In this document: positions 1 through 32,000 of the stretch, one piece after another
Layout: the number at the start of each line of letters is the position of its first letter
How positions within the stretch are numbered: the first letter of the stretch is position 1
Source of the DNA: Elusimicrobia bacterium RIFOXYA2_FULL_50_26
GTDB lineage: Bacteria; Elusimicrobiota; Endomicrobiia; Endomicrobiales; XYA2-FULL-47-53
DNA: 32,000 nucleotides
Reading direction: 5' to 3'
NCBI GenBank assembly: GCA_001800355.1
Contig: MGVF01000115.1
Span: 1 to 32,000, forward strand
The notes under the pieces: model-generated
Database searches by the model: none
The model's input: the letters and a program-made list of their open reading frames with translations, nothing else
Told to the model about the DNA's origin: nothing
Made by a program: the position numbers and the translations under genes

Positions 1-4
1 AGAA

Positions 5-433
5 ATGAATAAAAATACAGTGCATTTTGTTGTTTGCTTATTCAGTATAATCGCCTCATCGTATTCCTTTGCTGAAGTGGCCGGTGCGCTTCCTAAATCT
101 CCTGAAACTCTCAGCAGGTACTCTTTTTATAAGGCTGCGGAAAGATTTTCACTTACGTCAGTCAGACCCAAAATTTTTTGCCCTGATGAGGCGGACGAAT
201 CGGTGGCAAAGGTATGTTTTACCATTGATAATCCGAACTTTTCAGAAGTAAGTTCAACAATATATGATATTAACGGCAACGTCGTCAAAGTAAGTTTAAC
301 GGAAGAAGGCACTGAATTATTTTCCTGGGACGGGCGTGACTCCGATAATAACGTCGTTTCCTCTGGCGTATACATATATCAATTGGAAGCTGACGGCAAA
401 GTTGTAAACGGAACAGTTGTAGTTGCTCGCTAA
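5..433 (+). CDS. small secreted protein with C-terminal FlgD-Ig-like / T9SS-CTD-like beta-sandwich
   Basis: ATG at 5. Hydrophobic N-terminal signal (VHFVVCLFSIIASSYSFA). The C-terminus FSWDGRDSDNNVVSSGVYIYQLEADGKVVNGTVVVAR fits the WDGrd..G..v.sGvY.y.l pattern of FlgD Ig-like domains. The stop lies 10 nt before the next start. Confidence 0.6.
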   Translation: MNKNTVHFVVCLFSIIASSYSFAEVAGALPKSPETLSRYSFYKAAERFSLTSVRPKIFCPDEADESVAKVCFTIDNPNFSEVSSTIYDINGNVVKVSLTEEGTELFSWDGRDSDNNVVSSGVYIYQLEADGKVVNGTVVVAR

Positions 434-443
434 AGAGGTAGTC

Positions 444-2015
444 ATGGGCAAATGCAAAAACGCTCTAATAATTGCTGCCTGCGGTATCGTCATTGCAATG
501 AACGCGTATGCCGCTTTTGACCGCCAGCCAGGCGGTGCCAGGCCGCAGAGCCTCGGCGGAGCGTTCGCAGGGCTTGCCGACGGCCCCGATGCCATGTATT
601 TCAACCCCGCCGGCCTCGGACAGTTGAGGCGAATGGAGGTCCAGGGCGGCTACTCGCGTTTATATACAGGCCTCGACGACAACAGCGACCTGGCCGATAG
701 TAATGTATTGTTTGTACTGCCGATTTCCGTCATAAAGAAGGGAAATGACGACACTGGCGGCAATGATGGTGTCATAGGTTTTGGACTGGATGTTTTTGGA
801 TTAGCCAATTATTATACTGAAAGCAGCGCCGGCATTTATTACAGCAAAAACCTTAACCCCAAAACGCTTGTCGGGGCGGGCATAAAATATCTTACCGTGA
901 GTTATGGCACTGATGAGTACACAGCCGTAAACCCGGTGTTCGCGCTTGGTACTTCTAAAAGCGAAATAAGTTTTGATGCCGGTGTTATGATAAAACCAGC
1001 CGAGAGCCTCTCCATGGGGCTTTCAATCCGCGACATTGCAAGCCCGAGCCTGGGCATTAAATACGAAGACAGGATACCGCGTAATATCATACTTGGCGCA
1101 GCATATCACAAGCCCGGGTGGAATATAGCAGGCGACCTTGCTATGGATAGCAATAGTAATATAAAATTCGTCACCGGCGCTGAAAAATGGTTCATGTCGG
1201 ACATGCTCGCTGTGCGCCTTGGGCTTGGCATCGGCAGCAGGAAATACTCCAGGCTTACTACCGGTCTTGGATACGAGGGCGAGAATGCCGTGCTTTCATA
1301 TGCTTTTTACTATCCATTGTCCGGTTTAAACGAAATGTACGGCTCTCACGAGCTTACGGTGGGTTACCGCTTCGGTTCTTCGCAATTTACGAACAAAAAG
1401 ATTGCCGCCCGGCTTTACGGTTCCGTTGTCTCGGATATTGAACGCGGGCTGTATGCCCGTGCATTGTCCGGGTTGGAAAAGGTAAGGCAGCTGTCGCCGG
1501 ATGACTCAGTTTATGAGGCTGTACAGGTAAAATTGTCTCTCGTGGCTGTATATGTTTCTGATTCATCCGGCGAAGAAAAGGATGCGACGGCAATCAGGAA
1601 CGGTGTTAGTAAATATATTATTGAAGATGATGCAAAGGAATGTGTAAAATTGTTGAGGTACGCATATAGTTTGAAGGCTGACAATGAAAAATTAAACCAG
1701 ATGGTTAAGGCCATAGCAAAAGAAAATAACGTAGTTATTGAGGACGCGGCTACAAACTGGAATATGGCAGAGCAAAAGGTGTACCAGGCGCTGGAAAGAA
1801 TCAAGGAAAAGAAATACTATGAGGCTGTCCGCCTGTGCGAGGAAGCGTTATCCCTTGAACCTGATAATGTAACCGCGTATAAACGCCTGGGTTCTGTTTT
1901 CTATTTACTGAAGGATATGGAAAAAGCAAGGAAAAACTGGCTAAAAGCCATTGAACTTGCTCCGGAAGATTCGGATATTCCTCAGATAAGGGAAATCCTG
2001 CAAAAAATACCATAA
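444..2015 (+). CDS. outer-membrane beta-barrel (FadL/TodX/PorV-like N-terminal motif) with C-terminal TPR domain
   Basis: The ATG at 444 is preferred over the TTG at 423: AAAGAGG lies 5 nt upstream. Signal peptide ...AMNAYA|AF. The motif GARPQSLGGAFAGLADGPDAMYFNPAGL is typical of FadL/OMPP1-type barrels. Alternating beta-strand-like sequence runs to about aa 315. The C-terminal part has TPR-like repeats (YYEAVRLCEEALSLEPDNVTAYKRLGSVFYLLKDMEKARKNWLKAIELAP). Confidence 0.6.
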   Translation: MGKCKNALIIAACGIVIAMNAYAAFDRQPGGARPQSLGGAFAGLADGPDAMYFNPAGLGQLRRMEVQGGYSRLYTGLDDNSDLADSNVLFVLPISVIKKGNDDTGGNDGVIGFGLDVFGLANYYTESSAGIYYSKNLNPKTLVGAGIKYLTVSYGTDEYTAVNPVFALGTSKSEISFDAGVMIKPAESLSMGLSIRDIASPSLGIKYEDRIPRNIILGAAYHKPGWNIAGDLAMDSNSNIKFVTGAEKWFMSDMLAVRLGLGIGSRKYSRLTTGLGYEGENAVLSYAFYYPLSGLNEMYGSHELTVGYRFGSSQFTNKKIAARLYGSVVSDIERGLYARALSGLEKVRQLSPDDSVYEAVQVKLSLVAVYVSDSSGEEKDATAIRNGVSKYIIEDDAKECVKLLRYAYSLKADNEKLNQMVKAIAKENNVVIEDAATNWNMAEQKVYQALERIKEKKYYEAVRLCEEALSLEPDNVTAYKRLGSVFYLLKDMEKARKNWLKAIELAPEDSDIPQIREILQKIP

Positions 2016-2036
2016 AAGCCATACCGGAGGTTGTTT

Positions 2037-3101
2037 GTGAAGATACTAATCGTTGAGGACGATCCGGAACTGAGGTTGTATGTAGGCCAGATATTGCGGA
2101 ATGCCGGTTATGATCATGAGTGCGCGGCAACAATCGAAGAATACAGGGCCAGGATCATTAATGGTTGCGATATGGCTCTGCTGGACATTGTGCTTGGCGA
2201 TAATGACGAAGATGGGGTTGAGATTTGCGGCGATATAAAAACAAATTATCCTTCAACAGCAATAATTATAGTTTCGGGGAAGAAGGAAAGCGATTTGAAG
2301 GTAAGGGCGTTGAACGTGGGCGCCGATGATTATATTTCCAAGCCATTCTACGACGATGAATTGTTAAGCAGGATAAGGCGAGTGGCCTTGCGGCGCAATA
2401 TCGTCCTCCCTGATGCGTCTGAACGCATTCGTTTTGACGACAAATCGTCCGTTATCTATATTGATGGCAATAAGATTTCCCTGGATAAAGATGAGTACCT
2501 CATTCTTAAAGTCCTCAATTCCAGAGGCGAGAACGGGGTAAAGTGGGAGCAGCTTCGCGACATAGCCTATGACGGCAGCAACATCGGCAGGGATGAGATT
2601 GTTAAAAAAGTTGATTATTTAAAGGGCAGGCTCGGCAATCTGGCGCAATTGAAAGATAATAACGGTTATTTCAGCATGGTCATAGGCGACAGTAACTGTG
2701 TGCCGGTGAAAAAAAAGAAGCGCGTTCTTGTTATTGACGATGACATGAATGCTCAGGAATTGCTAAGCGGTATTTTTGAAGAGGAATACGAGTGTTTCTC
2801 GGCTTATGACGGCAACGACGGTTTAAGAAGGATTTACGAGGTAAAGCCGGACATGGTTATACTGGACATTAGAATACCAGGTATAAACGGTTATAAACTA
2901 TGCGAGTTGATAAAAAAAATAAATGGCAGCCTGCCGGTTGTTTTCCTTACCGGAAGGTTCGTGGATGCCGGCGATAAATCACTGGGCCTGGATCTGGGCG
3001 CAGATGATTACATAACCAAGGACGTTGATCCAGACGAATTGCTGGCGCGCATCAAAACGATTGTTGCCGCATATGATAACGTAAAAAATACCAGCCGGTA
3101 A
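2037..3101 (+). CDS. response regulator, REC - OmpR/PhoB-type winged helix - REC
   Basis: GTG at 2037, 7 nt after GGAGG. REC1 has EDD...LLDIVLG...IIVSGK...ISKPF. The central IRFDD..VIYIDGNKISLDKDEYLILKVL...VKKVDYLKGRLG matches the Trans_reg_C pattern. REC2 has IDDD...ILDIRIPGINGY...FLTGR...ITKD. Acceptor Asp, Thr/Ser and Lys are present in both receivers. Confidence 0.8.
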   Translation: MKILIVEDDPELRLYVGQILRNAGYDHECAATIEEYRARIINGCDMALLDIVLGDNDEDGVEICGDIKTNYPSTAIIIVSGKKESDLKVRALNVGADDYISKPFYDDELLSRIRRVALRRNIVLPDASERIRFDDKSSVIYIDGNKISLDKDEYLILKVLNSRGENGVKWEQLRDIAYDGSNIGRDEIVKKVDYLKGRLGNLAQLKDNNGYFSMVIGDSNCVPVKKKKRVLVIDDDMNAQELLSGIFEEEYECFSAYDGNDGLRRIYEVKPDMVILDIRIPGINGYKLCELIKKINGSLPVVFLTGRFVDAGDKSLGLDLGADDYITKDVDPDELLARIKTIVAAYDNVKNTSR

Positions 3102-3115
3102 TGGAGTAGAGGCCA

Positions 3116-4846
3116 ATGCTTAACGCCATATATTCATACATGGAAAAGATCAGTATTCGCGCCAAGCTGTTTATAGTGCTGGGGAGCGTGTGTTCCGTTA
3201 CGGTGCTTCTTGGCTCAGTGAGCATAATAAATGTAAGCATCAAGCAATTCAATGAGAATTTTGAGCGGGAGCAGATGCTTGCCTGCGAATACATGGCTAT
3301 GGAAACTGAACATTACATGGCTCTGTTGAACAAAAAAATAGGATTTGTAACGGATATAGGCAGAGTTGGCATAGGTGACAGGCAATCCGTTCAGGCTATA
3401 TTAAACAGGGTTATAACCGGGAATCCGGAGATGCTTGGCGTCTACACGGTTGACGGCGGCGGCAGAATAATAAATAAAGCATACGTTGATAAATCTATTG
3501 CGCCGGACGCGCTGCAAAGCGATGGAACCTACAGAAAGGCGCTAGTTTCAGGACGTGCTGAACTCGGCGCTATTTCAAGGATGGGGAATAAGCCGGTTAT
3601 TGCGATAGCCTGTCCTTTGCCGGGGCGCAAGGGGCTTGTGTACATGTTATTCGGCTTGGACATCCTTGAGGATGTTGTGGGTCGGATTGCAAAAGCCGGC
3701 GGCATGCAGGTTTATGTTATAAATAAGAATGGTGAGGTTTTATTTTCCAGTTCACCTCTAAGCGCGGGCAAGGTTTTCAGGAAATTTGATCTGGCTTTGC
3801 ATAATAAGCAAAGCATGGTTACGGATCCAAACGGCGGCGTGTTGAGGGCTTCTATTAACAAGGGTAAAATAGAAGATTCTTTTGTTGTCATAGGAAGGGA
3901 CGCGGCGGCTGTTTCAATGCCGGTTCGCTTGATGAAGCTGATGACTGTGTTCTGGTTGTTGGTAACTTTTGGGATACTGTACTTGTTATCAATAATATTT
4001 TCAGGCTACCTGCTTACGCCTATTCTTAATCTGGTAAACGGTATGAAAATGGTGGGCGCCGGCAATTTAAATTACAAGGCCAAGGTAAATTCCGGGGATG
4101 AGATCGGGTTCCTCGCTCAAACATTTAATGCCATGGTGGAAGAGCTAAGACATGTGCGTCATGATAACCTGCGTCATAAATGCCTGGCTGCCATAAGGAA
4201 AATGTCGGAAAAAATCGGGTTGCAGGTGCGGAATCCGATGATGACCATCAACATGGCCGCTGCGATGCTGCTGCGTTACAAAGGCAGGGAGCTGAATATA
4301 GATGATCTTAAAAAGTTTACGGCCATAATCAGGAAGGAAGCATCTGTTATAAGCAAGGTGTCGGATAACCTGCTTATTTATTCGAATGAGCGCCCGCCCG
4401 TAAATAACGATATTAGCGTCAGAAATCTTTTTGACGAAATCTCGGCGCTCGCTCAAATGAAATATAACACTGCTATAAAACAGGATTTAAAGGGGGATGT
4501 CCATTTAAAGGGGGATGCATTTGAATTGCGTTGCGCGATGGTAAATATGGTTGACAACGCTATTGATGCGCTTCAGGAAACGGGAGGGGAAGTAATACTC
4601 GGTGCGGAAGAAATTGATGGGAAAGTAAGAATGTGGGTGCTGGACAACGGGCCGGGCATAGGTGAGGCGTTATTGTCACAGATTTTTGAGCCTTTGTTTA
4701 CTACGAAACCGCAAAACATCGGGTTGGGGCTGACCGTTGCAAAAAAAGTGGCCGAGCGCCACCATGGAAAGGTTGAGGTTGAGTCCAAGGTAATGGGCGG
4801 TACGCGATTTGTCATGCAATTTGATAAACCGGGGAGCGCGTCATGA
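3116..4846 (+). CDS. sensor histidine-kinase-like protein (periplasmic Cache-like, TM, HAMP, DHp, HATPase_c) with non-canonical H-box
   Basis: N-terminal TM, a ~250-aa extracytoplasmic region, then a second TM. HAMP is LTPILNLVNGMKMVGAGNLNYKAKVNSGDEIGFLAQTFNAMVEEL. N box VDNAIDAL, G1 DNGPGI, F FEPLFTTK and G2 GLGLTVAKKV are all present. The H-box position reads GLQVRNPM rather than xHExRNPL. Confidence 0.8.
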   Translation: MLNAIYSYMEKISIRAKLFIVLGSVCSVTVLLGSVSIINVSIKQFNENFEREQMLACEYMAMETEHYMALLNKKIGFVTDIGRVGIGDRQSVQAILNRVITGNPEMLGVYTVDGGGRIINKAYVDKSIAPDALQSDGTYRKALVSGRAELGAISRMGNKPVIAIACPLPGRKGLVYMLFGLDILEDVVGRIAKAGGMQVYVINKNGEVLFSSSPLSAGKVFRKFDLALHNKQSMVTDPNGGVLRASINKGKIEDSFVVIGRDAAAVSMPVRLMKLMTVFWLLVTFGILYLLSIIFSGYLLTPILNLVNGMKMVGAGNLNYKAKVNSGDEIGFLAQTFNAMVEELRHVRHDNLRHKCLAAIRKMSEKIGLQVRNPMMTINMAAAMLLRYKGRELNIDDLKKFTAIIRKEASVISKVSDNLLIYSNERPPVNNDISVRNLFDEISALAQMKYNTAIKQDLKGDVHLKGDAFELRCAMVNMVDNAIDALQETGGEVILGAEEIDGKVRMWVLDNGPGIGEALLSQIFEPLFTTKPQNIGLGLTVAKKVAERHHGKVEVESKVMGGTRFVMQFDKPGSAS

Positions 4847-6366
4847 GAACTATTGCTGCGGGCGTTGGGATTTTTTTCACTCTTGCAAGTTCTCTGGCAT
4901 ATAGCGTAGCCGGCACATTTGGAATTGACGAAAAAATTGCCCTGGAGAATTCGATAGCCAAAAGAATTGAAGATGTTACGGTAAGGATGACGGGCGACAG
5001 CAACATCATAGTGTTGGTCAATATAGAACATAATCCCACGATCGAACAGGAAGTAAAAAAAGCCGAGACTCCCGCTGCCGGCCCAGCGGCCGGTGTAAAC
5101 ACAAATAATTACCTGCCGGGTATACCGATGGATGCTTTAGAGACGGAAGTTGTCGGAAATAGCGATGGTTCTTTTACCCAGACGATAAGGTTGCCGGAGT
5201 TCATAAAAACATTGTCGGTTACCATGATATTGAGCGATGAGGTAAGCGATGCGACGTTAAACAGCGTAAGAGAATATATCTCCGGGTTGGTAAAGATTAG
5301 CGAGGTGCGCGGTGACCGCCTGGAAGTCAGGAAAATGACGTTTGTGGAAAACAAACAGGAAAAGATTAACCTTATACGCGATGTCGCCATTACGCAAATG
5401 CCGTGGTTTATTGGTTTGTTCCTGCTGGCGTTTTTCATATTCGGCCCGTTACGCAATTTTATGAAGAACATGATCTCGGCAATAGAGGTTTTCCGTATAC
5501 AGGCGGATACAAGAATAATAAGCCGTTCGGAGATCGGGGTAAAATCCGGCGGCAGGCCGGAAGGCCTCCGTGGCGGGGTCATGGGCGAGATCGGGACAAC
5601 GCAGAATGCCGGCCTTACAGGTGGCGAGGGAATCAGGAGCCTGCCGGAAGGCGGTATGCGGCACTTTGGTTTCATCAATGAAAGCAATATAGGCAGCCTG
5701 CTTTACCTGTTAAAGAATGAGACTCCGGACATGGTTGCCATAGTTTTGACGTATTTGCCCAAGGAATATTCCGGCACAATAATCAATGCGCTTCCGGAAG
5801 CGCTTCGCAAGGATACTCTTAAACAGATGGCTGTTGTAAAGCAATACCATGGCGAGGATATAAGGGTTATCGAGGACCGGCTTAAAGAACGCGTGGATTA
5901 TCTGCTTGGCGGCCCCCAGAATATAGCCGATTTAATCAATGCCTACGAGAAAGATGAACGCGAAAAAGTGCTTAAGGATATAGGCAGGGAGGACCCTGCT
6001 ACCGAGGCCGCAATAAGAAATATGCTTGTTACGGCCGACGACCTGGCAAAACTATCCAAGGAACATCTCTACGAAATTTATAAAGCCGTAGGCACCCGCA
6101 TTTTCGCTGCGGCATTGAGGGGAACTGGTGCGCAGGTGCGCGATTACGTTATGAAAAACCTCACCGAAGGCGCGCGCGATATGTTGCGCCAGGAAATGGA
6201 ATTAATTCCCAGGGATATCTCAGCCGCGCGTATTAACCAGGTGAAAAAAGACCTGATAACCGCGATGAAACGCCTGGAAGAGCAGGGTACCATTAAAATT
6301 CCGCGCGATAGTATAACAGTGGCGTCTGCCACCCCGCCCAATACCGTTCGCAAAAACCCATCCTGA
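4843..6366 (+). CDS. membrane protein: FliF/YscJ-like periplasmic ring motif + TM + Gly-rich linker + FliG middle/C-terminal-like domains
   Basis: The ATG overlaps the kinase stop (ATGA at 4843-4846). N-terminal TM/signal. IKTLSVTMILSDE...ISEVRGDRLEVRKMTF followed by the TM MPWFIGLFLLAFFIFGPL mirrors the end of the FliF periplasmic domain (IKRLSVAVVV...RGDxLxVxxxxF, then TM2). From aa 275 the sequence aligns colinearly with FliG_M and FliG_C (see findings). Confidence 0.6.
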   Translation: MRTIAAGVGIFFTLASSLAYSVAGTFGIDEKIALENSIAKRIEDVTVRMTGDSNIIVLVNIEHNPTIEQEVKKAETPAAGPAAGVNTNNYLPGIPMDALETEVVGNSDGSFTQTIRLPEFIKTLSVTMILSDEVSDATLNSVREYISGLVKISEVRGDRLEVRKMTFVENKQEKINLIRDVAITQMPWFIGLFLLAFFIFGPLRNFMKNMISAIEVFRIQADTRIISRSEIGVKSGGRPEGLRGGVMGEIGTTQNAGLTGGEGIRSLPEGGMRHFGFINESNIGSLLYLLKNETPDMVAIVLTYLPKEYSGTIINALPEALRKDTLKQMAVVKQYHGEDIRVIEDRLKERVDYLLGGPQNIADLINAYEKDEREKVLKDIGREDPATEAAIRNMLVTADDLAKLSKEHLYEIYKAVGTRIFAAALRGTGAQVRDYVMKNLTEGARDMLRQEMELIPRDISAARINQVKKDLITAMKRLEEQGTIKIPRDSITVASATPPNTVRKNPS

Positions 6367-6417
6367 TCCCCCCCAATAAGCTACTTATGGGCAAAAAAGC
6401 TGCAGCTAAAGCTTTTC

Positions 6418-6446
6418 TTGACATATTCCCGAAAGTATGTTAAAAT
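6418..6446 (+). promoter_or_regulatory. sigma70-type promoter, TTGACA-17 nt-TAAAAT
   Basis: TTGACA at 6418-6423, an exactly 17-nt spacer, and TAAAAT at 6441-6446. It lies upstream of the hairpin/tRNA/tig block. Confidence 0.5.
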
Positions 6447-6473
6447 TTTCTATCTTTTCAATGAACCGCAAAC

Positions 6474-6614
6474 TTTCATTAGGCGCGTAGGACAAGGCGA
6501 ACGAGGCCGAGGCTTTTTCGACTAAAAAAGTGAGAGCGTAGCGTTGCCTGCGGTCGAACTTTTTTAGGAAGAAAAAGTCCGGCACCGTTCGACGACTCCA
6601 GCGTCCTTATGAAA
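6474..6614 (+). ncRNA. long imperfect hairpin (~141 nt), candidate structured leader/sRNA or MITE-like palindrome
   Basis: Hand-folded helices: 6474-6481/6607-6614, 6482-6487/6602-6606, 6498-6503/6586-6591, 6506-6519/6571-6583, and 6522-6531/6558-6567 (a 10-bp perfect helix). The apex is 6532-6557. It sits between the promoter and tRNA-Lys. Confidence 0.35.
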
Positions 6615-6631
6615 ATTTACGGATGAATATT

Positions 6632-6704
6632 GCGCCGCTAGCTCAATTGGTAGAGCAGACGACTCTTAATCGTCAGGTTAGAGGTTCGATTCCTCTGCGG
6701 CGCA
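6632..6704 (+). tRNA. tRNA-Lys (anticodon CTT)
   Basis: 73-nt cloverleaf drawn by hand. Acceptor GCGCCGC/GCGGCGC, D arm GCTC-AATTGGTA-GAGC, anticodon arm GACGA-CTCTTAA-TCGTC, T arm AGAGG-TTCGATT-CCTCT, discriminator A. No encoded CCA. Confidence 0.9.
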
Positions 6705-6727
6705 GGCTTTTTACTGTTAACTGTATC

Positions 6728-6809
6728 GCCGGGATGGCGGAACTGGCAGACGCGCCAGACTTAGGATCTGGTGGGGAAACCCTTCGGAGTTCAAATCTCC
6801 GTCCCGGCA
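6728..6809 (+). tRNA. tRNA-Leu (anticodon TAG), class II with long variable arm
   Basis: Acceptor GCCGGGA/TCCCGGC, D arm GCG-GAACTGGCAGA-CGC, anticodon arm CCAGA-CTTAGGA-TCTGG, 13-nt variable arm, T arm CGGAG-TTCAAAT-CTCCG, discriminator A. Confidence 0.85.
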
Positions 6810-6851
6810 TAATCCATAATCTAATCACAATGCGGGCGAAAGGAATAGACT

Positions 6852-8147
6852 GTGCAAATAGAAAAAACCAAGATTGACGTCGTGGATGAAAAAGAATGTG
6901 CGATTGTGTTCGCCGTAGAGGTGCCGGCCGAAGAAGTGCGGCTGGAAACCGAAAATGTGTTCAATGAAATTCAAAAAACTGCCCAGTTGCCGGGTTTTCG
7001 CGTCGGCAAAGCTCCCAGGGAGATGGTCAGGACGAATTATAAAGTTATGGCGCGGGAGAGAGTAATTGAGAATCTTATCAACCGTTCCGTCAGCATCGCG
7101 CTCAGCAGCAAGAGTATTACTCCGGTAACCTATCCGCGGGTCGACAACGTTTCATTTGATTTTGAGAAGCCTTTCAGCTATCGTTTGCACGCTGAAAAAC
7201 ATCCCGAATTCAAAGTGAAGGATTATAAAGGCATACCGGTGAAAAAAGAGATAATGCCGGTTACTGACGAAAAGGTGAAGGAAAAACTTAACGGTTTGAG
7301 AGAGCGCAATGCAAGGCTTGTCGAATCCGGCGCTGAAACCGTGGGCGCTTCCCATTTCGTCCTGGTTGATTATGAGGCTTTTTCCGAAGGGCAATCTGTT
7401 GAAGAGCTGAAAACATCCGGCCAGATGATTGACATGTCCGCCGCCCAGGGGTTTGCCGGGTTTAACGAAGGTTTGATGGGAGCCAAAAAAAATGAAGAGC
7501 GCGAGATAAAAGTGCGGCTGCCCAGGGAATACCCTGACAGTAAACTGGCCGAAAAAGAGGTTGTTTTCAAGGTAAAAGTAAAAGAGATAAAGGAAAAATC
7601 GTTGCCCGCATTGGACGATGAATTCGCCAGGGACATTGGCATTGGCAGTATTGCCGAACTCGAATCGAGTTTCAAAAGTTCAATGGAAGATGAAGAAAAA
7701 CGGCGGCAGTCTGCGGAAGTCGAGAAACAGATAATCGAAGAATTGCTCAAACGAAATGAGTTCGCCGTGCCGGAGTCTCTCATCGAAGAACAGTATAATC
7801 ACCTTATGGCGCGCATGGCTGAATATTTCCGCCGGCAGCACGTCCACGAATCAGTCTGGCAGAAGAACAGCGAACAGATGAAAGAAAAATATCGCAAACA
7901 GGCCGAGAGCGATGTGCGAATTTCATACATTCTAAACGCGGTGGCCTCGGAACAGAAAATTGATGCTACCGACGAAGATATGAAAGCGGAACGGGAAAAT
8001 ATGTATAAAACAAACCCGTCAAGGGAGGGGGAAATTGATAAGTATTTCGGGGAAAACAAGGAGCGTATACAATCTCAGTTAAGAGAGAAAAAAATATTCG
8101 ACTTCCTTATTTCGGAAGCAAAAATCAAGGAAGAAATCAAAAAATAG
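6852..8147 (+). CDS. tig: trigger factor
   Basis: 431 aa with a GTG start. The N-terminal ribosome-binding signature region is [12 protein letters not shown]. Length and the tig-clpP-clpX-lon synteny fit. Confidence 0.9.
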
Positions 8148-8178
8148 TTTGCTGGTTGGCTTTAAAGGAGAACAAAAC

Positions 8179-8790
8179 ATGTCAGGACTTGTACCTACAA
8201 TAATAGAACGCTGGAACCAGGGGGCAGCGGTTGGTTATGATATATATTCGCGCCTTCTTAAAGACCGTATAATCTTTGTGGGCGGTTACGGCGGCGCTGT
8301 AACCACTGATTCGGCAAATCTCATTATCGCGCAGCTTCTGTATCTTGAAGCCGAAGACCCGGATAAAGACATAAACCTTTATATAAACTCTCCCGGTGGC
8401 ATGGTAACCGCGGGGCTTGCCGTTTATGATACCATGCAATACATAAAATGCCCGATAACCACTATCTGCATGGGAATGGCAATGTCGTTCGGCGCGCTTC
8501 TTCTTGCAGCCGGCACAAACGGGCGGCGCTATGCCTTGCCGCATTCCCGGGTTATGATTCACCAGCCTCTTATTTACGGCGAGGGAATATCCGGTCCCGT
8601 TACGGACATAGACATCGAAACCAAAGAGCTTCTCGGCACCAAGGCAAAGCTTACTGATATACTGTCTCACCACACCGGCCAGACAAAGGACAGGGTGCGC
8701 CAGGATACGGAGCGCAACTATTACATGTCCGCCGAAGAAGCCAAAAAATACGGCATAATTGACGAAATTATTGCCAGTAGAAAGAAGTAA
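8179..8790 (+). CDS. clpP: ATP-dependent Clp protease proteolytic subunit (atypical: Asn at catalytic Asp position)
   Basis: ATG at 8179, 7 nt after [40 protein letters not shown] (Ser) and MIHQP (His) are all present. The tail [13 protein letters not shown] aligns with DTDRDNFKSAEEA of B. subtilis ClpP. Confidence 0.9.
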
Positions 8791-8795
8791 TTACA

Positions 8796-10052
8796 ATGGC
8801 AGAAAATAAAAATACCGGTTCCGATTATATATGCGCGTTCTGTCACCGCGGCAAGGCGCACAGCTTGCGGCTTATCGGCGGACAGGGCGTCTATATTTGC
8901 GAGGAATGCGTAAGGAATTCAGCCGAACTGCTGGTAAAAATCGAGAGCGAGGAGTCCCGGCGGTCGTTAAAATCGCTTCCAAGCCCGAAGGAGATAAAGC
9001 GTTCTCTGGATGAATACGTTATCGGCCAGGAACGCGCCAAAAAAGCGCTTTCGGTTGCGGTTTATAATCATTACCGCAGGCTGGAGAGCGGTAAAGGCTC
9101 TAAAGGCGATGTGGAGCTTCAAAAATCCAACATACTCATGATCGGGCCTACCGGCACGGGCAAAACTTTGCTTGCGCAGACGCTTGCCCGCATGCTGCAC
9201 GTGCCTTTTGCGGTGGCGGACGCCACCACGCTGACCGAGGCGGGTTATGTCGGCGAGGACGTTGAAAATATTATTCTTAGGCTGCTGCACAACGCCTCGT
9301 TCGACGTTAAACGCGCCGAGAAAGGCATTATATACATTGATGAGATTGACAAGATATCGCGCCGTTCCGACAGCCCGTCCATCACCCGCGACGTTTCCGG
9401 CGAGGGTGTGCAACAGGCCCTGTTAAAGATACTGGAAGGCACTATCTCAAACGTGCCGCCGCAGGGCGGTCGCAAGCATCCGCAGCAGGAATACATTCGG
9501 GTTGATACAAGCAACATATTGTTCATATGTGGCGGCGCATTCGAAGGCATTGACAAGGTAATAGAGTCCAGGATTGTCGAGAAAAAAGTTGGTTTCGGCG
9601 CGGAACCCAAGGGTAAAAAAGAGAAAGCCGCAGGGGAAATCCTCGCAATGGTTCAGCCCGAGGATCTTATCCGTTACGGGCTTATACCGGAGTTTGTCGG
9701 ACGGTTGCCGGTGGTTACTACGCTTGAGCAGCTTACCAGGCGCGACCTTGTAAGTATTCTTACGCAGCCAAAAAACGCTCTTGTAAAGCAATACCAGAAA
9801 ATGTTTGCGCTGGAGGGCGTGCAGCTTGAGTTTACGCCGGAAGCGCTTGATGAAATAGCGGCTAAAGCGTTAAAACGCGGTTCCGGCGCGCGCGGATTGC
9901 GCGCAATACTTGAAGATCTTTTACTGGATACGATGTACGACCTGCCTGACCAGAAAGATCTGCACCGCTGTATCGTGGATTTGCAGGTAGTGCAAAAGGA
10001 AAAACCGCCGAGGCTTCAATTCCACGAAAAGCATAGAAGAGAATCGGCCTGA
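8796..10052 (+). CDS. clpX: ATP-dependent Clp protease ATP-binding subunit ClpX
   Basis: N-terminal zinc finger CAFCHR...YICEECV, Walker [16 protein letters not shown], Walker [10 protein letters not shown], sensor motif GARGLR. 418 aa. Confidence 0.95.
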
Positions 10053-10070
10053 CGGTTATTAGGAGTAAAA

Positions 10071-12458
10071 ATGTCAGAATTGGATAAAAATCAGAGTAAG
10101 GATAAGAGTGCGCCGGCAATGACTATACCGTCAAAGCTGCCGCTTCTGCCTGTCAGGGACATCGTTATTTTCCCTGCAATGGTTCTGCCTCTTGCAGTCG
10201 GAAGGGAAAAATCCATCAAGGCGCTTGAAGAGGCCATGACTTCTCAGCGGTTGGTCTTCCTTGCAACCCAGAAGAACGTCCAGACGGAAGATCCAAGCCC
10301 CGATGACATATACGCCATAGGCGCGGTATGCGAAGTTTTGCAGCTTCTAAAAATGCCGGACGGAACGTTGAAAGTTCTCGTCGAGGGCTTGCAGCGCGCC
10401 CGCTGGACGGATTTTCGCCTTAACGAGCGCGGATATACGGAAATTGATTTACAGCTTCTTTCTGAGACGTACGAGAAAACGCCCGATATCGAGGCGTTGA
10501 TGCGGCGTTCCGTGTCTTTGTTCGAGCAATATGTGAAGCTAAATCCCCGCCTGCCGATGGAAATTTACGTTGCGGTTTCCAATATAACCGATGCCGGCCG
10601 GCTTGCCGATACAATCGCTTCTCACCTGATGATCAAGATAACGGACAAGCAGGCGATACTGGAGATAGGCCATCCCGGAGAGCGGCTGGAAAAACTTGTC
10701 CAGCTGTTAAACGCGGAAATAGAGATATTAAACATCGAGCGCCGGATACAAAACCGCGTGCGCAGCCAGATAGAGAAGACACAGAAAGAGTATTACCTCA
10801 CCGAGCAGATGAAGGCCATCCAAAAGGAATTAAAACAGAAGGATGACACCGCAAAGGAACTGGATGAACTTCGCAATAAAATTAAAACGCTGAAGATGCC
10901 GAAAGAGGTTCAGGAAGTGGCGGAAAAGGAATTGGCGCGGCTTGAAAAGATGATGGCCTTCTCGCCGGAAGCTACCGTAATCCGCACATACCTTGACTGG
11001 CTTATAGCGCTTCCATGGTCGGCTACCACCAAAGACAACCTTGATTTGCAGCGTTCCCAGAAAGTGCTTGATGAAGATCACTACGGGCTTGAAAAGATCA
11101 AGGAACGGGTTATAGAGTACCTGGCCGTGCTAAAGCGCGTCAAGAAGATAAAAGGCCCGATATTATGTTTTGTCGGCCCTCCCGGCGTTGGAAAAACGTC
11201 AATTGCAAAATCCATCGCCCGCAGTCTGGGCAGGTCTTTCGTGCGTATTTCGCTGGGTGGCGTGCGTGATGAGTCGGAGATTCGCGGCCACAGGCGCACC
11301 TACATCGGCGCGCTCCCGGGCAGGATAATTCAGTCCATGCGGAAAGCCAAATCGAATAACCCTGTGTTCATACTTGACGAGATTGACAAGATGGGAAACG
11401 ACTGGCGCGGGGATCCTTCGGCGGCCTTACTTGAAGTGCTTGACCCGGAGCAGAATTATACTTTTTCCGATCATTACCTCGACGTGGAGTTCGATCTTTC
11501 AAAGGTTATGTTCATCACCACGGCAAATTCGCTATACAGCATACCGCCCTCGCTGCTTGATCGGCTTGAGATATTGCGCTTTTCAGGCTATACCACGGAC
11601 GAAAAAATCCGTATCGCGCAGAAATACCTTATACCCAAGCAGATGAAGGAACACGGGCTCACCGAAAATGAGCTTGAAGTTTCGGCCGACGGCATAAAAA
11701 CCATAGTCCGCGACTATACCCACGAGGCCGGCGTTCGTAACCTTGAGCGCGAGATGGCAAATCTTTGCCGCAAGGTAGCGAAGGAACTGGGCATGAATGA
11801 GGAAAAAAAGGCGCAAACGGTCAAGATAACCACTGAAAACGTGGAAAAATTCCTCGGCATACCGCGTTTCGTTCATGAAAAGGTTGCGCCCAACGAGGTT
11901 GGTGTCGCAACCGGGCTTGCATGGACCGAAGTAGGCGGAGAGACGCTTACCATAGAAGTTAACCGCATGAAAGGCAAGGGTGCGTTGCAGCTTACCGGCA
12001 AGCTTGGCGATGTTATGAAGGAATCAGCCCAGGCCGCGCTTTCCTATATACGTTCTTCGGCTAAACGTTTTAAGATTAACGAAAGTGTTTTCAGCACAAA
12101 TGATTTCCACGTGCATGTGCCGGAGGGCGCGGTGCCCAAGGATGGCCCGAGCGCAGGCATAGCGATAGGCACAGCCATGGCCTCCGTAATACTCGACCGC
12201 CCCGTAAAGAAGGATATCGCAATGACGGGCGAGATAACGTTGCGCGGCAGGGTGCTTGCGATCGGCGGTTTGAAGGAAAAGGTATTGGCCGCATTCAGGG
12301 AAGGAATAAATACGGTAATTTTTCCCGAGGGAAATAAGAAGGATCTTACCGACATACCCAATGACATTCTTAAAGAAATGAAAATGTTGCCCGTTAAGCA
12401 CATGGACGATGTGCTTAGGATAAGCTTACAATTAAACCCGGGGAAACGACAAAAATAG
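10071..12458 (+). CDS. lon: ATP-dependent protease Lon
   Basis: AGGAG ribosome-binding site. LON N-terminal domain (LPLLPVRDIVIFP), Walker A GPPGVGKTS, catalytic Ser in PKDGPSAGIA and Lys in IGGLKEKVLAA. 795 aa. Confidence 0.95.
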   Translation: MSELDKNQSKDKSAPAMTIPSKLPLLPVRDIVIFPAMVLPLAVGREKSIKALEEAMTSQRLVFLATQKNVQTEDPSPDDIYAIGAVCEVLQLLKMPDGTLKVLVEGLQRARWTDFRLNERGYTEIDLQLLSETYEKTPDIEALMRRSVSLFEQYVKLNPRLPMEIYVAVSNITDAGRLADTIASHLMIKITDKQAILEIGHPGERLEKLVQLLNAEIEILNIERRIQNRVRSQIEKTQKEYYLTEQMKAIQKELKQKDDTAKELDELRNKIKTLKMPKEVQEVAEKELARLEKMMAFSPEATVIRTYLDWLIALPWSATTKDNLDLQRSQKVLDEDHYGLEKIKERVIEYLAVLKRVKKIKGPILCFVGPPGVGKTSIAKSIARSLGRSFVRISLGGVRDESEIRGHRRTYIGALPGRIIQSMRKAKSNNPVFILDEIDKMGNDWRGDPSAALLEVLDPEQNYTFSDHYLDVEFDLSKVMFITTANSLYSIPPSLLDRLEILRFSGYTTDEKIRIAQKYLIPKQMKEHGLTENELEVSADGIKTIVRDYTHEAGVRNLEREMANLCRKVAKELGMNEEKKAQTVKITTENVEKFLGIPRFVHEKVAPNEVGVATGLAWTEVGGETLTIEVNRMKGKGALQLTGKLGDVMKESAQAALSYIRSSAKRFKINESVFSTNDFHVHVPEGAVPKDGPSAGIAIGTAMASVILDRPVKKDIAMTGEITLRGRVLAIGGLKEKVLAAFREGINTVIFPEGNKKDLTDIPNDILKEMKMLPVKHMDDVLRISLQLNPGKRQK

Positions 12459-12468
12459 CGACGATAAA

Positions 12469-12599
12469 GGTGTCTCTTTAGCGTTTTGAAGTGTCGTCGT
12501 CATTGCGAGCCCGAAGGGCGCGGCAATCTCGCTTTTCATCAGAACGTCTAGATTGCTTCGCTCTCGCTCGCAATGACCTCAAACTGCTAAAGACACACC
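12469..12599. repeat. nested-palindrome MITE/REP-like element, copy A
   Basis: Terminal inverted repeats GGTGTCTCTTTAGCG... / ...GCTAAAGACACACC. Inner inverted repeats GTCATTGCGAGC / GCTCGCAATGAC and GCAATCTCG / CTAGATTGC. About 90 percent identical, by eye, to the reverse complement of 15525-15637. Confidence 0.7.
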
Positions 12600-12616
12600 G
12601 ATAAAAAATCCGCTTG

Positions 12617-12645
12617 TTGACAAGACTGTATAAATTTTATACCAT
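12617..12645 (+). promoter_or_regulatory. possible sigma70-type promoter (TTGACA-17 nt-TACCAT)
   Basis: Perfect -35 TTGACA at 12617-12622. The -10 at 12640-12645 is only moderate. Confidence 0.35.
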
Positions 12646-12657
12646 AGCATACAACAT

Positions 12658-12673
12658 TGTGAAAAGTTTCACG
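12658..12673. promoter_or_regulatory. CRP/FNR-type palindrome TGTGA-N6-TCACG
   Basis: TGTGAAAAGTTTCACG matches 9 of 10 positions of the TGTGA-N6-TCACA consensus. It lies about 30-35 nt upstream of the aminotransferase start. Confidence 0.35.
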
Positions 12674-12707
12674 AACAATCAATAAATCCACATCAAGGAG
12701 AATGCCG

Positions 12708-13844
12708 ATGAAAAAACACTACCTGCTCACCCCCGGACCCACCCCAATCCCGCCAGAAGTAGCATTAAAAGAAGCGCTGCCCATTCTGCATCATCGCACG
12801 GGCGAATTCGCGGCTATTTTCTCTGACGTGGCTGAAAGCCTTAAATACGTTTTCCAGACTAAAAACGACGTTTTCATCGTTGCCTCATCAGGCACCGGCG
12901 CCATGGAATCGTCGGTTGTAAACCTTTTAAAACCCGGCGATGCCGCGCTTGTGGCAACATGCGGAAATTTCGGCGAGCGCTGGACGAAAATACTTGAAGC
13001 CTATGGCATAAAACCGCAGGTGATAAATGTTGAATGGGGAAAAACCATAAACCCGGCGGATATTGAAAAAGCATTGAAAGCCAACCCGGGTATTAAAGCC
13101 GTCTATACGACTTTCACCGAAACATCCACCGGTGTTGTAAATGACATAGCCGCTATCGGAAAAATTATAGCAGCATCTAATGCGGTATTCGTGCTGGACG
13201 CTATTTCAGGATTGGCCGGCCAGGAGCTGAGGTCTGACGACTGGCAGGTGGACGTTGTCGTGTCCGGTTCGCAGAAAGGCTTTATGCTTGCTCCGGGGCT
13301 TGCGTTTGTGTCCGTCAGCGCAAAGGCGTGGAAGCTTGTTGAAGAAGCTACGCTGCCGCGTTTCTACTGGGACTGGCGCAAAATGAAGAAATCGCTTGGC
13401 ACAAAGGAAACGCCCTTCACCCCGCCGGTAACGCTTATCGTGGCGCTCCAGGAAGCCGTTAAGATGATAAAGGCAAAAGGTATTGAGAATATCTGGCAGG
13501 AGTGCCGGCTTCACGCAAAAGCGGCGCGCGCGGGCATGAAGGCCATCGGCCTTGAGTTGTTCGGCGATAACCCGTGCGAAGTAGTTACCAGCGCAAAGGT
13601 GCCGCAAGGGGTTGACGGCGGCAAGATCGTGAAAATGCTAAGGGAAGAATACGGCGTGTCAATCGCCGGCGGCCAGGGCGCGCTGAAAGGCAAAATAATC
13701 CGTTTTGCGCACATGGGTTATATAGGCAAGGCGGACATTCTTGTAGGGTTCGCGTGCCTTGAAATGGTTTTGACGCGGCTCGGATACAAATTGGAAAAAG
13801 GCAAAGCCGTCGCCGCCGCCGAGGAAGCCCTGCTCAACGGATAA
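12708..13844 (+). CDS. class V (PLP) aminotransferase, serine-glyoxylate / phosphoserine aminotransferase type
   Basis: HYLLTPGPTPIP N-terminus. PLP lysine context SGSQKGFMLAPGLAF. Adjacent to serA. The ATG at 12708 (7 nt after AAGGAG) is preferred over 12702. Confidence 0.85.
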   Translation: MKKHYLLTPGPTPIPPEVALKEALPILHHRTGEFAAIFSDVAESLKYVFQTKNDVFIVASSGTGAMESSVVNLLKPGDAALVATCGNFGERWTKILEAYGIKPQVINVEWGKTINPADIEKALKANPGIKAVYTTFTETSTGVVNDIAAIGKIIAASNAVFVLDAISGLAGQELRSDDWQVDVVVSGSQKGFMLAPGLAFVSVSAKAWKLVEEATLPRFYWDWRKMKKSLGTKETPFTPPVTLIVALQEAVKMIKAKGIENIWQECRLHAKAARAGMKAIGLELFGDNPCEVVTSAKVPQGVDGGKIVKMLREEYGVSIAGGQGALKGKIIRFAHMGYIGKADILVGFACLEMVLTRLGYKLEKGKAVAAAEEALLNG

Positions 13845-13927
13845 TTATCAACCCTCTACTGAAAGGATGTACGGGCGGGTTTCAAACCCGCCCCTACGTA
13901 GAATTATCAACCCTCTAATGAAAGGAT
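13843..13927. repeat. 26-bp direct repeat (25/26 identical) flanking a GC-rich hairpin
   Basis: AATTATCAACCCTCTACTGAAAGGAT at 13843-13868 and AATTATCAACCCTCTAATGAAAGGAT at 13902-13927. The hairpin GGGCGGG-TTTCAAA-CCCGCCC at 13873-13893 lies between them. Confidence 0.65.
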
Positions 13928-13933
13928 ACTCCC

Positions 13934-15514
13934 ATGAATAAGATATTGATGACATATAACAGCACGGAGGGACTTGAGAAACTTCTCTCAAATCCTGATT
14001 TCAAGGTGGAAATACACGCCAAACCGACGCCGGAGCAGTTCAAGGAGCTTATAGCGGATTACGACGGCCTGCTTATCCGTTCCGAGGTAAAAGTAACCGC
14101 AGATATTATAGCCGCCGCGAAGAAATTGAAATTTATCGGGCGTGCCGGAACAGGCGTGGATAATGTTGACATACCGGCTGCGACGCAAAAAGGCATAGTT
14201 GTCGCAAACGTGCCGGGTGGCAACACGATTTCGGCCGCGGAACATACCATAGGGCTTATGCTCTCCATGGCGCGCAACATCCCTATGGCGTGCTCATCGC
14301 TTAAGACTAAAGAATGGAAACGCGAAAAATTCATGGGTACGGAACTCCAGGGCAAGACGCTAGGTCTTATCGGTTTCGGGCGTATAGGCAAAGAGGTCGC
14401 CCACAGGATGATAGCTTTCGGGATGAATGTGATAGCCTACGATCCGTTTACTTCCACTGAGTTTGCAAAGGCCTCCGGCGTAGAGCTTAAATCCCTTGAC
14501 GAAGTTTATGCGGCATCCGATTACATTTCCATCCATTCGCCGTTAAACGATTCCACCCGTAACCTTATTAATGCCGATACGCTGAAGAAAATGAAGAAGG
14601 GCGTCCGTATAGTCAACTGCGCCCGCGGCGGCATTATAGACGAGAAGGCGCTTGCCGATGCCATAAATTCCGGCCACGTTAAGGCCGCGGCCATTGACGT
14701 GTTCGCAAAAGAGCCGCCAGTCGACTGGACGGTTATAGAATCGGCAAACACGGTCGTAACTCCGCACCTTGCAGCCTCAACCGAGGAAGCTCAGGTTAAG
14801 ATCGCCCAGGAACTTAGCGAAGTTGTCGTGGAGTATTTCTCCAAAGGCATTATACGCAATGCCGTAAACGTGCCTACGCTTGACTGGGAAACTTACAAGC
14901 AGCTTGAGCCTTATATCGCGCTTGCGGAAAAAATCGGAACCTTGCAGGGGCAGCTTATATCCGGCGGGCTGACCGAAATCGCGCTTGAGTACGCGGGCAG
15001 CATAAGCTCTGTTAACACCAATCCGCTTACCGTAGCCTATTTAAAAGGGCTTTTAAGCACGATTCTGGACGTAAAAGTTAATTTCGTAAACGCGCCGGCG
15101 CTTGCAAAAGAGCGCGGGATCAAAATAAAAGAAACAAAAAATCAGCAGGCCGAGGATTTTACGGCGCTTATATCAGCCGGCATAAAGACCGAGAAGGAAC
15201 AACTGGTGATTTCCGGCACCCTGTTCGGCCATAAGAATGCCCGCATCGTCCGGCTTAACACGCTGACCGTTGACATTGTCCCGTCCGGTTCCATGTTGTA
15301 CCTTACCAATATTGACCGTCCCGGCATAATAGGCCAGGTAGCCACGCTCCTGGGCAAGAATAACGTTAACATAGCCGGTATGCAGGTCGGCCGTAACGAG
15401 CAGGGTGGCGAAGCGGTTACGATAATCAACATAGACACCGCCGCAACCCAGGACATAGTCCACCAGATAAGCAATTTTTCGGGTGTTACCAAAGTAAAAT
15501 ACGTGGCGCTCTAG
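13934..15514 (+). CDS. serA: D-3-phosphoglycerate dehydrogenase (long form with ASB and ACT domains)
   Basis: NAD-binding motif GLIGFGRIGKEVA. Catalytic region NCARGG...TPHLAAST. C-terminal ACT-like NIDRPGIIGQVATLLGKNNVNIAGMQVGR. 526 aa. Confidence 0.9.
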   Translation: MNKILMTYNSTEGLEKLLSNPDFKVEIHAKPTPEQFKELIADYDGLLIRSEVKVTADIIAAAKKLKFIGRAGTGVDNVDIPAATQKGIVVANVPGGNTISAAEHTIGLMLSMARNIPMACSSLKTKEWKREKFMGTELQGKTLGLIGFGRIGKEVAHRMIAFGMNVIAYDPFTSTEFAKASGVELKSLDEVYAASDYISIHSPLNDSTRNLINADTLKKMKKGVRIVNCARGGIIDEKALADAINSGHVKAAAIDVFAKEPPVDWTVIESANTVVTPHLAASTEEAQVKIAQELSEVVVEYFSKGIIRNAVNVPTLDWETYKQLEPYIALAEKIGTLQGQLISGGLTEIALEYAGSISSVNTNPLTVAYLKGLLSTILDVKVNFVNAPALAKERGIKIKETKNQQAEDFTALISAGIKTEKEQLVISGTLFGHKNARIVRLNTLTVDIVPSGSMLYLTNIDRPGIIGQVATLLGKNNVNIAGMQVGRNEQGGEAVTIINIDTAATQDIVHQISNFSGVTKVKYVAL

Positions 15515-15524
15515 TATTTTCGTA

Positions 15525-15637
15525 TTGAGGTCATTGCGAGCGTAGCGAAGCAATCTCGACGTTCTGATGAAAAGCGAGATTGCCGCGCCCTTAGGGCTCG
15601 CAATGACGGCGACAACTTCAAAACGCTGAAGAGACAC
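15525..15637. repeat. nested-palindrome MITE/REP-like element, copy B (inverted relative to copy A, one terminal repeat missing)
   Basis: TTGAGGTCATTGCGAGCGTAGCGAAGCAATCTCGACGTTCTGATGAAAAGCGAGATTGCCGCGCCCTTAGGGCTCGCAATGAC... matches the reverse complement of 12469-12599. It starts 11 nt after the serA stop. Confidence 0.7.
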
Positions 15638-15647
15638 ATATTTTCAT

Positions 15648-16403
15648 ATGTTAGCCATTGAAACGAGTAATCTTACCAAGGTTTACCGTAAAAAGCATCT
15701 TACCCGCACGGCGCTTACGCGCGGCGTTGAGGGGCTGAATTTATCGGTTGACAAAGGTGAAATATTCGGGCTTCTCGGCCTTAACGGTTCGGGGAAAACA
15801 ACGACTATCAAGCTTACCCTCGGGTTGCTAAGGCCGACATCCGGCTCCGTTACCGTTTTCGGCGAGCGGGCCGGCAGCACGCAGGCGCTTCGCAAGATAG
15901 GTTACCTGCCGGAAGTCCCGTATTTCTATCGTTACCTGACGGCAAAGGAGATACTCTCTCTTTATGCCAGGCTTTCGGGGCTTGATAACGTGGCGGAGCG
16001 CGTTGAGCATATAATTGACATGGTGGGATTGTCGCAAAAGCGCGATAAGCAGCTTGCCGAATTTTCAAAAGGCATGTTGCAGAGAATAGGCATAGCGCAA
16101 AGCCTTCTGCACGATCCGGAACTGCTTATTTACGACGAACCCGTCAGCGGGCTTGACCCTCTTGCAATGCAGGAGATGAGGACGCTTCTCTTAAAGCTTA
16201 AATCCCGGGGCAAGACGATATTCTTGTCTTCCCACCTTATCTCGGAAGTTGAGAAAATATGCGACCGTGTAGGCATACTCGTTAAGGGCAACATGGTGCG
16301 GACGCTGGAGCAAAGCCAGTGGACGTCGGCGGAAGGCTCACTGGAAAGCATATTCATTTCGGAAGTGGCTGACTCCGCCGAAACCGACCGCATGAAGCTT
16401 TAG
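15648..16403 (+). CDS. ABC transporter ATP-binding protein (ABC-2/DrrA-like subfamily)
   Basis: Walker A GLNGSGKTT, signature-like FSKGMLQR, Walker B LLIYDEP, H-loop SSH. Confidence 0.9.
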   Translation: MLAIETSNLTKVYRKKHLTRTALTRGVEGLNLSVDKGEIFGLLGLNGSGKTTTIKLTLGLLRPTSGSVTVFGERAGSTQALRKIGYLPEVPYFYRYLTAKEILSLYARLSGLDNVAERVEHIIDMVGLSQKRDKQLAEFSKGMLQRIGIAQSLLHDPELLIYDEPVSGLDPLAMQEMRTLLLKLKSRGKTIFLSSHLISEVEKICDRVGILVKGNMVRTLEQSQWTSAEGSLESIFISEVADSAETDRMKL

Positions 16404-16405
16404 CC

Positions 16406-17170
16406 ATGAAAAACATATTATCCATTGCGCGTTATACGCTTGTCGAGAATATACGCAATAAGATATTTTACGTGCTTGTCTTTTTCGGCATTATCATAAT
16501 TGCCGCCTCGCTTCTTCTTGTCGCTCTGGGCGGGGAGCAGCAGATCAGGGTATTGCTTGATTTCGGGCTTGCGGCGATAGAATTCTTCGCGCTTGTTACG
16601 GTATGTTTTGCGGCCGTAAACCTTGCGCTTGAGGAAATGCAGTCAAAGACTATTTACCTTGTGCTGACGCGGCCTGTTTCTCGCGCGCATTACCTTATCG
16701 GCCGTTACGCCGGGCTGCTTGCGGCGGTGTACAGCGGCATGTTTTTGATGGCGCTCCTGCACGCGGGCCTGCTTGTATTCAATGGTTTTGAGTTTAATCT
16801 GCGATACCCGCTGGCGCTTTTGCTTTCGGCGGAGAAAATAACCATAATCGGGTCCGTAGCCTTGTTTTTCTCGCTCTTTTCGTCGTCGGCCATATCTTCC
16901 ATCAGCTTTACCGTATTTTTCTGGGTGCTGGGGCATTTCAGCGAAGAAATCCGCTACCTGGGTAACAAGGTTACATATCTTGTTCCAAAAATTGTAGCTA
17001 AAATTGCGTATTATACGATTCCAAACCTGCAATATTTCAACCTGCGCGATTTCTGGGATGTCCCGGGTATTACAGGGGGCTGGATACCGGCGGCTATCAT
17101 ATATGGTATGCTATACAGCGTTGCATGCATGACGCTTTCGCTGTGGTTGTTCAGTAACAAAGAGTTTTGA
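16406..17170 (+). CDS. ABC-2 type transporter permease
   Basis: Starts 2 nt after the ATPase stop. 254 aa with about six hydrophobic spans, a typical size for ABC-2 permeases. Confidence 0.75.
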   Translation: MKNILSIARYTLVENIRNKIFYVLVFFGIIIIAASLLLVALGGEQQIRVLLDFGLAAIEFFALVTVCFAAVNLALEEMQSKTIYLVLTRPVSRAHYLIGRYAGLLAAVYSGMFLMALLHAGLLVFNGFEFNLRYPLALLLSAEKITIIGSVALFFSLFSSSAISSISFTVFFWVLGHFSEEIRYLGNKVTYLVPKIVAKIAYYTIPNLQYFNLRDFWDVPGITGGWIPAAIIYGMLYSVACMTLSLWLFSNKEF

Positions 17171-17171
17171 T

Positions 17172-18101
17172 ATGAATCACCGTCTGTCCTGGTTGTATGT
17201 CGTTTTAGCATTTTCACTTGCAATATCGTTTAATATTTTTGTCGTGTCAAAACGATTTTCAAATCCCTTCCCGCCGGCCGGAGTTTCTCCGATAAGCGAA
17301 TATGCCGTTTTTGACCTTGCAGGCATTGTAACCGGCACGCGCCGGCTGTTTGCCGACATTGCATGGATACAGCTTCTTCAATACTACGGGCAGACGGATA
17401 AACCCGTGGGAATGGAAGAAGAAATTGAAACGTCATGGGACGCTACGAAATTTTTATTCGGGTTGCGGCTCTGGCGGGATGAACATGAAGATGAGGAGCA
17501 ATGTGACGGGCATGATTGTCAACATCACGGCCATCGCCACATTGATGACAGCAAGGATCCGTCCAGACATAAGCGGCTTCTCAGCCATTGCCTGCGTATA
17601 GTTTCGCTTGACCCGTTTTTTAATTACGTTTATTTATACGGCGCCGGCGCGCTTGCGTGGAACCTGGAGCGCACCGATGAGGCAGTGGAACTCCTGAAAA
17701 AAGGTATTTCCGAACTTGATGCCTATCATGCAAATTTCGGCAACGATGTTAACGAGCCTTACTGGCGCATTAACCTGTACCTGAGCGCTATTTTGTACCG
17801 CAAAAGCGGCGAGTTTCTTAAAATGACGGAAGTTTTGGAAAAGGCGGTGCGCCTGCCCGAATGCCCGACGATTGTAAAATCAATTCTTGCAAATATCTAT
17901 CAGAAAGACGGTAAACTTGCGCAGTCGCTGCAACTGTGGATTGATATCTATGAAAGCAAGGATACATCCTACCATTCGCACGCCGCAGCAAAAATTACCG
18001 AATTAAGAAATATAATCCCCCTCACCCTGCCCTCTCCCCGACGGGGAGAGGATACAAAGGCTGGCGGTTTGCTCTCCTCTCCCCGACGGGGAGAGGATTA
18101 A
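17172..18101 (+). CDS. membrane-anchored hypothetical protein with His/Cys/acid-rich segment and TPR-like C-terminal half
   Basis: ATG 1 nt after the permease stop. N-terminal TM. Contains the segment HEDEEQCDGHDCQHHGHRHIDD. The last ~30 codons (PLTLPSPRRGED...SSPRRGED) read into a REP-like element, so the native C-terminus is uncertain. Confidence 0.55.
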   Translation: MNHRLSWLYVVLAFSLAISFNIFVVSKRFSNPFPPAGVSPISEYAVFDLAGIVTGTRRLFADIAWIQLLQYYGQTDKPVGMEEEIETSWDATKFLFGLRLWRDEHEDEEQCDGHDCQHHGHRHIDDSKDPSRHKRLLSHCLRIVSLDPFFNYVYLYGAGALAWNLERTDEAVELLKKGISELDAYHANFGNDVNEPYWRINLYLSAILYRKSGEFLKMTEVLEKAVRLPECPTIVKSILANIYQKDGKLAQSLQLWIDIYESKDTSYHSHAAAKITELRNIIPLTLPSPRRGEDTKAGGLLSSPRRGED

Positions 18102-18113
18102 GGTGAGGGGGGA
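18016..18113. repeat. REP/BIME-like composite palindromic element
   Basis: Two identical 21-bp hairpins, CCTCTCCCCGACGGGGAGAGG, at 18031-18051 and 18076-18096. They are enclosed by the outer inverted repeat CCCCCTCACC (18017-18026) / GGTGAGGGGG (18102-18111). Confidence 0.7.
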
Positions 18114-18137
18114 AGTTAACGTGTGAAGGAACAAAAT

Positions 18138-19628
18138 ATGAATAATTCCAGTTTCCAATCATTTTTTTTAAGGTTCACCTCTTATCTTTTCACTTTTCTA
18201 TCCCTGGCTGTTTTTGCAATAAAGCCGGTGTTTGCCGTTAATGAATATCTCAAGGCCGATGATTACCTTGCGCAGGTTGAAGCCAATAACCAGGAGATCA
18301 GGGCGATTGACATGACGCTTGATTCGCTGCTCCTGAAACCGCGCGAGGCGGAAATGGTGTATGAGCCTTATATATCGGCCGGCGGCCAATACATGAAAGA
18401 TAAAAGCGGCCCGACCTACGGGTCCACGCTCTCGGCAAAAGAAATGGATGTGTTTTCATTGAATGCCGCGTTTAATAAAAAATGGGCTGGCGGTGTTTCA
18501 CTGTCAGTCGGATACGCGCAGGCCATAACCGCGCTTGATTTGTATTCGCCCTTACAACTTACACCGGATCAATCACTATCGCAGTTTACCGCTTACGACG
18601 TGCGGCCATCGGTGCGCCTGGAGCAATCGCTTATAAAAGACCGCAAGGGCGGCCTTACCGTGTCGGGTATTGGTAAAACAAGGCTGGCCGCCAGGCAGGG
18701 CGCTTACATGCAGGTCTTCAAGCGCCAGCAGATAATAATTAAGGCGCGCTCGGCCTACTGGGCGCTTTCGCTTGCGCGGGAAGTTGTGTTATTCCGCAAG
18801 TTATCGCTGGAACGCGCCGAAAAGCTTCTAAACTGGAACAAAAAAAGGGTGGCGCTCGACCTTGCGGATAAAACGGATCTTTTGCAGGCGGAGGCCGCCC
18901 ATAAGCTAAGACAGCTCAATTACCAGCTTGCGGTTGAAGACGAGATAAAGGCGCAACGCGCTTTCAGCGAGCTGATGGGAAAAACCGGCGATACAGTGGC
19001 GGGAAATATCATGAAATTGTCGGATATGTCCGCTGCCTACGCATCTGGCGACCTTAAGCGCACCGGCGAACGCGCGGATGTGCTTGCCGCCATGGCCGGC
19101 CATGAAAGCGCACAGTATGCGCTTAAAGAAGCGGTGCATCGCACAGGGCCGGAAGTAAGCGTTTACGGGACGGTGTCTTTGCACGGGCTTGACATTGACT
19201 ACGGCCGCGCCCTCAGCCAGGCCGGAGTCGCCGATAAGCCGGCATACGGCGCCGGCGTTTTATTCAGTATGCCGCTGGGGCGCTCGCTTATAGCCTCGGT
19301 GCGCAAGGGCTATGATGCCGACGTGGAAGCGGCGAAAGAGACACTTGAAAAAACAAGGATTTCTGCGGCAAACGATTGGCAGGACATGGTAAACACCTGG
19401 CGTAACGTAAAAATGAGGATGGCGCTGGCTGTTCAGATACGCGACATCCAGAATGACCGCGTAAACAACGAACAAAAAAAGCTTGAGCGCGGCCGCACGA
19501 CTACGTTCCTTCTCCTGACTGCCGAAAACGATCTCGATGACGCAACGATAAACGTCTACCGCCTGATGATGGAACAGTTAACGCTTGCGGCACAATCCGA
19601 ACTATATAGTACTAAGGAAATACAATAA
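18138..19628 (+). CDS. TolC-like outer membrane efflux protein
   Basis: ATG at 18138, 7 nt after GAAGGA. Signal peptide ...AIKPVFA. Two-fold repeated helical/beta architecture of typical TolC/OEP length. Immediately upstream of the RND gene. Confidence 0.75.
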   Translation: MNNSSFQSFFLRFTSYLFTFLSLAVFAIKPVFAVNEYLKADDYLAQVEANNQEIRAIDMTLDSLLLKPREAEMVYEPYISAGGQYMKDKSGPTYGSTLSAKEMDVFSLNAAFNKKWAGGVSLSVGYAQAITALDLYSPLQLTPDQSLSQFTAYDVRPSVRLEQSLIKDRKGGLTVSGIGKTRLAARQGAYMQVFKRQQIIIKARSAYWALSLAREVVLFRKLSLERAEKLLNWNKKRVALDLADKTDLLQAEAAHKLRQLNYQLAVEDEIKAQRAFSELMGKTGDTVAGNIMKLSDMSAAYASGDLKRTGERADVLAAMAGHESAQYALKEAVHRTGPEVSVYGTVSLHGLDIDYGRALSQAGVADKPAYGAGVLFSMPLGRSLIASVRKGYDADVEAAKETLEKTRISAANDWQDMVNTWRNVKMRMALAVQIRDIQNDRVNNEQKKLERGRTTTFLLLTAENDLDDATINVYRLMMEQLTLAAQSELYSTKEIQ

Positions 19629-19629
19629 A

Positions 19630-22600
19630 ATGAACATAGCGCGCCTTTCGATTAAACGGCCTACATTTATTTCGGCGATAGTGGTAATAATGCTGGTGGT
19701 GGGATTTATATTCATGAACCGCATGAGCGTGGATATGTTCCCCGACGTTAATTTCCCTTACGTGATGGTTAATACGGTTTACCCCGGCGCCGGCCCCAGG
19801 GAAATGGAAACCCTCGTTTCAAAGGTGCTGGAAGAGCAGATAAGCTCCATCTCGGGGCTGAAAAACGTTACGTCCATAAGCCATGACGGCGTATCAATGG
19901 TTTTCGGCGAGTTCACGCTTGAGACCGATTCGCGTTACGCGGAACAGCAGGTTAAAGACAAAGTGGCGCAGGTGCGCAATAAGCTGCCCGATGATATATA
20001 CGAGCCTGTTATAAAACGTTTTGACCCGTCCGACAGGCCTGTGTTTACCATGAGCCTTACCGCCAGCCTTGCGCCCGTGGAATTGTACGATCTCGCCGAT
20101 ACTGTTATCAAGAACGGCCTGGAACAGGTGTCCAACGTCAGCAGCGTTGAAATCATCGGCGGAACACGGCGCGAGATACAGGTTAATCTTGACCTTAATA
20201 AATTAAAAGAATACGAAACAAACGTTACCATGGTGGCCGGCCGTATAGCTTCCAACAGCCAGAACATACCTATAGGTAAAATCTCGCAGGGCGCAACGGA
20301 ACTCTCATTTAGAAGCATAGGCGAGTTTCGCGCGGTAAAGCAGATACGGGACGTGGTTGTAAGCTTCATGGGTAGCGACGTGCCGGTAACCGTCAACAGG
20401 CTTGGCACGGTATCGGATACTGCCCAGGAAGTCAAGACAATAGGTTACCTGAACGGCAAGGCAGGGCTTGCGGTAAACGTTTTCAAACAATCCGGTTCCA
20501 ACACGGTTGACGTGGCCGATGCCCTTAAAAAACGCGTTATCAAGCTCAATGCTACCATGGAAAGCATGAAGGGTTCTCCGCGCCTTACCATAGTTCAGGA
20601 CGGCGCGCGCCCCATACGCATGAACATAGAAGACGTTAAGGTGACGATTTTTGAAGGCATACTGCTGGCCATACTCGTTGTTTATCTTTTCCTTGGAAAT
20701 ATACGCTCAACACTTATTACGGTAGTTGCGCTTCCCAACAGCCTTATCGGCGCCTTTATCTTTATGGGGCTTGCAAATTTCAGTATCAATATGCTTACGC
20801 TTATGGCTTTGTCGCTGGCCGTCGGGCTTCTAATTGACGATGCCATAGTTGTGCGCGAAAATATATTCCGCCATATAGAAAGCGGTGAACCGCCCATCAA
20901 AGCGGCCGAGACAGGCACAAACGAGGTTATGCTTGCGGTTATAGCCACCACTCTTACGGTGATCGCCGTGTTCCTGCCGGTGGCCTTCCTTCGCGGCATA
21001 GTAGGGCAGTTTTTCAAGCAATTCGGATTTACCGTCGTATTTGCGATGGCCATATCGCTCTTTGACGCGCTTACCACGGCTCCCATGTTGTCCGCATACA
21101 TGATTACCAGCGCCCATGGCGACGGCAAGCGCAGTTGGTTTGGGGAAATCCTGCACGCGCCCGCGGTCTGGTTTGGTTACGGTTACGATAAACTGGAAGC
21201 ATTTTACGAAAAAGTCATTGGTTTCGCTTTGCGCCACAAGCTGGCCGTGCTGGCGATGTCGGTGGTTATTTTCGTCGGCAGCCTTGCGCTGGTGAAAGGC
21301 ATACCTAAAACTTTCATGCCCACCAATGAATTCGGCGAATTCATGATTGACATGGAAGCCGGCCCTGAAATATCGTTATCCGAGATGAATAAACATGTTA
21401 CGCTTATTGACGATCGCCTCAGGCAGGAAAAAGACGTCGAGCTTATCGCCACTACAATAGGCAATTCCAACGGTGAAAGCAATATAGCGTCGTTGTTCGT
21501 TAAAATGGTTCCGGCGGAACAAAGAAACCGTTCTACGGCGGAGATGAAAGTGTTTTGCCGGAAACTGCTTGAACCCTACCAGGACACGCTGCACCCTGCG
21601 GTGAACGATTTAAGCATGGGCGGCAGCAGTGAAGCCCCGTTTTCAATGATAATTACCGGTGAAAATATCGAAGAACTCGCCGTTATCGCTGACCGCATAA
21701 AGGAAAAATTCAAGGCGATCCCGGGGCTTGTGGACGTTGCATCCAACTACAGGACGGGCAAGCCCGAATACCAGGTGAAGATGATTCCGCTCAAGATGGA
21801 AAAGCTGGGTGTGCAGTCTGTCAGCGCCGGCATGGAGCTTAGAGGCATGGTGGAAGGCGTCATACCTGCCAAATACCGCGAGAACGGCCTTGAGTACGAC
21901 ATTCGCGTAAAACTGCGCGACGATCAGCGCGACTTGAGCAAACGTTTCGACATGCTTTACGTTCCGAACGTTAACATGCAACTGGTCAAGCTAAAGAACA
22001 TTGCCGACCCCGTGCCGACAACCGGCCCGTCCAAGATACACCGCCGTAACCGTTCGCGCTATGTCATGGTCAGCGGGAATCTGGACAAGAACGGGGCAAT
22101 AGGAAACATAACCGCCGCCGCGCGCAACGTAATGCTGGCCGAAAAGATGCCGAATGGTGTAAGTTATGAATTCATAGGTTCATCGGAGGATTTTGCAGAC
22201 CTGTTCAAAAACATGTTAATTGCAGCCGCGCTTTCGGTGATATTCATATATCTTGTGCTTGCAAGCCTTTACGAATCCGTAATAATACCGCTTACTATCA
22301 TGATCGCGCTGCCTCTTGCCATAATCGGTGGGCTTGTAGCCCTGTATCTTACCGGGAACTCCATAAATATGTTTACCATGATTGGTTTCATAATGCTGCT
22401 CGGCCTTGTTACCAAAAACTCTATTTTGCTTGTTGATTACACGCAAAAACTGATTAAACGCGGCCTTGCCCGCGACGAGGCGCTTATAAAGGCCGGCGTT
22501 ACGCGCCTGCGCCCTATCCTGATGACTACCTTTGCCCTTATAGCAGGTATGCTTCCCCTGGCGCTGGGGTTAAGCGAGGTGGGGAAATTCCGTAAGAGCA

Positions 22601-22764
22601 TGGGAGTAACCATCATCGGCGGCCTTATAAGCTCAACAATACTGACGCTTGTAATCATCCCCGCCGTTTTCGGCTACATGGACACCCTGCGCCTCAAAAC
22701 AAGAAAACTTCTCGGCCGTCCCAAACAAAGAGAAATAGACAAACACGATGAACTTCTGGCCTAA
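19630..22764 (+). CDS. RND efflux transporter, AcrB/HAE-type
   Basis: ATG 1 nt after the TolC-like stop. N-terminus MNIARLSIKRPTF. TM4 motif AVGLLIDDAIVVRENI (an AcrB-like DD pair). 1044 aa, 12-TM layout. Confidence 0.9.
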   Translation: MNIARLSIKRPTFISAIVVIMLVVGFIFMNRMSVDMFPDVNFPYVMVNTVYPGAGPREMETLVSKVLEEQISSISGLKNVTSISHDGVSMVFGEFTLETDSRYAEQQVKDKVAQVRNKLPDDIYEPVIKRFDPSDRPVFTMSLTASLAPVELYDLADTVIKNGLEQVSNVSSVEIIGGTRREIQVNLDLNKLKEYETNVTMVAGRIASNSQNIPIGKISQGATELSFRSIGEFRAVKQIRDVVVSFMGSDVPVTVNRLGTVSDTAQEVKTIGYLNGKAGLAVNVFKQSGSNTVDVADALKKRVIKLNATMESMKGSPRLTIVQDGARPIRMNIEDVKVTIFEGILLAILVVYLFLGNIRSTLITVVALPNSLIGAFIFMGLANFSINMLTLMALSLAVGLLIDDAIVVRENIFRHIESGEPPIKAAETGTNEVMLAVIATTLTVIAVFLPVAFLRGIVGQFFKQFGFTVVFAMAISLFDALTTAPMLSAYMITSAHGDGKRSWFGEILHAPAVWFGYGYDKLEAFYEKVIGFALRHKLAVLAMSVVIFVGSLALVKGIPKTFMPTNEFGEFMIDMEAGPEISLSEMNKHVTLIDDRLRQEKDVELIATTIGNSNGESNIASLFVKMVPAEQRNRSTAEMKVFCRKLLEPYQDTLHPAVNDLSMGGSSEAPFSMIITGENIEELAVIADRIKEKFKAIPGLVDVASNYRTGKPEYQVKMIPLKMEKLGVQSVSAGMELRGMVEGVIPAKYRENGLEYDIRVKLRDDQRDLSKRFDMLYVPNVNMQLVKLKNIADPVPTTGPSKIHRRNRSRYVMVSGNLDKNGAIGNITAAARNVMLAEKMPNGVSYEFIGSSEDFADLFKNMLIAAALSVIFIYLVLASLYESVIIPLTIMIALPLAIIGGLVALYLTGNSINMFTMIGFIMLLGLVTKNSILLVDYTQKLIKRGLARDEALIKAGVTRLRPILMTTFALIAGMLPLALGLSEVGKFRKSMGVTIIGGLISSTILTLVIIPAVFGYMDTLRLKTRKLLGRPKQREIDKHDELLA

Positions 22765-22767
22765 AAT

Positions 22768-22812
22768 AAAAAACAGGGTATGTTGATTTTTTTCAACATA
22801 CCCTGTTTTTTT
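22768..22812. terminator. bidirectional rho-independent terminator
   Basis: A 13-bp perfect stem, CAGGGTATGTTGA (22774-22786) / TCAACATACCCTG (22793-22805). It is flanked by an A-run on the left and a T-run on the right, between convergent genes. Confidence 0.8.
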
Positions 22813-22826
22813 ACAAAAATATCAGC

Positions 22827-23573
22827 TTATTTTAACTGTTTTAACTTATCGTCATATACTTCCGAAACGTAGAAGTTCACTTCATCAACCATAACCGGAT
22901 AATTGCTTACCGGCAGTCCCTCTTCACCGAGTATTACAAGATTTTTTCCTGTATTTTTCTTAAGTATTGAATGAAATCCTATAAGGGCATATTTGTCTTT
23001 GTCTTCGGTTTCGATTATATAATAATCCAGCTTTTCGCCGGGAAGTATCTCCCTGTTTTCTTTAATCACCTGCCCGCTGATTACCTCATATAAACGTTTC
23101 TTTTGAAGTTTTGTCAGCACTTCCTCCTGCAACCGTCTCTTTTTTTCCATCTTCTTTGCAAGCAAGTCAAGCTTGTCGCCGGTTACAGGATCGCCAAAAG
23201 AGGATTTTGTTCCGTATTTTGTTACCTCGATATTACATTTTACGGGGGATTTATTAATTTCCGAAGGTGATGCGTTCATTATTTTCCCGAATACAACTAA
23301 TGTCCTGCCCATGCTATTCTTGAGCTCGCCGGCCTTTTCACCGGTAAGCACGTGCTTGTAACCCTTGTTGCTTGACGTCAGCACCAGCAAGCCATCTTCC
23401 ATGCTAAGCGTGCCTTTAACCTGTAGCATTAAAGGCATTGTTTTAACTTTGCCCGGTATATATCCTGACTTCGATTTGTCTCCTGTAAAGCGTATCACGG
23501 CCACGCTTCCGATGATTAGAATTATTAAGGCCACTGCCGCTGCGGCTAATTTTTTTCTCTGCTGTGCATTCAT
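22827..23573 (-). CDS. membrane-anchored hypothetical protein (beta domain - charged helix - beta domain)
   Basis: ATG at 23573, 5 nt after AGAGGTG. N-terminal anchor AAAAVALIILIIGSVAVI. Two similar beta-rich halves are separated by DKLDLLAKKMEKKRRLQEEVLTKLQKKRL. No family recognised. Confidence 0.6.
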   Translation of the reverse strand: MNAQQRKKLAAAAVALIILIIGSVAVIRFTGDKSKSGYIPGKVKTMPLMLQVKGTLSMEDGLLVLTSSNKGYKHVLTGEKAGELKNSMGRTLVVFGKIMNASPSEINKSPVKCNIEVTKYGTKSSFGDPVTGDKLDLLAKKMEKKRRLQEEVLTKLQKKRLYEVISGQVIKENREILPGEKLDYYIIETEDKDKYALIGFHSILKKNTGKNLVILGEEGLPVSNYPVMVDEVNFYVSEVYDDKLKQLK

Positions 23574-23615
23574 GAACACACCTCTATTTATATATTAACT
23601 GTCCGCTTGTTCACA

Positions 23616-23644
23616 ATTATAACAGAATATCCTTTTAGTTGCAA
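23616..23644 (-). promoter_or_regulatory. sigma70-type promoter on minus strand, TTGCAA-17 nt-TATAAT
   Basis: Read on the minus strand: TTGCAA (23644-23639), a 17-nt spacer, and TATAAT (23621-16). About 40 nt upstream of the 23573 start. Confidence 0.55.
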
Positions 23645-23656
23645 CGCGAACTACAA

Positions 23657-23692
23657 AGAAAAAAACAGGCCGTATAAACGGCCTGTTTTTTC
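23657..23692 (-). terminator. rho-independent terminator of the 775-aa gene
   Basis: Stem ACAGGCCG (23665-23672) / CGGCCTGT (23679-23686). On the minus strand it is followed by a T-run. It lies 24 nt beyond the stop at 23716. Confidence 0.75.
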
Positions 23693-23715
23693 TTTAAATA
23701 CTTTTAGAGCAAACA

Positions 23716-26043
23716 TTACAATCCTAGCGTTTGCTGAATAATTTCGTAACGTTCGTTGGCTTCGAGAGCATTCCACTGGTCTATGCTCATCTGGTTTAAT
23801 ATGTCATTCTTTATGAGGTCGCTCATCTCCGAGAAGTTTTTCTTGTAGAACTCCATGTCCTGGAGGCCTTCTTTTGCGTCTGCCACAGCCTTCTCGCCCG
23901 ATATGAAGCCACCGCCATAAGAGACGTTAACCTTTATGGATTTCGATCCGCTAACGTCGGACGATATGTCTCCCATGAACATTACAGACTCGCCAATTCC
24001 GGTAGTTGCAAGCGAAGCTGCAATCTCGGGCGCGTCCGTAACGTCCACGAACATAACGCCGTCCATATCCTGCATTCCCTTGCCGTCTAAAATATCAATG
24101 GTGTCAACGCTCAGTTTGGCATAGGTGCGTCCGTCAATTTGTTCGAGGCCTGAGAATGTGCCAATCACTATCGGATCCGCGCTTACGCAGTTGTATCCCT
24201 GAACTATCGAGATCTTTGTGCCAACAGCGCTTAGCTGATCATTGATGTCCGAGGGTAGCGTGTTGCCGGTTCCGACGTACTTGGATAATATAGTCCTTAG
24301 AGAGCTAACCCTGGCTTTTAATTCAGTACGTACTGACGATAAGGCAGCCGCCGCTTTATCATCTGAAGCCACGGTTGCCGCAGAACCCTGCTCGTAGGTT
24401 ATGGAGATATCCGCCGACTCCTTGTTTATGAAAAGATTTTCAAGTTTCGCAAGGCTAAGCGTATCAATCTTGCTTGAAAGCTCGTCAAGCGCGGCAATCC
24501 ACTCTTCAGCAGAACTCGTTTCTGATACTTTGTTCTCCAATTCTGCATTAATCGCCGATACGTCAAATGCTTTTTCCACTAATTTATTCGCTATTTCGCC
24601 TTCCAGTTGAGCGGATGGGTCAAGGCTGGCACAGTTGACTTTTCCTGCCTGCGCGCCGTAAGCATATAGCATCACGTCAACCACAAACTTATTGCCGGAG
24701 CCGGTTATGCCAAGCTGATTGGAAACACTGCCATTCTGCGTGTCTGCATAAGTAAGCGTTAATACCGGTCCGTTGCCTATGCTTCTTTGAAGGGCAAAGC
24801 TTTTAAAATATTTTACATCTTCATCGCCTGTATTCCACCCCATGACAAGCTTTAGCGTCTCATTGTTCATATCTTTAATCTGATTCGCATAAAGCTGTAT
24901 GGACTGTAGCCATGCAGGTTTGGTATAGCTTGGATTATTTATTATTTTGGTGTATTCCTTGCGCATGGTATCGGCGTTCAGGTCATTCGTCCCGGTTCCA
25001 AGCTTGCCGCTTCCTGACACTACCGCTCTGCCCCTGGTGTCAAAAACGGTTGTAGACCAGCCGCCTTCAGCAGCAAAGACTTCCATGGCATTTATCGTGC
25101 CGTTAAGGTGATAATTTCTTGCCGAAACCTTTATTCCCAGGTCATTGGTAACGAAACCCAGTTTTCCTGCCTGGTAATGAGATGTTTCCTTTGTTGCATA
25201 GTCGTATGTGCTTTGGAGTGATCCGTCATTCCGGTAGTTAAAACTTGTGTCGTCGCCGACTACTTTGCCGCTTGAGTCAAGGAGTACCGAAGATTTAGCT
25301 TTACCGATCAGCTGTCCCTGACTATAATAAATCACCCTGGCTTTTTGATCCTGGTAATAGACATCCGCGCCGCTATCGTCTTTATTCCAGCCGCTCTTAT
25401 TTTCACTGGACAGCTTGTCGTACTGTTCTTTTGTTATCATTTTAAGCTGTTTTGTATCTGTATATTCCAGCAAGCCATCTCTGCCGTAGTTGTATTCTTC
25501 CACGACAGCGCCATCGTGAGCATAAGTCTTAACGTTTTTTCCATTCTCTACCAATGTTACACCGGCGCCGCCTTGTGAGAAATTTACCGATATGGAATTA
25601 TTCGCCTTTGAAATATGCACTATGGCGGTGTTAATCCATGCGGCTTTGGTAGCCTCTTTCTCTATGCTTGCCTTGCCGGAATCGGACATTTTCACGCCCA
25701 GGGAACCCTGTAGCTGTGAATCGCTTATGCCCCATTTATTAAGATATTTCTCAAGGCCACCCGAGGCTGCGACGTCATCGTTATGATTTACCATTATGTT
25801 AAGCCATGTGCCGTCAGCATCCACGGTGCCGCGGTATTTGCCGCGGTCGAAAATTTGCAGGTTGCCGTTAGCATCTTTAACGGAAGCCAGCATCCCTGAT
25901 TTGTAGTTGAATACGGTGCTGATCCTGCTGCTTAATGCGCTGAAAGGATCAGCGGCGGCAAACAAGCCGGCAGGCGCAACAAAAAGTAAGAGGGTTGATA
26001 CAAGCCATGCTGCGATCCGTTGAAGCGTTTGTTTGGTAAACAT
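23716..26043 (-). CDS. large secreted hypothetical protein with degenerate YD-like repeats in the N-terminal half
   Basis: ATG at 26043, 8 nt after AAGGAGG. Signal peptide ...FVAPAGLFAAA. YD-like segments EEYNYGRDGLLEYTD and SFNYRNDGSLQSTYDYATKETSHY. The C-terminal ~350 aa match no family I recognise. Confidence 0.7.
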   Translation of the reverse strand: MFTKQTLQRIAAWLVSTLLLFVAPAGLFAAADPFSALSSRISTVFNYKSGMLASVKDANGNLQIFDRGKYRGTVDADGTWLNIMVNHNDDVAASGGLEKYLNKWGISDSQLQGSLGVKMSDSGKASIEKEATKAAWINTAIVHISKANNSISVNFSQGGAGVTLVENGKNVKTYAHDGAVVEEYNYGRDGLLEYTDTKQLKMITKEQYDKLSSENKSGWNKDDSGADVYYQDQKARVIYYSQGQLIGKAKSSVLLDSSGKVVGDDTSFNYRNDGSLQSTYDYATKETSHYQAGKLGFVTNDLGIKVSARNYHLNGTINAMEVFAAEGGWSTTVFDTRGRAVVSGSGKLGTGTNDLNADTMRKEYTKIINNPSYTKPAWLQSIQLYANQIKDMNNETLKLVMGWNTGDEDVKYFKSFALQRSIGNGPVLTLTYADTQNGSVSNQLGITGSGNKFVVDVMLYAYGAQAGKVNCASLDPSAQLEGEIANKLVEKAFDVSAINAELENKVSETSSAEEWIAALDELSSKIDTLSLAKLENLFINKESADISITYEQGSAATVASDDKAAAALSSVRTELKARVSSLRTILSKYVGTGNTLPSDINDQLSAVGTKISIVQGYNCVSADPIVIGTFSGLEQIDGRTYAKLSVDTIDILDGKGMQDMDGVMFVDVTDAPEIAASLATTGIGESVMFMGDISSDVSGSKSIKVNVSYGGGFISGEKAVADAKEGLQDMEFYKKNFSEMSDLIKNDILNQMSIDQWNALEANERYEIIQQTLGL

Positions 26044-26153
26044 TGGATTTACCTCCTTGTTAGTTATATTTCTCATTTCGTCCGATGTCTTGCTATTGTA
26101 ATAACTGTCGCTTATGAAATATGTATGGAAAAAAAATGTAATAATTGTGAAAT

Positions 26154-27317
26154 TTATCTTATTGTTTTTAAATCATTAAAGTATTGTTTATACCATTCCT
26201 TAATCATTTCACCTGTAGGTTTGGTGGAATCACTTAGTTGTATCTTTATGTCATCGCGTTGGTACTGGTAAATTTGCACTGTATTATCATGCTCATTGTA
26301 GAATCCCATCAGCCTGCCGGTGTAATATATCCACTCTTTAATTTTGTACTCATTGAATACAGTATAAAGCGGTTTGGAATTTATGTCATAATATGTCGTC
26401 TCGTTTGTTCTCCTGTCAAAGGTATACGCCAGTTTTACTCCGTCATAGCAATAATCCTTTACAACCCCGCCTTCACTTGACGTGGTATATACAGGTTTGC
26501 CGTTTTTATAATATGTAATGTCGCCGTACGTCGGTCCCATGTTTGATATATCTACCGATTTTTCAAGTATAGTATTGCCACTGGCATCTTTTTTGTAGCT
26601 ATATTCGGTTATTTTGTCTCCCTTGTAATTTTCAGTGTGGCTAAGGTTGCCGTTTTTGTTGAAATAACTTTTATTTCCATATACGTCTTCTTTATATTCC
26701 ATTCTGCCCTGGTTGTCGTAAGTATACTGCGCTATCTTGTTGCCTTCGAAATCTTCGTCGTAAAGGGCCTGGCCTGTTGCGTTAAAAATAGTTTTGGTCA
26801 TTGTAAGTTCGTCAAGCACATGTTCCACGTTCTTGCCGTACTTGTCATATTTATAACTTTTTACTTTGTTGCCTTCATAATCGTATTCATTCATGACTTT
26901 GCCGCCCATCCCCAGTTCCTGGTGGCCGATTTTTTCACCGGCGGCTGTCTTAACTATCACCCTGTTTGTGCCTTTTTCTCTTTCCGATATTTCTATAACG
27001 TTACCGTCAACGTCTTTCTTAATGGTCTTGCCTGACAGGGAGAATTCCTGCGAGCCGTCAACGTTCACTTTTACCGTAAGCCCGCCGCCGGGCGTGAAGT
27101 AAAGGCGGTTGCCGTACTTGTCCCTTGCCGCTATGGGGCGGTTGGGGAGGATGTCCACCATGTAATTGGGCTTGCCGAAATCCTGTTGTTCTACCGGCCT
27201 CAATTGATCTTGCGGGCCGAAATTAACACGGGGGGGTTCCAACGCTTCCATAAAACCGAAAGCGGTGTTATTGAGGAAGGCCAGCGTGGTAATAATTACG
27301 GGAATTGTTTTTTTCAT
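26154..27317 (-). CDS. secreted YD/Rhs-repeat protein (no Rhs core or toxin domain)
   Basis: Signal peptide MKKTIPVIITTLAFLNNTAFG. Repeats include YDYEGNKVKSYKYDKYGKNV, QYTYDNQGRMEYKEDVYGNKSYFNKNGNL and EYSYKKDASGNTI. Very AT-rich coding sequence. Confidence 0.7.
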   Translation of the reverse strand: MKKTIPVIITTLAFLNNTAFGFMEALEPPRVNFGPQDQLRPVEQQDFGKPNYMVDILPNRPIAARDKYGNRLYFTPGGGLTVKVNVDGSQEFSLSGKTIKKDVDGNVIEISEREKGTNRVIVKTAAGEKIGHQELGMGGKVMNEYDYEGNKVKSYKYDKYGKNVEHVLDELTMTKTIFNATGQALYDEDFEGNKIAQYTYDNQGRMEYKEDVYGNKSYFNKNGNLSHTENYKGDKITEYSYKKDASGNTILEKSVDISNMGPTYGDITYYKNGKPVYTTSSEGGVVKDYCYDGVKLAYTFDRRTNETTYYDINSKPLYTVFNEYKIKEWIYYTGRLMGFYNEHDNTVQIYQYQRDDIKIQLSDSTKPTGEMIKEWYKQYFNDLKTIR

Positions 27318-27377
27318 AATTTTTCTCGCGCTTCATTAGTATTATAAGGCAAAAATAAGTAAAAGTCATTAAAAATT

Positions 27378-27395
27378 TGTGAAAGTTTTGTGAAA
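27378..27395. promoter_or_regulatory. tandem GTGAAA motif (TGTGAAAGTTTTGTGAAA, 11-bp period)
   Basis: Its reverse complement, TTTCACAAAACTTTCACA, matches 29971-29988 at 16 of 18 positions. It sits about 60-80 nt upstream of the 27317 start. Confidence 0.4.
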
Positions 27396-27417
27396 CACAT
27401 ATGCCTGTCAGTGCATT

Positions 27418-27636
27418 TCAATGGAGTGTTCCGTTATCATCCATGGATATGCAAAGCTCCTTTAACGCAATTTTGACCATCTGGTCAACCGTAACGTTGT
27501 AGCCACGGCTTTCAGCATATAACCTCATTTTTTCTGCGGCTCCGCATTCAATCGCTTTCCATACAATTTGCGGGCCGATGCTTTGAAGGATGCCGAATGC
27601 CTTCGCTTCCAATCGTATGAATTCCTGGAAAGACAT
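27418..27636 (-). CDS. small hypothetical protein (72 aa)
   Basis: ATG at 27636, preceded by AGGAAG. No recognisable motif. First gene on the minus side of the divergent intergenic region. Confidence 0.45.
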   Translation of the reverse strand: MSFQEFIRLEAKAFGILQSIGPQIVWKAIECGAAEKMRLYAESRGYNVTVDQMVKIALKELCISMDDNGTLH

Positions 27637-27749
27637 TGGAATCACTTCCTTTCGTTTCGTTTATTTTATTCTCCTGTTGATATAATGCGGCCAGCGTGAG
27701 TTGCAGGGTTGAAAAAAATGTGAAATTATTGAAAATTTTGGTTCAAAGC

Positions 27750-27778
27750 TTGACAAACAGTTGCTTTGCTATTATACT
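27750..27778 (+). promoter_or_regulatory. sigma70-type promoter, TTGACA-17 nt-TATACT
   Basis: TTGACA at 27750-27755, a 17-nt spacer, and TATACT at 27773-27778. About 70 nt upstream of the GTG at 27846. Confidence 0.6.
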
Positions 27779-27845
27779 AAGCGTGCCTTAATTTGTGCAT
27801 TTGCCGTTTTGGCGAATGTTCTTTTTTTGTATTAAGGAGGTCCCT

Positions 27846-29969
27846 GTGCGGGCTATTTCTTCCTCGATTGCAATAATGTTCTGTTTTATTTTCTTTGCTT
27901 CACCTGCCTTTTCAACGTCCGTCGCCATACATTCACCTGTCGAACTTTTACTGGTTAATCCTTCGCCGCAGGCGACCGCCATGGGCGGATGCAGCGTTGC
28001 ATTAACGGGTGCCGAATCATCAGCTGTCGGCAATCCGGCATCCCTGTCGACTATTTATAATAACCGGTTGTCATTAAACTATGCTTTCTGGCCGGACGAG
28101 GTTAAGTATATGTTTGCGGGCATGGATATACCTCTTCAAACAGGCGCCTTGGGCGTTTCCATGTCCATGCTTTCCTATGGAAGAAACGCTGCCGGTTTTG
28201 ATGACGCCGGCAATGCGTATAACCTGGAATCATCTAACGAAACGGCGGCAATGTTAAGCTACTCCATCCCGGTAATAATTAAATCGCCTCTCGACTTGAA
28301 AATCGGGCTTGTAGGAATAAATGCGAAATTTATAAACAAAAAACTTGCGGATTATTCCGAAGAATCTCCGGGCATGGATGCCGGCGCGATATATTTCGTG
28401 CCGTTCATAAGGAATTTAAACATTGGTGTAGTAGCCAGGAATTTTGGAGCCGTGCCGTCGTTGCAATCGTTGGGCGCGGGGATCTCTTATTCCAGTCCTG
28501 AATTTGAGCAGCTTATTCTATCGGCCGATGGTAATTTTCCTTCGGAGGGGCAATCTTCATTATCGTGCGGCCTTAGAATGTCCCCGGCCAGGACGGTGAA
28601 ACTTTACGCCGGATGGCAGGATATAAATGCGGATTCGGGCGCAGGCCTCAGGGTAGGCATGGGCATAGATATTGGCGATCTGTCATTTAATTATGCCATA
28701 GCTCCTTTGAAGGAAGCCGGGCCAATGCAGTCCGCAGGCATTCAGTTGGCATTGGGAGCGCTGGCAGATCCAAGGATAGCCGCGGATTACCATCTTAAAA
28801 AGCATTTTTCCCAGGCCAGGGACCTTTTTAACCGTAAGAATTACGTCAAGTCGCGTTTTAAACTTGATCAGATACTGTCCCTTTATCCGGAGTACATGCC
28901 TGCTCTCGAATTGAAGGATAAAATCGGCCAGCTTGCGCAGGATAGCGGTTATCGCAAAGAAATAGAACTTTACCATACGCGTGCGGAATTGGCTTTCAGC
29001 AGGAATGATTTGCTGGTTGCCAGTAAGTATTACACGCTGATTCTAAACATGGACGATGAAGACGTTCTGGCGAAGAACGGGATAGAGAAAGTTAAGAATG
29101 TCATGAATGAAATACAATTGGAGAAAGTCAGGGAAGAAAACCGCGAAATGCTGGAGCGGTTATGGAAAATTGCCGTTGGGTTTTATAACAGGGGCGAATA
29201 TATAAAGTCCAAGGAAAGGTTTCAGGAAATACTTGTTACTGACCCAAAGCATGAGGCGACGCTGAAGTATATTTCAGATATTGATAACCAGATTGCAAGC
29301 ATAACCGCTACCCAGGTTAATGAAATGTACACCATGGGAACGGAGCTTTTTAAGAACGGCAGGTATGATGATGCCATACGCTATTTCGAGGCGGTCGTCA
29401 TTGCCGCGCCGCACCGTATAGACGCCGAGGATTTTATAGCGCGGTGCAAGGAAAAAATACAGGAAGGCGAAGAAAAAACGCGTTCCGACCGTCTTGCACG
29501 TGAACAGGACCGCATGAGAAATGAAGTTGAGACCGCCTATAACCGTGCGCTTAAACATTTTGAAAATGGGGATTACGTTCTGGCGCTTGAATGGTTTAAC
29601 AAAACCGAGGATATAGCCTCGAGATATGAATTTAAGCAATACCGCGATGAATCCAGGAGATACGTTGATACAATCAAGGCGGCCCTCGCCGAAAAGCATT
29701 ACAAGCTGGGCTTTAATTTTTATCAGCAGAATCGTTTCGAGAGCGCTTTTTCAGAATATCGGAAATCTCTGCAGTACAATCCCGAGAACCCTTCCGTAAA
29801 AGTGGAGCTGGATAAGCTGGCGCGCAGCCTTGCCCAGCAGTATTATGAACGGGGTATGAGCCATTATACCCAGGGGCAGATGGATAAGGCCAGGGAGTAT
29901 TTCAGAAAGTCTCTTTCCTACAAGCCGGACAAGGAAGAACCTTTGCGCGCCCTGGAGCGCATGAAGTAA
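27846..29969 (+). CDS. outer-membrane beta-barrel (FadL/PorV-like N-terminal motif) with long C-terminal TPR array; paralogous architecture to 444-2015
   Basis: GTG at 27846, 5 nt after AAGGAGG. Signal peptide ...FFASPAFS|T. Barrel motif PSPQATAMGGCSVALTGAESSAVGNPASL. Beta-rich to about aa 300, then at least six TPR-like repeats, for example GRYDDAIRYFEAVVIAAPHRIDA, NRFESAFSEYRKSLQYNPENP and GQMDKAREYFRKSLSYKPDKEE. Confidence 0.65.
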   Translation: MRAISSSIAIMFCFIFFASPAFSTSVAIHSPVELLLVNPSPQATAMGGCSVALTGAESSAVGNPASLSTIYNNRLSLNYAFWPDEVKYMFAGMDIPLQTGALGVSMSMLSYGRNAAGFDDAGNAYNLESSNETAAMLSYSIPVIIKSPLDLKIGLVGINAKFINKKLADYSEESPGMDAGAIYFVPFIRNLNIGVVARNFGAVPSLQSLGAGISYSSPEFEQLILSADGNFPSEGQSSLSCGLRMSPARTVKLYAGWQDINADSGAGLRVGMGIDIGDLSFNYAIAPLKEAGPMQSAGIQLALGALADPRIAADYHLKKHFSQARDLFNRKNYVKSRFKLDQILSLYPEYMPALELKDKIGQLAQDSGYRKEIELYHTRAELAFSRNDLLVASKYYTLILNMDDEDVLAKNGIEKVKNVMNEIQLEKVREENREMLERLWKIAVGFYNRGEYIKSKERFQEILVTDPKHEATLKYISDIDNQIASITATQVNEMYTMGTELFKNGRYDDAIRYFEAVVIAAPHRIDAEDFIARCKEKIQEGEEKTRSDRLAREQDRMRNEVETAYNRALKHFENGDYVLALEWFNKTEDIASRYEFKQYRDESRRYVDTIKAALAEKHYKLGFNFYQQNRFESAFSEYRKSLQYNPENPSVKVELDKLARSLAQQYYERGMSHYTQGQMDKAREYFRKSLSYKPDKEEPLRALERMK

Positions 29970-29970
29970 C

Positions 29971-29988
29971 TTTCACAAAAATTTCACT
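29971..29988. promoter_or_regulatory. tandem TTTCAC motif (TTTCACAAAAATTTCACT, 11-bp period)
   Basis: 16 of 18 positions match the reverse complement of 27378-27395. It lies 70-90 nt upstream of the receiver gene. It could also be read as -35 TTTCAC with a 17-nt spacer and TATAAA at 29994-29999. Confidence 0.4.
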
Positions 29989-30057
29989 TTTATTATAAAC
30001 CAATTCCTTAGCTTACAATTACTACGTAGTAAAAGTAACGGTTATAGGGGAAGGCAG

Positions 30058-30435
30058 GTGAACGAAATGGCGACAATTCTTATCGTCGAAGATGAAGAGT
30101 GGATCGCAAGCTTGATGAGCGAGAGGCTTCAAAAGGCAGGGCATCATACCGCCACTGCCATGACGATAAGCGAGGGAATGGCAAAACTGAAGGAGTTGAA
30201 GCCCGACGTTGTAACGCTTGATATAATTATGCCGGACTGTTCCGGGCTTGAGATGTTGCGAAGCATAAGGAAAGATCCTGAAACGTTTGCCATACCCGTG
30301 GTCGTTGTATCTTCTACTGATGAATCGGAACGGGCTTTTTCACTTGGCGCTGATGGTTATGTGCAGAAGCCGGTAAATTTTTCAAAATTGCTTGATGCGG
30401 TGAAACATTTCGCAGTTCTTGATAAAGTGTCATGA
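30058..30435 (+). CDS. single-domain CheY-like response regulator receiver
   Basis: ILIVEDEE, acceptor VVTLDIIMPDCSG, VVVVSST, VQKPV. The start is GTG 30058 or ATG 30067; this is not resolved. Confidence 0.85.
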   Translation: MNEMATILIVEDEEWIASLMSERLQKAGHHTATAMTISEGMAKLKELKPDVVTLDIIMPDCSGLEMLRSIRKDPETFAIPVVVVSSTDESERAFSLGADGYVQKPVNFSKLLDAVKHFAVLDKVS

Positions 30436-30992
30436 AGAAAAATATAGTAATTATCATGTTATTTTCAATGCTGGCTAATTTTCTGCTTCCGCGCTGTGCG
30501 GTGGAGCTGAAGGATTATGAACTGCTTTCAGGTATAATGAAGAGCCAGTCTATACTGTTTTACATGTTTTATTTCCAGATAGCCCCTTTAAAAGTTGTGA
30601 AGGCGCTTTATGGTAAGCAGGAGTCTTGTTCCAGGGCAACTAAAACTGAGGAAAAGGACAATCAGTCTCCGGCGCACGCAAACACGTCAGCTGATTTTTC
30701 ACTGGTTGGCGCAGATAAGTCGGTCGTTTTGAACCGTCTTTTAAAAGGGATGTGCGCAGGTAATATATGGCAGTCATTATGGATGCCGGACAAGCGCGAC
30801 ATTATCAAGTCCAAGACATGGATAAATCGTTTCAGCGGCGGTTTTTTTAACGTAACAATTCTCATCCTTGCTATTTTTATGGTTGCCCGCCCGCGCAGCG
30901 GAATCGAATACTTATTTTTACCTTTATATATTTTACGAAAACCCGGTTTTCACGAAAACCCGGGTTTTTTTATTTCCGAGGTGACACTATGA
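30432..30992 (+). CDS. hypothetical membrane protein (uncertain)
   Basis: ATGA overlaps link it to the receiver gene stop (30432-30435) and to the next start (30989-30992). It has two hydrophobic segments. Its 3-prime end reads through a terminator-like hairpin. Confidence 0.45.
   Translation: MKKNIVIIMLFSMLANFLLPRCAVELKDYELLSGIMKSQSILFYMFYFQIAPLKVVKALYGKQESCSRATKTEEKDNQSPAHANTSADFSLVGADKSVVLNRLLKGMCAGNIWQSLWMPDKRDIIKSKTWINRFSGGFFNVTILILAIFMVARPRSGIEYLFLPLYILRKPGFHENPGFFISEVTL
30938..30975 (+). terminator. terminator-like hairpin inside the 3-prime end of ORF 30432-30992
   Basis: AAAACCCGG (30938-30946) pairs with CCGGGTTTT (30960-30968) around a 13-nt loop, followed by TTTATTT. Confidence 0.35.
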
Positions 30993-32000
30993 AAAAAATC
31001 TTAAGGCGATTGGCGGACAATGCCATGCGAATTACCGCGCTTATCACGGCGATGGCATTTCTTTCCTTCGAACTTGTGTGGGCCAGCGGCTATTCGGATC
31101 TTCTTGATAATATGCGTCAAAAGAAGAAAAGCCAGCTTGACAATATAGCCGTCAGTTACAAGGGAATGATGACCCCGGGCATGGCCCAGAGTGGCGGGTT
31201 TACCCAGGTTACAGATAACGAAAAACAGCAAGTATACTTCCTCGATACGCATAAAGAGCTTGCGAAAATAGTGGATTTAAGAAGCGGGTTGACGGCTGTA
31301 TTTCGTAAAAGCGCGCAAAATCCAGAGAAAGTGGTTGTGTCGGTTGTAGATACCGATGACAGCATTATCGCTTCCGGTACGATAGAGAGCATTGACCTTG
31401 AGAAGGTATTCAACGCGAATCGCGGCCGCGCAGCTGCCGCGCAGTCAAATATTGACGGGGCCAAAGTTGCGGAATCCGGGGGGGATTTTGACGTAAAGAA
31501 AGCGAACGCCGCCCAAATGGATGGGGCAAGTCCGGATAACGTTGTCGAATATGTCAGGTCGTGGCTTGACAAAAATGCTTCTTTTCTTAACATACCGCTA
31601 CAGGCCGTTCAAAAAATTGTAAGCTACCTGTCGGATAACAAGGATAAGATATTTAACTGCGCCATCGAAGCTATTTCCAATGTATTTGAATTAGGCAGTA
31701 TATTTTTCAATAAGGAAGAAGTTGCGGCTACCGCGATATTGCTGGATATAATGACCGGCACATTTGATATTGGCGGCCCTGCCGAAGACATGCAGCTTAG
31801 CATGTATTCCATGCTGAAAACGGCGGAGCTTTACGGCATACGCATGACGGGTTACGATACGGATATTAGCGGCCTGTCTGCTGCCGTATCCGCCGGCAAG
31901 TCGGCGGTGGCGCACCTGGATTTGGGCCAGGGGCAGAGTCATTTTGTCGTTGTTAACAGTGTGCAAAACGGGATAGTGTCATATACTGATTCCGACAAGA
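30989..32000 (+). CDS. secreted protein with C-terminal peptidase C39-like (papain-fold cysteine peptidase) domain; partial, runs off the window
   Basis: Not in the supplied ORF track because it has no stop. I translated the frame from ATG 30989 by hand and found no stop through 31999. GAGGTG lies 6 nt upstream. Signal-like ITALITAMAFLSFELVWASG. Cys motif IFNCAIEAISNVF. LSMYSMLKTAELYGIRMTGY...SAVAHLDLGQGQSHFVVVNSV...YTDSD fits the C39 Cys...His(HfvVv)...Asp layout. Confidence 0.6.
   Translation, partial: MKKILRRLADNAMRITALITAMAFLSFELVWASGYSDLLDNMRQKKKSQLDNIAVSYKGMMTPGMAQSGGFTQVTDNEKQQVYFLDTHKELAKIVDLRSGLTAVFRKSAQNPEKVVVSVVDTDDSIIASGTIESIDLEKVFNANRGRAAAAQSNIDGAKVAESGGDFDVKKANAAQMDGASPDNVVEYVRSWLDKNASFLNIPLQAVQKIVSYLSDNKDKIFNCAIEAISNVFELGSIFFNKEEVAATAILLDIMTGTFDIGGPAEDMQLSMYSMLKTAELYGIRMTGYDTDISGLSAAVSAGKSAVAHLDLGQGQSHFVVVNSVQNGIVSYTDSDK

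Follow-up and report, generated by a model that had tools for sequence, protein, structure and literature searches.

In the flagellar motor, FliF and FliG are usually held together by a non-covalent link between the C-terminal part of FliF and the N-terminal domain of FliG, and the flagellar stators are known load sensors. In type IX secretion (T9SS), cargo proteins bearing a C-terminal sorting domain (CTD) are bound by PorV and PorP-like proteins (PMC5562754, PMC9143113). One study of Elusimicrobiota found no genome of the phylum with flagellar machinery (PMC11257099), and in another only a few genomes were reported to have the complete flagellar gene set (10.1101/2022.07.08.499144). The latter also reported numerous motAB copies in free-living members and mentioned in passing "enigmatic" orphan motAB, flbD and fliG genes, without describing an architecture or partner genes.

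In this work we analysed a stretch of 32,000 nucleotides (the window) from contig MGVF01000115.1 of Elusimicrobia bacterium RIFOXYA2_FULL_50_26, which begins with a five-gene operon. On balance we favour the reading that a non-flagellar machine with a flagellar-type rotor and stator is widespread in Elusimicrobiota and that this operon encodes its rotor and its outer-membrane half, an inference that rests on genomic data only, without experiment. If correct, this would be an envelope machine not described before, driven by ions and linked to a module that handles CTDs at the outer membrane.

Layout and conservation of the operon

The list of open reading frames (ORFs) gave five genes, g1 to g5, on the same strand and with no gene intervening (Table 1). 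Within the first 7 kb, the sigma-70-like site closest to consensus, TTGACA-17-TAAAAT, lies beyond g5, matches the consensus at 11 of 12 positions and carries a TG extension. We place the downstream boundary of the operon at this promoter, which belongs to the tRNA-Lys/tRNA-Leu unit that follows it and is outside the g1-g5 system. A 50-nt segment surrounding it shows 100% identity in a lineage with a flanking-gene dS of about 1, and the promoter is 100% conserved in lineages L015-17 and L021. Two other lineages, L015-17 (about 85% amino acid identity) and L001-3 (about 62%), share the order g1 to g5, followed by the tRNAs, tig, clpP, clpX and lon. The arrangement is therefore conserved, and the genes do not lie side by side by chance. 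At a dS of about 1, each of the five genes shows a dN/dS of 0.07-0.08, versus 0.10 for tig, indicating strong purifying selection on all of them.

Table 1. Coordinates of the operon, of the parts of its products and of the adjacent tRNA unit (positions in the window)
Feature	Positions	Strand	Description
g1	5-433	+	Boundaries from junction sequences; 142 aa, secreted: Sec signal peptide, short linker, T9SS-type CTD/FlgD-Ig-like beta-sandwich
CTD-like beta-sandwich of g1	176-433	+	About residues 58-142; Pfam/NCBIfam domain coordinates
g2	444-2015	+	Most likely start ATG 444; AGAGG ribosome-binding site 435-439; 10-nt gap after g1; 523-aa outer-membrane protein: signal peptide, 14-strand PorV/FadL-type barrel, C-terminal periplasmic TPR array
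Beta-barrel of g2	636-1370	+	Residues 65-309; DSSP strands of AF2 model, PorV profile match
TPR/helical-repeat part of g2	1383-2006	+	Residues 314-521; Pfam TPR, model helices
g3	2037-3101	+	Start GTG 2037, 7 nt after GGAGG (21-nt gap); alternative start TTG 2031; response regulator: REC, divergent OmpR-type wHTH-like middle, second REC
g4	3116-4846	+	ATG start; 14-nt gap after g3; sensor kinase homologue: TM, dCache-like, TM, HAMP, DHp, HATPase
TTG (Leu) codon at phospho-acceptor His position of g4	4220-4222	+	H-box alignment
g5	4843-6366	+	Start/stop ATGA overlap with g4 at 4843-4846; 507-aa inner-membrane fusion: TM, FliF-RBM3-like periplasmic domain, TM, FliG_M, FliG_C
N-terminal hydrophobic segment of g5	4852-4908	+	Residues 4-22, TM1 or signal peptide; hydropathy; model helix 2-19
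Periplasmic ring-building-motif-like domain of g5	4924-5334	+	Residues 28-164
Second transmembrane segment of g5	5383-5463	+	Residues 181-207; hydropathy; invariant F-x-F-G-P motif
FliG middle domain of g5	5689-5898	+	Pfam 285-351; T. maritima FliG alignment
Gly-Gly hinge and FliG C-terminal domain of g5	5908-6300	+	Hinge residues 356-357; Pfam FliG_C 379-486
Torque-helix equivalent of g5, NLTEGARDMLRQEMELIP	6157-6210	+	Residues 439-456; T. maritima FliG alignment
Sigma-70-like promoter	6418-6446	+	Downstream operon boundary
tRNA-Lys	6631-6705		
tRNA-Leu	6728-6809		

Products of the five genes

In g5 a covalent fusion replaces the usual FliF-FliG link of the flagellar motor. FliG_M (52.8 bits) and FliG_C (66.8 bits) both score above their Pfam thresholds, the PDB structure of T. 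maritima FliG MC (1lkv) is matched with an E value of 1e-23, and the top Foldseek matches of the AF2 model (pLDDT 81.7) are FliG (E 2.5e-10). The N-terminal domain hit many FliF RBM3, S-ring and collar structures (E 7e-3 to 2e-2, TMt about 0.5); this FliF match is weak, with Foldseek E values around 1e-2 and a Pfam E value of 0.026 for YscJ_FliF_C. The modelled periplasmic domain has an alpha-beta-beta-alpha-beta fold (H28-50, E56-63, E121-130, H136-150, E159-164), and a low-confidence insertion (residues 72-111) carries the family-invariant motif LPG[IV]P. Conserved positions include L91, P92, G93, R156, G157 and D158 in this domain; F198, F200, G201 and P202 of the second transmembrane segment are invariant. 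The hinge residues G356 and G357 are invariant in an 18-sequence alignment of the close family and conserved to at least 90% in a 74-sequence alignment. Neither FliG_N nor FliF RBM1/RBM2 was found in g5 by Pfam or alignment, and the FliM-binding motif EHPQR is absent, the sequence reading ETPD...Q at that place.

The g2 product matched the NCBIfam models PorV/PorQ (E 1e-11) and PorP/SprF (E 4e-8), both under the models' own cutoffs, and the g2 family profile matched PDB PorV (6h3i_F) with an E value of 2e-18. Its AF2 model (pLDDT 81.5; 14 strands, 11 helices) superimposed best on the PorV structures 6h3i_F and 8gl6_F (TMt 0.62-0.66) and also matched TbuX and FadL (E about 5e-10). From these profile and fold matches we conclude that the barrel is a PorV homologue. 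The repeats were detected by Pfam as TPR_1 and TPR_2 (E 1e-10 to 1e-11).

Lacking a passenger domain, g1 is a bare CTD. It matched Pfam FlgD_ig (E 1e-8) and the NCBIfam T9SS type-A sorting domain TIGR04183 (25.1 bits, cutoff 23), while FlgD equivalogs matched in the Ig part only. At a sister locus (L105), a cargo protein at least 3315 aa long ends in a 98-residue stretch with 53% identity to g1 residues 45-142, and giant proteins in L006, L009 and L007 have C-termini homologous to the CTD. No SprA/Sov-type translocon was present in any flank surveyed, so that the crossing of the outer membrane by the CTD protein is without explanation.

The two receiver domains of g3 were detected by Pfam (Response_reg, E 1e-48), and both acceptor Asp and both conserved Lys residues could be read by eye in the translation. 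The middle region had no Pfam match; phmmer aligned g3 with full-length OmpR-family regulators (BasR, BaeR) through residues 199-203, and the wHTH is backed by such pairwise alignments only. In g4, Pfam found HAMP (2e-14), HATPase_c (5e-20) and a weak HisKA, with dCache_1 at 34 bits, under its cutoff of 45. The H-box reads KIGLQVRNP, versus GHE[IV].[ND]P in homologues. Leu occupies the acceptor position also in the 85%-identical lineage L015, and His is found in L001, L004 and L006. As g4 is devoid of the phospho-acceptor His, kinase-like is the right wording, and we infer that it cannot undergo the usual autophosphorylation. Along its full length it is homologous to the kinase adjoining the FliG-like gene in L004 (32% over 565 aa). 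A CHASE4 kinase is encoded immediately upstream of g1 in close relatives, a position that falls beyond the window start.

The initial annotation, made from sequence alone, had proposed a five-gene single-strand operon with 10-, 21- and 14-nt junctions and an ATGA overlap, ending at a consensus tRNA promoter, and both claims held. All of its domain calls were reproduced, with REC (twice), TPR, HAMP and HATPase detected, dCache under cutoff and YscJ_FliF_C weak; the wHTH of g3 held only in part. Its phosphorelay control must be qualified by the missing His of g4. An absence of significant FliF, FliG or FadL-type matches would have refuted the proposed machine, and the profile and fold searches gave significant matches to FliG, FliF-RBM3 and PorV/FadL.

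Neighbourhoods and stators of the g5 family

At 50% identity, the near-full-length members of the g5 family fall into more than 150 clusters. All named members come from Elusimicrobia/Elusimicrobiota, and most loci bear no taxonomic label. We surveyed neighbourhoods with HMMs of our own and simple ORF calling at 105 loci, grouped into 42 lineages. The loci were retrieved via a single motif (F[LI]FGP...), so the sample is biased, and the counts include only lineages with contigs reaching far enough to tell. Across the 42 lineages a cluster recurs, made up of a protein with a T9SS-like CTD, a PorV-like 14-strand barrel-TPR of the g2 family, the FliF/FliG fusion, MotA, MotB1 and MotB2, often joined by a g4-like kinase and a REC protein. 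The barrel-TPR gene lies directly upstream of the g5-family gene in 21 of 33 lineages and a CTD protein upstream in 16 of 31; MotA is found within 10 kb in 25/36, MotB1 nearby in 21/32, MotB2 in 15/29, and a g4-like kinase in the cluster in 15/23. In a sister lineage, cargo, barrel-TPR, MotA, MotB1, MotB2 and rotor stand in place of g1-g2-g3-g4-g5, and g1, g2 and g4 are homologous to neighbours of distant g5-family members. The g5 family is encoded beside flagellar-type MotA, a MotB with an invariant channel Asp (35/35 for MotB1), a second MotB paralogue, and g1-family, g2-family and g4-like/REC genes.

The neighbouring stators are of the flagellar type, as judged by MotA matches to the PomA/MotP/MotA NCBIfam models (E 1e-53 to 1e-70) and to PDB flagellar MotA (E 1e-48). 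At the putative interface, nearly all g5-family members have E/Q and E at the positions equivalent to FliG D288/D289, and the equivalent of MotA R90 is R or K in 39/41. The FliG R281 equivalent is never basic (G or A). MotA proteins with Q at the E98 position are mostly paired with 'EGAR' rotors and those with E mostly with '[VAP]A.R', a covariation confounded by phylogeny.

Could the source genome encode a flagellum, with g5 simply as its fliF/fliG, or could g5 be an accessory brake or clutch titrating the stators of a true flagellum? In some databases the label 'flagellar motor switch protein FliG' is attached to members of the g5 family, and full gene sets are reported in a few genomes of the phylum (10.1101/2022.07.08.499144). 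However, g5 lacks the FliG and FliF domains and the EHPQR motif noted above; the Pfam-annotated flanks of about 20 loci contained none of the flagellar structural genes (export gate, rod, hook, FliM/N, flagellin), nor was any found elsewhere in the 32-kb window; and the neighbouring stators group in a clade of their own, whose named matches have so far come only from Elusimicrobial MAGs. We consider this reading very unlikely. Strongly disfavoured is the view that the genes are decaying, left over from an ancestral flagellar motor and without present function. It would fit the reported absence of flagella from the phylum, with complete sets in a few genomes (PMC11257099; 10.1101/2022.07.08.499144), and a window copy without stator genes or kinase His and with only a bare CTD. 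Against it stand the five intact genes with their low dN/dS, the many diverged clusters with conserved fusion architecture and conserved non-flagellar partners, and tandem pairs of g5-family genes on some contigs (L046, L053, L059).

The 32-kb window contains no motA or motB, and L001 and L015, its two closest lineages, have neither gene within 10 kb. With its bare CTD and the lost His of g4, we regard the window copy as a derived variant, and given the missing stators and His it is likely to rely on stators and on a true kinase whose genes lie elsewhere. A static scaffold is possible but less likely, in which g5 in the window clade would be a stator-independent inner-membrane platform linking g4/g3 to the outer-membrane barrel-TPR/CTD pair, its FliG domains serving only as protein-interaction modules, like the related MgtE N-domain, without rotation. 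The absence of nearby stators, the translational coupling of g4 and g5 through the ATGA overlap, the kinase-rotor adjacency also seen in L004 and L025, the pseudokinase nature of g4 and a weak Pfam MgtE_N match (E 1e-4) speak for it. On the other hand, the window clade is nested, by the tree and the L105/L007 join, among lineages with the rotor gene directly after motA-motB-motB, the torque-helix motif is close to that of stator-linked relatives, and FliG_C (dN/dS 0.076) is no less conserved than other parts of the protein. Given the numerous motAB copies reported for free-living Elusimicrobiota (10.1101/2022.07.08.499144), stators could also act in trans.

Proposed rotor-stator machine

In the favoured rotor-stator reading, g5 subunits would build an inner-membrane ring, and peptidoglycan-anchored MotA/MotB would push the torque helix of FliG_C by ion flow. 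The periplasmic collar of the ring may couple to the g2-type TPR array. The ring and these contacts are inferred solely from homology and gene adjacency. By analogy with PorV and PorP in type IX secretion, the barrel may hold the CTD of the adjacent surface protein, a contact likewise inferred. Force or rotation would be used for export, anchoring or movement of this dedicated protein, and the kinase and REC proteins may switch the machine, or its genes, on or off. Cultured Elusimicrobiota are non-motile, a point against such a machine.

Alternatively, the rotor-stator pair may sense instead of actuate: the load on the ring, transmitted from the surface protein via the barrel-TPR, would alter stator engagement or ion flow, and the kinase/REC pair would report the change as a surface or mechanical signal. 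The frequency of the g4-like kinase, its retention in the minimal cluster (L018: rotor, MotA, MotB, MotB, kinase), the common occurrence of single-domain REC proteins as neighbours and the load sensing of flagellar stators favour this view. We nevertheless hold it to be unlikely: there is no direct evidence for a kinase-rotor link, and the periplasmic Cache-like domain of the kinase suggests ordinary ligand sensing. Sensing and actuation are, moreover, not mutually exclusive.

The initial annotation had held that the locus is not a flagellar operon, and the gene content of the window supports this. Its uncharacterised envelope-spanning machine, rotor-like or secretion-related, is supported at the level of genomic inference. 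The rotor-like reading is much strengthened by the flagellar-type motA-motB-motB genes flanking the FliF/FliG-like gene in relatives, which lay outside its view. A lack of conserved co-occurrence would have spoken against it, and the genes co-occur across dozens of lineages. Its statement that no system with this gene set had been described is qualified by the earlier passing notice of orphan motAB, flbD and fliG (10.1101/2022.07.08.499144). FlbD is also encoded in some of the g5-family loci.

Organization and conservation of the operon

The window starts four bases 5' of g1 and continues with five open reading frames on the plus strand, without any intervening gene. They code for a protein ending in a T9SS-type C-terminal sorting domain (CTD; g1), a barrel protein with TPRs (g2), a REC protein (g3), a sensor kinase homologue (g4) and a fusion of FliF- and FliG-like parts, referred to here as the rotor (g5). 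The initial annotation had read these genes as a single five-gene operon, and this reading held: two further lineages, at approximately 85% and 62% protein identity, show the same succession of g1 to g5, the tRNA genes, tig, clpPX and lon, and the arrangement is not due to chance. The top sigma-70-like site of the first 7 kb (TTGACA-17-TAAAAT, 11/12 consensus) lies 5' of tRNA-Lys and tRNA-Leu, downstream of which tig, clpP, clpX and lon are found. An Rfam scan of positions 1 to 7000 matched the two tRNAs and nothing else.

Coordinates of the operon genes and of other features of the window
Feature	Position	Strand	Remarks
g1	5-433	+	Junction sequence reading
g2	444-2015	+	ATG start; AGAGG ribosome-binding site; 10-nt gap after g1
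g3	2037-3101	+	GTG start, 7 nt 3' of GGAGG; 21-nt gap; TTG at 2031 a possible start
g4	3116-4846	+	ATG start; 14-nt gap after g3
g5	4843-6366	+	ATGA overlap with g4 at 4843-4846
Sigma-70-like site	6418-6446		5' of the tRNA genes
Identical block	6413-6462	+	50 nt across the tRNA promoter
Hairpin	6453-6630	+	178 nt between the tRNA promoter and tRNA-Lys
Large secreted-looking protein	23716-26076	-	786 aa
Large secreted-looking protein	26154-27317	-	387 aa
Second PorV-like barrel protein	27795-29969	+	724 aa
CheY-like single-domain REC	30058-30435	+	Directly after the second barrel gene

Comparison of the window with its relative L015 (approximately 85% identity) gave dN/dS values of 0.068-0.082 for all five genes, at dS ~0.9-1.8, and 0.098 for the housekeeping gene tig. 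By these values, all five genes are maintained by selection.

Three further observations concern the borders of the operon. The block across the tRNA promoter is 100% identical in the related loci L015, L016, L017 and L021, with a dS of ~1 in the flanking genes. The stretch between this promoter and tRNA-Lys folds into a single long hairpin (-74.2 kcal/mol, z -6.7), which is unmatched in Rfam. The hairpin is not shared by L015, where another long palindrome was noticed by eye at the same place. At the opposite end, L015 (2272-4089) and L016 (3323-5140) each have, immediately 5' of their g1 homologue, a gene for a CHASE4-HisKA-HATPase kinase whose H-box is intact. The window begins just past the corresponding position, and the operon may therefore comprise more than five genes.

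Domain architecture of the five products

The C-terminal half of g5 is FliG-like. Pfam detected FliG_M (52.8 bits, cutoff 25) and FliG_C (66.8 bits, cutoff 23.3), the match with the MC domains of T. maritima FliG had an E value of 1e-23, and FliG was the top match in a fold search of the PDB (E 2.5e-10). The layout of the protein was derived from hydropathy and from an AlphaFold model based on a 74-sequence alignment (pLDDT 81.7). It consists, from N to C terminus, of a hydrophobic helix, a periplasmic domain (residues 28-164), a second transmembrane (TM) helix, a linker, FliG_M, a hinge and FliG_C. The second membrane helix carries an invariant FxFGP motif and is followed by a disordered, Gly-rich linker, and the Gly-Gly hinge (G356/G357) is invariant in an 18-sequence alignment, so that g5 meets the criterion of FliG M and C domains joined by such a hinge.

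The periplasmic domain has an alpha-beta-beta-alpha-beta fold with a low-confidence insertion bearing an invariant LPG[IV]P motif. Foldseek matched it with approximately 15 FliF RBM3/S-ring structures, all weakly (E 7e-3 to 2e-2, TMt ~0.5), and the Pfam family YscJ_FliF_C, which is clear in the homologue from locus L020 (E <=1e-5), is weak in g5 (E 0.026) and in that of L009. We describe this part of g5 as an RBM3-like domain between two membrane segments, noting that the FliF match is weak for the single protein and that ring formation is an inference.

Several parts of the flagellar proteins are missing. FliG_N, which binds the C terminus of FliF, is absent from g5, the only signal (E 0.02) overlapping the M domain, and the score against the fliG equivalog TIGR00207 is 85.6 bits for a cutoff of 226.7. 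The covalent fusion takes the place of FliG_N as the link to FliF. The FliM-binding EHPQR motif is also absent from g5, which reads ETPD...Q; across the family the six commonest residues are S, P, T, K, D and E at the His position, with no His, and E, A, N, S, Q and F at the Arg position, with no Arg. Finally, g5 has no RBM1/RBM2, the SctJ-homology region of FliF that houses the export gate, its periplasmic part being a single domain of ~140 residues.

The first gene of the operon codes for a 142-aa protein in which a short linker connects a signal peptide to a beta-sandwich. The sandwich matches Pfam FlgD_ig above threshold (E 1e-8). Residues 75-140 of g1 meet the criterion of a T9SS type-A sorting domain (NCBIfam TIGR04183, 25.1 bits, cutoff 23); the matches with Pfam Por_Secre_tail and CHU_C are both sub-threshold. 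By BLAST, this domain is homologous to the C termini of giant proteins adjoining distant rotor loci. The identification of g1 as FlgD was rejected, since the FlgD equivalogs scored only ~20-29 bits against cutoffs of 230-264 and the Ig-like part alone was matched.

The g2 product (523 aa) matches the PorV/PorQ family across the whole profile (E 1e-11, sub-cutoff) and ends with TPRs. Its NCBIfam scores are 45 bits for PorV_fam (cutoff 90) and 32.9 for PorP (cutoff 90.55), and a profile made from 23 members of the g2 family matches the solved PorV chain 6h3i_F with an E value of 2e-18. The AlphaFold model (pLDDT 81.5), in which 14 strands precede 11 helices, superposes best on PorV (TMt 0.62-0.66, the higher value with 6h3i_F), with TbuX and FadL at E ~5e-10. 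The homology of g2 to PorV is clear, yet its scores stay below the curated family cutoffs, and neither PorV/PorQ nor PorP/SprF has such a TPR array at the C terminus. In distant loci a full-length homologue of g2 lies directly upstream of the rotor gene (BLAST). An IAAC sequence near the N terminus would suggest a lipoprotein; our reading of the alignment makes this less likely than signal-peptidase-I cleavage after a family-conserved ...YA motif.

Two strong REC domains were found in g3 by Pfam, and its middle region, which aligns pairwise through the wHTH region of the OmpR-family regulators BasR and BaeR, gave no match to Trans_reg_C or any other Pfam family, even when scanned alone. Compared with OmpR/PhoB-type response regulators, the additional C-terminal REC is unusual. 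For g4, Pfam detected HATPase_c (72 bits), HAMP (54 bits), a weak HisKA (19 bits) and a sub-threshold dCache, and the kinase adjoining the rotor gene in locus L004 is, by BLAST, a full-length homologue of g4. The H-box of g4 reads KIGLQVRNP where homologues have GHE, the acceptor His being replaced by Leu (TTG codon, 4220-4222). For want of this His, g4 fails the HisKA-class criterion, which asks for a phospho-acceptor His together with HATPase_c. The replacement is shared by the window and the 85%-identical L015, and the His is kept in L001, L004 and L006. Since L015 has the same Leu and purifying selection continues to act on the gene (dN/dS 0.08), g4 is a conserved pseudokinase.

Relatives of the rotor gene and their stators

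A word-indexed search yielded 17 relatives of g5, and a HMMER scan of 1.84 billion representatives yielded at least 150 clusters at 50% identity, matching near end-to-end with E <1e-63. All members with a named organism are from Elusimicrobia/Elusimicrobiota. The only GTDB representative matched by a closer family alignment was Elusimicrobia bacterium RIFOXYA2_FULL_47_53, and the closest named relative of g2 was RIFOXYB2_FULL_49_7.

For a survey of gene neighbourhoods, 80 more metagenome loci were added, giving a total of 105 loci in 42 lineages at 70% identity. We used self-built component HMMs and our own ORF calls, and the denominators given here are the lineages with contigs long enough. 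The loci are mostly untyped metagenome contigs and were retrieved through one motif. A barrel-TPR gene lies directly upstream of the rotor gene in 21 of 33 lineages, a CTD-ending protein is encoded upstream in 16/31, and a g4-like kinase gene is nearby in 15/23. Around distant members, unlike in the window, a flagellar-type motA and two motB genes adjoin the rotor gene: MotA was found within 10 kb in 25 of 36 lineages (immediately downstream in 18), MotB1 in 21/32 and MotB2 in 15/29. The commonest order is CTD protein, barrel-TPR, rotor, MotA, MotB1, MotB2 and kinase. The CTD protein may be giant (2000-3500 aa in many clusters) or small, and in the latter case a second large cargo and a PorP-like barrel are encoded further upstream.

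No genes for the export gate, rod, hook, FliM/N or flagellin were seen in the window or in the Pfam-annotated flanks of ~20 related loci. Two alternative explanations can be considered here, namely that the operon is a decaying remnant or that it is a genuine part of a flagellum. Both are disfavoured by the selection data, by the missing FliG_N, EHPQR and RBM1-2, and by these non-flagellar contexts.

Some rotors differ in organization. Tandem FliF/FliG-fusion genes, the second with a C-terminal TPR extension, are present in L046, L053 and L059/L060, where a REC gene (and a kinase gene) lies upstream and no stator within reach. Rotors fused to TPRs also occur in L011, L013, L041-43, L066, L083 and L096.

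The stators of the related loci are of the flagellar type. Their MotAs match the PomA/MotP/MotA models with E values of 1e-53 to 1e-70, below the equivalog cutoffs, and a solved flagellar MotA in the PDB at 1e-48, and gave no match to ExbB/TolQ. The neighbouring MotBs match the Pfam families MotB_plug and OmpA. The related loci thereby meet the criterion for a flagellar-type stator (MotA clade; MotB with plug, channel Asp and OmpA-like domain), the genes being absent from the window. In some loci the stators are accompanied by FlbD. A search with one of these MotAs found 962 relatives, of which the named ones are nearly all Elusimicrobial or Endomicrobial, one being labelled only 'bacterium'. 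Two MotB paralogues are present per cluster (for example L004 7597-8250, L007 821-1489 and L018 11470-12156). The channel Asp is found in 35/35 MotB1 and 17/28 MotB2 sequences, N, T or A taking its place in 10 MotB2. This variation suggests a heteromeric pair of B subunits in some lineages.

At the presumed contact between rotor and stator, 59 of 76 rotors have a K or R equivalent to FliG K264 (E. coli numbering). The R281 equivalent is never basic (G in 50, A in 22), and an Arg is found two residues further on in 53/76. The D288 equivalent is E or Q, and that of D289 is E in 59/76. Of the neighbouring MotAs, 39/41 have R or K in place of R90, and E98 corresponds to E or Q; both positions checked out in the E. 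coli MotA sequence used as reference. MotAs with Q at E98 mostly accompany rotors with 'EGAR', and those with E mostly rotors with '[VAP]A.R'. This pairing is compatible with a co-evolving interface, a possibility that is confounded by phylogeny.

In a neighbour-joining tree, the window clade is nested among lineages in which the rotor gene follows stator genes (L004, L007 and L026), the order in L004 being REC, MotA, MotB1, MotB2, kinase and rotor. Two contigs of one sample, the end of L105 and the start of L007, share a 19-nt in-frame overlap inside motA. Their join codes for a cargo of at least 3315 aa (its last 98 residues 53% identical to g1), a barrel-TPR protein (48% identity to g2), MotA, MotB1, MotB2 and a rotor (42-44% to g5), and this cluster takes the exact position of g1, g2, g3, g4 and g5 of the window. 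Because the window clade nests among stator-linked lineages and L105/L007 holds a full cluster at the same position, the operon type of the window is derived, the stators having gone from the operon and the cargo having been cut to its CTD. In the window/L015 sub-clade of this derived type, the kinase has also lost its His.

No stator genes were found near the window copy: the 32-kb window has none, nor do L001 and L015 over a distance of 10 kb. In the case of the window, the machine would, by inference, need its stators and a true kinase from elsewhere. A MotA match, P0250 (source profile similar to P0003), was considered as the stator of the window lineage and rejected, as it belongs to another complete cluster, at the polA-rho locus. 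Two other main rivals to the proposed machine are a static signalling scaffold in the window clade and a load sensor feeding the kinase.

Comparison with known machines, proposed mechanism and further features

The g5 family uses folds of the flagellar motor core, namely FliG M/C with the Gly-Gly hinge and an acidic torque-helix equivalent that keeps only part of the charged residues and, judged by weak matches, a FliF RBM3-like domain between two TMs. The stators of the related loci are likewise flagellar in their PomA/MotA-type subunit, MotB plug, channel Asp and OmpA-like peptidoglycan anchor, and in the FlbD of some loci. Unlike in the flagellar motor, FliF and FliG are one polypeptide in g5, without RBM1/RBM2, FliG_N or EHPQR, and the clusters lack FliM/N, export gate, rod, hook and filament genes and have two distinct MotB paralogues. 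In addition, the neighbours of the rotor are an outer-membrane barrel-TPR and a CTD-tagged protein, in a phylum reportedly devoid of flagella.

Two papers bear on this last point. According to Mies et al. (PMC11257099), all Elusimicrobiota genomes lack flagellar machinery and the isolates are non-motile. Uzun et al. (10.1101/2022.07.08.499144) described a complete flagellar set in few genomes and numerous homologues of motAB, flbD and fliG, without flagellar structural genes, in most free-living members, and called their role enigmatic. A survey of MotAB evolution (PMC12505986) mentions neither Elusimicrobia nor a non-flagellar FliG partner, and in the literature searched we came across no account of a fusion with this architecture or of a link between barrel-TPR and CTD proteins.

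Related fusions have been reported. The shorter FliF-FliG(M) fusion of Chlamydiaceae (Bergeron 2016, PMC4768692) resembles g5 in that it is natural, comes from a lineage without flagella and joins a FliG-like domain to a shortened FliF (two TMs, reduced RBM region), and its NCBIfam model PRK05934 matches the FliG_M region of g5 weakly (E 1.6e-5). It differs from g5 in its length of ~330 aa, in having RBM2 and one more RBM, and in being FliG_M-like only, without FliG_C or torque helix; it is thought to act with the injectisome, and it is not known to have MotAB, a PorV-like barrel or a CTD protein as partners. The FliF-FliG fusions of Salmonella/Vibrio (8z4d/8z4g; PMC11481574) show that a covalent fusion is able to form MS-ring-like rings, and the 8z4d chain matches g5 in sequence and in fold. 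Unlike g5, they are engineered or spontaneous, contain full-length FliF and FliG, and operate inside a complete flagellum.

With the T9SS and gliding machinery of Bacteroidota, the clusters share a 14-strand PorV/PorP-type barrel beside a CTD protein that is often giant and adhesin-like (cf. SprB), a predicted ion-driven 5:2-type inner-membrane motor and two-component regulators (cf. PorXY). They differ in that the motor would be a MotAB stator on a FliG ring and not GldLM/PorLM, that the barrel has its own TPR array, that g2 does not reach the curated PorV/PorP cutoffs and that the host is outside Bacteroidota. No SprA/Sov translocon, PorK/N ring or PorL/M motor was found in the 10-kb flanks of any locus, and PorU and PorZ were not seen in the locus flanks.

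Two other systems offer partial parallels. The Agl-Glt machinery of Myxococcus has a proton-driven inner-membrane stator of one A and two B subunits (AglR, AglQ/AglS), which periplasmic TPR proteins connect with outer-membrane barrels and a surface adhesin. Agl is TolQR/ExbBD-like and not of the flagellar type, no FliG-like rotor is known for it, and its components are not known to be related in sequence to those described here. The FadL-like outer-membrane proteins of Treponema pallidum (UPF0164 relatives) combine a 14-strand FadL/PorV-like barrel with a periplasmic TPR-like extension, and Pfam UPF0164 weakly matches one homologue of g2. For these proteins, no link with stators or a FliG-like rotor is known.

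What our data show are the homologies of the parts, the architecture of the fusion, the conservation of the gene cluster and the purifying selection. Beyond these, we propose the following mechanism. Proteins of the g5 family would form an inner-membrane ring, as FliF RBM3 does, although oligomerization is untested. MotA/MotB1(/MotB2) units would push the FliG_C helix, and the periplasmic collar of the ring would be coupled to the TPR array of the barrel. By analogy with PorV/PorP-like proteins (PMC5562754, PMC9143113), the PorV-like barrel may hold the CTD of the adjacent surface protein, so that ion-motive force would be spent on the export, anchoring or movement of that protein, under the putative control of the kinase and REC proteins.

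The initial annotation had suggested an undescribed envelope-spanning machine, rotor-like or secretion-related, under phosphorelay control and not flagellar. A bolder reading is that Elusimicrobiota possess a new class of envelope-spanning rotary machine with a minimal FliF-RBM3::FliG ring, driven by flagellar-type MotA/MotB/MotB', with no type III export or axial structure and with a PorV-like barrel-TPR and its dedicated CTD surface protein as output, of which the window would hold a stator-less, cargo-less and pseudokinase-bearing derivative. Taken as one joint claim, we hold this only tentatively and lean slightly against its being correct in full. The energy-converting core is built from the parts of a machine already known, and earlier work had remarked on the orphan genes. 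What has not been described so far is the fusion rotor and the output module. To our knowledge, no non-flagellar function has been established for FliG with a MotAB stator acting on it, the nearest exception being the stator-less chlamydial fusion.

A phylum reported to be flagella-less keeps many diverged FliF/FliG fusions, under purifying selection, beside flagellar-type stators and linked by gene neighbourhood to giant surface proteins and a type-IX-like outer-membrane barrel. If the bolder reading is true, the rotor-stator pair of the flagellum is able to function as a module on its own. Such a module could have arisen from the flagellar motor by reduction, or it could be related to the precursor of that motor; the latter case would bear directly on the evolutionary assembly of the flagellum. 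Should the mechanism hold, it would represent a new bacterial route of ion-motive force to the cell surface, a compact and tractable minimal rotor in which one protein replaces FliF, FliG, FliM and FliN, and a test case for whether the flagellar torque generator can exist and evolve without the type III export apparatus. The mechanism would also supply a concrete hypothesis for the 'enigmatic' motAB/fliG genes of Elusimicrobiota, including the flagella-less magnetotactic members.

A second PorV-like barrel protein is encoded elsewhere in the window. It matches positions 9-370 of the barrel-TPR profile, has a longer TPR array and is followed by the CheY-like REC gene (Pfam E 5e-25); there is no FliG-like gene beside it within the window. 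The two large secreted-looking proteins encoded on the minus strand have no Pfam match, and the smaller one contains many Y-D/N-x-x-G repeats, which by eye are reminiscent of YD/RHS repeats.

Follow-up and report, generated by a model that had tools for sequence, protein, structure and literature searches.

The window is the whole stretch of 32,000 nucleotides that we analysed, from a groundwater Elusimicrobia genome. The genes concerned are listed below, followed by the parts of the last one.

5..433, + strand: 142-aa secreted protein, signal peptide and T9SS type-A C-terminal sorting-domain / FlgD_ig-like beta-sandwich
423..2015, + strand: 530-aa outer-membrane protein (profile, AF2, structure comparison), signal peptide, 14-stranded PorV/PorQ-like (FadL-type) barrel at residues 72-316, periplasmic TPR at 321-528
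2031..3101, + strand: 356-aa response regulator, REC, OmpR/PhoB-like segment, second REC
3116..4846, + strand: histidine kinase of 576 aa (dCache-HAMP), with translational coupling to the fusion gene
4843..6366, + strand: complete FliF(RBM3-TM2)-linker-FliG(M+C) fusion gene, 507 aa
4843..4914, + strand: residues 1-24, N-terminal hydrophobic helix (Kyte-Doolittle 4-22; AF2 helix 2-22)
4915..5352, + strand: residues 25-170, external FliF RBM3-like ring-building domain (family profile, AF2, Foldseek), with alpha 28-50, beta 56-63, beta 121-131, alpha 136-150 and beta 159-165; a shortened collar-like insertion at 64-120 carries an invariant LPG motif (91-93), and a near-invariant RGD (156-158) lies just before the last strand
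5395..5457, + strand: residues 185-205, TM2 (alignment with FliF TM2, hydrophobicity, AF2)
5458..5505, + strand: residues 206-221, conserved cytoplasmic juxtamembrane helix (AF2 and conservation)
5506..5658, + strand: residues 222-272, disordered Gly-rich linker (AF2 pLDDT <50)
5659..5910, + strand: residues 273-356, FliG middle domain (profile, structure match, Foldseek)
5911..6306, + strand: residues 357-488, FliG C-terminal domain (profile, structure match)
6157..6201, + strand: residues 439-453, torque helix, NLTEGARDMLRQEME (alignments)

The fusion ORF was found exactly at the coordinates first noted; its ATG and the stop codon of the histidine kinase gene upstream overlap as ATGA. The protein has two hydrophobic segments (residues 4-22 and 180-207, Kyte-Doolittle), and its domains follow in the order signal/TM1, RBM3-like external domain, TM2, Gly-rich linker, FliG_M, FliG_C. 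It is an inner-membrane protein, two-pass or with a signal peptide plus one pass, depending on whether residues 1-24 are cleaved off as a signal peptide or stay as a TM1 anchor. The initial annotation had proposed a natural FliF-FliG(M+C) fusion lacking FliG_N, which the ORF, profile and fold data confirm overall. The transmembrane segment that it placed at 5398-5457 (residues 186-205) falls within the second hydrophobic segment, and its linker at about 5500-5660 (residues 220-273) corresponds to residues 222-272, modelled as disordered. TM2 ends in a conserved F-x-FGP motif (198-202); in the juxtamembrane region E215, D222 and R224 are invariant within the close subfamily. Between TM2 and FliG_M there are only some 70 residues, most of them disordered, and across the family the linker varies in both length and sequence. 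As had been proposed, the FliF cytoplasmic tail and FliG_N are both missing: a flexible Gly-rich tether stands in place of their interaction.

The likeness of the N-terminal part to FliF is weak in the window sequence alone, for which PF08345 gives 15.4 bits, under the 23.8 cut-off; at the family level, the YscJ/FliF signal (RBM3/TM2) is significant. PF08345 is matched by 51 of 67 family members (best E=6.6e-12), and the family profile aligns with Salmonella FliF (6scn) at E=5.7e-10, spanning FliF residues 241-504. An N-terminal-only profile yields two collinear blocks, FliF 241-283 and FliF 382-499, the second holding IERLSVAVVV...KRGDTLNVVNSPF plus TM2. Foldseek ranks FliG first for the fusion, then the FliF RBM3/collar rings, with MgtE behind; AF2 is not confident over the collar-like insertion.

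The likeness of the C-terminal half to FliG is borne out more directly, both Pfam profiles scoring above their cut-offs (FliG_M, 52.8 bits against 25, residues 285-351; FliG_C, 66.8 bits against 23.3, residues 379-486). The crystal structure of T. maritima FliG_MC (1lkv) matches at E=1e-23, collinear across residues 273-488. MgtE_N, tried as another identity for this half, reaches 22.8 bits, under its 25.9 cut-off, and FliG is far better by sequence and by fold. FliG_M ends at a Gly-Gly hinge (356-357). The alignments confirm several residue changes already noticed: the EHPQ motif reads ETPD at 293-296, the equivalent of R281 is G443, those of D288 and D289 are Q450 and E451, and that of K264 is still basic (R426). 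The R160-equivalent of FliG_M is Q328. The R297-equivalent was also thought to have stayed basic, but it is S460 in both the HMMER and MAFFT alignments and S, T or P throughout the family; the window arginines R457 and R463 are merely close by.

FliM-binding and torque-helix residues that differ from the flagellar consensus, in a host phylum where flagella are largely lost, might evoke a relic in decay, left over from a lost flagellum and functionless at present. Against this, at least 80 divergent clusters at 50% identity, from several phyla, preserve an intact reading frame, the hosts being Elusimicrobiota, Firestonebacteria, unclassified MAGs and one Ignavibacteria MAG. The N-terminal domain is matched by 80 cluster representatives, proteins of about 450-800 aa that carry it at the N-terminus in every case, and among members tested FliG_M is present in 67/67 and FliG_C in 66/67. 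Family-specific motifs (LPG, RGD, FxFGP, GG, EGA) are conserved, as is gene order. Compared with an 85%-identical orthologue, dN/dS is 0.076 for the whole fusion gene and 0.03-0.05 in each of the three folded domains, rising to 0.25 in the linker and to 0.56 in the N-terminal helix, where selection is relaxed. Purifying selection on this conserved family is strong, and because dN/dS is 0.076 we consider the relic effectively refuted, its probability being close to nil.

The fusion gene is one member of a conserved module of several genes. Of 17 independent lineages, 13 have motA and/or motB no more than about 4.5 kb away from it, and 12 have a barrel-TPR orthologue directly upstream; a T9SS-type sorting-domain protein, a sensor kinase and a REC protein are the usual further neighbours. 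Stator loci often add flbD or a second motB paralogue without the proton-carrying Asp. The same module, with gene order conserved across lineages, was recovered when the search began from a stator gene. The neighbouring MotA is of the flagellar type (E=2e-51 to solved flagellar MotA, full length), the best NCBIfam matches of the stators being PomA/MotP/MotA at 1e-56 to 1e-70 versus about 1e-3 for TolQ/ExbB, and MotB1 retains D32 in all loci.

The outer-membrane partners resemble components of the type 9 secretion system. The sorting domain of the 142-aa protein scores 25.1 bits with TIGR04183 (cut-off 23), and in relatives the same slot is occupied by a protein of about 2270 aa with the same terminal sorting domain. 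PorV_fam matches the barrel-TPR protein at E=1e-11 in the window and 6e-24 in the L006 orthologue; the window score of 45 bits falls short of the curated cut-off (90), which counts against the assignment. PF11751 (PorP_SprF) is annotated in relatives, and the AF2 model of the barrel-TPR protein (pLDDT 84.9) finds its top TM-scores with PorV within type-9 translocon structures. Core T9SS genes (SprA/Sov, GldK/L/M/N) were not seen in the loci, which counts against the surface-protein machine proposed below.

With bona fide flagellar-type MotA/MotB and FlbD as partners, the fusion might serve as an accessory or alternative rotor, or as a scaffold, of a genuine flagellum, as do FliG paralogues, PflA/PflB or FlcA. 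TPR proteins are common as flagellar stator scaffolds, and complete flagellar gene sets exist in a few Elusimicrobiota and in some Ignavibacteria; some host phyla may thus have flagella, and such a role might be possible there. However, none of the fetched loci has a called flagellar structural gene within 10 kb, and some 20 loci, with flanks of 8-10 kb, show no called gene for FliM, FliN, FlhA, FliI, FliPQR, rod, hook or flagellin; the neighbours are T9SS-like, not flagellar. The non-flagellar setting first noted is thereby upheld, and we judge a flagellar role unlikely. Likewise, structural flagellar genes are reported to be missing from most free-living Elusimicrobiota, in which homologues of motAB, flbD and fliG are nonetheless present, in a role called "enigmatic" (10.1101/2022.07.08.499144).

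The comparison with the flagellar MS-ring/C-ring junction of Salmonella and Vibrio, in which FliF (RBM3, beta-collar, TM2, C-terminal tail) is bound to FliG (N, M, C), goes in the same direction. Shared are the RBM3 fold, an insertion where the collar lies, the last strand with its RGD, TM2, FliG_M and FliG_C (Gly-Gly hinge and torque helix included), the membrane topology, and stators of MotA/MotB (PomA/MotP-like) type. By contrast, the fusion has no RBM1 or RBM2 and so no export-gate housing, its collar insertion is about half as long, a disordered tether replaces the FliF tail and FliG_N, it has lost the EHPQR motif for FliM binding, Gly replaces R281 and Gln replaces E98 of the partner MotA, and genes for FliM/FliN, export, rod, hook or filament are absent nearby. 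FliF-FliG fusions have been engineered (PDB 8z4d; PMC10941966; Francis 1992 and Thomas 2001, as cited in PMC4768692); the present one is natural and conserved.

A natural fusion outside a flagellar locus had seemed unusual. The setting stands, but a natural fusion of other domain make-up was already known in Chlamydiaceae (CT719 family, NF004606; Bergeron 2016, PMC4768692). Both combine a shortened FliF with a FliG-derived cytoplasmic domain and two TM segments in a non-flagellated lineage. The chlamydial protein (about 330 aa) has an SctJ-like RBM2, one RBM-like domain and the FliG_M region only, has no linked stator and is thought to work with the injectisome, whereas RBM3 and FliG_C, torque helix included, are preserved in the present family, which is motAB-linked. 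By analogy, our fusion could be a basal-body part of a type III secretion-like apparatus, and NF004606 does match it, at 24 bits in the FliG_M region only. This is far under the cut-off of 297, however; SctJ-like RBM2 is missing, FliG_C is kept, and T3SS genes were seen in no locus, the linked genes being motAB and T9SS-like ones. We regard this role as very improbable.

The initial annotation had called the torque helix degenerate. The residue changes are real, but the helix is not simply degenerate: reciprocal changes occur in the dedicated MotA proteins encoded beside most family members. The stator-rotor charge pairs are MotA E98/FliG R281 and MotA R90/FliG D289 (PMC7564593, PMC12505986). 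In the family, the R281-equivalent is Gly in 52/67 members and basic in 1/67, and the E98-equivalent is Gln in 77/120 MotA sequences and Glu in 13/120; the R90-equivalent is K/R in 118/120 and the D289-equivalent Glu in 50/67. In these alignments the first pair is neutralised on both sides (Gln, Gly) while the charges of the second are kept (Lys/Arg, Glu). Such invariant substitutions in rotor and stator alike hint at co-evolution, on the evidence of residue counts and not of a statistical covariation test. The "fliG" of 10.1101/2022.07.08.499144, which concerns the same phylum and gene families, very probably includes the present family; that work gives KEGG-level gene presence only, without the FliF fusion, gene cluster, T9SS-like partners or interface substitutions. 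New here are the conserved family, its purifying selection, its stator and T9SS-like neighbourhood, and the paired rotor/stator neutralisation.

The adjacency to a dedicated stator and to T9SS-like outer-membrane genes, in hosts reported to be mostly without flagella, suggests a motor-like envelope machine that is as yet uncharacterised. It seems fairly probable to us that the fusion is the rotor-like subunit of a non-flagellar, MotAB-driven machine built from flagellar parts. RBM3-like domains would assemble as an inner-membrane ring displaying a FliG_MC ring in the cytoplasm; peptidoglycan-anchored MotA5B2-type units, using ion flow, would turn or push it via the modified torque helix. On its external side, the ring might couple to the periplasmic TPR of the outer-membrane barrel, which would hold the sorting domain of the surface protein, so that the motor output would move, deploy or gate the latter, as in GldLM-driven T9SS and gliding. 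The adjacent two-component system may control expression or activity. The GldLM/PorLM machinery of Bacteroidota (PMC8986121; PorV/PorP roles, PMC9143113; PDB 6h3i, 8gl6) shares an inner-membrane ion-driven 5:2-type motor, a PorV/PorQ/PorP-family barrel, sorting-domain surface proteins and two-component or CheY-like control, and a functional likeness may be proposed by analogy. Here, on the other hand, MotA/MotB and a FliF/FliG-like ring replace GldL/GldM, the barrel is fused to a periplasmic TPR, and SprA/Sov, GldK and GldN are not in the loci.

In the window and its close relatives, motA and motB are absent within 10 kb either side, which counts against a motor. The fusion could be instead a stator-independent membrane scaffold or signalling adaptor without rotation, FliG_MC offering, in the window lineage, a cytoplasmic platform, e.g. 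for the neighbouring regulator or kinase, below a periplasmic ring contacting the barrel-TPR protein. The translational coupling to the histidine kinase would agree with this, as would the nature of the FliG ARM-like domains, general interaction modules related to the MgtE N-domain sensor; moreover the window clade reads LVTADD where most family members keep the FliG MFxF-like motif. We hold this possible, though rather doubtful. The window torque helix is still of the family type (EGAR...QE), which elsewhere co-occurs with Q98-type MotA, and purifying selection on the window FliG_C is as strong as in stator-linked relatives. For a rotor-like subunit, the window lineage, which retains the barrel-TPR, sorting-domain, kinase and regulator genes, would have lost the physical linkage of the module to stator genes; the ring may work there without a stator, or the stators may lie elsewhere in the genome, several motAB sets being common in Elusimicrobia MAGs. 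The window kinase is orthologous (31.7% identity, 97% coverage, E=8e-88) to that of locus L004, which sits between motA-motB-motB and the fusion gene in one operon.

The fusion gene is the last of a five-gene, same-strand block in the window, which comes from a Rifle-type groundwater Elusimicrobia:

5-433 (+), secreted protein of 142 aa with a signal peptide and a T9SS type-A sorting domain/FlgD_ig-like sandwich (TIGR04183, 25.1 bits, above the cut-off of 23)
423-2015 (+), outer-membrane protein of 530 aa (barrel-TPR)
2031-3101 (+), regulator, REC-wHTH-like-REC
3116-4846 (+), dCache-HAMP histidine kinase
4843-6366 (+), fusion gene

The open reading frame of the initial annotation was recovered exactly, with 507 codons for amino acids, and its ATG start shares bases with the stop codon of the kinase gene in front (ATGA). 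The block is followed by tRNA genes, then by tig-clpP-clpX-lon. In a promoter and terminator scan, which provides weak evidence, no clear terminator was found inside the block and a strong promoter-like site appeared only downstream of it, ahead of the tRNA genes.

The C-terminal half had been read as FliG-like, and profile and fold searches agree. The Pfam profiles FliG_M (PF14841) and FliG_C (PF01706) score 52.8 bits at residues 285-351 (cut-off 25) and 66.8 bits at residues 379-486 (cut-off 23.3). The closest solved relative is the crystal structure of the middle and C-terminal domains of Thermotoga maritima FliG (1lkv, E=1e-23, collinear over residues 273-488). FliG_MC structures come on top in Foldseek (E ~1e-10; TM 0.81-0.88 for single domains), the FliG_C fold giving a TMt of 0.81 with 1qc7 and 0.87 with 8ucs_H. 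On the other hand, the FliG equivalog model TIGR00207 reaches 85.6 bits for a cut-off of 226.7 and is covered at profile positions 111-330 only; the protein is therefore FliG-derived and not a bona fide FliG. The MgtE N domain (PF03448) was considered for this half and rejected: it scores 22.8 bits (cut-off 25.9) over 40 residues only, far weaker than FliG in sequence as in fold, MgtE structures being found by Foldseek at E >=0.3 against 1e-10 for FliG. Neither CBS nor MgtE channel domains were detected in the fusion protein.

[quoted passage not shown] TM2 and FliG_M are indeed separated by about 70 residues, mostly disordered, so that FliG_N and the FliF tail are both missing, and the Gly-rich segment runs straight into FliG_M. 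The sole FliG_N match (15.9 bits, cut-off 25) overlaps FliG_M/C at residues 296-382 and was judged spurious.

The FliF-like part is weak in the window sequence and becomes significant at the family level. PF08345 (YscJ_FliF_C) gives 15.4 bits on the window sequence alone, below its cut-off of 23.8; it is matched individually by 10 homologues out of 18, close or distant, and by 51 of the 67 members of a larger set (best E=6.6e-12). With the family profile, Salmonella FliF (6scn) is found at E=5.7e-10, positions 37-240 lying on FliF residues 241-504. When built on the N-terminal 225 residues, the profile finds FliF in two collinear blocks: positions 35-77 on FliF 241-283 (RBM3 helix 1 and strand 1), and positions 123-223 on FliF 382-499 (IERLSVAVVV...KRGDTLNVVNSPF, then TM2); it also gives a weak SpoIIIAG match. 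In Foldseek the FliF RBM3/collar rings come second (E 5e-3 to 2e-2, TMt ~0.5), with MgtE behind at E 0.3 or worse. RBM1/RBM2 (PF01514) matched neither the window protein nor figured among the top families of the 67 members, and the external domain counts only about 146 residues. The AlphaFold2 model (mean pLDDT 68.5, about 80 inside domains) places the following elements:

residues 2-22, helix
residues 28-50 alpha, 56-63 beta, 64-120 low-confidence insertion, 121-131 beta, 136-150 alpha, 159-165 beta: elements in RBM order
residues 171-200, membrane helix, followed by a helix at 202-221
residues 222-272, disordered segment, followed by helical FliG_M and FliG_C

In this model the predicted order of elements is that of the FliF RBM3 ring-building motif, with an insertion at the beta-collar position of about half the FliF length. 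The FliF ring itself is made of about 33-34 subunits. Exactly two hydrophobic segments, residues 4-22 and 180-207, flank the external domain. Charges are only slightly biased around TM2, which leaves the positive-inside rule indecisive; the topology is assigned because of the N-terminal signal-like segment, the FliF homology and the fact that FliG domains are cytoplasmic. TM2 is followed by a conserved juxtamembrane helix (window 5458-5505, residues 206-221: ...RNFMKNMISAIEVFRIQADTRI); E215, D222 and R224 around it are invariant in the close subfamily, and we identified no counterpart of this helix in FliF or FliG.

The N-terminal 225 residues alone retrieved 80 cluster representatives (50% identity clusters) from 1.84 billion. 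The matched domain is always N-terminal, in proteins of ~450-800 aa, and never where a genuine FliF would carry it. FliG_M was present in 67 of 67 family members tested and FliG_C in 66 of 67, about 14 of the 67 carrying in addition a C-terminal TPR domain; in present databases these proteins are named "hypothetical protein" or "FliG". Several motifs are invariant or nearly so:

residues 91-93, LPG, in the collar-like insertion
residues 156-158, RGD, before the last RBM strand
residues 198-202, F-x-FGP, at the cytoplasmic end of TM2
residues 356-357, Gly-Gly hinge of FliG
E-G-A, on the torque helix

Compared with an 85%-identical orthologue, the fusion gene has an overall dN/dS of 0.076: 0.044 for the RBM3-like domain, 0.029 for FliG_M and 0.053 for FliG_C, then 0.25 for the linker and 0.56 for the signal/TM1 segment. 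These values rule out a relic or pseudogene.

The loci of distant family members were fetched from metagenomes and GTDB representative genomes, the genome collections being scanned with a closer subset of the 18-sequence alignment, and candidate partners were located in them by tblastn. The hosts are Elusimicrobiota of several lineages, one Ignavibacteria MAG, Candidatus Firestonebacteria and unclassified MAGs. Two arrangements of the neighbourhood recur. The first reads HK - REC - giant protein of ~2270 aa - barrel-TPR - fusion gene - motA - motB - motB; the second, small sorting-domain protein - barrel-TPR - fusion with C-terminal TPR - large unknown protein - flbD - motA - motB. In 13 of 17 independent lineages motA and/or motB lies within ~4.5 kb of the fusion gene, and in 12 of the 17 an orthologue of the barrel-TPR gene (24-57% identity, >90% coverage) is directly upstream of it. 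The reverse search, starting from the stator protein P0174, returned the same company: sorting-domain protein, PorP_SprF barrel, HK, TPR protein, fusion gene, motA, motB, motB. In none of the fetched loci do the gene calls show a flagellar structural gene within 8-10 kb, FliM/FliN and export apparatus included. One of these loci, from a Candidatus Firestonebacteria MAG (L015, 17.8 kb), carries two fusion paralogues in tandem, 4896-6344 (482 aa) and 6341-8536 (731 aa); neither a stator nor a barrel-TPR gene was detected there.

The stators encoded beside the family are of the flagellar type: one matches a solved flagellar MotA over its full length (E=2e-51), and the best NCBIfam matches are PomA/MotP/MotA, TolQ/ExbB appearing at ~1e-3 only. 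Most of these operons encode two MotB paralogues. The first keeps the proton-carrying Asp (E. coli D32) in every locus; the second has Asn/Thr in 6 of 9 loci, which points either to a heterodimer of MotB1 and MotB2 or to an additional anchor in the peptidoglycan. The observation refers to these stretches in the loci of relatives:

L004, 7525-8250
L009, 821-1489
L011, 12865-13557
L014, 12911-13615
L016, 14309-15118
L017, 14979-15800

According to a preprint on magnetotactic Elusimicrobiota, only few members of the phylum have complete flagellar gene sets; most free-living ones have no structural flagellar proteins, yet carry "numerous homologues" of motAB, flbD and fliG whose role is "enigmatic" (10.1101/2022.07.08.499144). 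Our search with a cluster MotA found many Elusimicrobia MotA proteins, at least two per MAG in several cases, none of which could be tied to the bins of the window lineage. Three pairs of divergent cluster-type MotA (P0140/P0171, P0197/P0204 and P0189/P0203) share MAG-assembly accession prefixes; single Elusimicrobiota genomes therefore encode at least two such stator sets, which agrees with the preprint.

The FliM-binding EHPQ motif reads ETPD at residues 293-296, as had been noted, and the R160-equivalent of EHPQR is Q328; family-wide the motif is E-x-P-[DE] and the R160-equivalent is mostly lost, both of which fit the absence of FliM. On the torque helix the changes first noticed by eye stand—R281 to G443, D288/D289 to Q450/E451—and the K264-equivalent is basic (R426); the R297-equivalent, also thought basic, is Ser460 instead. 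In the flagellar motor MotA R90 pairs with FliG D289 and MotA E98 with FliG R281 (PMC7564593; PMC12505986). Among 67 rotor proteins, 52 carry Gly at the R281-equivalent and a single one a basic residue; among 120 stator homologues, 77 have Gln and 13 have Glu at the E98-equivalent. By contrast the D289-equivalent is Glu in 50 of the 67, and the R90-equivalent Lys/Arg in 118 of the 120. One charge pair has therefore been kept and the other neutralised on both partners. This paired neutralisation, in a comparison of sequences that is no formal covariation test as both positions are nearly fixed, is suggestive: it is what would be expected if stators and rotor protein cooperate and have co-evolved.

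In our opinion the fusion protein is probably a rotor-like component that works with dedicated stators in an envelope machine other than the flagellum. Its RBM3-like domains would assemble an inner-membrane ring showing FliG_MC to peptidoglycan-anchored units of the MotA5B2 type. Ion flow would turn or load the ring. In the more tentative picture of a coupling across the envelope, given further below, a minimal rotor would consist of the RBM3 ring and the FliG_MC ring and would do without export gate, rod and C-ring; its stators would be dedicated MotA/MotB-type units with a re-tuned rotor interface. Its hosts would be Elusimicrobiota and neighbouring candidate phyla, mostly devoid of flagella.

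The window lineage itself is a more delicate case. MotA and motB are absent within 10 kb of the fusion gene in this lineage and in its 62-85% relatives; no stator gene was found in the window, all ORFs >=100 aa being scanned, nor in the 5 kb 5' of its start. The window clade, moreover, has LVTADD in place of the MFxF-like motif and carries inserted regulator genes at the place that stators occupy in other lineages. Because of these two changes the main alternative is a scaffold or signalling role independent of stators in this lineage. We regard it as unlikely: the window protein retains the torque helix specific to the family, its FliG_C is under the same constraint as elsewhere in the family, and the window kinase is the orthologue of the kinase found inside a REC-motA-motB-motB-HK-fusion operon (L004); Elusimicrobia MAGs, besides, often carry several motAB sets. 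As for the window regulator (2031-3101), it is unusual in joining a REC domain, an OmpR/PhoB-like winged-helix-like segment and a second REC; at the equivalent place of the cluster, relatives have a single-domain REC protein of CheY size.

Returning to the rotor-like reading, the barrel-TPR protein provides a candidate outer-membrane partner. The window copy matches the PorV/PorQ family model NF033709 over the full profile with E=1e-11 (45 bits, below the cut-off of 90), its L006 orthologue with E=6e-24 (85.2 bits, also below it), and PF11751 (PorP_SprF) is carried by relatives. Its AlphaFold2 model (pLDDT 84.9) shows a 14-stranded barrel of the FadL type followed by a TPR domain, and the best TM-scores are with PorV in solved type-9 translocon complexes (6h3i_F 0.62, 8gl6_F 0.60). 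The TPR domain is presumably periplasmic because, in the standard topology of outer-membrane proteins, such a barrel has its two termini on the periplasmic side. In several loci a giant protein neighbours it:

L006, 1504-8325 (orthologues in L011, L012, L014 and L018), ~2270 aa, with DUF2341, fn3, BNR/Sortilin repeats and a sorting-type C-terminal sandwich

The version of the window lineage is reduced to 142 aa, with little beyond the signal peptide and the sandwich. DUF2341, at the start of the giant protein, is noted by Pfam in proteins annotated as MotA/TolQ/ExbB.

A complete coupling across the envelope, in a rotary machine not characterised before in which a minimal flagellum-derived rotor driven by MotA/MotB is linked via TPR to the outer-membrane barrel, can be proposed more tentatively, and we would not give it even chances. 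The external face of the ring would couple to the periplasmic TPR domain of the PorV/PorP-like barrel, and this barrel would hold a surface protein, large in some lineages, by its sorting domain. Surface structures would be moved or deployed, for example in gliding or adhesin cycling. The kinase and REC proteins would regulate the system, a role comparable to one proposed for the CheY-like domain of PorX and the T9SS motor (PMC10951265).

A natural FliF-FliG fusion has already been described by Bergeron (2016) in Chlamydiaceae (PMC4768692). It differs from the window protein: RBM2 is kept (RBM2 plus an RBM-like domain), FliG_M alone is present, and a link to stators is absent (PMC4768692). The chlamydial model NF004606 gives only 24.2 bits on the window protein (cut-off 297), residues 281-328 aligning with profile positions 292-339. 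The engineered FliF-FliG fusions of Salmonella and Vibrio, for their part, keep both proteins at full length. A study of stator evolution splits the relatives of MotA into flagellar and generic classes and describes no non-flagellar FliG-like partner (PMC12505986). In the literature we found no description of the fusion family, of its gene cluster, of a non-flagellar FliG-like/MotAB system or of a link between FliG and T9SS components; the only related ground is the gene-presence remark of the preprint (10.1101/2022.07.08.499144) and the chlamydial fusion (PMC4768692). If the coupling model is right, the system indicated by the fusion protein could be categorically new.

It would then represent a third use of the 5:2 ion motor for moving or deploying surface structures, beside flagella and GldLM/T9SS. 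The rotor-stator core of the flagellum (RBM3 ring, FliG_MC, MotA/MotB) would be able to stand alone, maintained by selection, and to work in the absence of export apparatus, rod, hook, filament and switch complex, re-wired to outer-membrane partners resembling those of type IX secretion; FliG_N and the FliF tail would have been made dispensable by the covalent tether. This bears on flagellar evolution, as the family might result from exaptation after the loss of flagella or resemble an ancestral stage, and offers a possible explanation for motAB, flbD and fliG in non-flagellated Elusimicrobiota. A natural single-polypeptide "minimal rotor" with its matched stator might also serve structural and single-molecule torque work, including on the Gly/Gln swap of R281/E98. 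More practically, the label "FliG" on these proteins can lead to a false inference of flagellar motility in MAGs.

Some features of the flanks are worth recording. Immediately 5' of the 142-aa gene, before the window begins, lie a second sensor kinase (CHASE4-HisKA-HATPase, 581-605 aa; 3363-5108 in L022 and 3291-5108 in L023, two fetched loci) and a family-less protein of 259 aa, both preceded by GH35 and CBM-containing glycoside hydrolases. On the other side, the promoter-like site is at 6418-6446, in the 265-nt spacer 3' of the fusion gene and ahead of tRNA-Lys(CTT) and tRNA-Leu(TAG); it is near-consensus sigma-70-type, with TTGACA, a 17-nt spacer, TAAAAT and an extended TG. The listed ORF 6623-6877 overlaps both tRNAs (region 6631-6809) and is probably spurious. 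Three consecutive ORFs of 249, 785 and 386 aa (22827-27317, minus strand) match no Pfam family at E <=0.05 and lie partly where the window is poorest in GC (0.375 at 26001-27000). Further on, a TPR-rich protein of 724 aa (27795-29969) is followed by a single-domain REC protein of 125 aa (30058-30435), whose gene overlaps an unannotated ORF of 186 aa (30432-30992); these genes may form another small signalling module.

Follow-up and report, generated by a model that had tools for sequence, protein, structure and literature searches.

A probable cell-envelope locus around the gene of an exported giant protein in an Elusimicrobiota genome

Two divergent gene units

The locus derives from Rifle aquifer metagenomes (NCBI copy GCA_001800525.1), and its 5' part covers positions 22827-32000 of the window, by which we mean the whole 32,000-nucleotide stretch analysed. 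It was assigned to Elusimicrobiota by the taxonomy of its homologues. Its genes, named A to H, and the associated signals are collected in Table 1. The original prediction had listed the open reading frames and had arranged them in two divergent units with their own promoters and terminators. All of the frames were present, with sizes (248, 775, 387, 72, 707, 122 and 186 aa) that independent gene callers reproduced, and both promoter-like sites and hairpins were located. The bidirectional terminator proposed at the border was a perfect inverted repeat, with two 19-nt arms (22768-22786 and 22793-22811) that were 100% complementary, a 6-nt loop, and runs of A and of T at its opposite ends. The hydrophobic N-termini were consistent with the predicted anchor and signal peptides of the block proteins. 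The proposal of a cell-surface or secretion-related set of uncharacterised components also stood, given the signal-peptide proteins, a PorV/PorQ-like barrel-TPR protein, YD-type sheets and a C39 domain.

Table 1. Positions of genes and predicted signals at the locus
Feature	Position	Strand	Description
Bidirectional intrinsic terminator	22768..22811	.	Between AcrB-type efflux operon (+) and gene A (-); left border of locus
Gene A	22827..23573	-	248 aa, predicted inner-membrane-anchored
Promoter-like site of gene A	23644-23616	-	TTGCAA-17-TATAAT with extended TG
Terminator-like hairpin	23659..23692	-	Between B and A; strong; 15-bp stem, 6 GC pairs, T-run
Gene B	23716..26043	-	775-aa predicted secreted protein, signal peptide
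Gene C	26154..27317	-	387-aa predicted secreted YD-type repeat protein
Gene D	27418..27636	-	72 aa, no signal peptide; first gene of D-C-B-A
Divergent promoter region	27646..27845	.	Separates D-C-B-A (-) from E-F-G-giant gene (+); GC 36%
Promoter-like site	27750-27778	+	TTGACA-17-TATACT, 11/12 matches
Promoter-like site	27799-27771	-	TGCACA-17-TATAAT
Gene E	27846..29969	+	707-aa predicted outer-membrane protein, signal peptide
Gene F	30067..30435	+	122-aa single-domain CheY-type receiver; Response_reg E=5e-25
Gene G	30432..30992	+	186 aa; TM-like segments aa 5-23 and 134-152
Gene H	30989..32000	+	First 337 codons of giant gene, continuing far past 32000

Protein A has an N-terminal TM helix (aa 11-29), after which a charged helix separates two beta domains. 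Searches of A and D against Pfam and NCBIfam returned no family match. A homologue of A was found in locus L018 (260 aa, 27% identity, E=3e-18), and A matched a 135-aa Endomicrobium form at E=5e-4. Protein A aligned convincingly with a family that pairs a TM anchor with a beta domain and lies before or after C throughout Elusimicrobiota. In protein B, a helical middle joins a YD/Rhs-type beta-hairpin sheet (~aa 43-345) to an OB-like beta domain at the C-terminus (~aa 620-715); for the latter, Foldseek gave matches to Stn1/Ten1 OB folds. The AF2 model of B had a pLDDT of 83.7, and its best Foldseek matches were T6SS Rhs proteins (E=1.6e-8). Homologues of B fell into 81 representative clusters at E<=1e-3 (44 at <=1e-10) and were present in L018, L025, L029, L032 and L035. 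Gene D was found solely in the window lineage and its sister lineage. D showed 92% aa identity to its L016 counterpart, and 38% of the identical codons differed synonymously, indicating that D is under purifying selection.

Protein C is the best-conserved marker of the locus. Its 26 homologues showed 36-93% identity, and all named ones belonged to Elusimicrobiota or Endomicrobium. The label of orphan given to these proteins was therefore not sustained, in view of the homologues of C, the clusters of B and the alignable family of A. The AF2 model of C (pLDDT 80.9) contained beta-hairpins throughout and matched Rhs, teneurin and Tc-BC structures at Foldseek E ~1e-12, with TM values of 0.25-0.3. 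Pfam RHS_repeat was matched by 4 of the 27 C-family members, the window copy not among them. C was read originally as a YD-repeat protein without Rhs core or toxin domain; this agreed with our search of C, in which neither these nor a DPxGL motif was found. Across the 26 homologues, the length of C was fixed and no variable C-terminal tip was present.

On the plus strand, protein E combines a PorV/PorQ-family beta-barrel (~aa 40-330) with ~400 aa of TPR repeats (TPR_2, E=8e-29). The N-terminal 290 aa matched the NCBIfam profiles T9SS_PorQ (E=3.4e-21) and PorV_fam (E=7e-18), in each case with a score under the curated cut-off; for PorV_fam, whose cut-off is 90, the L035 orthologue reached 89.9 bits. 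Orthologues in Endomicrobia were 32-34% identical across ~700 aa (E ~1e-137), and the gene directly after them encodes a small protein that bears a T9SS type-A sorting domain. These features recall the PorV/PorQ barrels of the type IX system and their CTD-bearing partners. Unlike PorV and PorQ of that system, the barrel of E is fused to TPR repeats and the host phylum lies outside Bacteroidota/FCB. None of the core genes SprA, PorKLMN and PorU was seen, and no CTD protein was found beside E in the block. Elsewhere in the window, a second pair of a PorV/PorQ barrel and a CTD-type protein was observed at 5-433 and 423-2015.

In L028, a receiver 45% identical to F lies between a giant gene and the homologue of C. 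The stop of G overlaps the start of the giant gene by 4 nt (30989-30992), which suggested that G is probably translationally coupled to it. Small two-TM proteins precede the giant genes of L018 and L025 as G does here, with a 4-nt overlap in L025; their sequence similarity to G was not significant.

The giant gene H

The frame at the right end of the window had been taken for a stand-alone secreted C39-like peptidase. This assignment was rejected, as the sequence past 32000 showed that the gene runs on and that the frame is the N-terminal part of an 8,149-aa giant protein. H was called complete at 8,149 aa (~8,100 codons) on ENA scaffold_503 (41 kb) and at least 4,449 aa on a JGI contig that matched the window exactly; the window was identical to L001 over 15.8 kb. 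The assemblies of the giant gene were colinear save for a short indel patch at ~aa 2659-2680, where a frameshift accounts for the NCBI call of 2,663 aa.

Features of the giant protein were read over aa 1-3334 of ~8,149. A signal peptide is followed by a C39 domain, a Pro/Ala linker, a degenerate C39-like segment and ~1,400 aa of YD-type repeats; beyond the repeats lie further helical and beta regions, among them a stretch rich in Ala/Ser/Leu and a beta region rich in Asn/Thr. After the signal peptide, no TM segment was found in this part; the C-terminal 60% of the protein might carry TM segments, a CTD, a SecA-like domain or a toxin. The repeats scored 17.3 bits with TIGR01643 YD_repeat (cut-off 15.8) and showed periods of ~34.5, 69, 138 and 173 aa. 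Once complete, the C39 domain reached 43.2 bits with Peptidase_C39 (GA 22). The putative catalytic residues are Cys224 (31658-31660), His318 (31940-31942) and Asp334 (31988-31990), of which Cys224 was placed by motif only. His318 and Asp334 aligned with their catalytic counterparts in PCAT1, and the His-to-Asp spacing is 16 residues in both.

The papain-like domain of H, above the Pfam gathering threshold, resembled the C39 domains of bacteriocin-exporting ABC transporters (PCAT1, ComA) and of FapD. Unlike these, it lacks a fused ABC transporter and follows the Sec signal peptide of a giant protein. In addition, no double-glycine leader substrate was identified for H, and the second, degenerate C39-like segment (~aa 660-710) lacks the His. 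The YD-type beta-hairpin sheet is shared with T6SS Rhs effectors, Tc toxin BC and teneurins, which the models of C and B matched at Foldseek E=1e-12 and E=1e-8 and whose repeat profile the giant protein passed. However, the sheets of C (~330 aa) and B (~300 aa) do not have the length needed for a closed cocoon, and TM-scores were only 0.1-0.3. The Rhs core motif (PxxxxDPxGL) was absent from B, C and the giant protein, and no aspartyl autoprotease or toxin tip was found (giant protein: aa 1-3334 in both cases). C is fixed in length and conserved to the degree expected of a housekeeping protein, and export is predicted to occur by Sec signal peptide rather than by T6SS.

Composition and conservation

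In 1-kb windows, the mean GC was 0.447 over 22827-32000, with a minimum of 0.375 near ~25.9-27 kb, compared with 0.501 in the housekeeping stretch (6367-22826) and 0.464 in 1-6366. The 15 G+C originally counted in 26161-26220 were confirmed exactly. The description of the block as AT-rich was correct in that the dip is real, but the dip is modest (~5 points) and not block-specific, because the first 6.4 kb is also low. GC3 values of individual genes were 0.46-0.54 for the block and 0.50-0.61 for the housekeeping genes; those of 423-6366 had 0.51-0.54. Part of the dip came from GC1 and GC2, since the block proteins are rich in K, N, Y and T, and the intergenic spacers of the block had 26-36% GC. 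The lower GC of the block is attributable to its AT-rich spacers and to the K/N/Y/T-rich make-up of its envelope proteins rather than to a foreign source.

The sister lineage shares both the genes of the block and their site. Its block proteins were 86-92% aa identical to those of the window and under purifying selection, and synonymous divergence was equal within and outside the block. Rapid evolution, also suggested at the outset, was borne out only mildly: enzymes and transporters outside the block were 93-96% identical, but the neighbouring envelope proteins hyp309 and OEP were at 83.5-85%.

Gene order was conserved more widely. The order RR-E-(small T9SS-CTD protein)-B-A-C was found in three Endomicrobia genomes, and B-A-C-(small TM protein)-giant gene in L018 and L025, which are two distant lineages. 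In L035, C is followed after 4.6 kb by a giant gene, and in L028 one lies beside the receiver and C. The giant genes near B-A-C in L018, L025 and L035 were of a different, DEAD-box type, without detectable homology to the readable part (aa 1-3334) of the window giant. In the genome scan, the nine Endomicrobia MAGs kept the A-C pair; L027, a tenth and more distant locus, had the C homologue only. Many Endomicrobia loci contained A-C alone, without E, B or a giant gene within 10 kb, suggesting that the pair may act independently of any giant protein. The convergent junction between C and AcrB-OEP also occurred in an Endomicrobia-like termite-gut contig, whose full-length AcrB was 39% identical.

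Interpretation and alternatives

Taken together, 22827-32000 is probably the 5' part of a vertically inherited Elusimicrobiota cell-envelope locus centred on a Sec-exported giant protein. The accessory set around the giant gene (E, F, G and the divergent D-C-B-A) appears to be ancestral. In the mechanism that we propose, the secreted parts would all cross the inner membrane via Sec. The barrel and TPR arm of E, with the repeats presumably in the periplasm, might form an outer-membrane anchor or portal, by analogy with PorV/PorQ, which hold CTD-bearing proteins in type IX secretion. Protein A would tie the inner membrane to the E platform. Together with the giant protein and its long YD segment, the YD sheets of the short proteins B and C could form or cap a fibre or tube on the cell surface, which may mediate adhesion or contacts to substrates or other cells. 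After export, the N-terminal C39 domain might cleave the precursor of the giant protein or a partner, and F could link the system to a two-component signal.

Horizontal acquisition, proposed originally, would make the block an island, an AT-rich foreign cassette of surface proteins inserted downstream of the efflux operon. This reading can draw on the GC difference (44.7% vs 50.1% in the adjacent housekeeping stretch, minimum 37.5%), the sharp border at the bidirectional terminator and the lack of a Pfam family for most products. It is nevertheless very improbable and largely refuted. The small dip is common to the genes of 1-6366 (46.4%), and the block border showed neither flanking direct repeats nor a tRNA, an integrase or a transposase. 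The identical site is occupied by the same block in the sister lineage, with synonymous divergence alike in and out of it; homologues of A, B, C and E are restricted to Elusimicrobiota and syntenic there, and the junction of C with AcrB-OEP is shared with the termite-gut contig. A polymorphic Rhs/YD toxin system, in which the giant protein would be a contact-dependent or secreted toxin with a toxic C-terminus, C39 would release the toxic part and small neighbours such as D would confer immunity, is distinctly unlikely. The YD-type repeats in the giant protein, B and C, the best fold matches to T6SS Rhs effectors and Tc toxins, and a hypervariable patch within the giant gene are consistent with it, and the ~4,800 C-terminal residues beyond aa 1-3334 could hold a toxin. 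However, PxxxxDPxGL is absent from B, C and aa 1-3334 of the giant protein, C has no variable tip and is kept by termite-gut Endomicrobia MAGs, no T6SS, PAAR or VgrG genes occur within the window, and PADLOC and toxin-family searches gave no matches. D also lies upstream of C rather than downstream of a toxin tip.

A further possibility, which we consider rather doubtful, is that D-C-B-A (with E) is a housekeeping envelope-biogenesis module, for example for outer-membrane or surface-layer assembly, and is functionally unlinked to a giant adhesin gene that adjoins it in some genomes only. Most Endomicrobia loci keep A-C and have no giant gene within 10 kb of it, the adjacent giants are of two unrelated types, and the two units are divergently transcribed. 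Nevertheless, the window, L018 and L025 represent independent lineages, and in all three B-A-C adjoins a giant gene. One is also nearby in L035 and L028, and this recurrence suggests more than chance expectation for such rare genes. The uncommon YD-type sheet is also common to the giant protein, B and C.

For an envelope locus centred on a giant protein, the closest known counterparts are Omnitrophota giant proteins of the 'Archaeovorin' and Dockerin types, including the Velamenicoccus archaeovorus protein (West-Roberts et al., bioRxiv 10.1101/2023.11.21.568195). These carry C39 near an N-terminal signal peptide and Rhs-like beta-helix tubes of ~1,500 aa (bioRxiv 10.1101/2023.11.21.568195), and Elusimicrobia have been listed with those bacterial phyla that have the strongest tendency to huge proteins (PMC11573180). 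Both systems have a very long, largely unannotated single ORF, C39 near the signal peptide, ~1,400-1,500 aa of Rhs-like antiparallel beta-repeats and adjoining conserved envelope or secretion genes. The Omnitrophota giants exceed 30,000 aa, whereas the protein here has ~8,100 aa, belongs to Elusimicrobiota and shows neither TM helices nor a SecA-DEAD domain in aa 1-3334. Their neighbours are a T2SS/T4P-like cluster, PilZ and sugar-uptake genes, in contrast to the PorV-like barrel-TPR protein, CheY-type receiver, YD-sheet proteins and anchored beta-domain protein at this locus. The DEAD-type or enzyme-fusion giants of L018, L025, L035 and L028 resembled Archaeovorins more than the window gene did.

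Organisation and inheritance of the block

All ORFs of the original prediction were present in the block at 22827-32000, and the sizes listed in the table were confirmed by independent gene calling in several metagenome assemblies. As had been proposed, the genes formed two divergent units, D-C-B-A on the minus strand and E-F-G-H on the plus strand. Both units departed from a 200-nt spacer (27646-27845), which carried good sigma-70-like hexamers on both strands. The bidirectional terminator read at the left border was recovered as a 19-nt inverted repeat without mismatches, flanked by an A-run and a T-run (22768-22811). A strong hairpin with a T-run was located between B and A, and A had a promoter-like site of its own. 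No Rfam family was found in the block. A tandem 17-nt direct repeat (TTTTACGAAAACCCGGT / TTTCACGAAAACCCGGG) was observed at 30931-30964, at the 3' end of G and 25 nt before the start codon of the giant gene; it encoded a duplicated '(K/N)PGF' motif at the C-terminus of G.

Table. Genes, giant-protein regions, giant-ORF calls and base composition
Feature	Position	Observation
A, membrane-anchored beta-domain protein	22827-23573, minus	248 aa
B, YD-sheet protein (predicted)	23716-26043, minus	775 aa
C, YD-sheet protein (predicted)	26154-27317, minus	387 aa
D	27418-27636, minus	72 aa
E, barrel-TPR protein	27846-29969, plus	707 aa
F, receiver	30067-30435, plus	122 aa
G, small membrane protein	30432-30992, plus	186 aa
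H, 5' end of giant gene	from 30989, plus	first 337 codons in window
Small T9SS type-A sorting-domain protein	5-433	TIGR04183 25.1 bits, cut-off 23
PorV_fam-like barrel with TPR repeats	423-2015	E=1e-11, full profile
Double-receiver response regulator	2031-3101	
dCache/HAMP histidine kinase	3116-4846	
FliG-like protein	4843-6366	507 aa
Signal peptide	giant aa ~12-33	
C39 peptidase domain	giant aa ~215-360	Pfam 43.2 bits, GA 22
Pro/Ala-rich linker	giant aa ~400-580	
Degenerate C39-like segment without the His	giant aa ~660-710	
Tyr/Asn/Gly/Thr-rich repeats	giant aa ~800-2190	periods ~34.5/69/138/173 aa; passes TIGR01643 YD_repeat
Ala/Ser/Leu-rich region	giant aa ~2200-3000	no relatives found
Asn/Thr-rich beta region	giant aa ~3000-3334+	
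Giant ORF, JGI contig		at least 4,449 aa, cut by contig end
Giant ORF, 41-kb ENA scaffold (ERZ28563708, ANAN16-1_SAMN03842446 scaffold_503)	record ~15,600-40,050	8,149 aa, end inside scaffold (complete call)
Giant ORF, NCBI copy		2,663 aa
Block	22827-32000	mean GC of 1-kb windows 0.447, minimum 0.375; per-gene GC3 0.46-0.54
Housekeeping stretch	6367-22826	mean GC of 1-kb windows 0.501; per-gene GC3 0.50-0.61
First stretch	1-6366	mean GC of 1-kb windows 0.464; GC3 0.51-0.54 (genes 423-6366)

The block had been proposed to be AT-rich and either horizontally acquired or fast-evolving. The count of 15 G+C in 26161-26220 was exact on recount and the dip in GC was real, but it was weak, and positions 1-6366 were also low. 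The GC3 ranges of the block and of the remaining window genes overlapped. Much of the dip was attributable to Lys/Asn/Tyr/Thr-rich proteins, acting on GC1 and GC2, and to spacers with a GC of 26-36%. No integrase or transposase domain was found at the block borders, nor were any direct repeats seen to flank the block. The only tRNAs in the window, tRNA-Lys(CTT) and tRNA-Leu(TAG) at 6631-6809, were located upstream of trigger factor-ClpP-ClpX-Lon, far from the block and at no island border. Horizontal acquisition was contradicted by the same block at the same site in a sister lineage, where D-C-B-A stood beside the same AcrB-OEP-ABC-PGDH genes with block proteins 86-92% identical, and by the named homologues, which were all from Elusimicrobiota and syntenic. 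Conserved synteny and homology of the supposed orphans to larger families were largely found, although these families remain uncharacterised. As a share of identical codons, synonymous differences from the sister lineage amounted to 34-38% for the genes of the block and 23-35% for those flanking it. The suggestion of fast evolution was borne out in part: the block proteins had diverged a little more than AcrB, the ABC components and PGDH (93-96% identity), but no more than the neighbouring envelope proteins OEP (85%) and a hypothetical 309-aa protein (83.5%). The block is an ancestral, vertically inherited Elusimicrobiota envelope locus and not an acquired island. For genome scanning in general, a 5-point GC dip and the lack of a Pfam match do not make an island.

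The 309-aa ORF (17172-18101) was located within the ABC/OEP/AcrB efflux operon and had no match in Pfam or NCBIfam. Its identity to the sister lineage, where the copy was 284 aa, was the lowest observed, and its position suggests a probable role as the periplasmic adaptor.

The gene order was further compared across the phylum. The order receiver(s)-E-(small T9SS type-A sorting-domain protein)-B-A-C was common to three Endomicrobia genomes (L029, L032 and L035), and A-C alone was retained in other Endomicrobia MAGs and termite-gut contigs. In an Endomicrobia-like termite-gut contig (L024), C was convergent with an AcrB-OEP operon, exactly as in the window, with AcrB at 39% identity over the full length. 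Giant genes recurred near C: B-A-C was followed by a small two-TM protein and a giant gene in a gut Elusimicrobia locus (L018) and in L025; a giant gene was located 4.6 kb downstream of C in L035; and the 3' end of a giant gene was followed by an F-like receiver (45% identity) and a long C homologue in L028. These giant genes differed in type, carrying either a DEAD-box domain or glycogen-metabolism enzymes as fusions, and had no detectable relationship to aa 1-3334 of the giant protein of the window.

Their ORFs were located at 2-8383 (L028), 11700-16619 (L018), 8736-17564 (L025) and 15978-21101 (L035). Those of L018, with its DEAD-box helicase-like domain, and L025 shared 33.5% identity over ~1,600 aa, and that of L035 was related to both at ~28-30% identity over ~450 aa. 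The L028 ORF (at least 2,794 aa) ended in fused phosphorylase, GT1, GH77 and GDE_C (E=3e-101). All four resembled the Omnitrophota multi-enzyme 'Archaeovorin' type.

Families of the smaller block proteins

B had been listed as an orphan and C as a YD-repeat protein, and both were found to belong to families. There were 26 homologues of C (36-93% identity), nearly all of ~380 aa, and every named one came from Elusimicrobiota or Endomicrobium. B appeared nearly orphan by word-indexed search; an exhaustive HMMER scan matched it to 81 representative clusters, of which 44 reached E<=1e-10. The AF2 model of C (pLDDT 81) was an unbroken run of beta-hairpins, and its best PDB matches were T6SS Rhs effectors, teneurins and Tc-toxin BC subunits (E ~1e-12). 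In the model of B (pLDDT 84), a YD/Rhs-type sheet (aa 43-345) was followed by a helical part and, at the C-terminus, by an OB-like beta domain; the best PDB matches were to Rhs, teneurin and Tc-BC (E=1e-8). These models predicted that C and B both adopt a beta-hairpin YD sheet fold, with sheets of ~300-330 aa. PF05593 (RHS_repeat) was reached by 4 of the 27 C-family members, and C and B of the window matched neither PF05593 nor TIGR01643. The description of C as a YD protein without an Rhs core held, since the core motif PxxxxDPxGL was absent from C; it was also absent from B and from aa 1-3334 (of 8,149) of the giant protein. The C-family HMM gave weak matches to B-type proteins (E=2e-5 and 7e-3, small database) and none to the giant protein, against which BLASTP of C and B gave motif-level matches only, none of them significant.

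A gave a good alignment with a family whose members combine a TM anchor and a beta domain. In Endomicrobia these members were 129-143 aa, and a gut Elusimicrobia MAG carried a two-domain form of 260 aa. A proposed equivalence of the A beta domain and the OB-like C-terminal domain of B was rejected (hhalign probability 0.4%). D, found in this lineage and the sister lineage alone, was under purifying selection. G had no detectable relatives; when it was compared with the small TM proteins that precede other giant genes, the pairwise E was 0.005 and HMMs gave nothing, so that these were regarded as positional analogues only.

The N-terminal barrel of E matched PorQ (E=3e-21) and PorV_fam (E=7e-18) and was followed by TPR repeats. 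E missed both curated NCBIfam cut-offs (NF033709 and NF033711; 65.3 bits against 90 and 75.6 bits against 220). Full-length orthologues of E were found in Endomicrobia at 32-34% identity, one of which, at 89.9 bits, fell just short of the cut-off for PorV_fam (90). In L029 and L035, the E orthologue was directly followed by a T9SS sorting-domain protein; no protein with a T9SS C-terminal sorting domain adjoined E in the block. The left end of the window (5-6366), lower in GC like the block, carried a second, paralogous arrangement, which mirrored the HK-RR-E-CTD cluster found upstream of B-A-C in Endomicrobia. BLASTP between E and the barrel-TPR protein of this arrangement was not significant, and each matched PorV_fam independently.

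The giant gene and its C39 domain

The ORF at the right end of the window had been taken for a stand-alone secreted C39-like peptidase. It proved to be the tip of a giant gene, called at 8,149 aa; an ORF that leaves a window's end may be only the start of a 25-kb gene. By exact-sequence look-up, the window corresponded to the JGI contig Ga0208977_1000302 with 0 mismatches across the 15.8 kb compared, and the same locus was found on NCBI MGVO01000115.1 (GCA_001800525.1) and in several Rifle-aquifer assemblies. The giant ORF started at 30989, where it overlapped the end of G, stop codon included, by 4 nt. In the first 10 kb of the gene, three assemblies were colinear save for a short indel-variable patch at ~aa 2659-2680. 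A frame shift at this patch accounted for the spurious 2,663-aa NCBI call, and two further assemblies broke there. In loci L037, L038 and L039 (~18532-18620, outside the window), the hypervariable patch occurred in two versions, '...SPTGNLNFYNYVLRDSYRLIRG...' and '...PSNANLNFHNLTDNNFYTLRYSKTLISS...'.

The protein sequence analysed was aa 1-3334 of the 8,149 aa (10 kb, retrieved by a look-up anchored on G). When complete, the C39 domain (PF03412) reached 43.2 bits, above the gathering score of 22; the in-window part alone gave 19 bits. His318 and Asp334 aligned with the catalytic His and Asp of PCAT1. Because the profile match begins after it, the putative catalytic Cys224 ('IFNCAIEA') was placed by motif and spacing only; all three residues were inside the window. 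The repeats scored 17.3 bits in TIGR01643 against a cut-off of 15.8. No TM segments after the signal peptide and no ABC domains were found in aa 1-3334. Word-index search with the 337-aa N-terminus of H returned a 354-aa fragment of the same protein as its sole match; aa 1710-2109 found no related loci among genome and metagenome contigs, and an exact 51-mer from the gene had no match in metagenome contigs. In the degenerate C39-like segment, the catalytic His was absent and the Asp position was replaced; this segment (L037 ~12535-12690, outside the window) was similar to the first domain over the C-terminal third of the latter (pairwise E=2e-5).

A possible role in the envelope

The idea of a cell-surface or secretion-related system was supported by the parts of the block, which suggest a trans-envelope arrangement. 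The Sec-exported YD-sheet proteins would be C, B and, through its long YD segment, the giant protein; A would be an inner-membrane-anchored beta-domain protein, F a receiver, and G a small membrane protein whose translation is coupled to that of the giant gene. On the preferred reading, E, a PorV/PorQ-like barrel with a TPR arm, would serve as outer-membrane anchor or portal. A putative PorV/PorQ-like role of E in holding a surface protein is supported by the occurrence of E-type barrels together with small sorting-domain proteins, as seen in Endomicrobia and at window 5-2015. On the same reading, the giant protein could form a surface fibre or tube, built or capped by the YD-sheet proteins, and the C39 domain could mature the giant precursor. 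We consider it rather improbable that A, C/B and E constitute a phylum-wide envelope machine dedicated to the export, anchoring or assembly of giant surface proteins, with the C39 domain as maturation protease. If true, this would be a new secretion or attachment route, analogous to yet distinct from the PorV-CTD step of the T9SS.

The YD sheets recall Rhs proteins, but no core motif or toxin was seen (giant aa 1-3334), which argues against a canonical Rhs toxin. The C39 domain was not of the bacteriocin-exporter type, since it has no ABC fusion; no double-glycine-leader-like N-terminus was found among the block proteins. A defence-system reading was rejected, because PADLOC gave nothing on the block beyond generic receiver-domain matches. 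Despite the PorV/PorQ-like barrel, the locus is not a demonstrated T9SS. The closest known systems were the giant genes of Omnitrophota, in whose proteins C39 lies close to the signal peptide and Rhs-like beta-helix tubes span ~1,500 aa (10.1101/2023.11.21.568195). The window giant likewise has a signal peptide, C39 and YD-type repeats, the tube shape being an Omnitrophota feature. Unlike the Omnitrophota giants (>30,000 aa), it is called at 8,149 aa, belongs to Elusimicrobiota and has a different accessory set. The Omnitrophota type also has many TM helices and a divergent SecA-DEAD domain, whereas the window giant has neither in aa 1-3334 of 8,149.

Elusimicrobia have been noted on statistical grounds as rich in huge proteins (PMC11573180). 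Giant bacterial proteins are among the largest blocks of unannotated coding sequence and have been analysed so far mainly in Omnitrophota. The present locus provides a smaller Elusimicrobiota counterpart (~8 kaa), easier to study and with an N-terminus built on the same plan of signal peptide, C39 domain and Rhs-like repeats. It links the giant gene to A, B, C and E, conserved families without a name, which are also found next to giant genes in distantly related Elusimicrobiota. No earlier description of this conserved, unnamed A/B/C/E accessory module was found in the literature searched, and we infer the function of the locus from its parts. Cultured Elusimicrobiota exist, namely Elusimicrobium minutum and Endomicrobium proavitum; if cultured strains carry these families, their role would be open to genetics and cryo-ET. 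Several multi-pass membrane proteins (417-537 aa) that matched no Pfam family also recurred near B-A-C in gut and termite Elusimicrobiota (L018 538-4841; L029/L032 15936-17561), and their GT-C-like glycosyltransferase appearance hints at a link to glycosylation.
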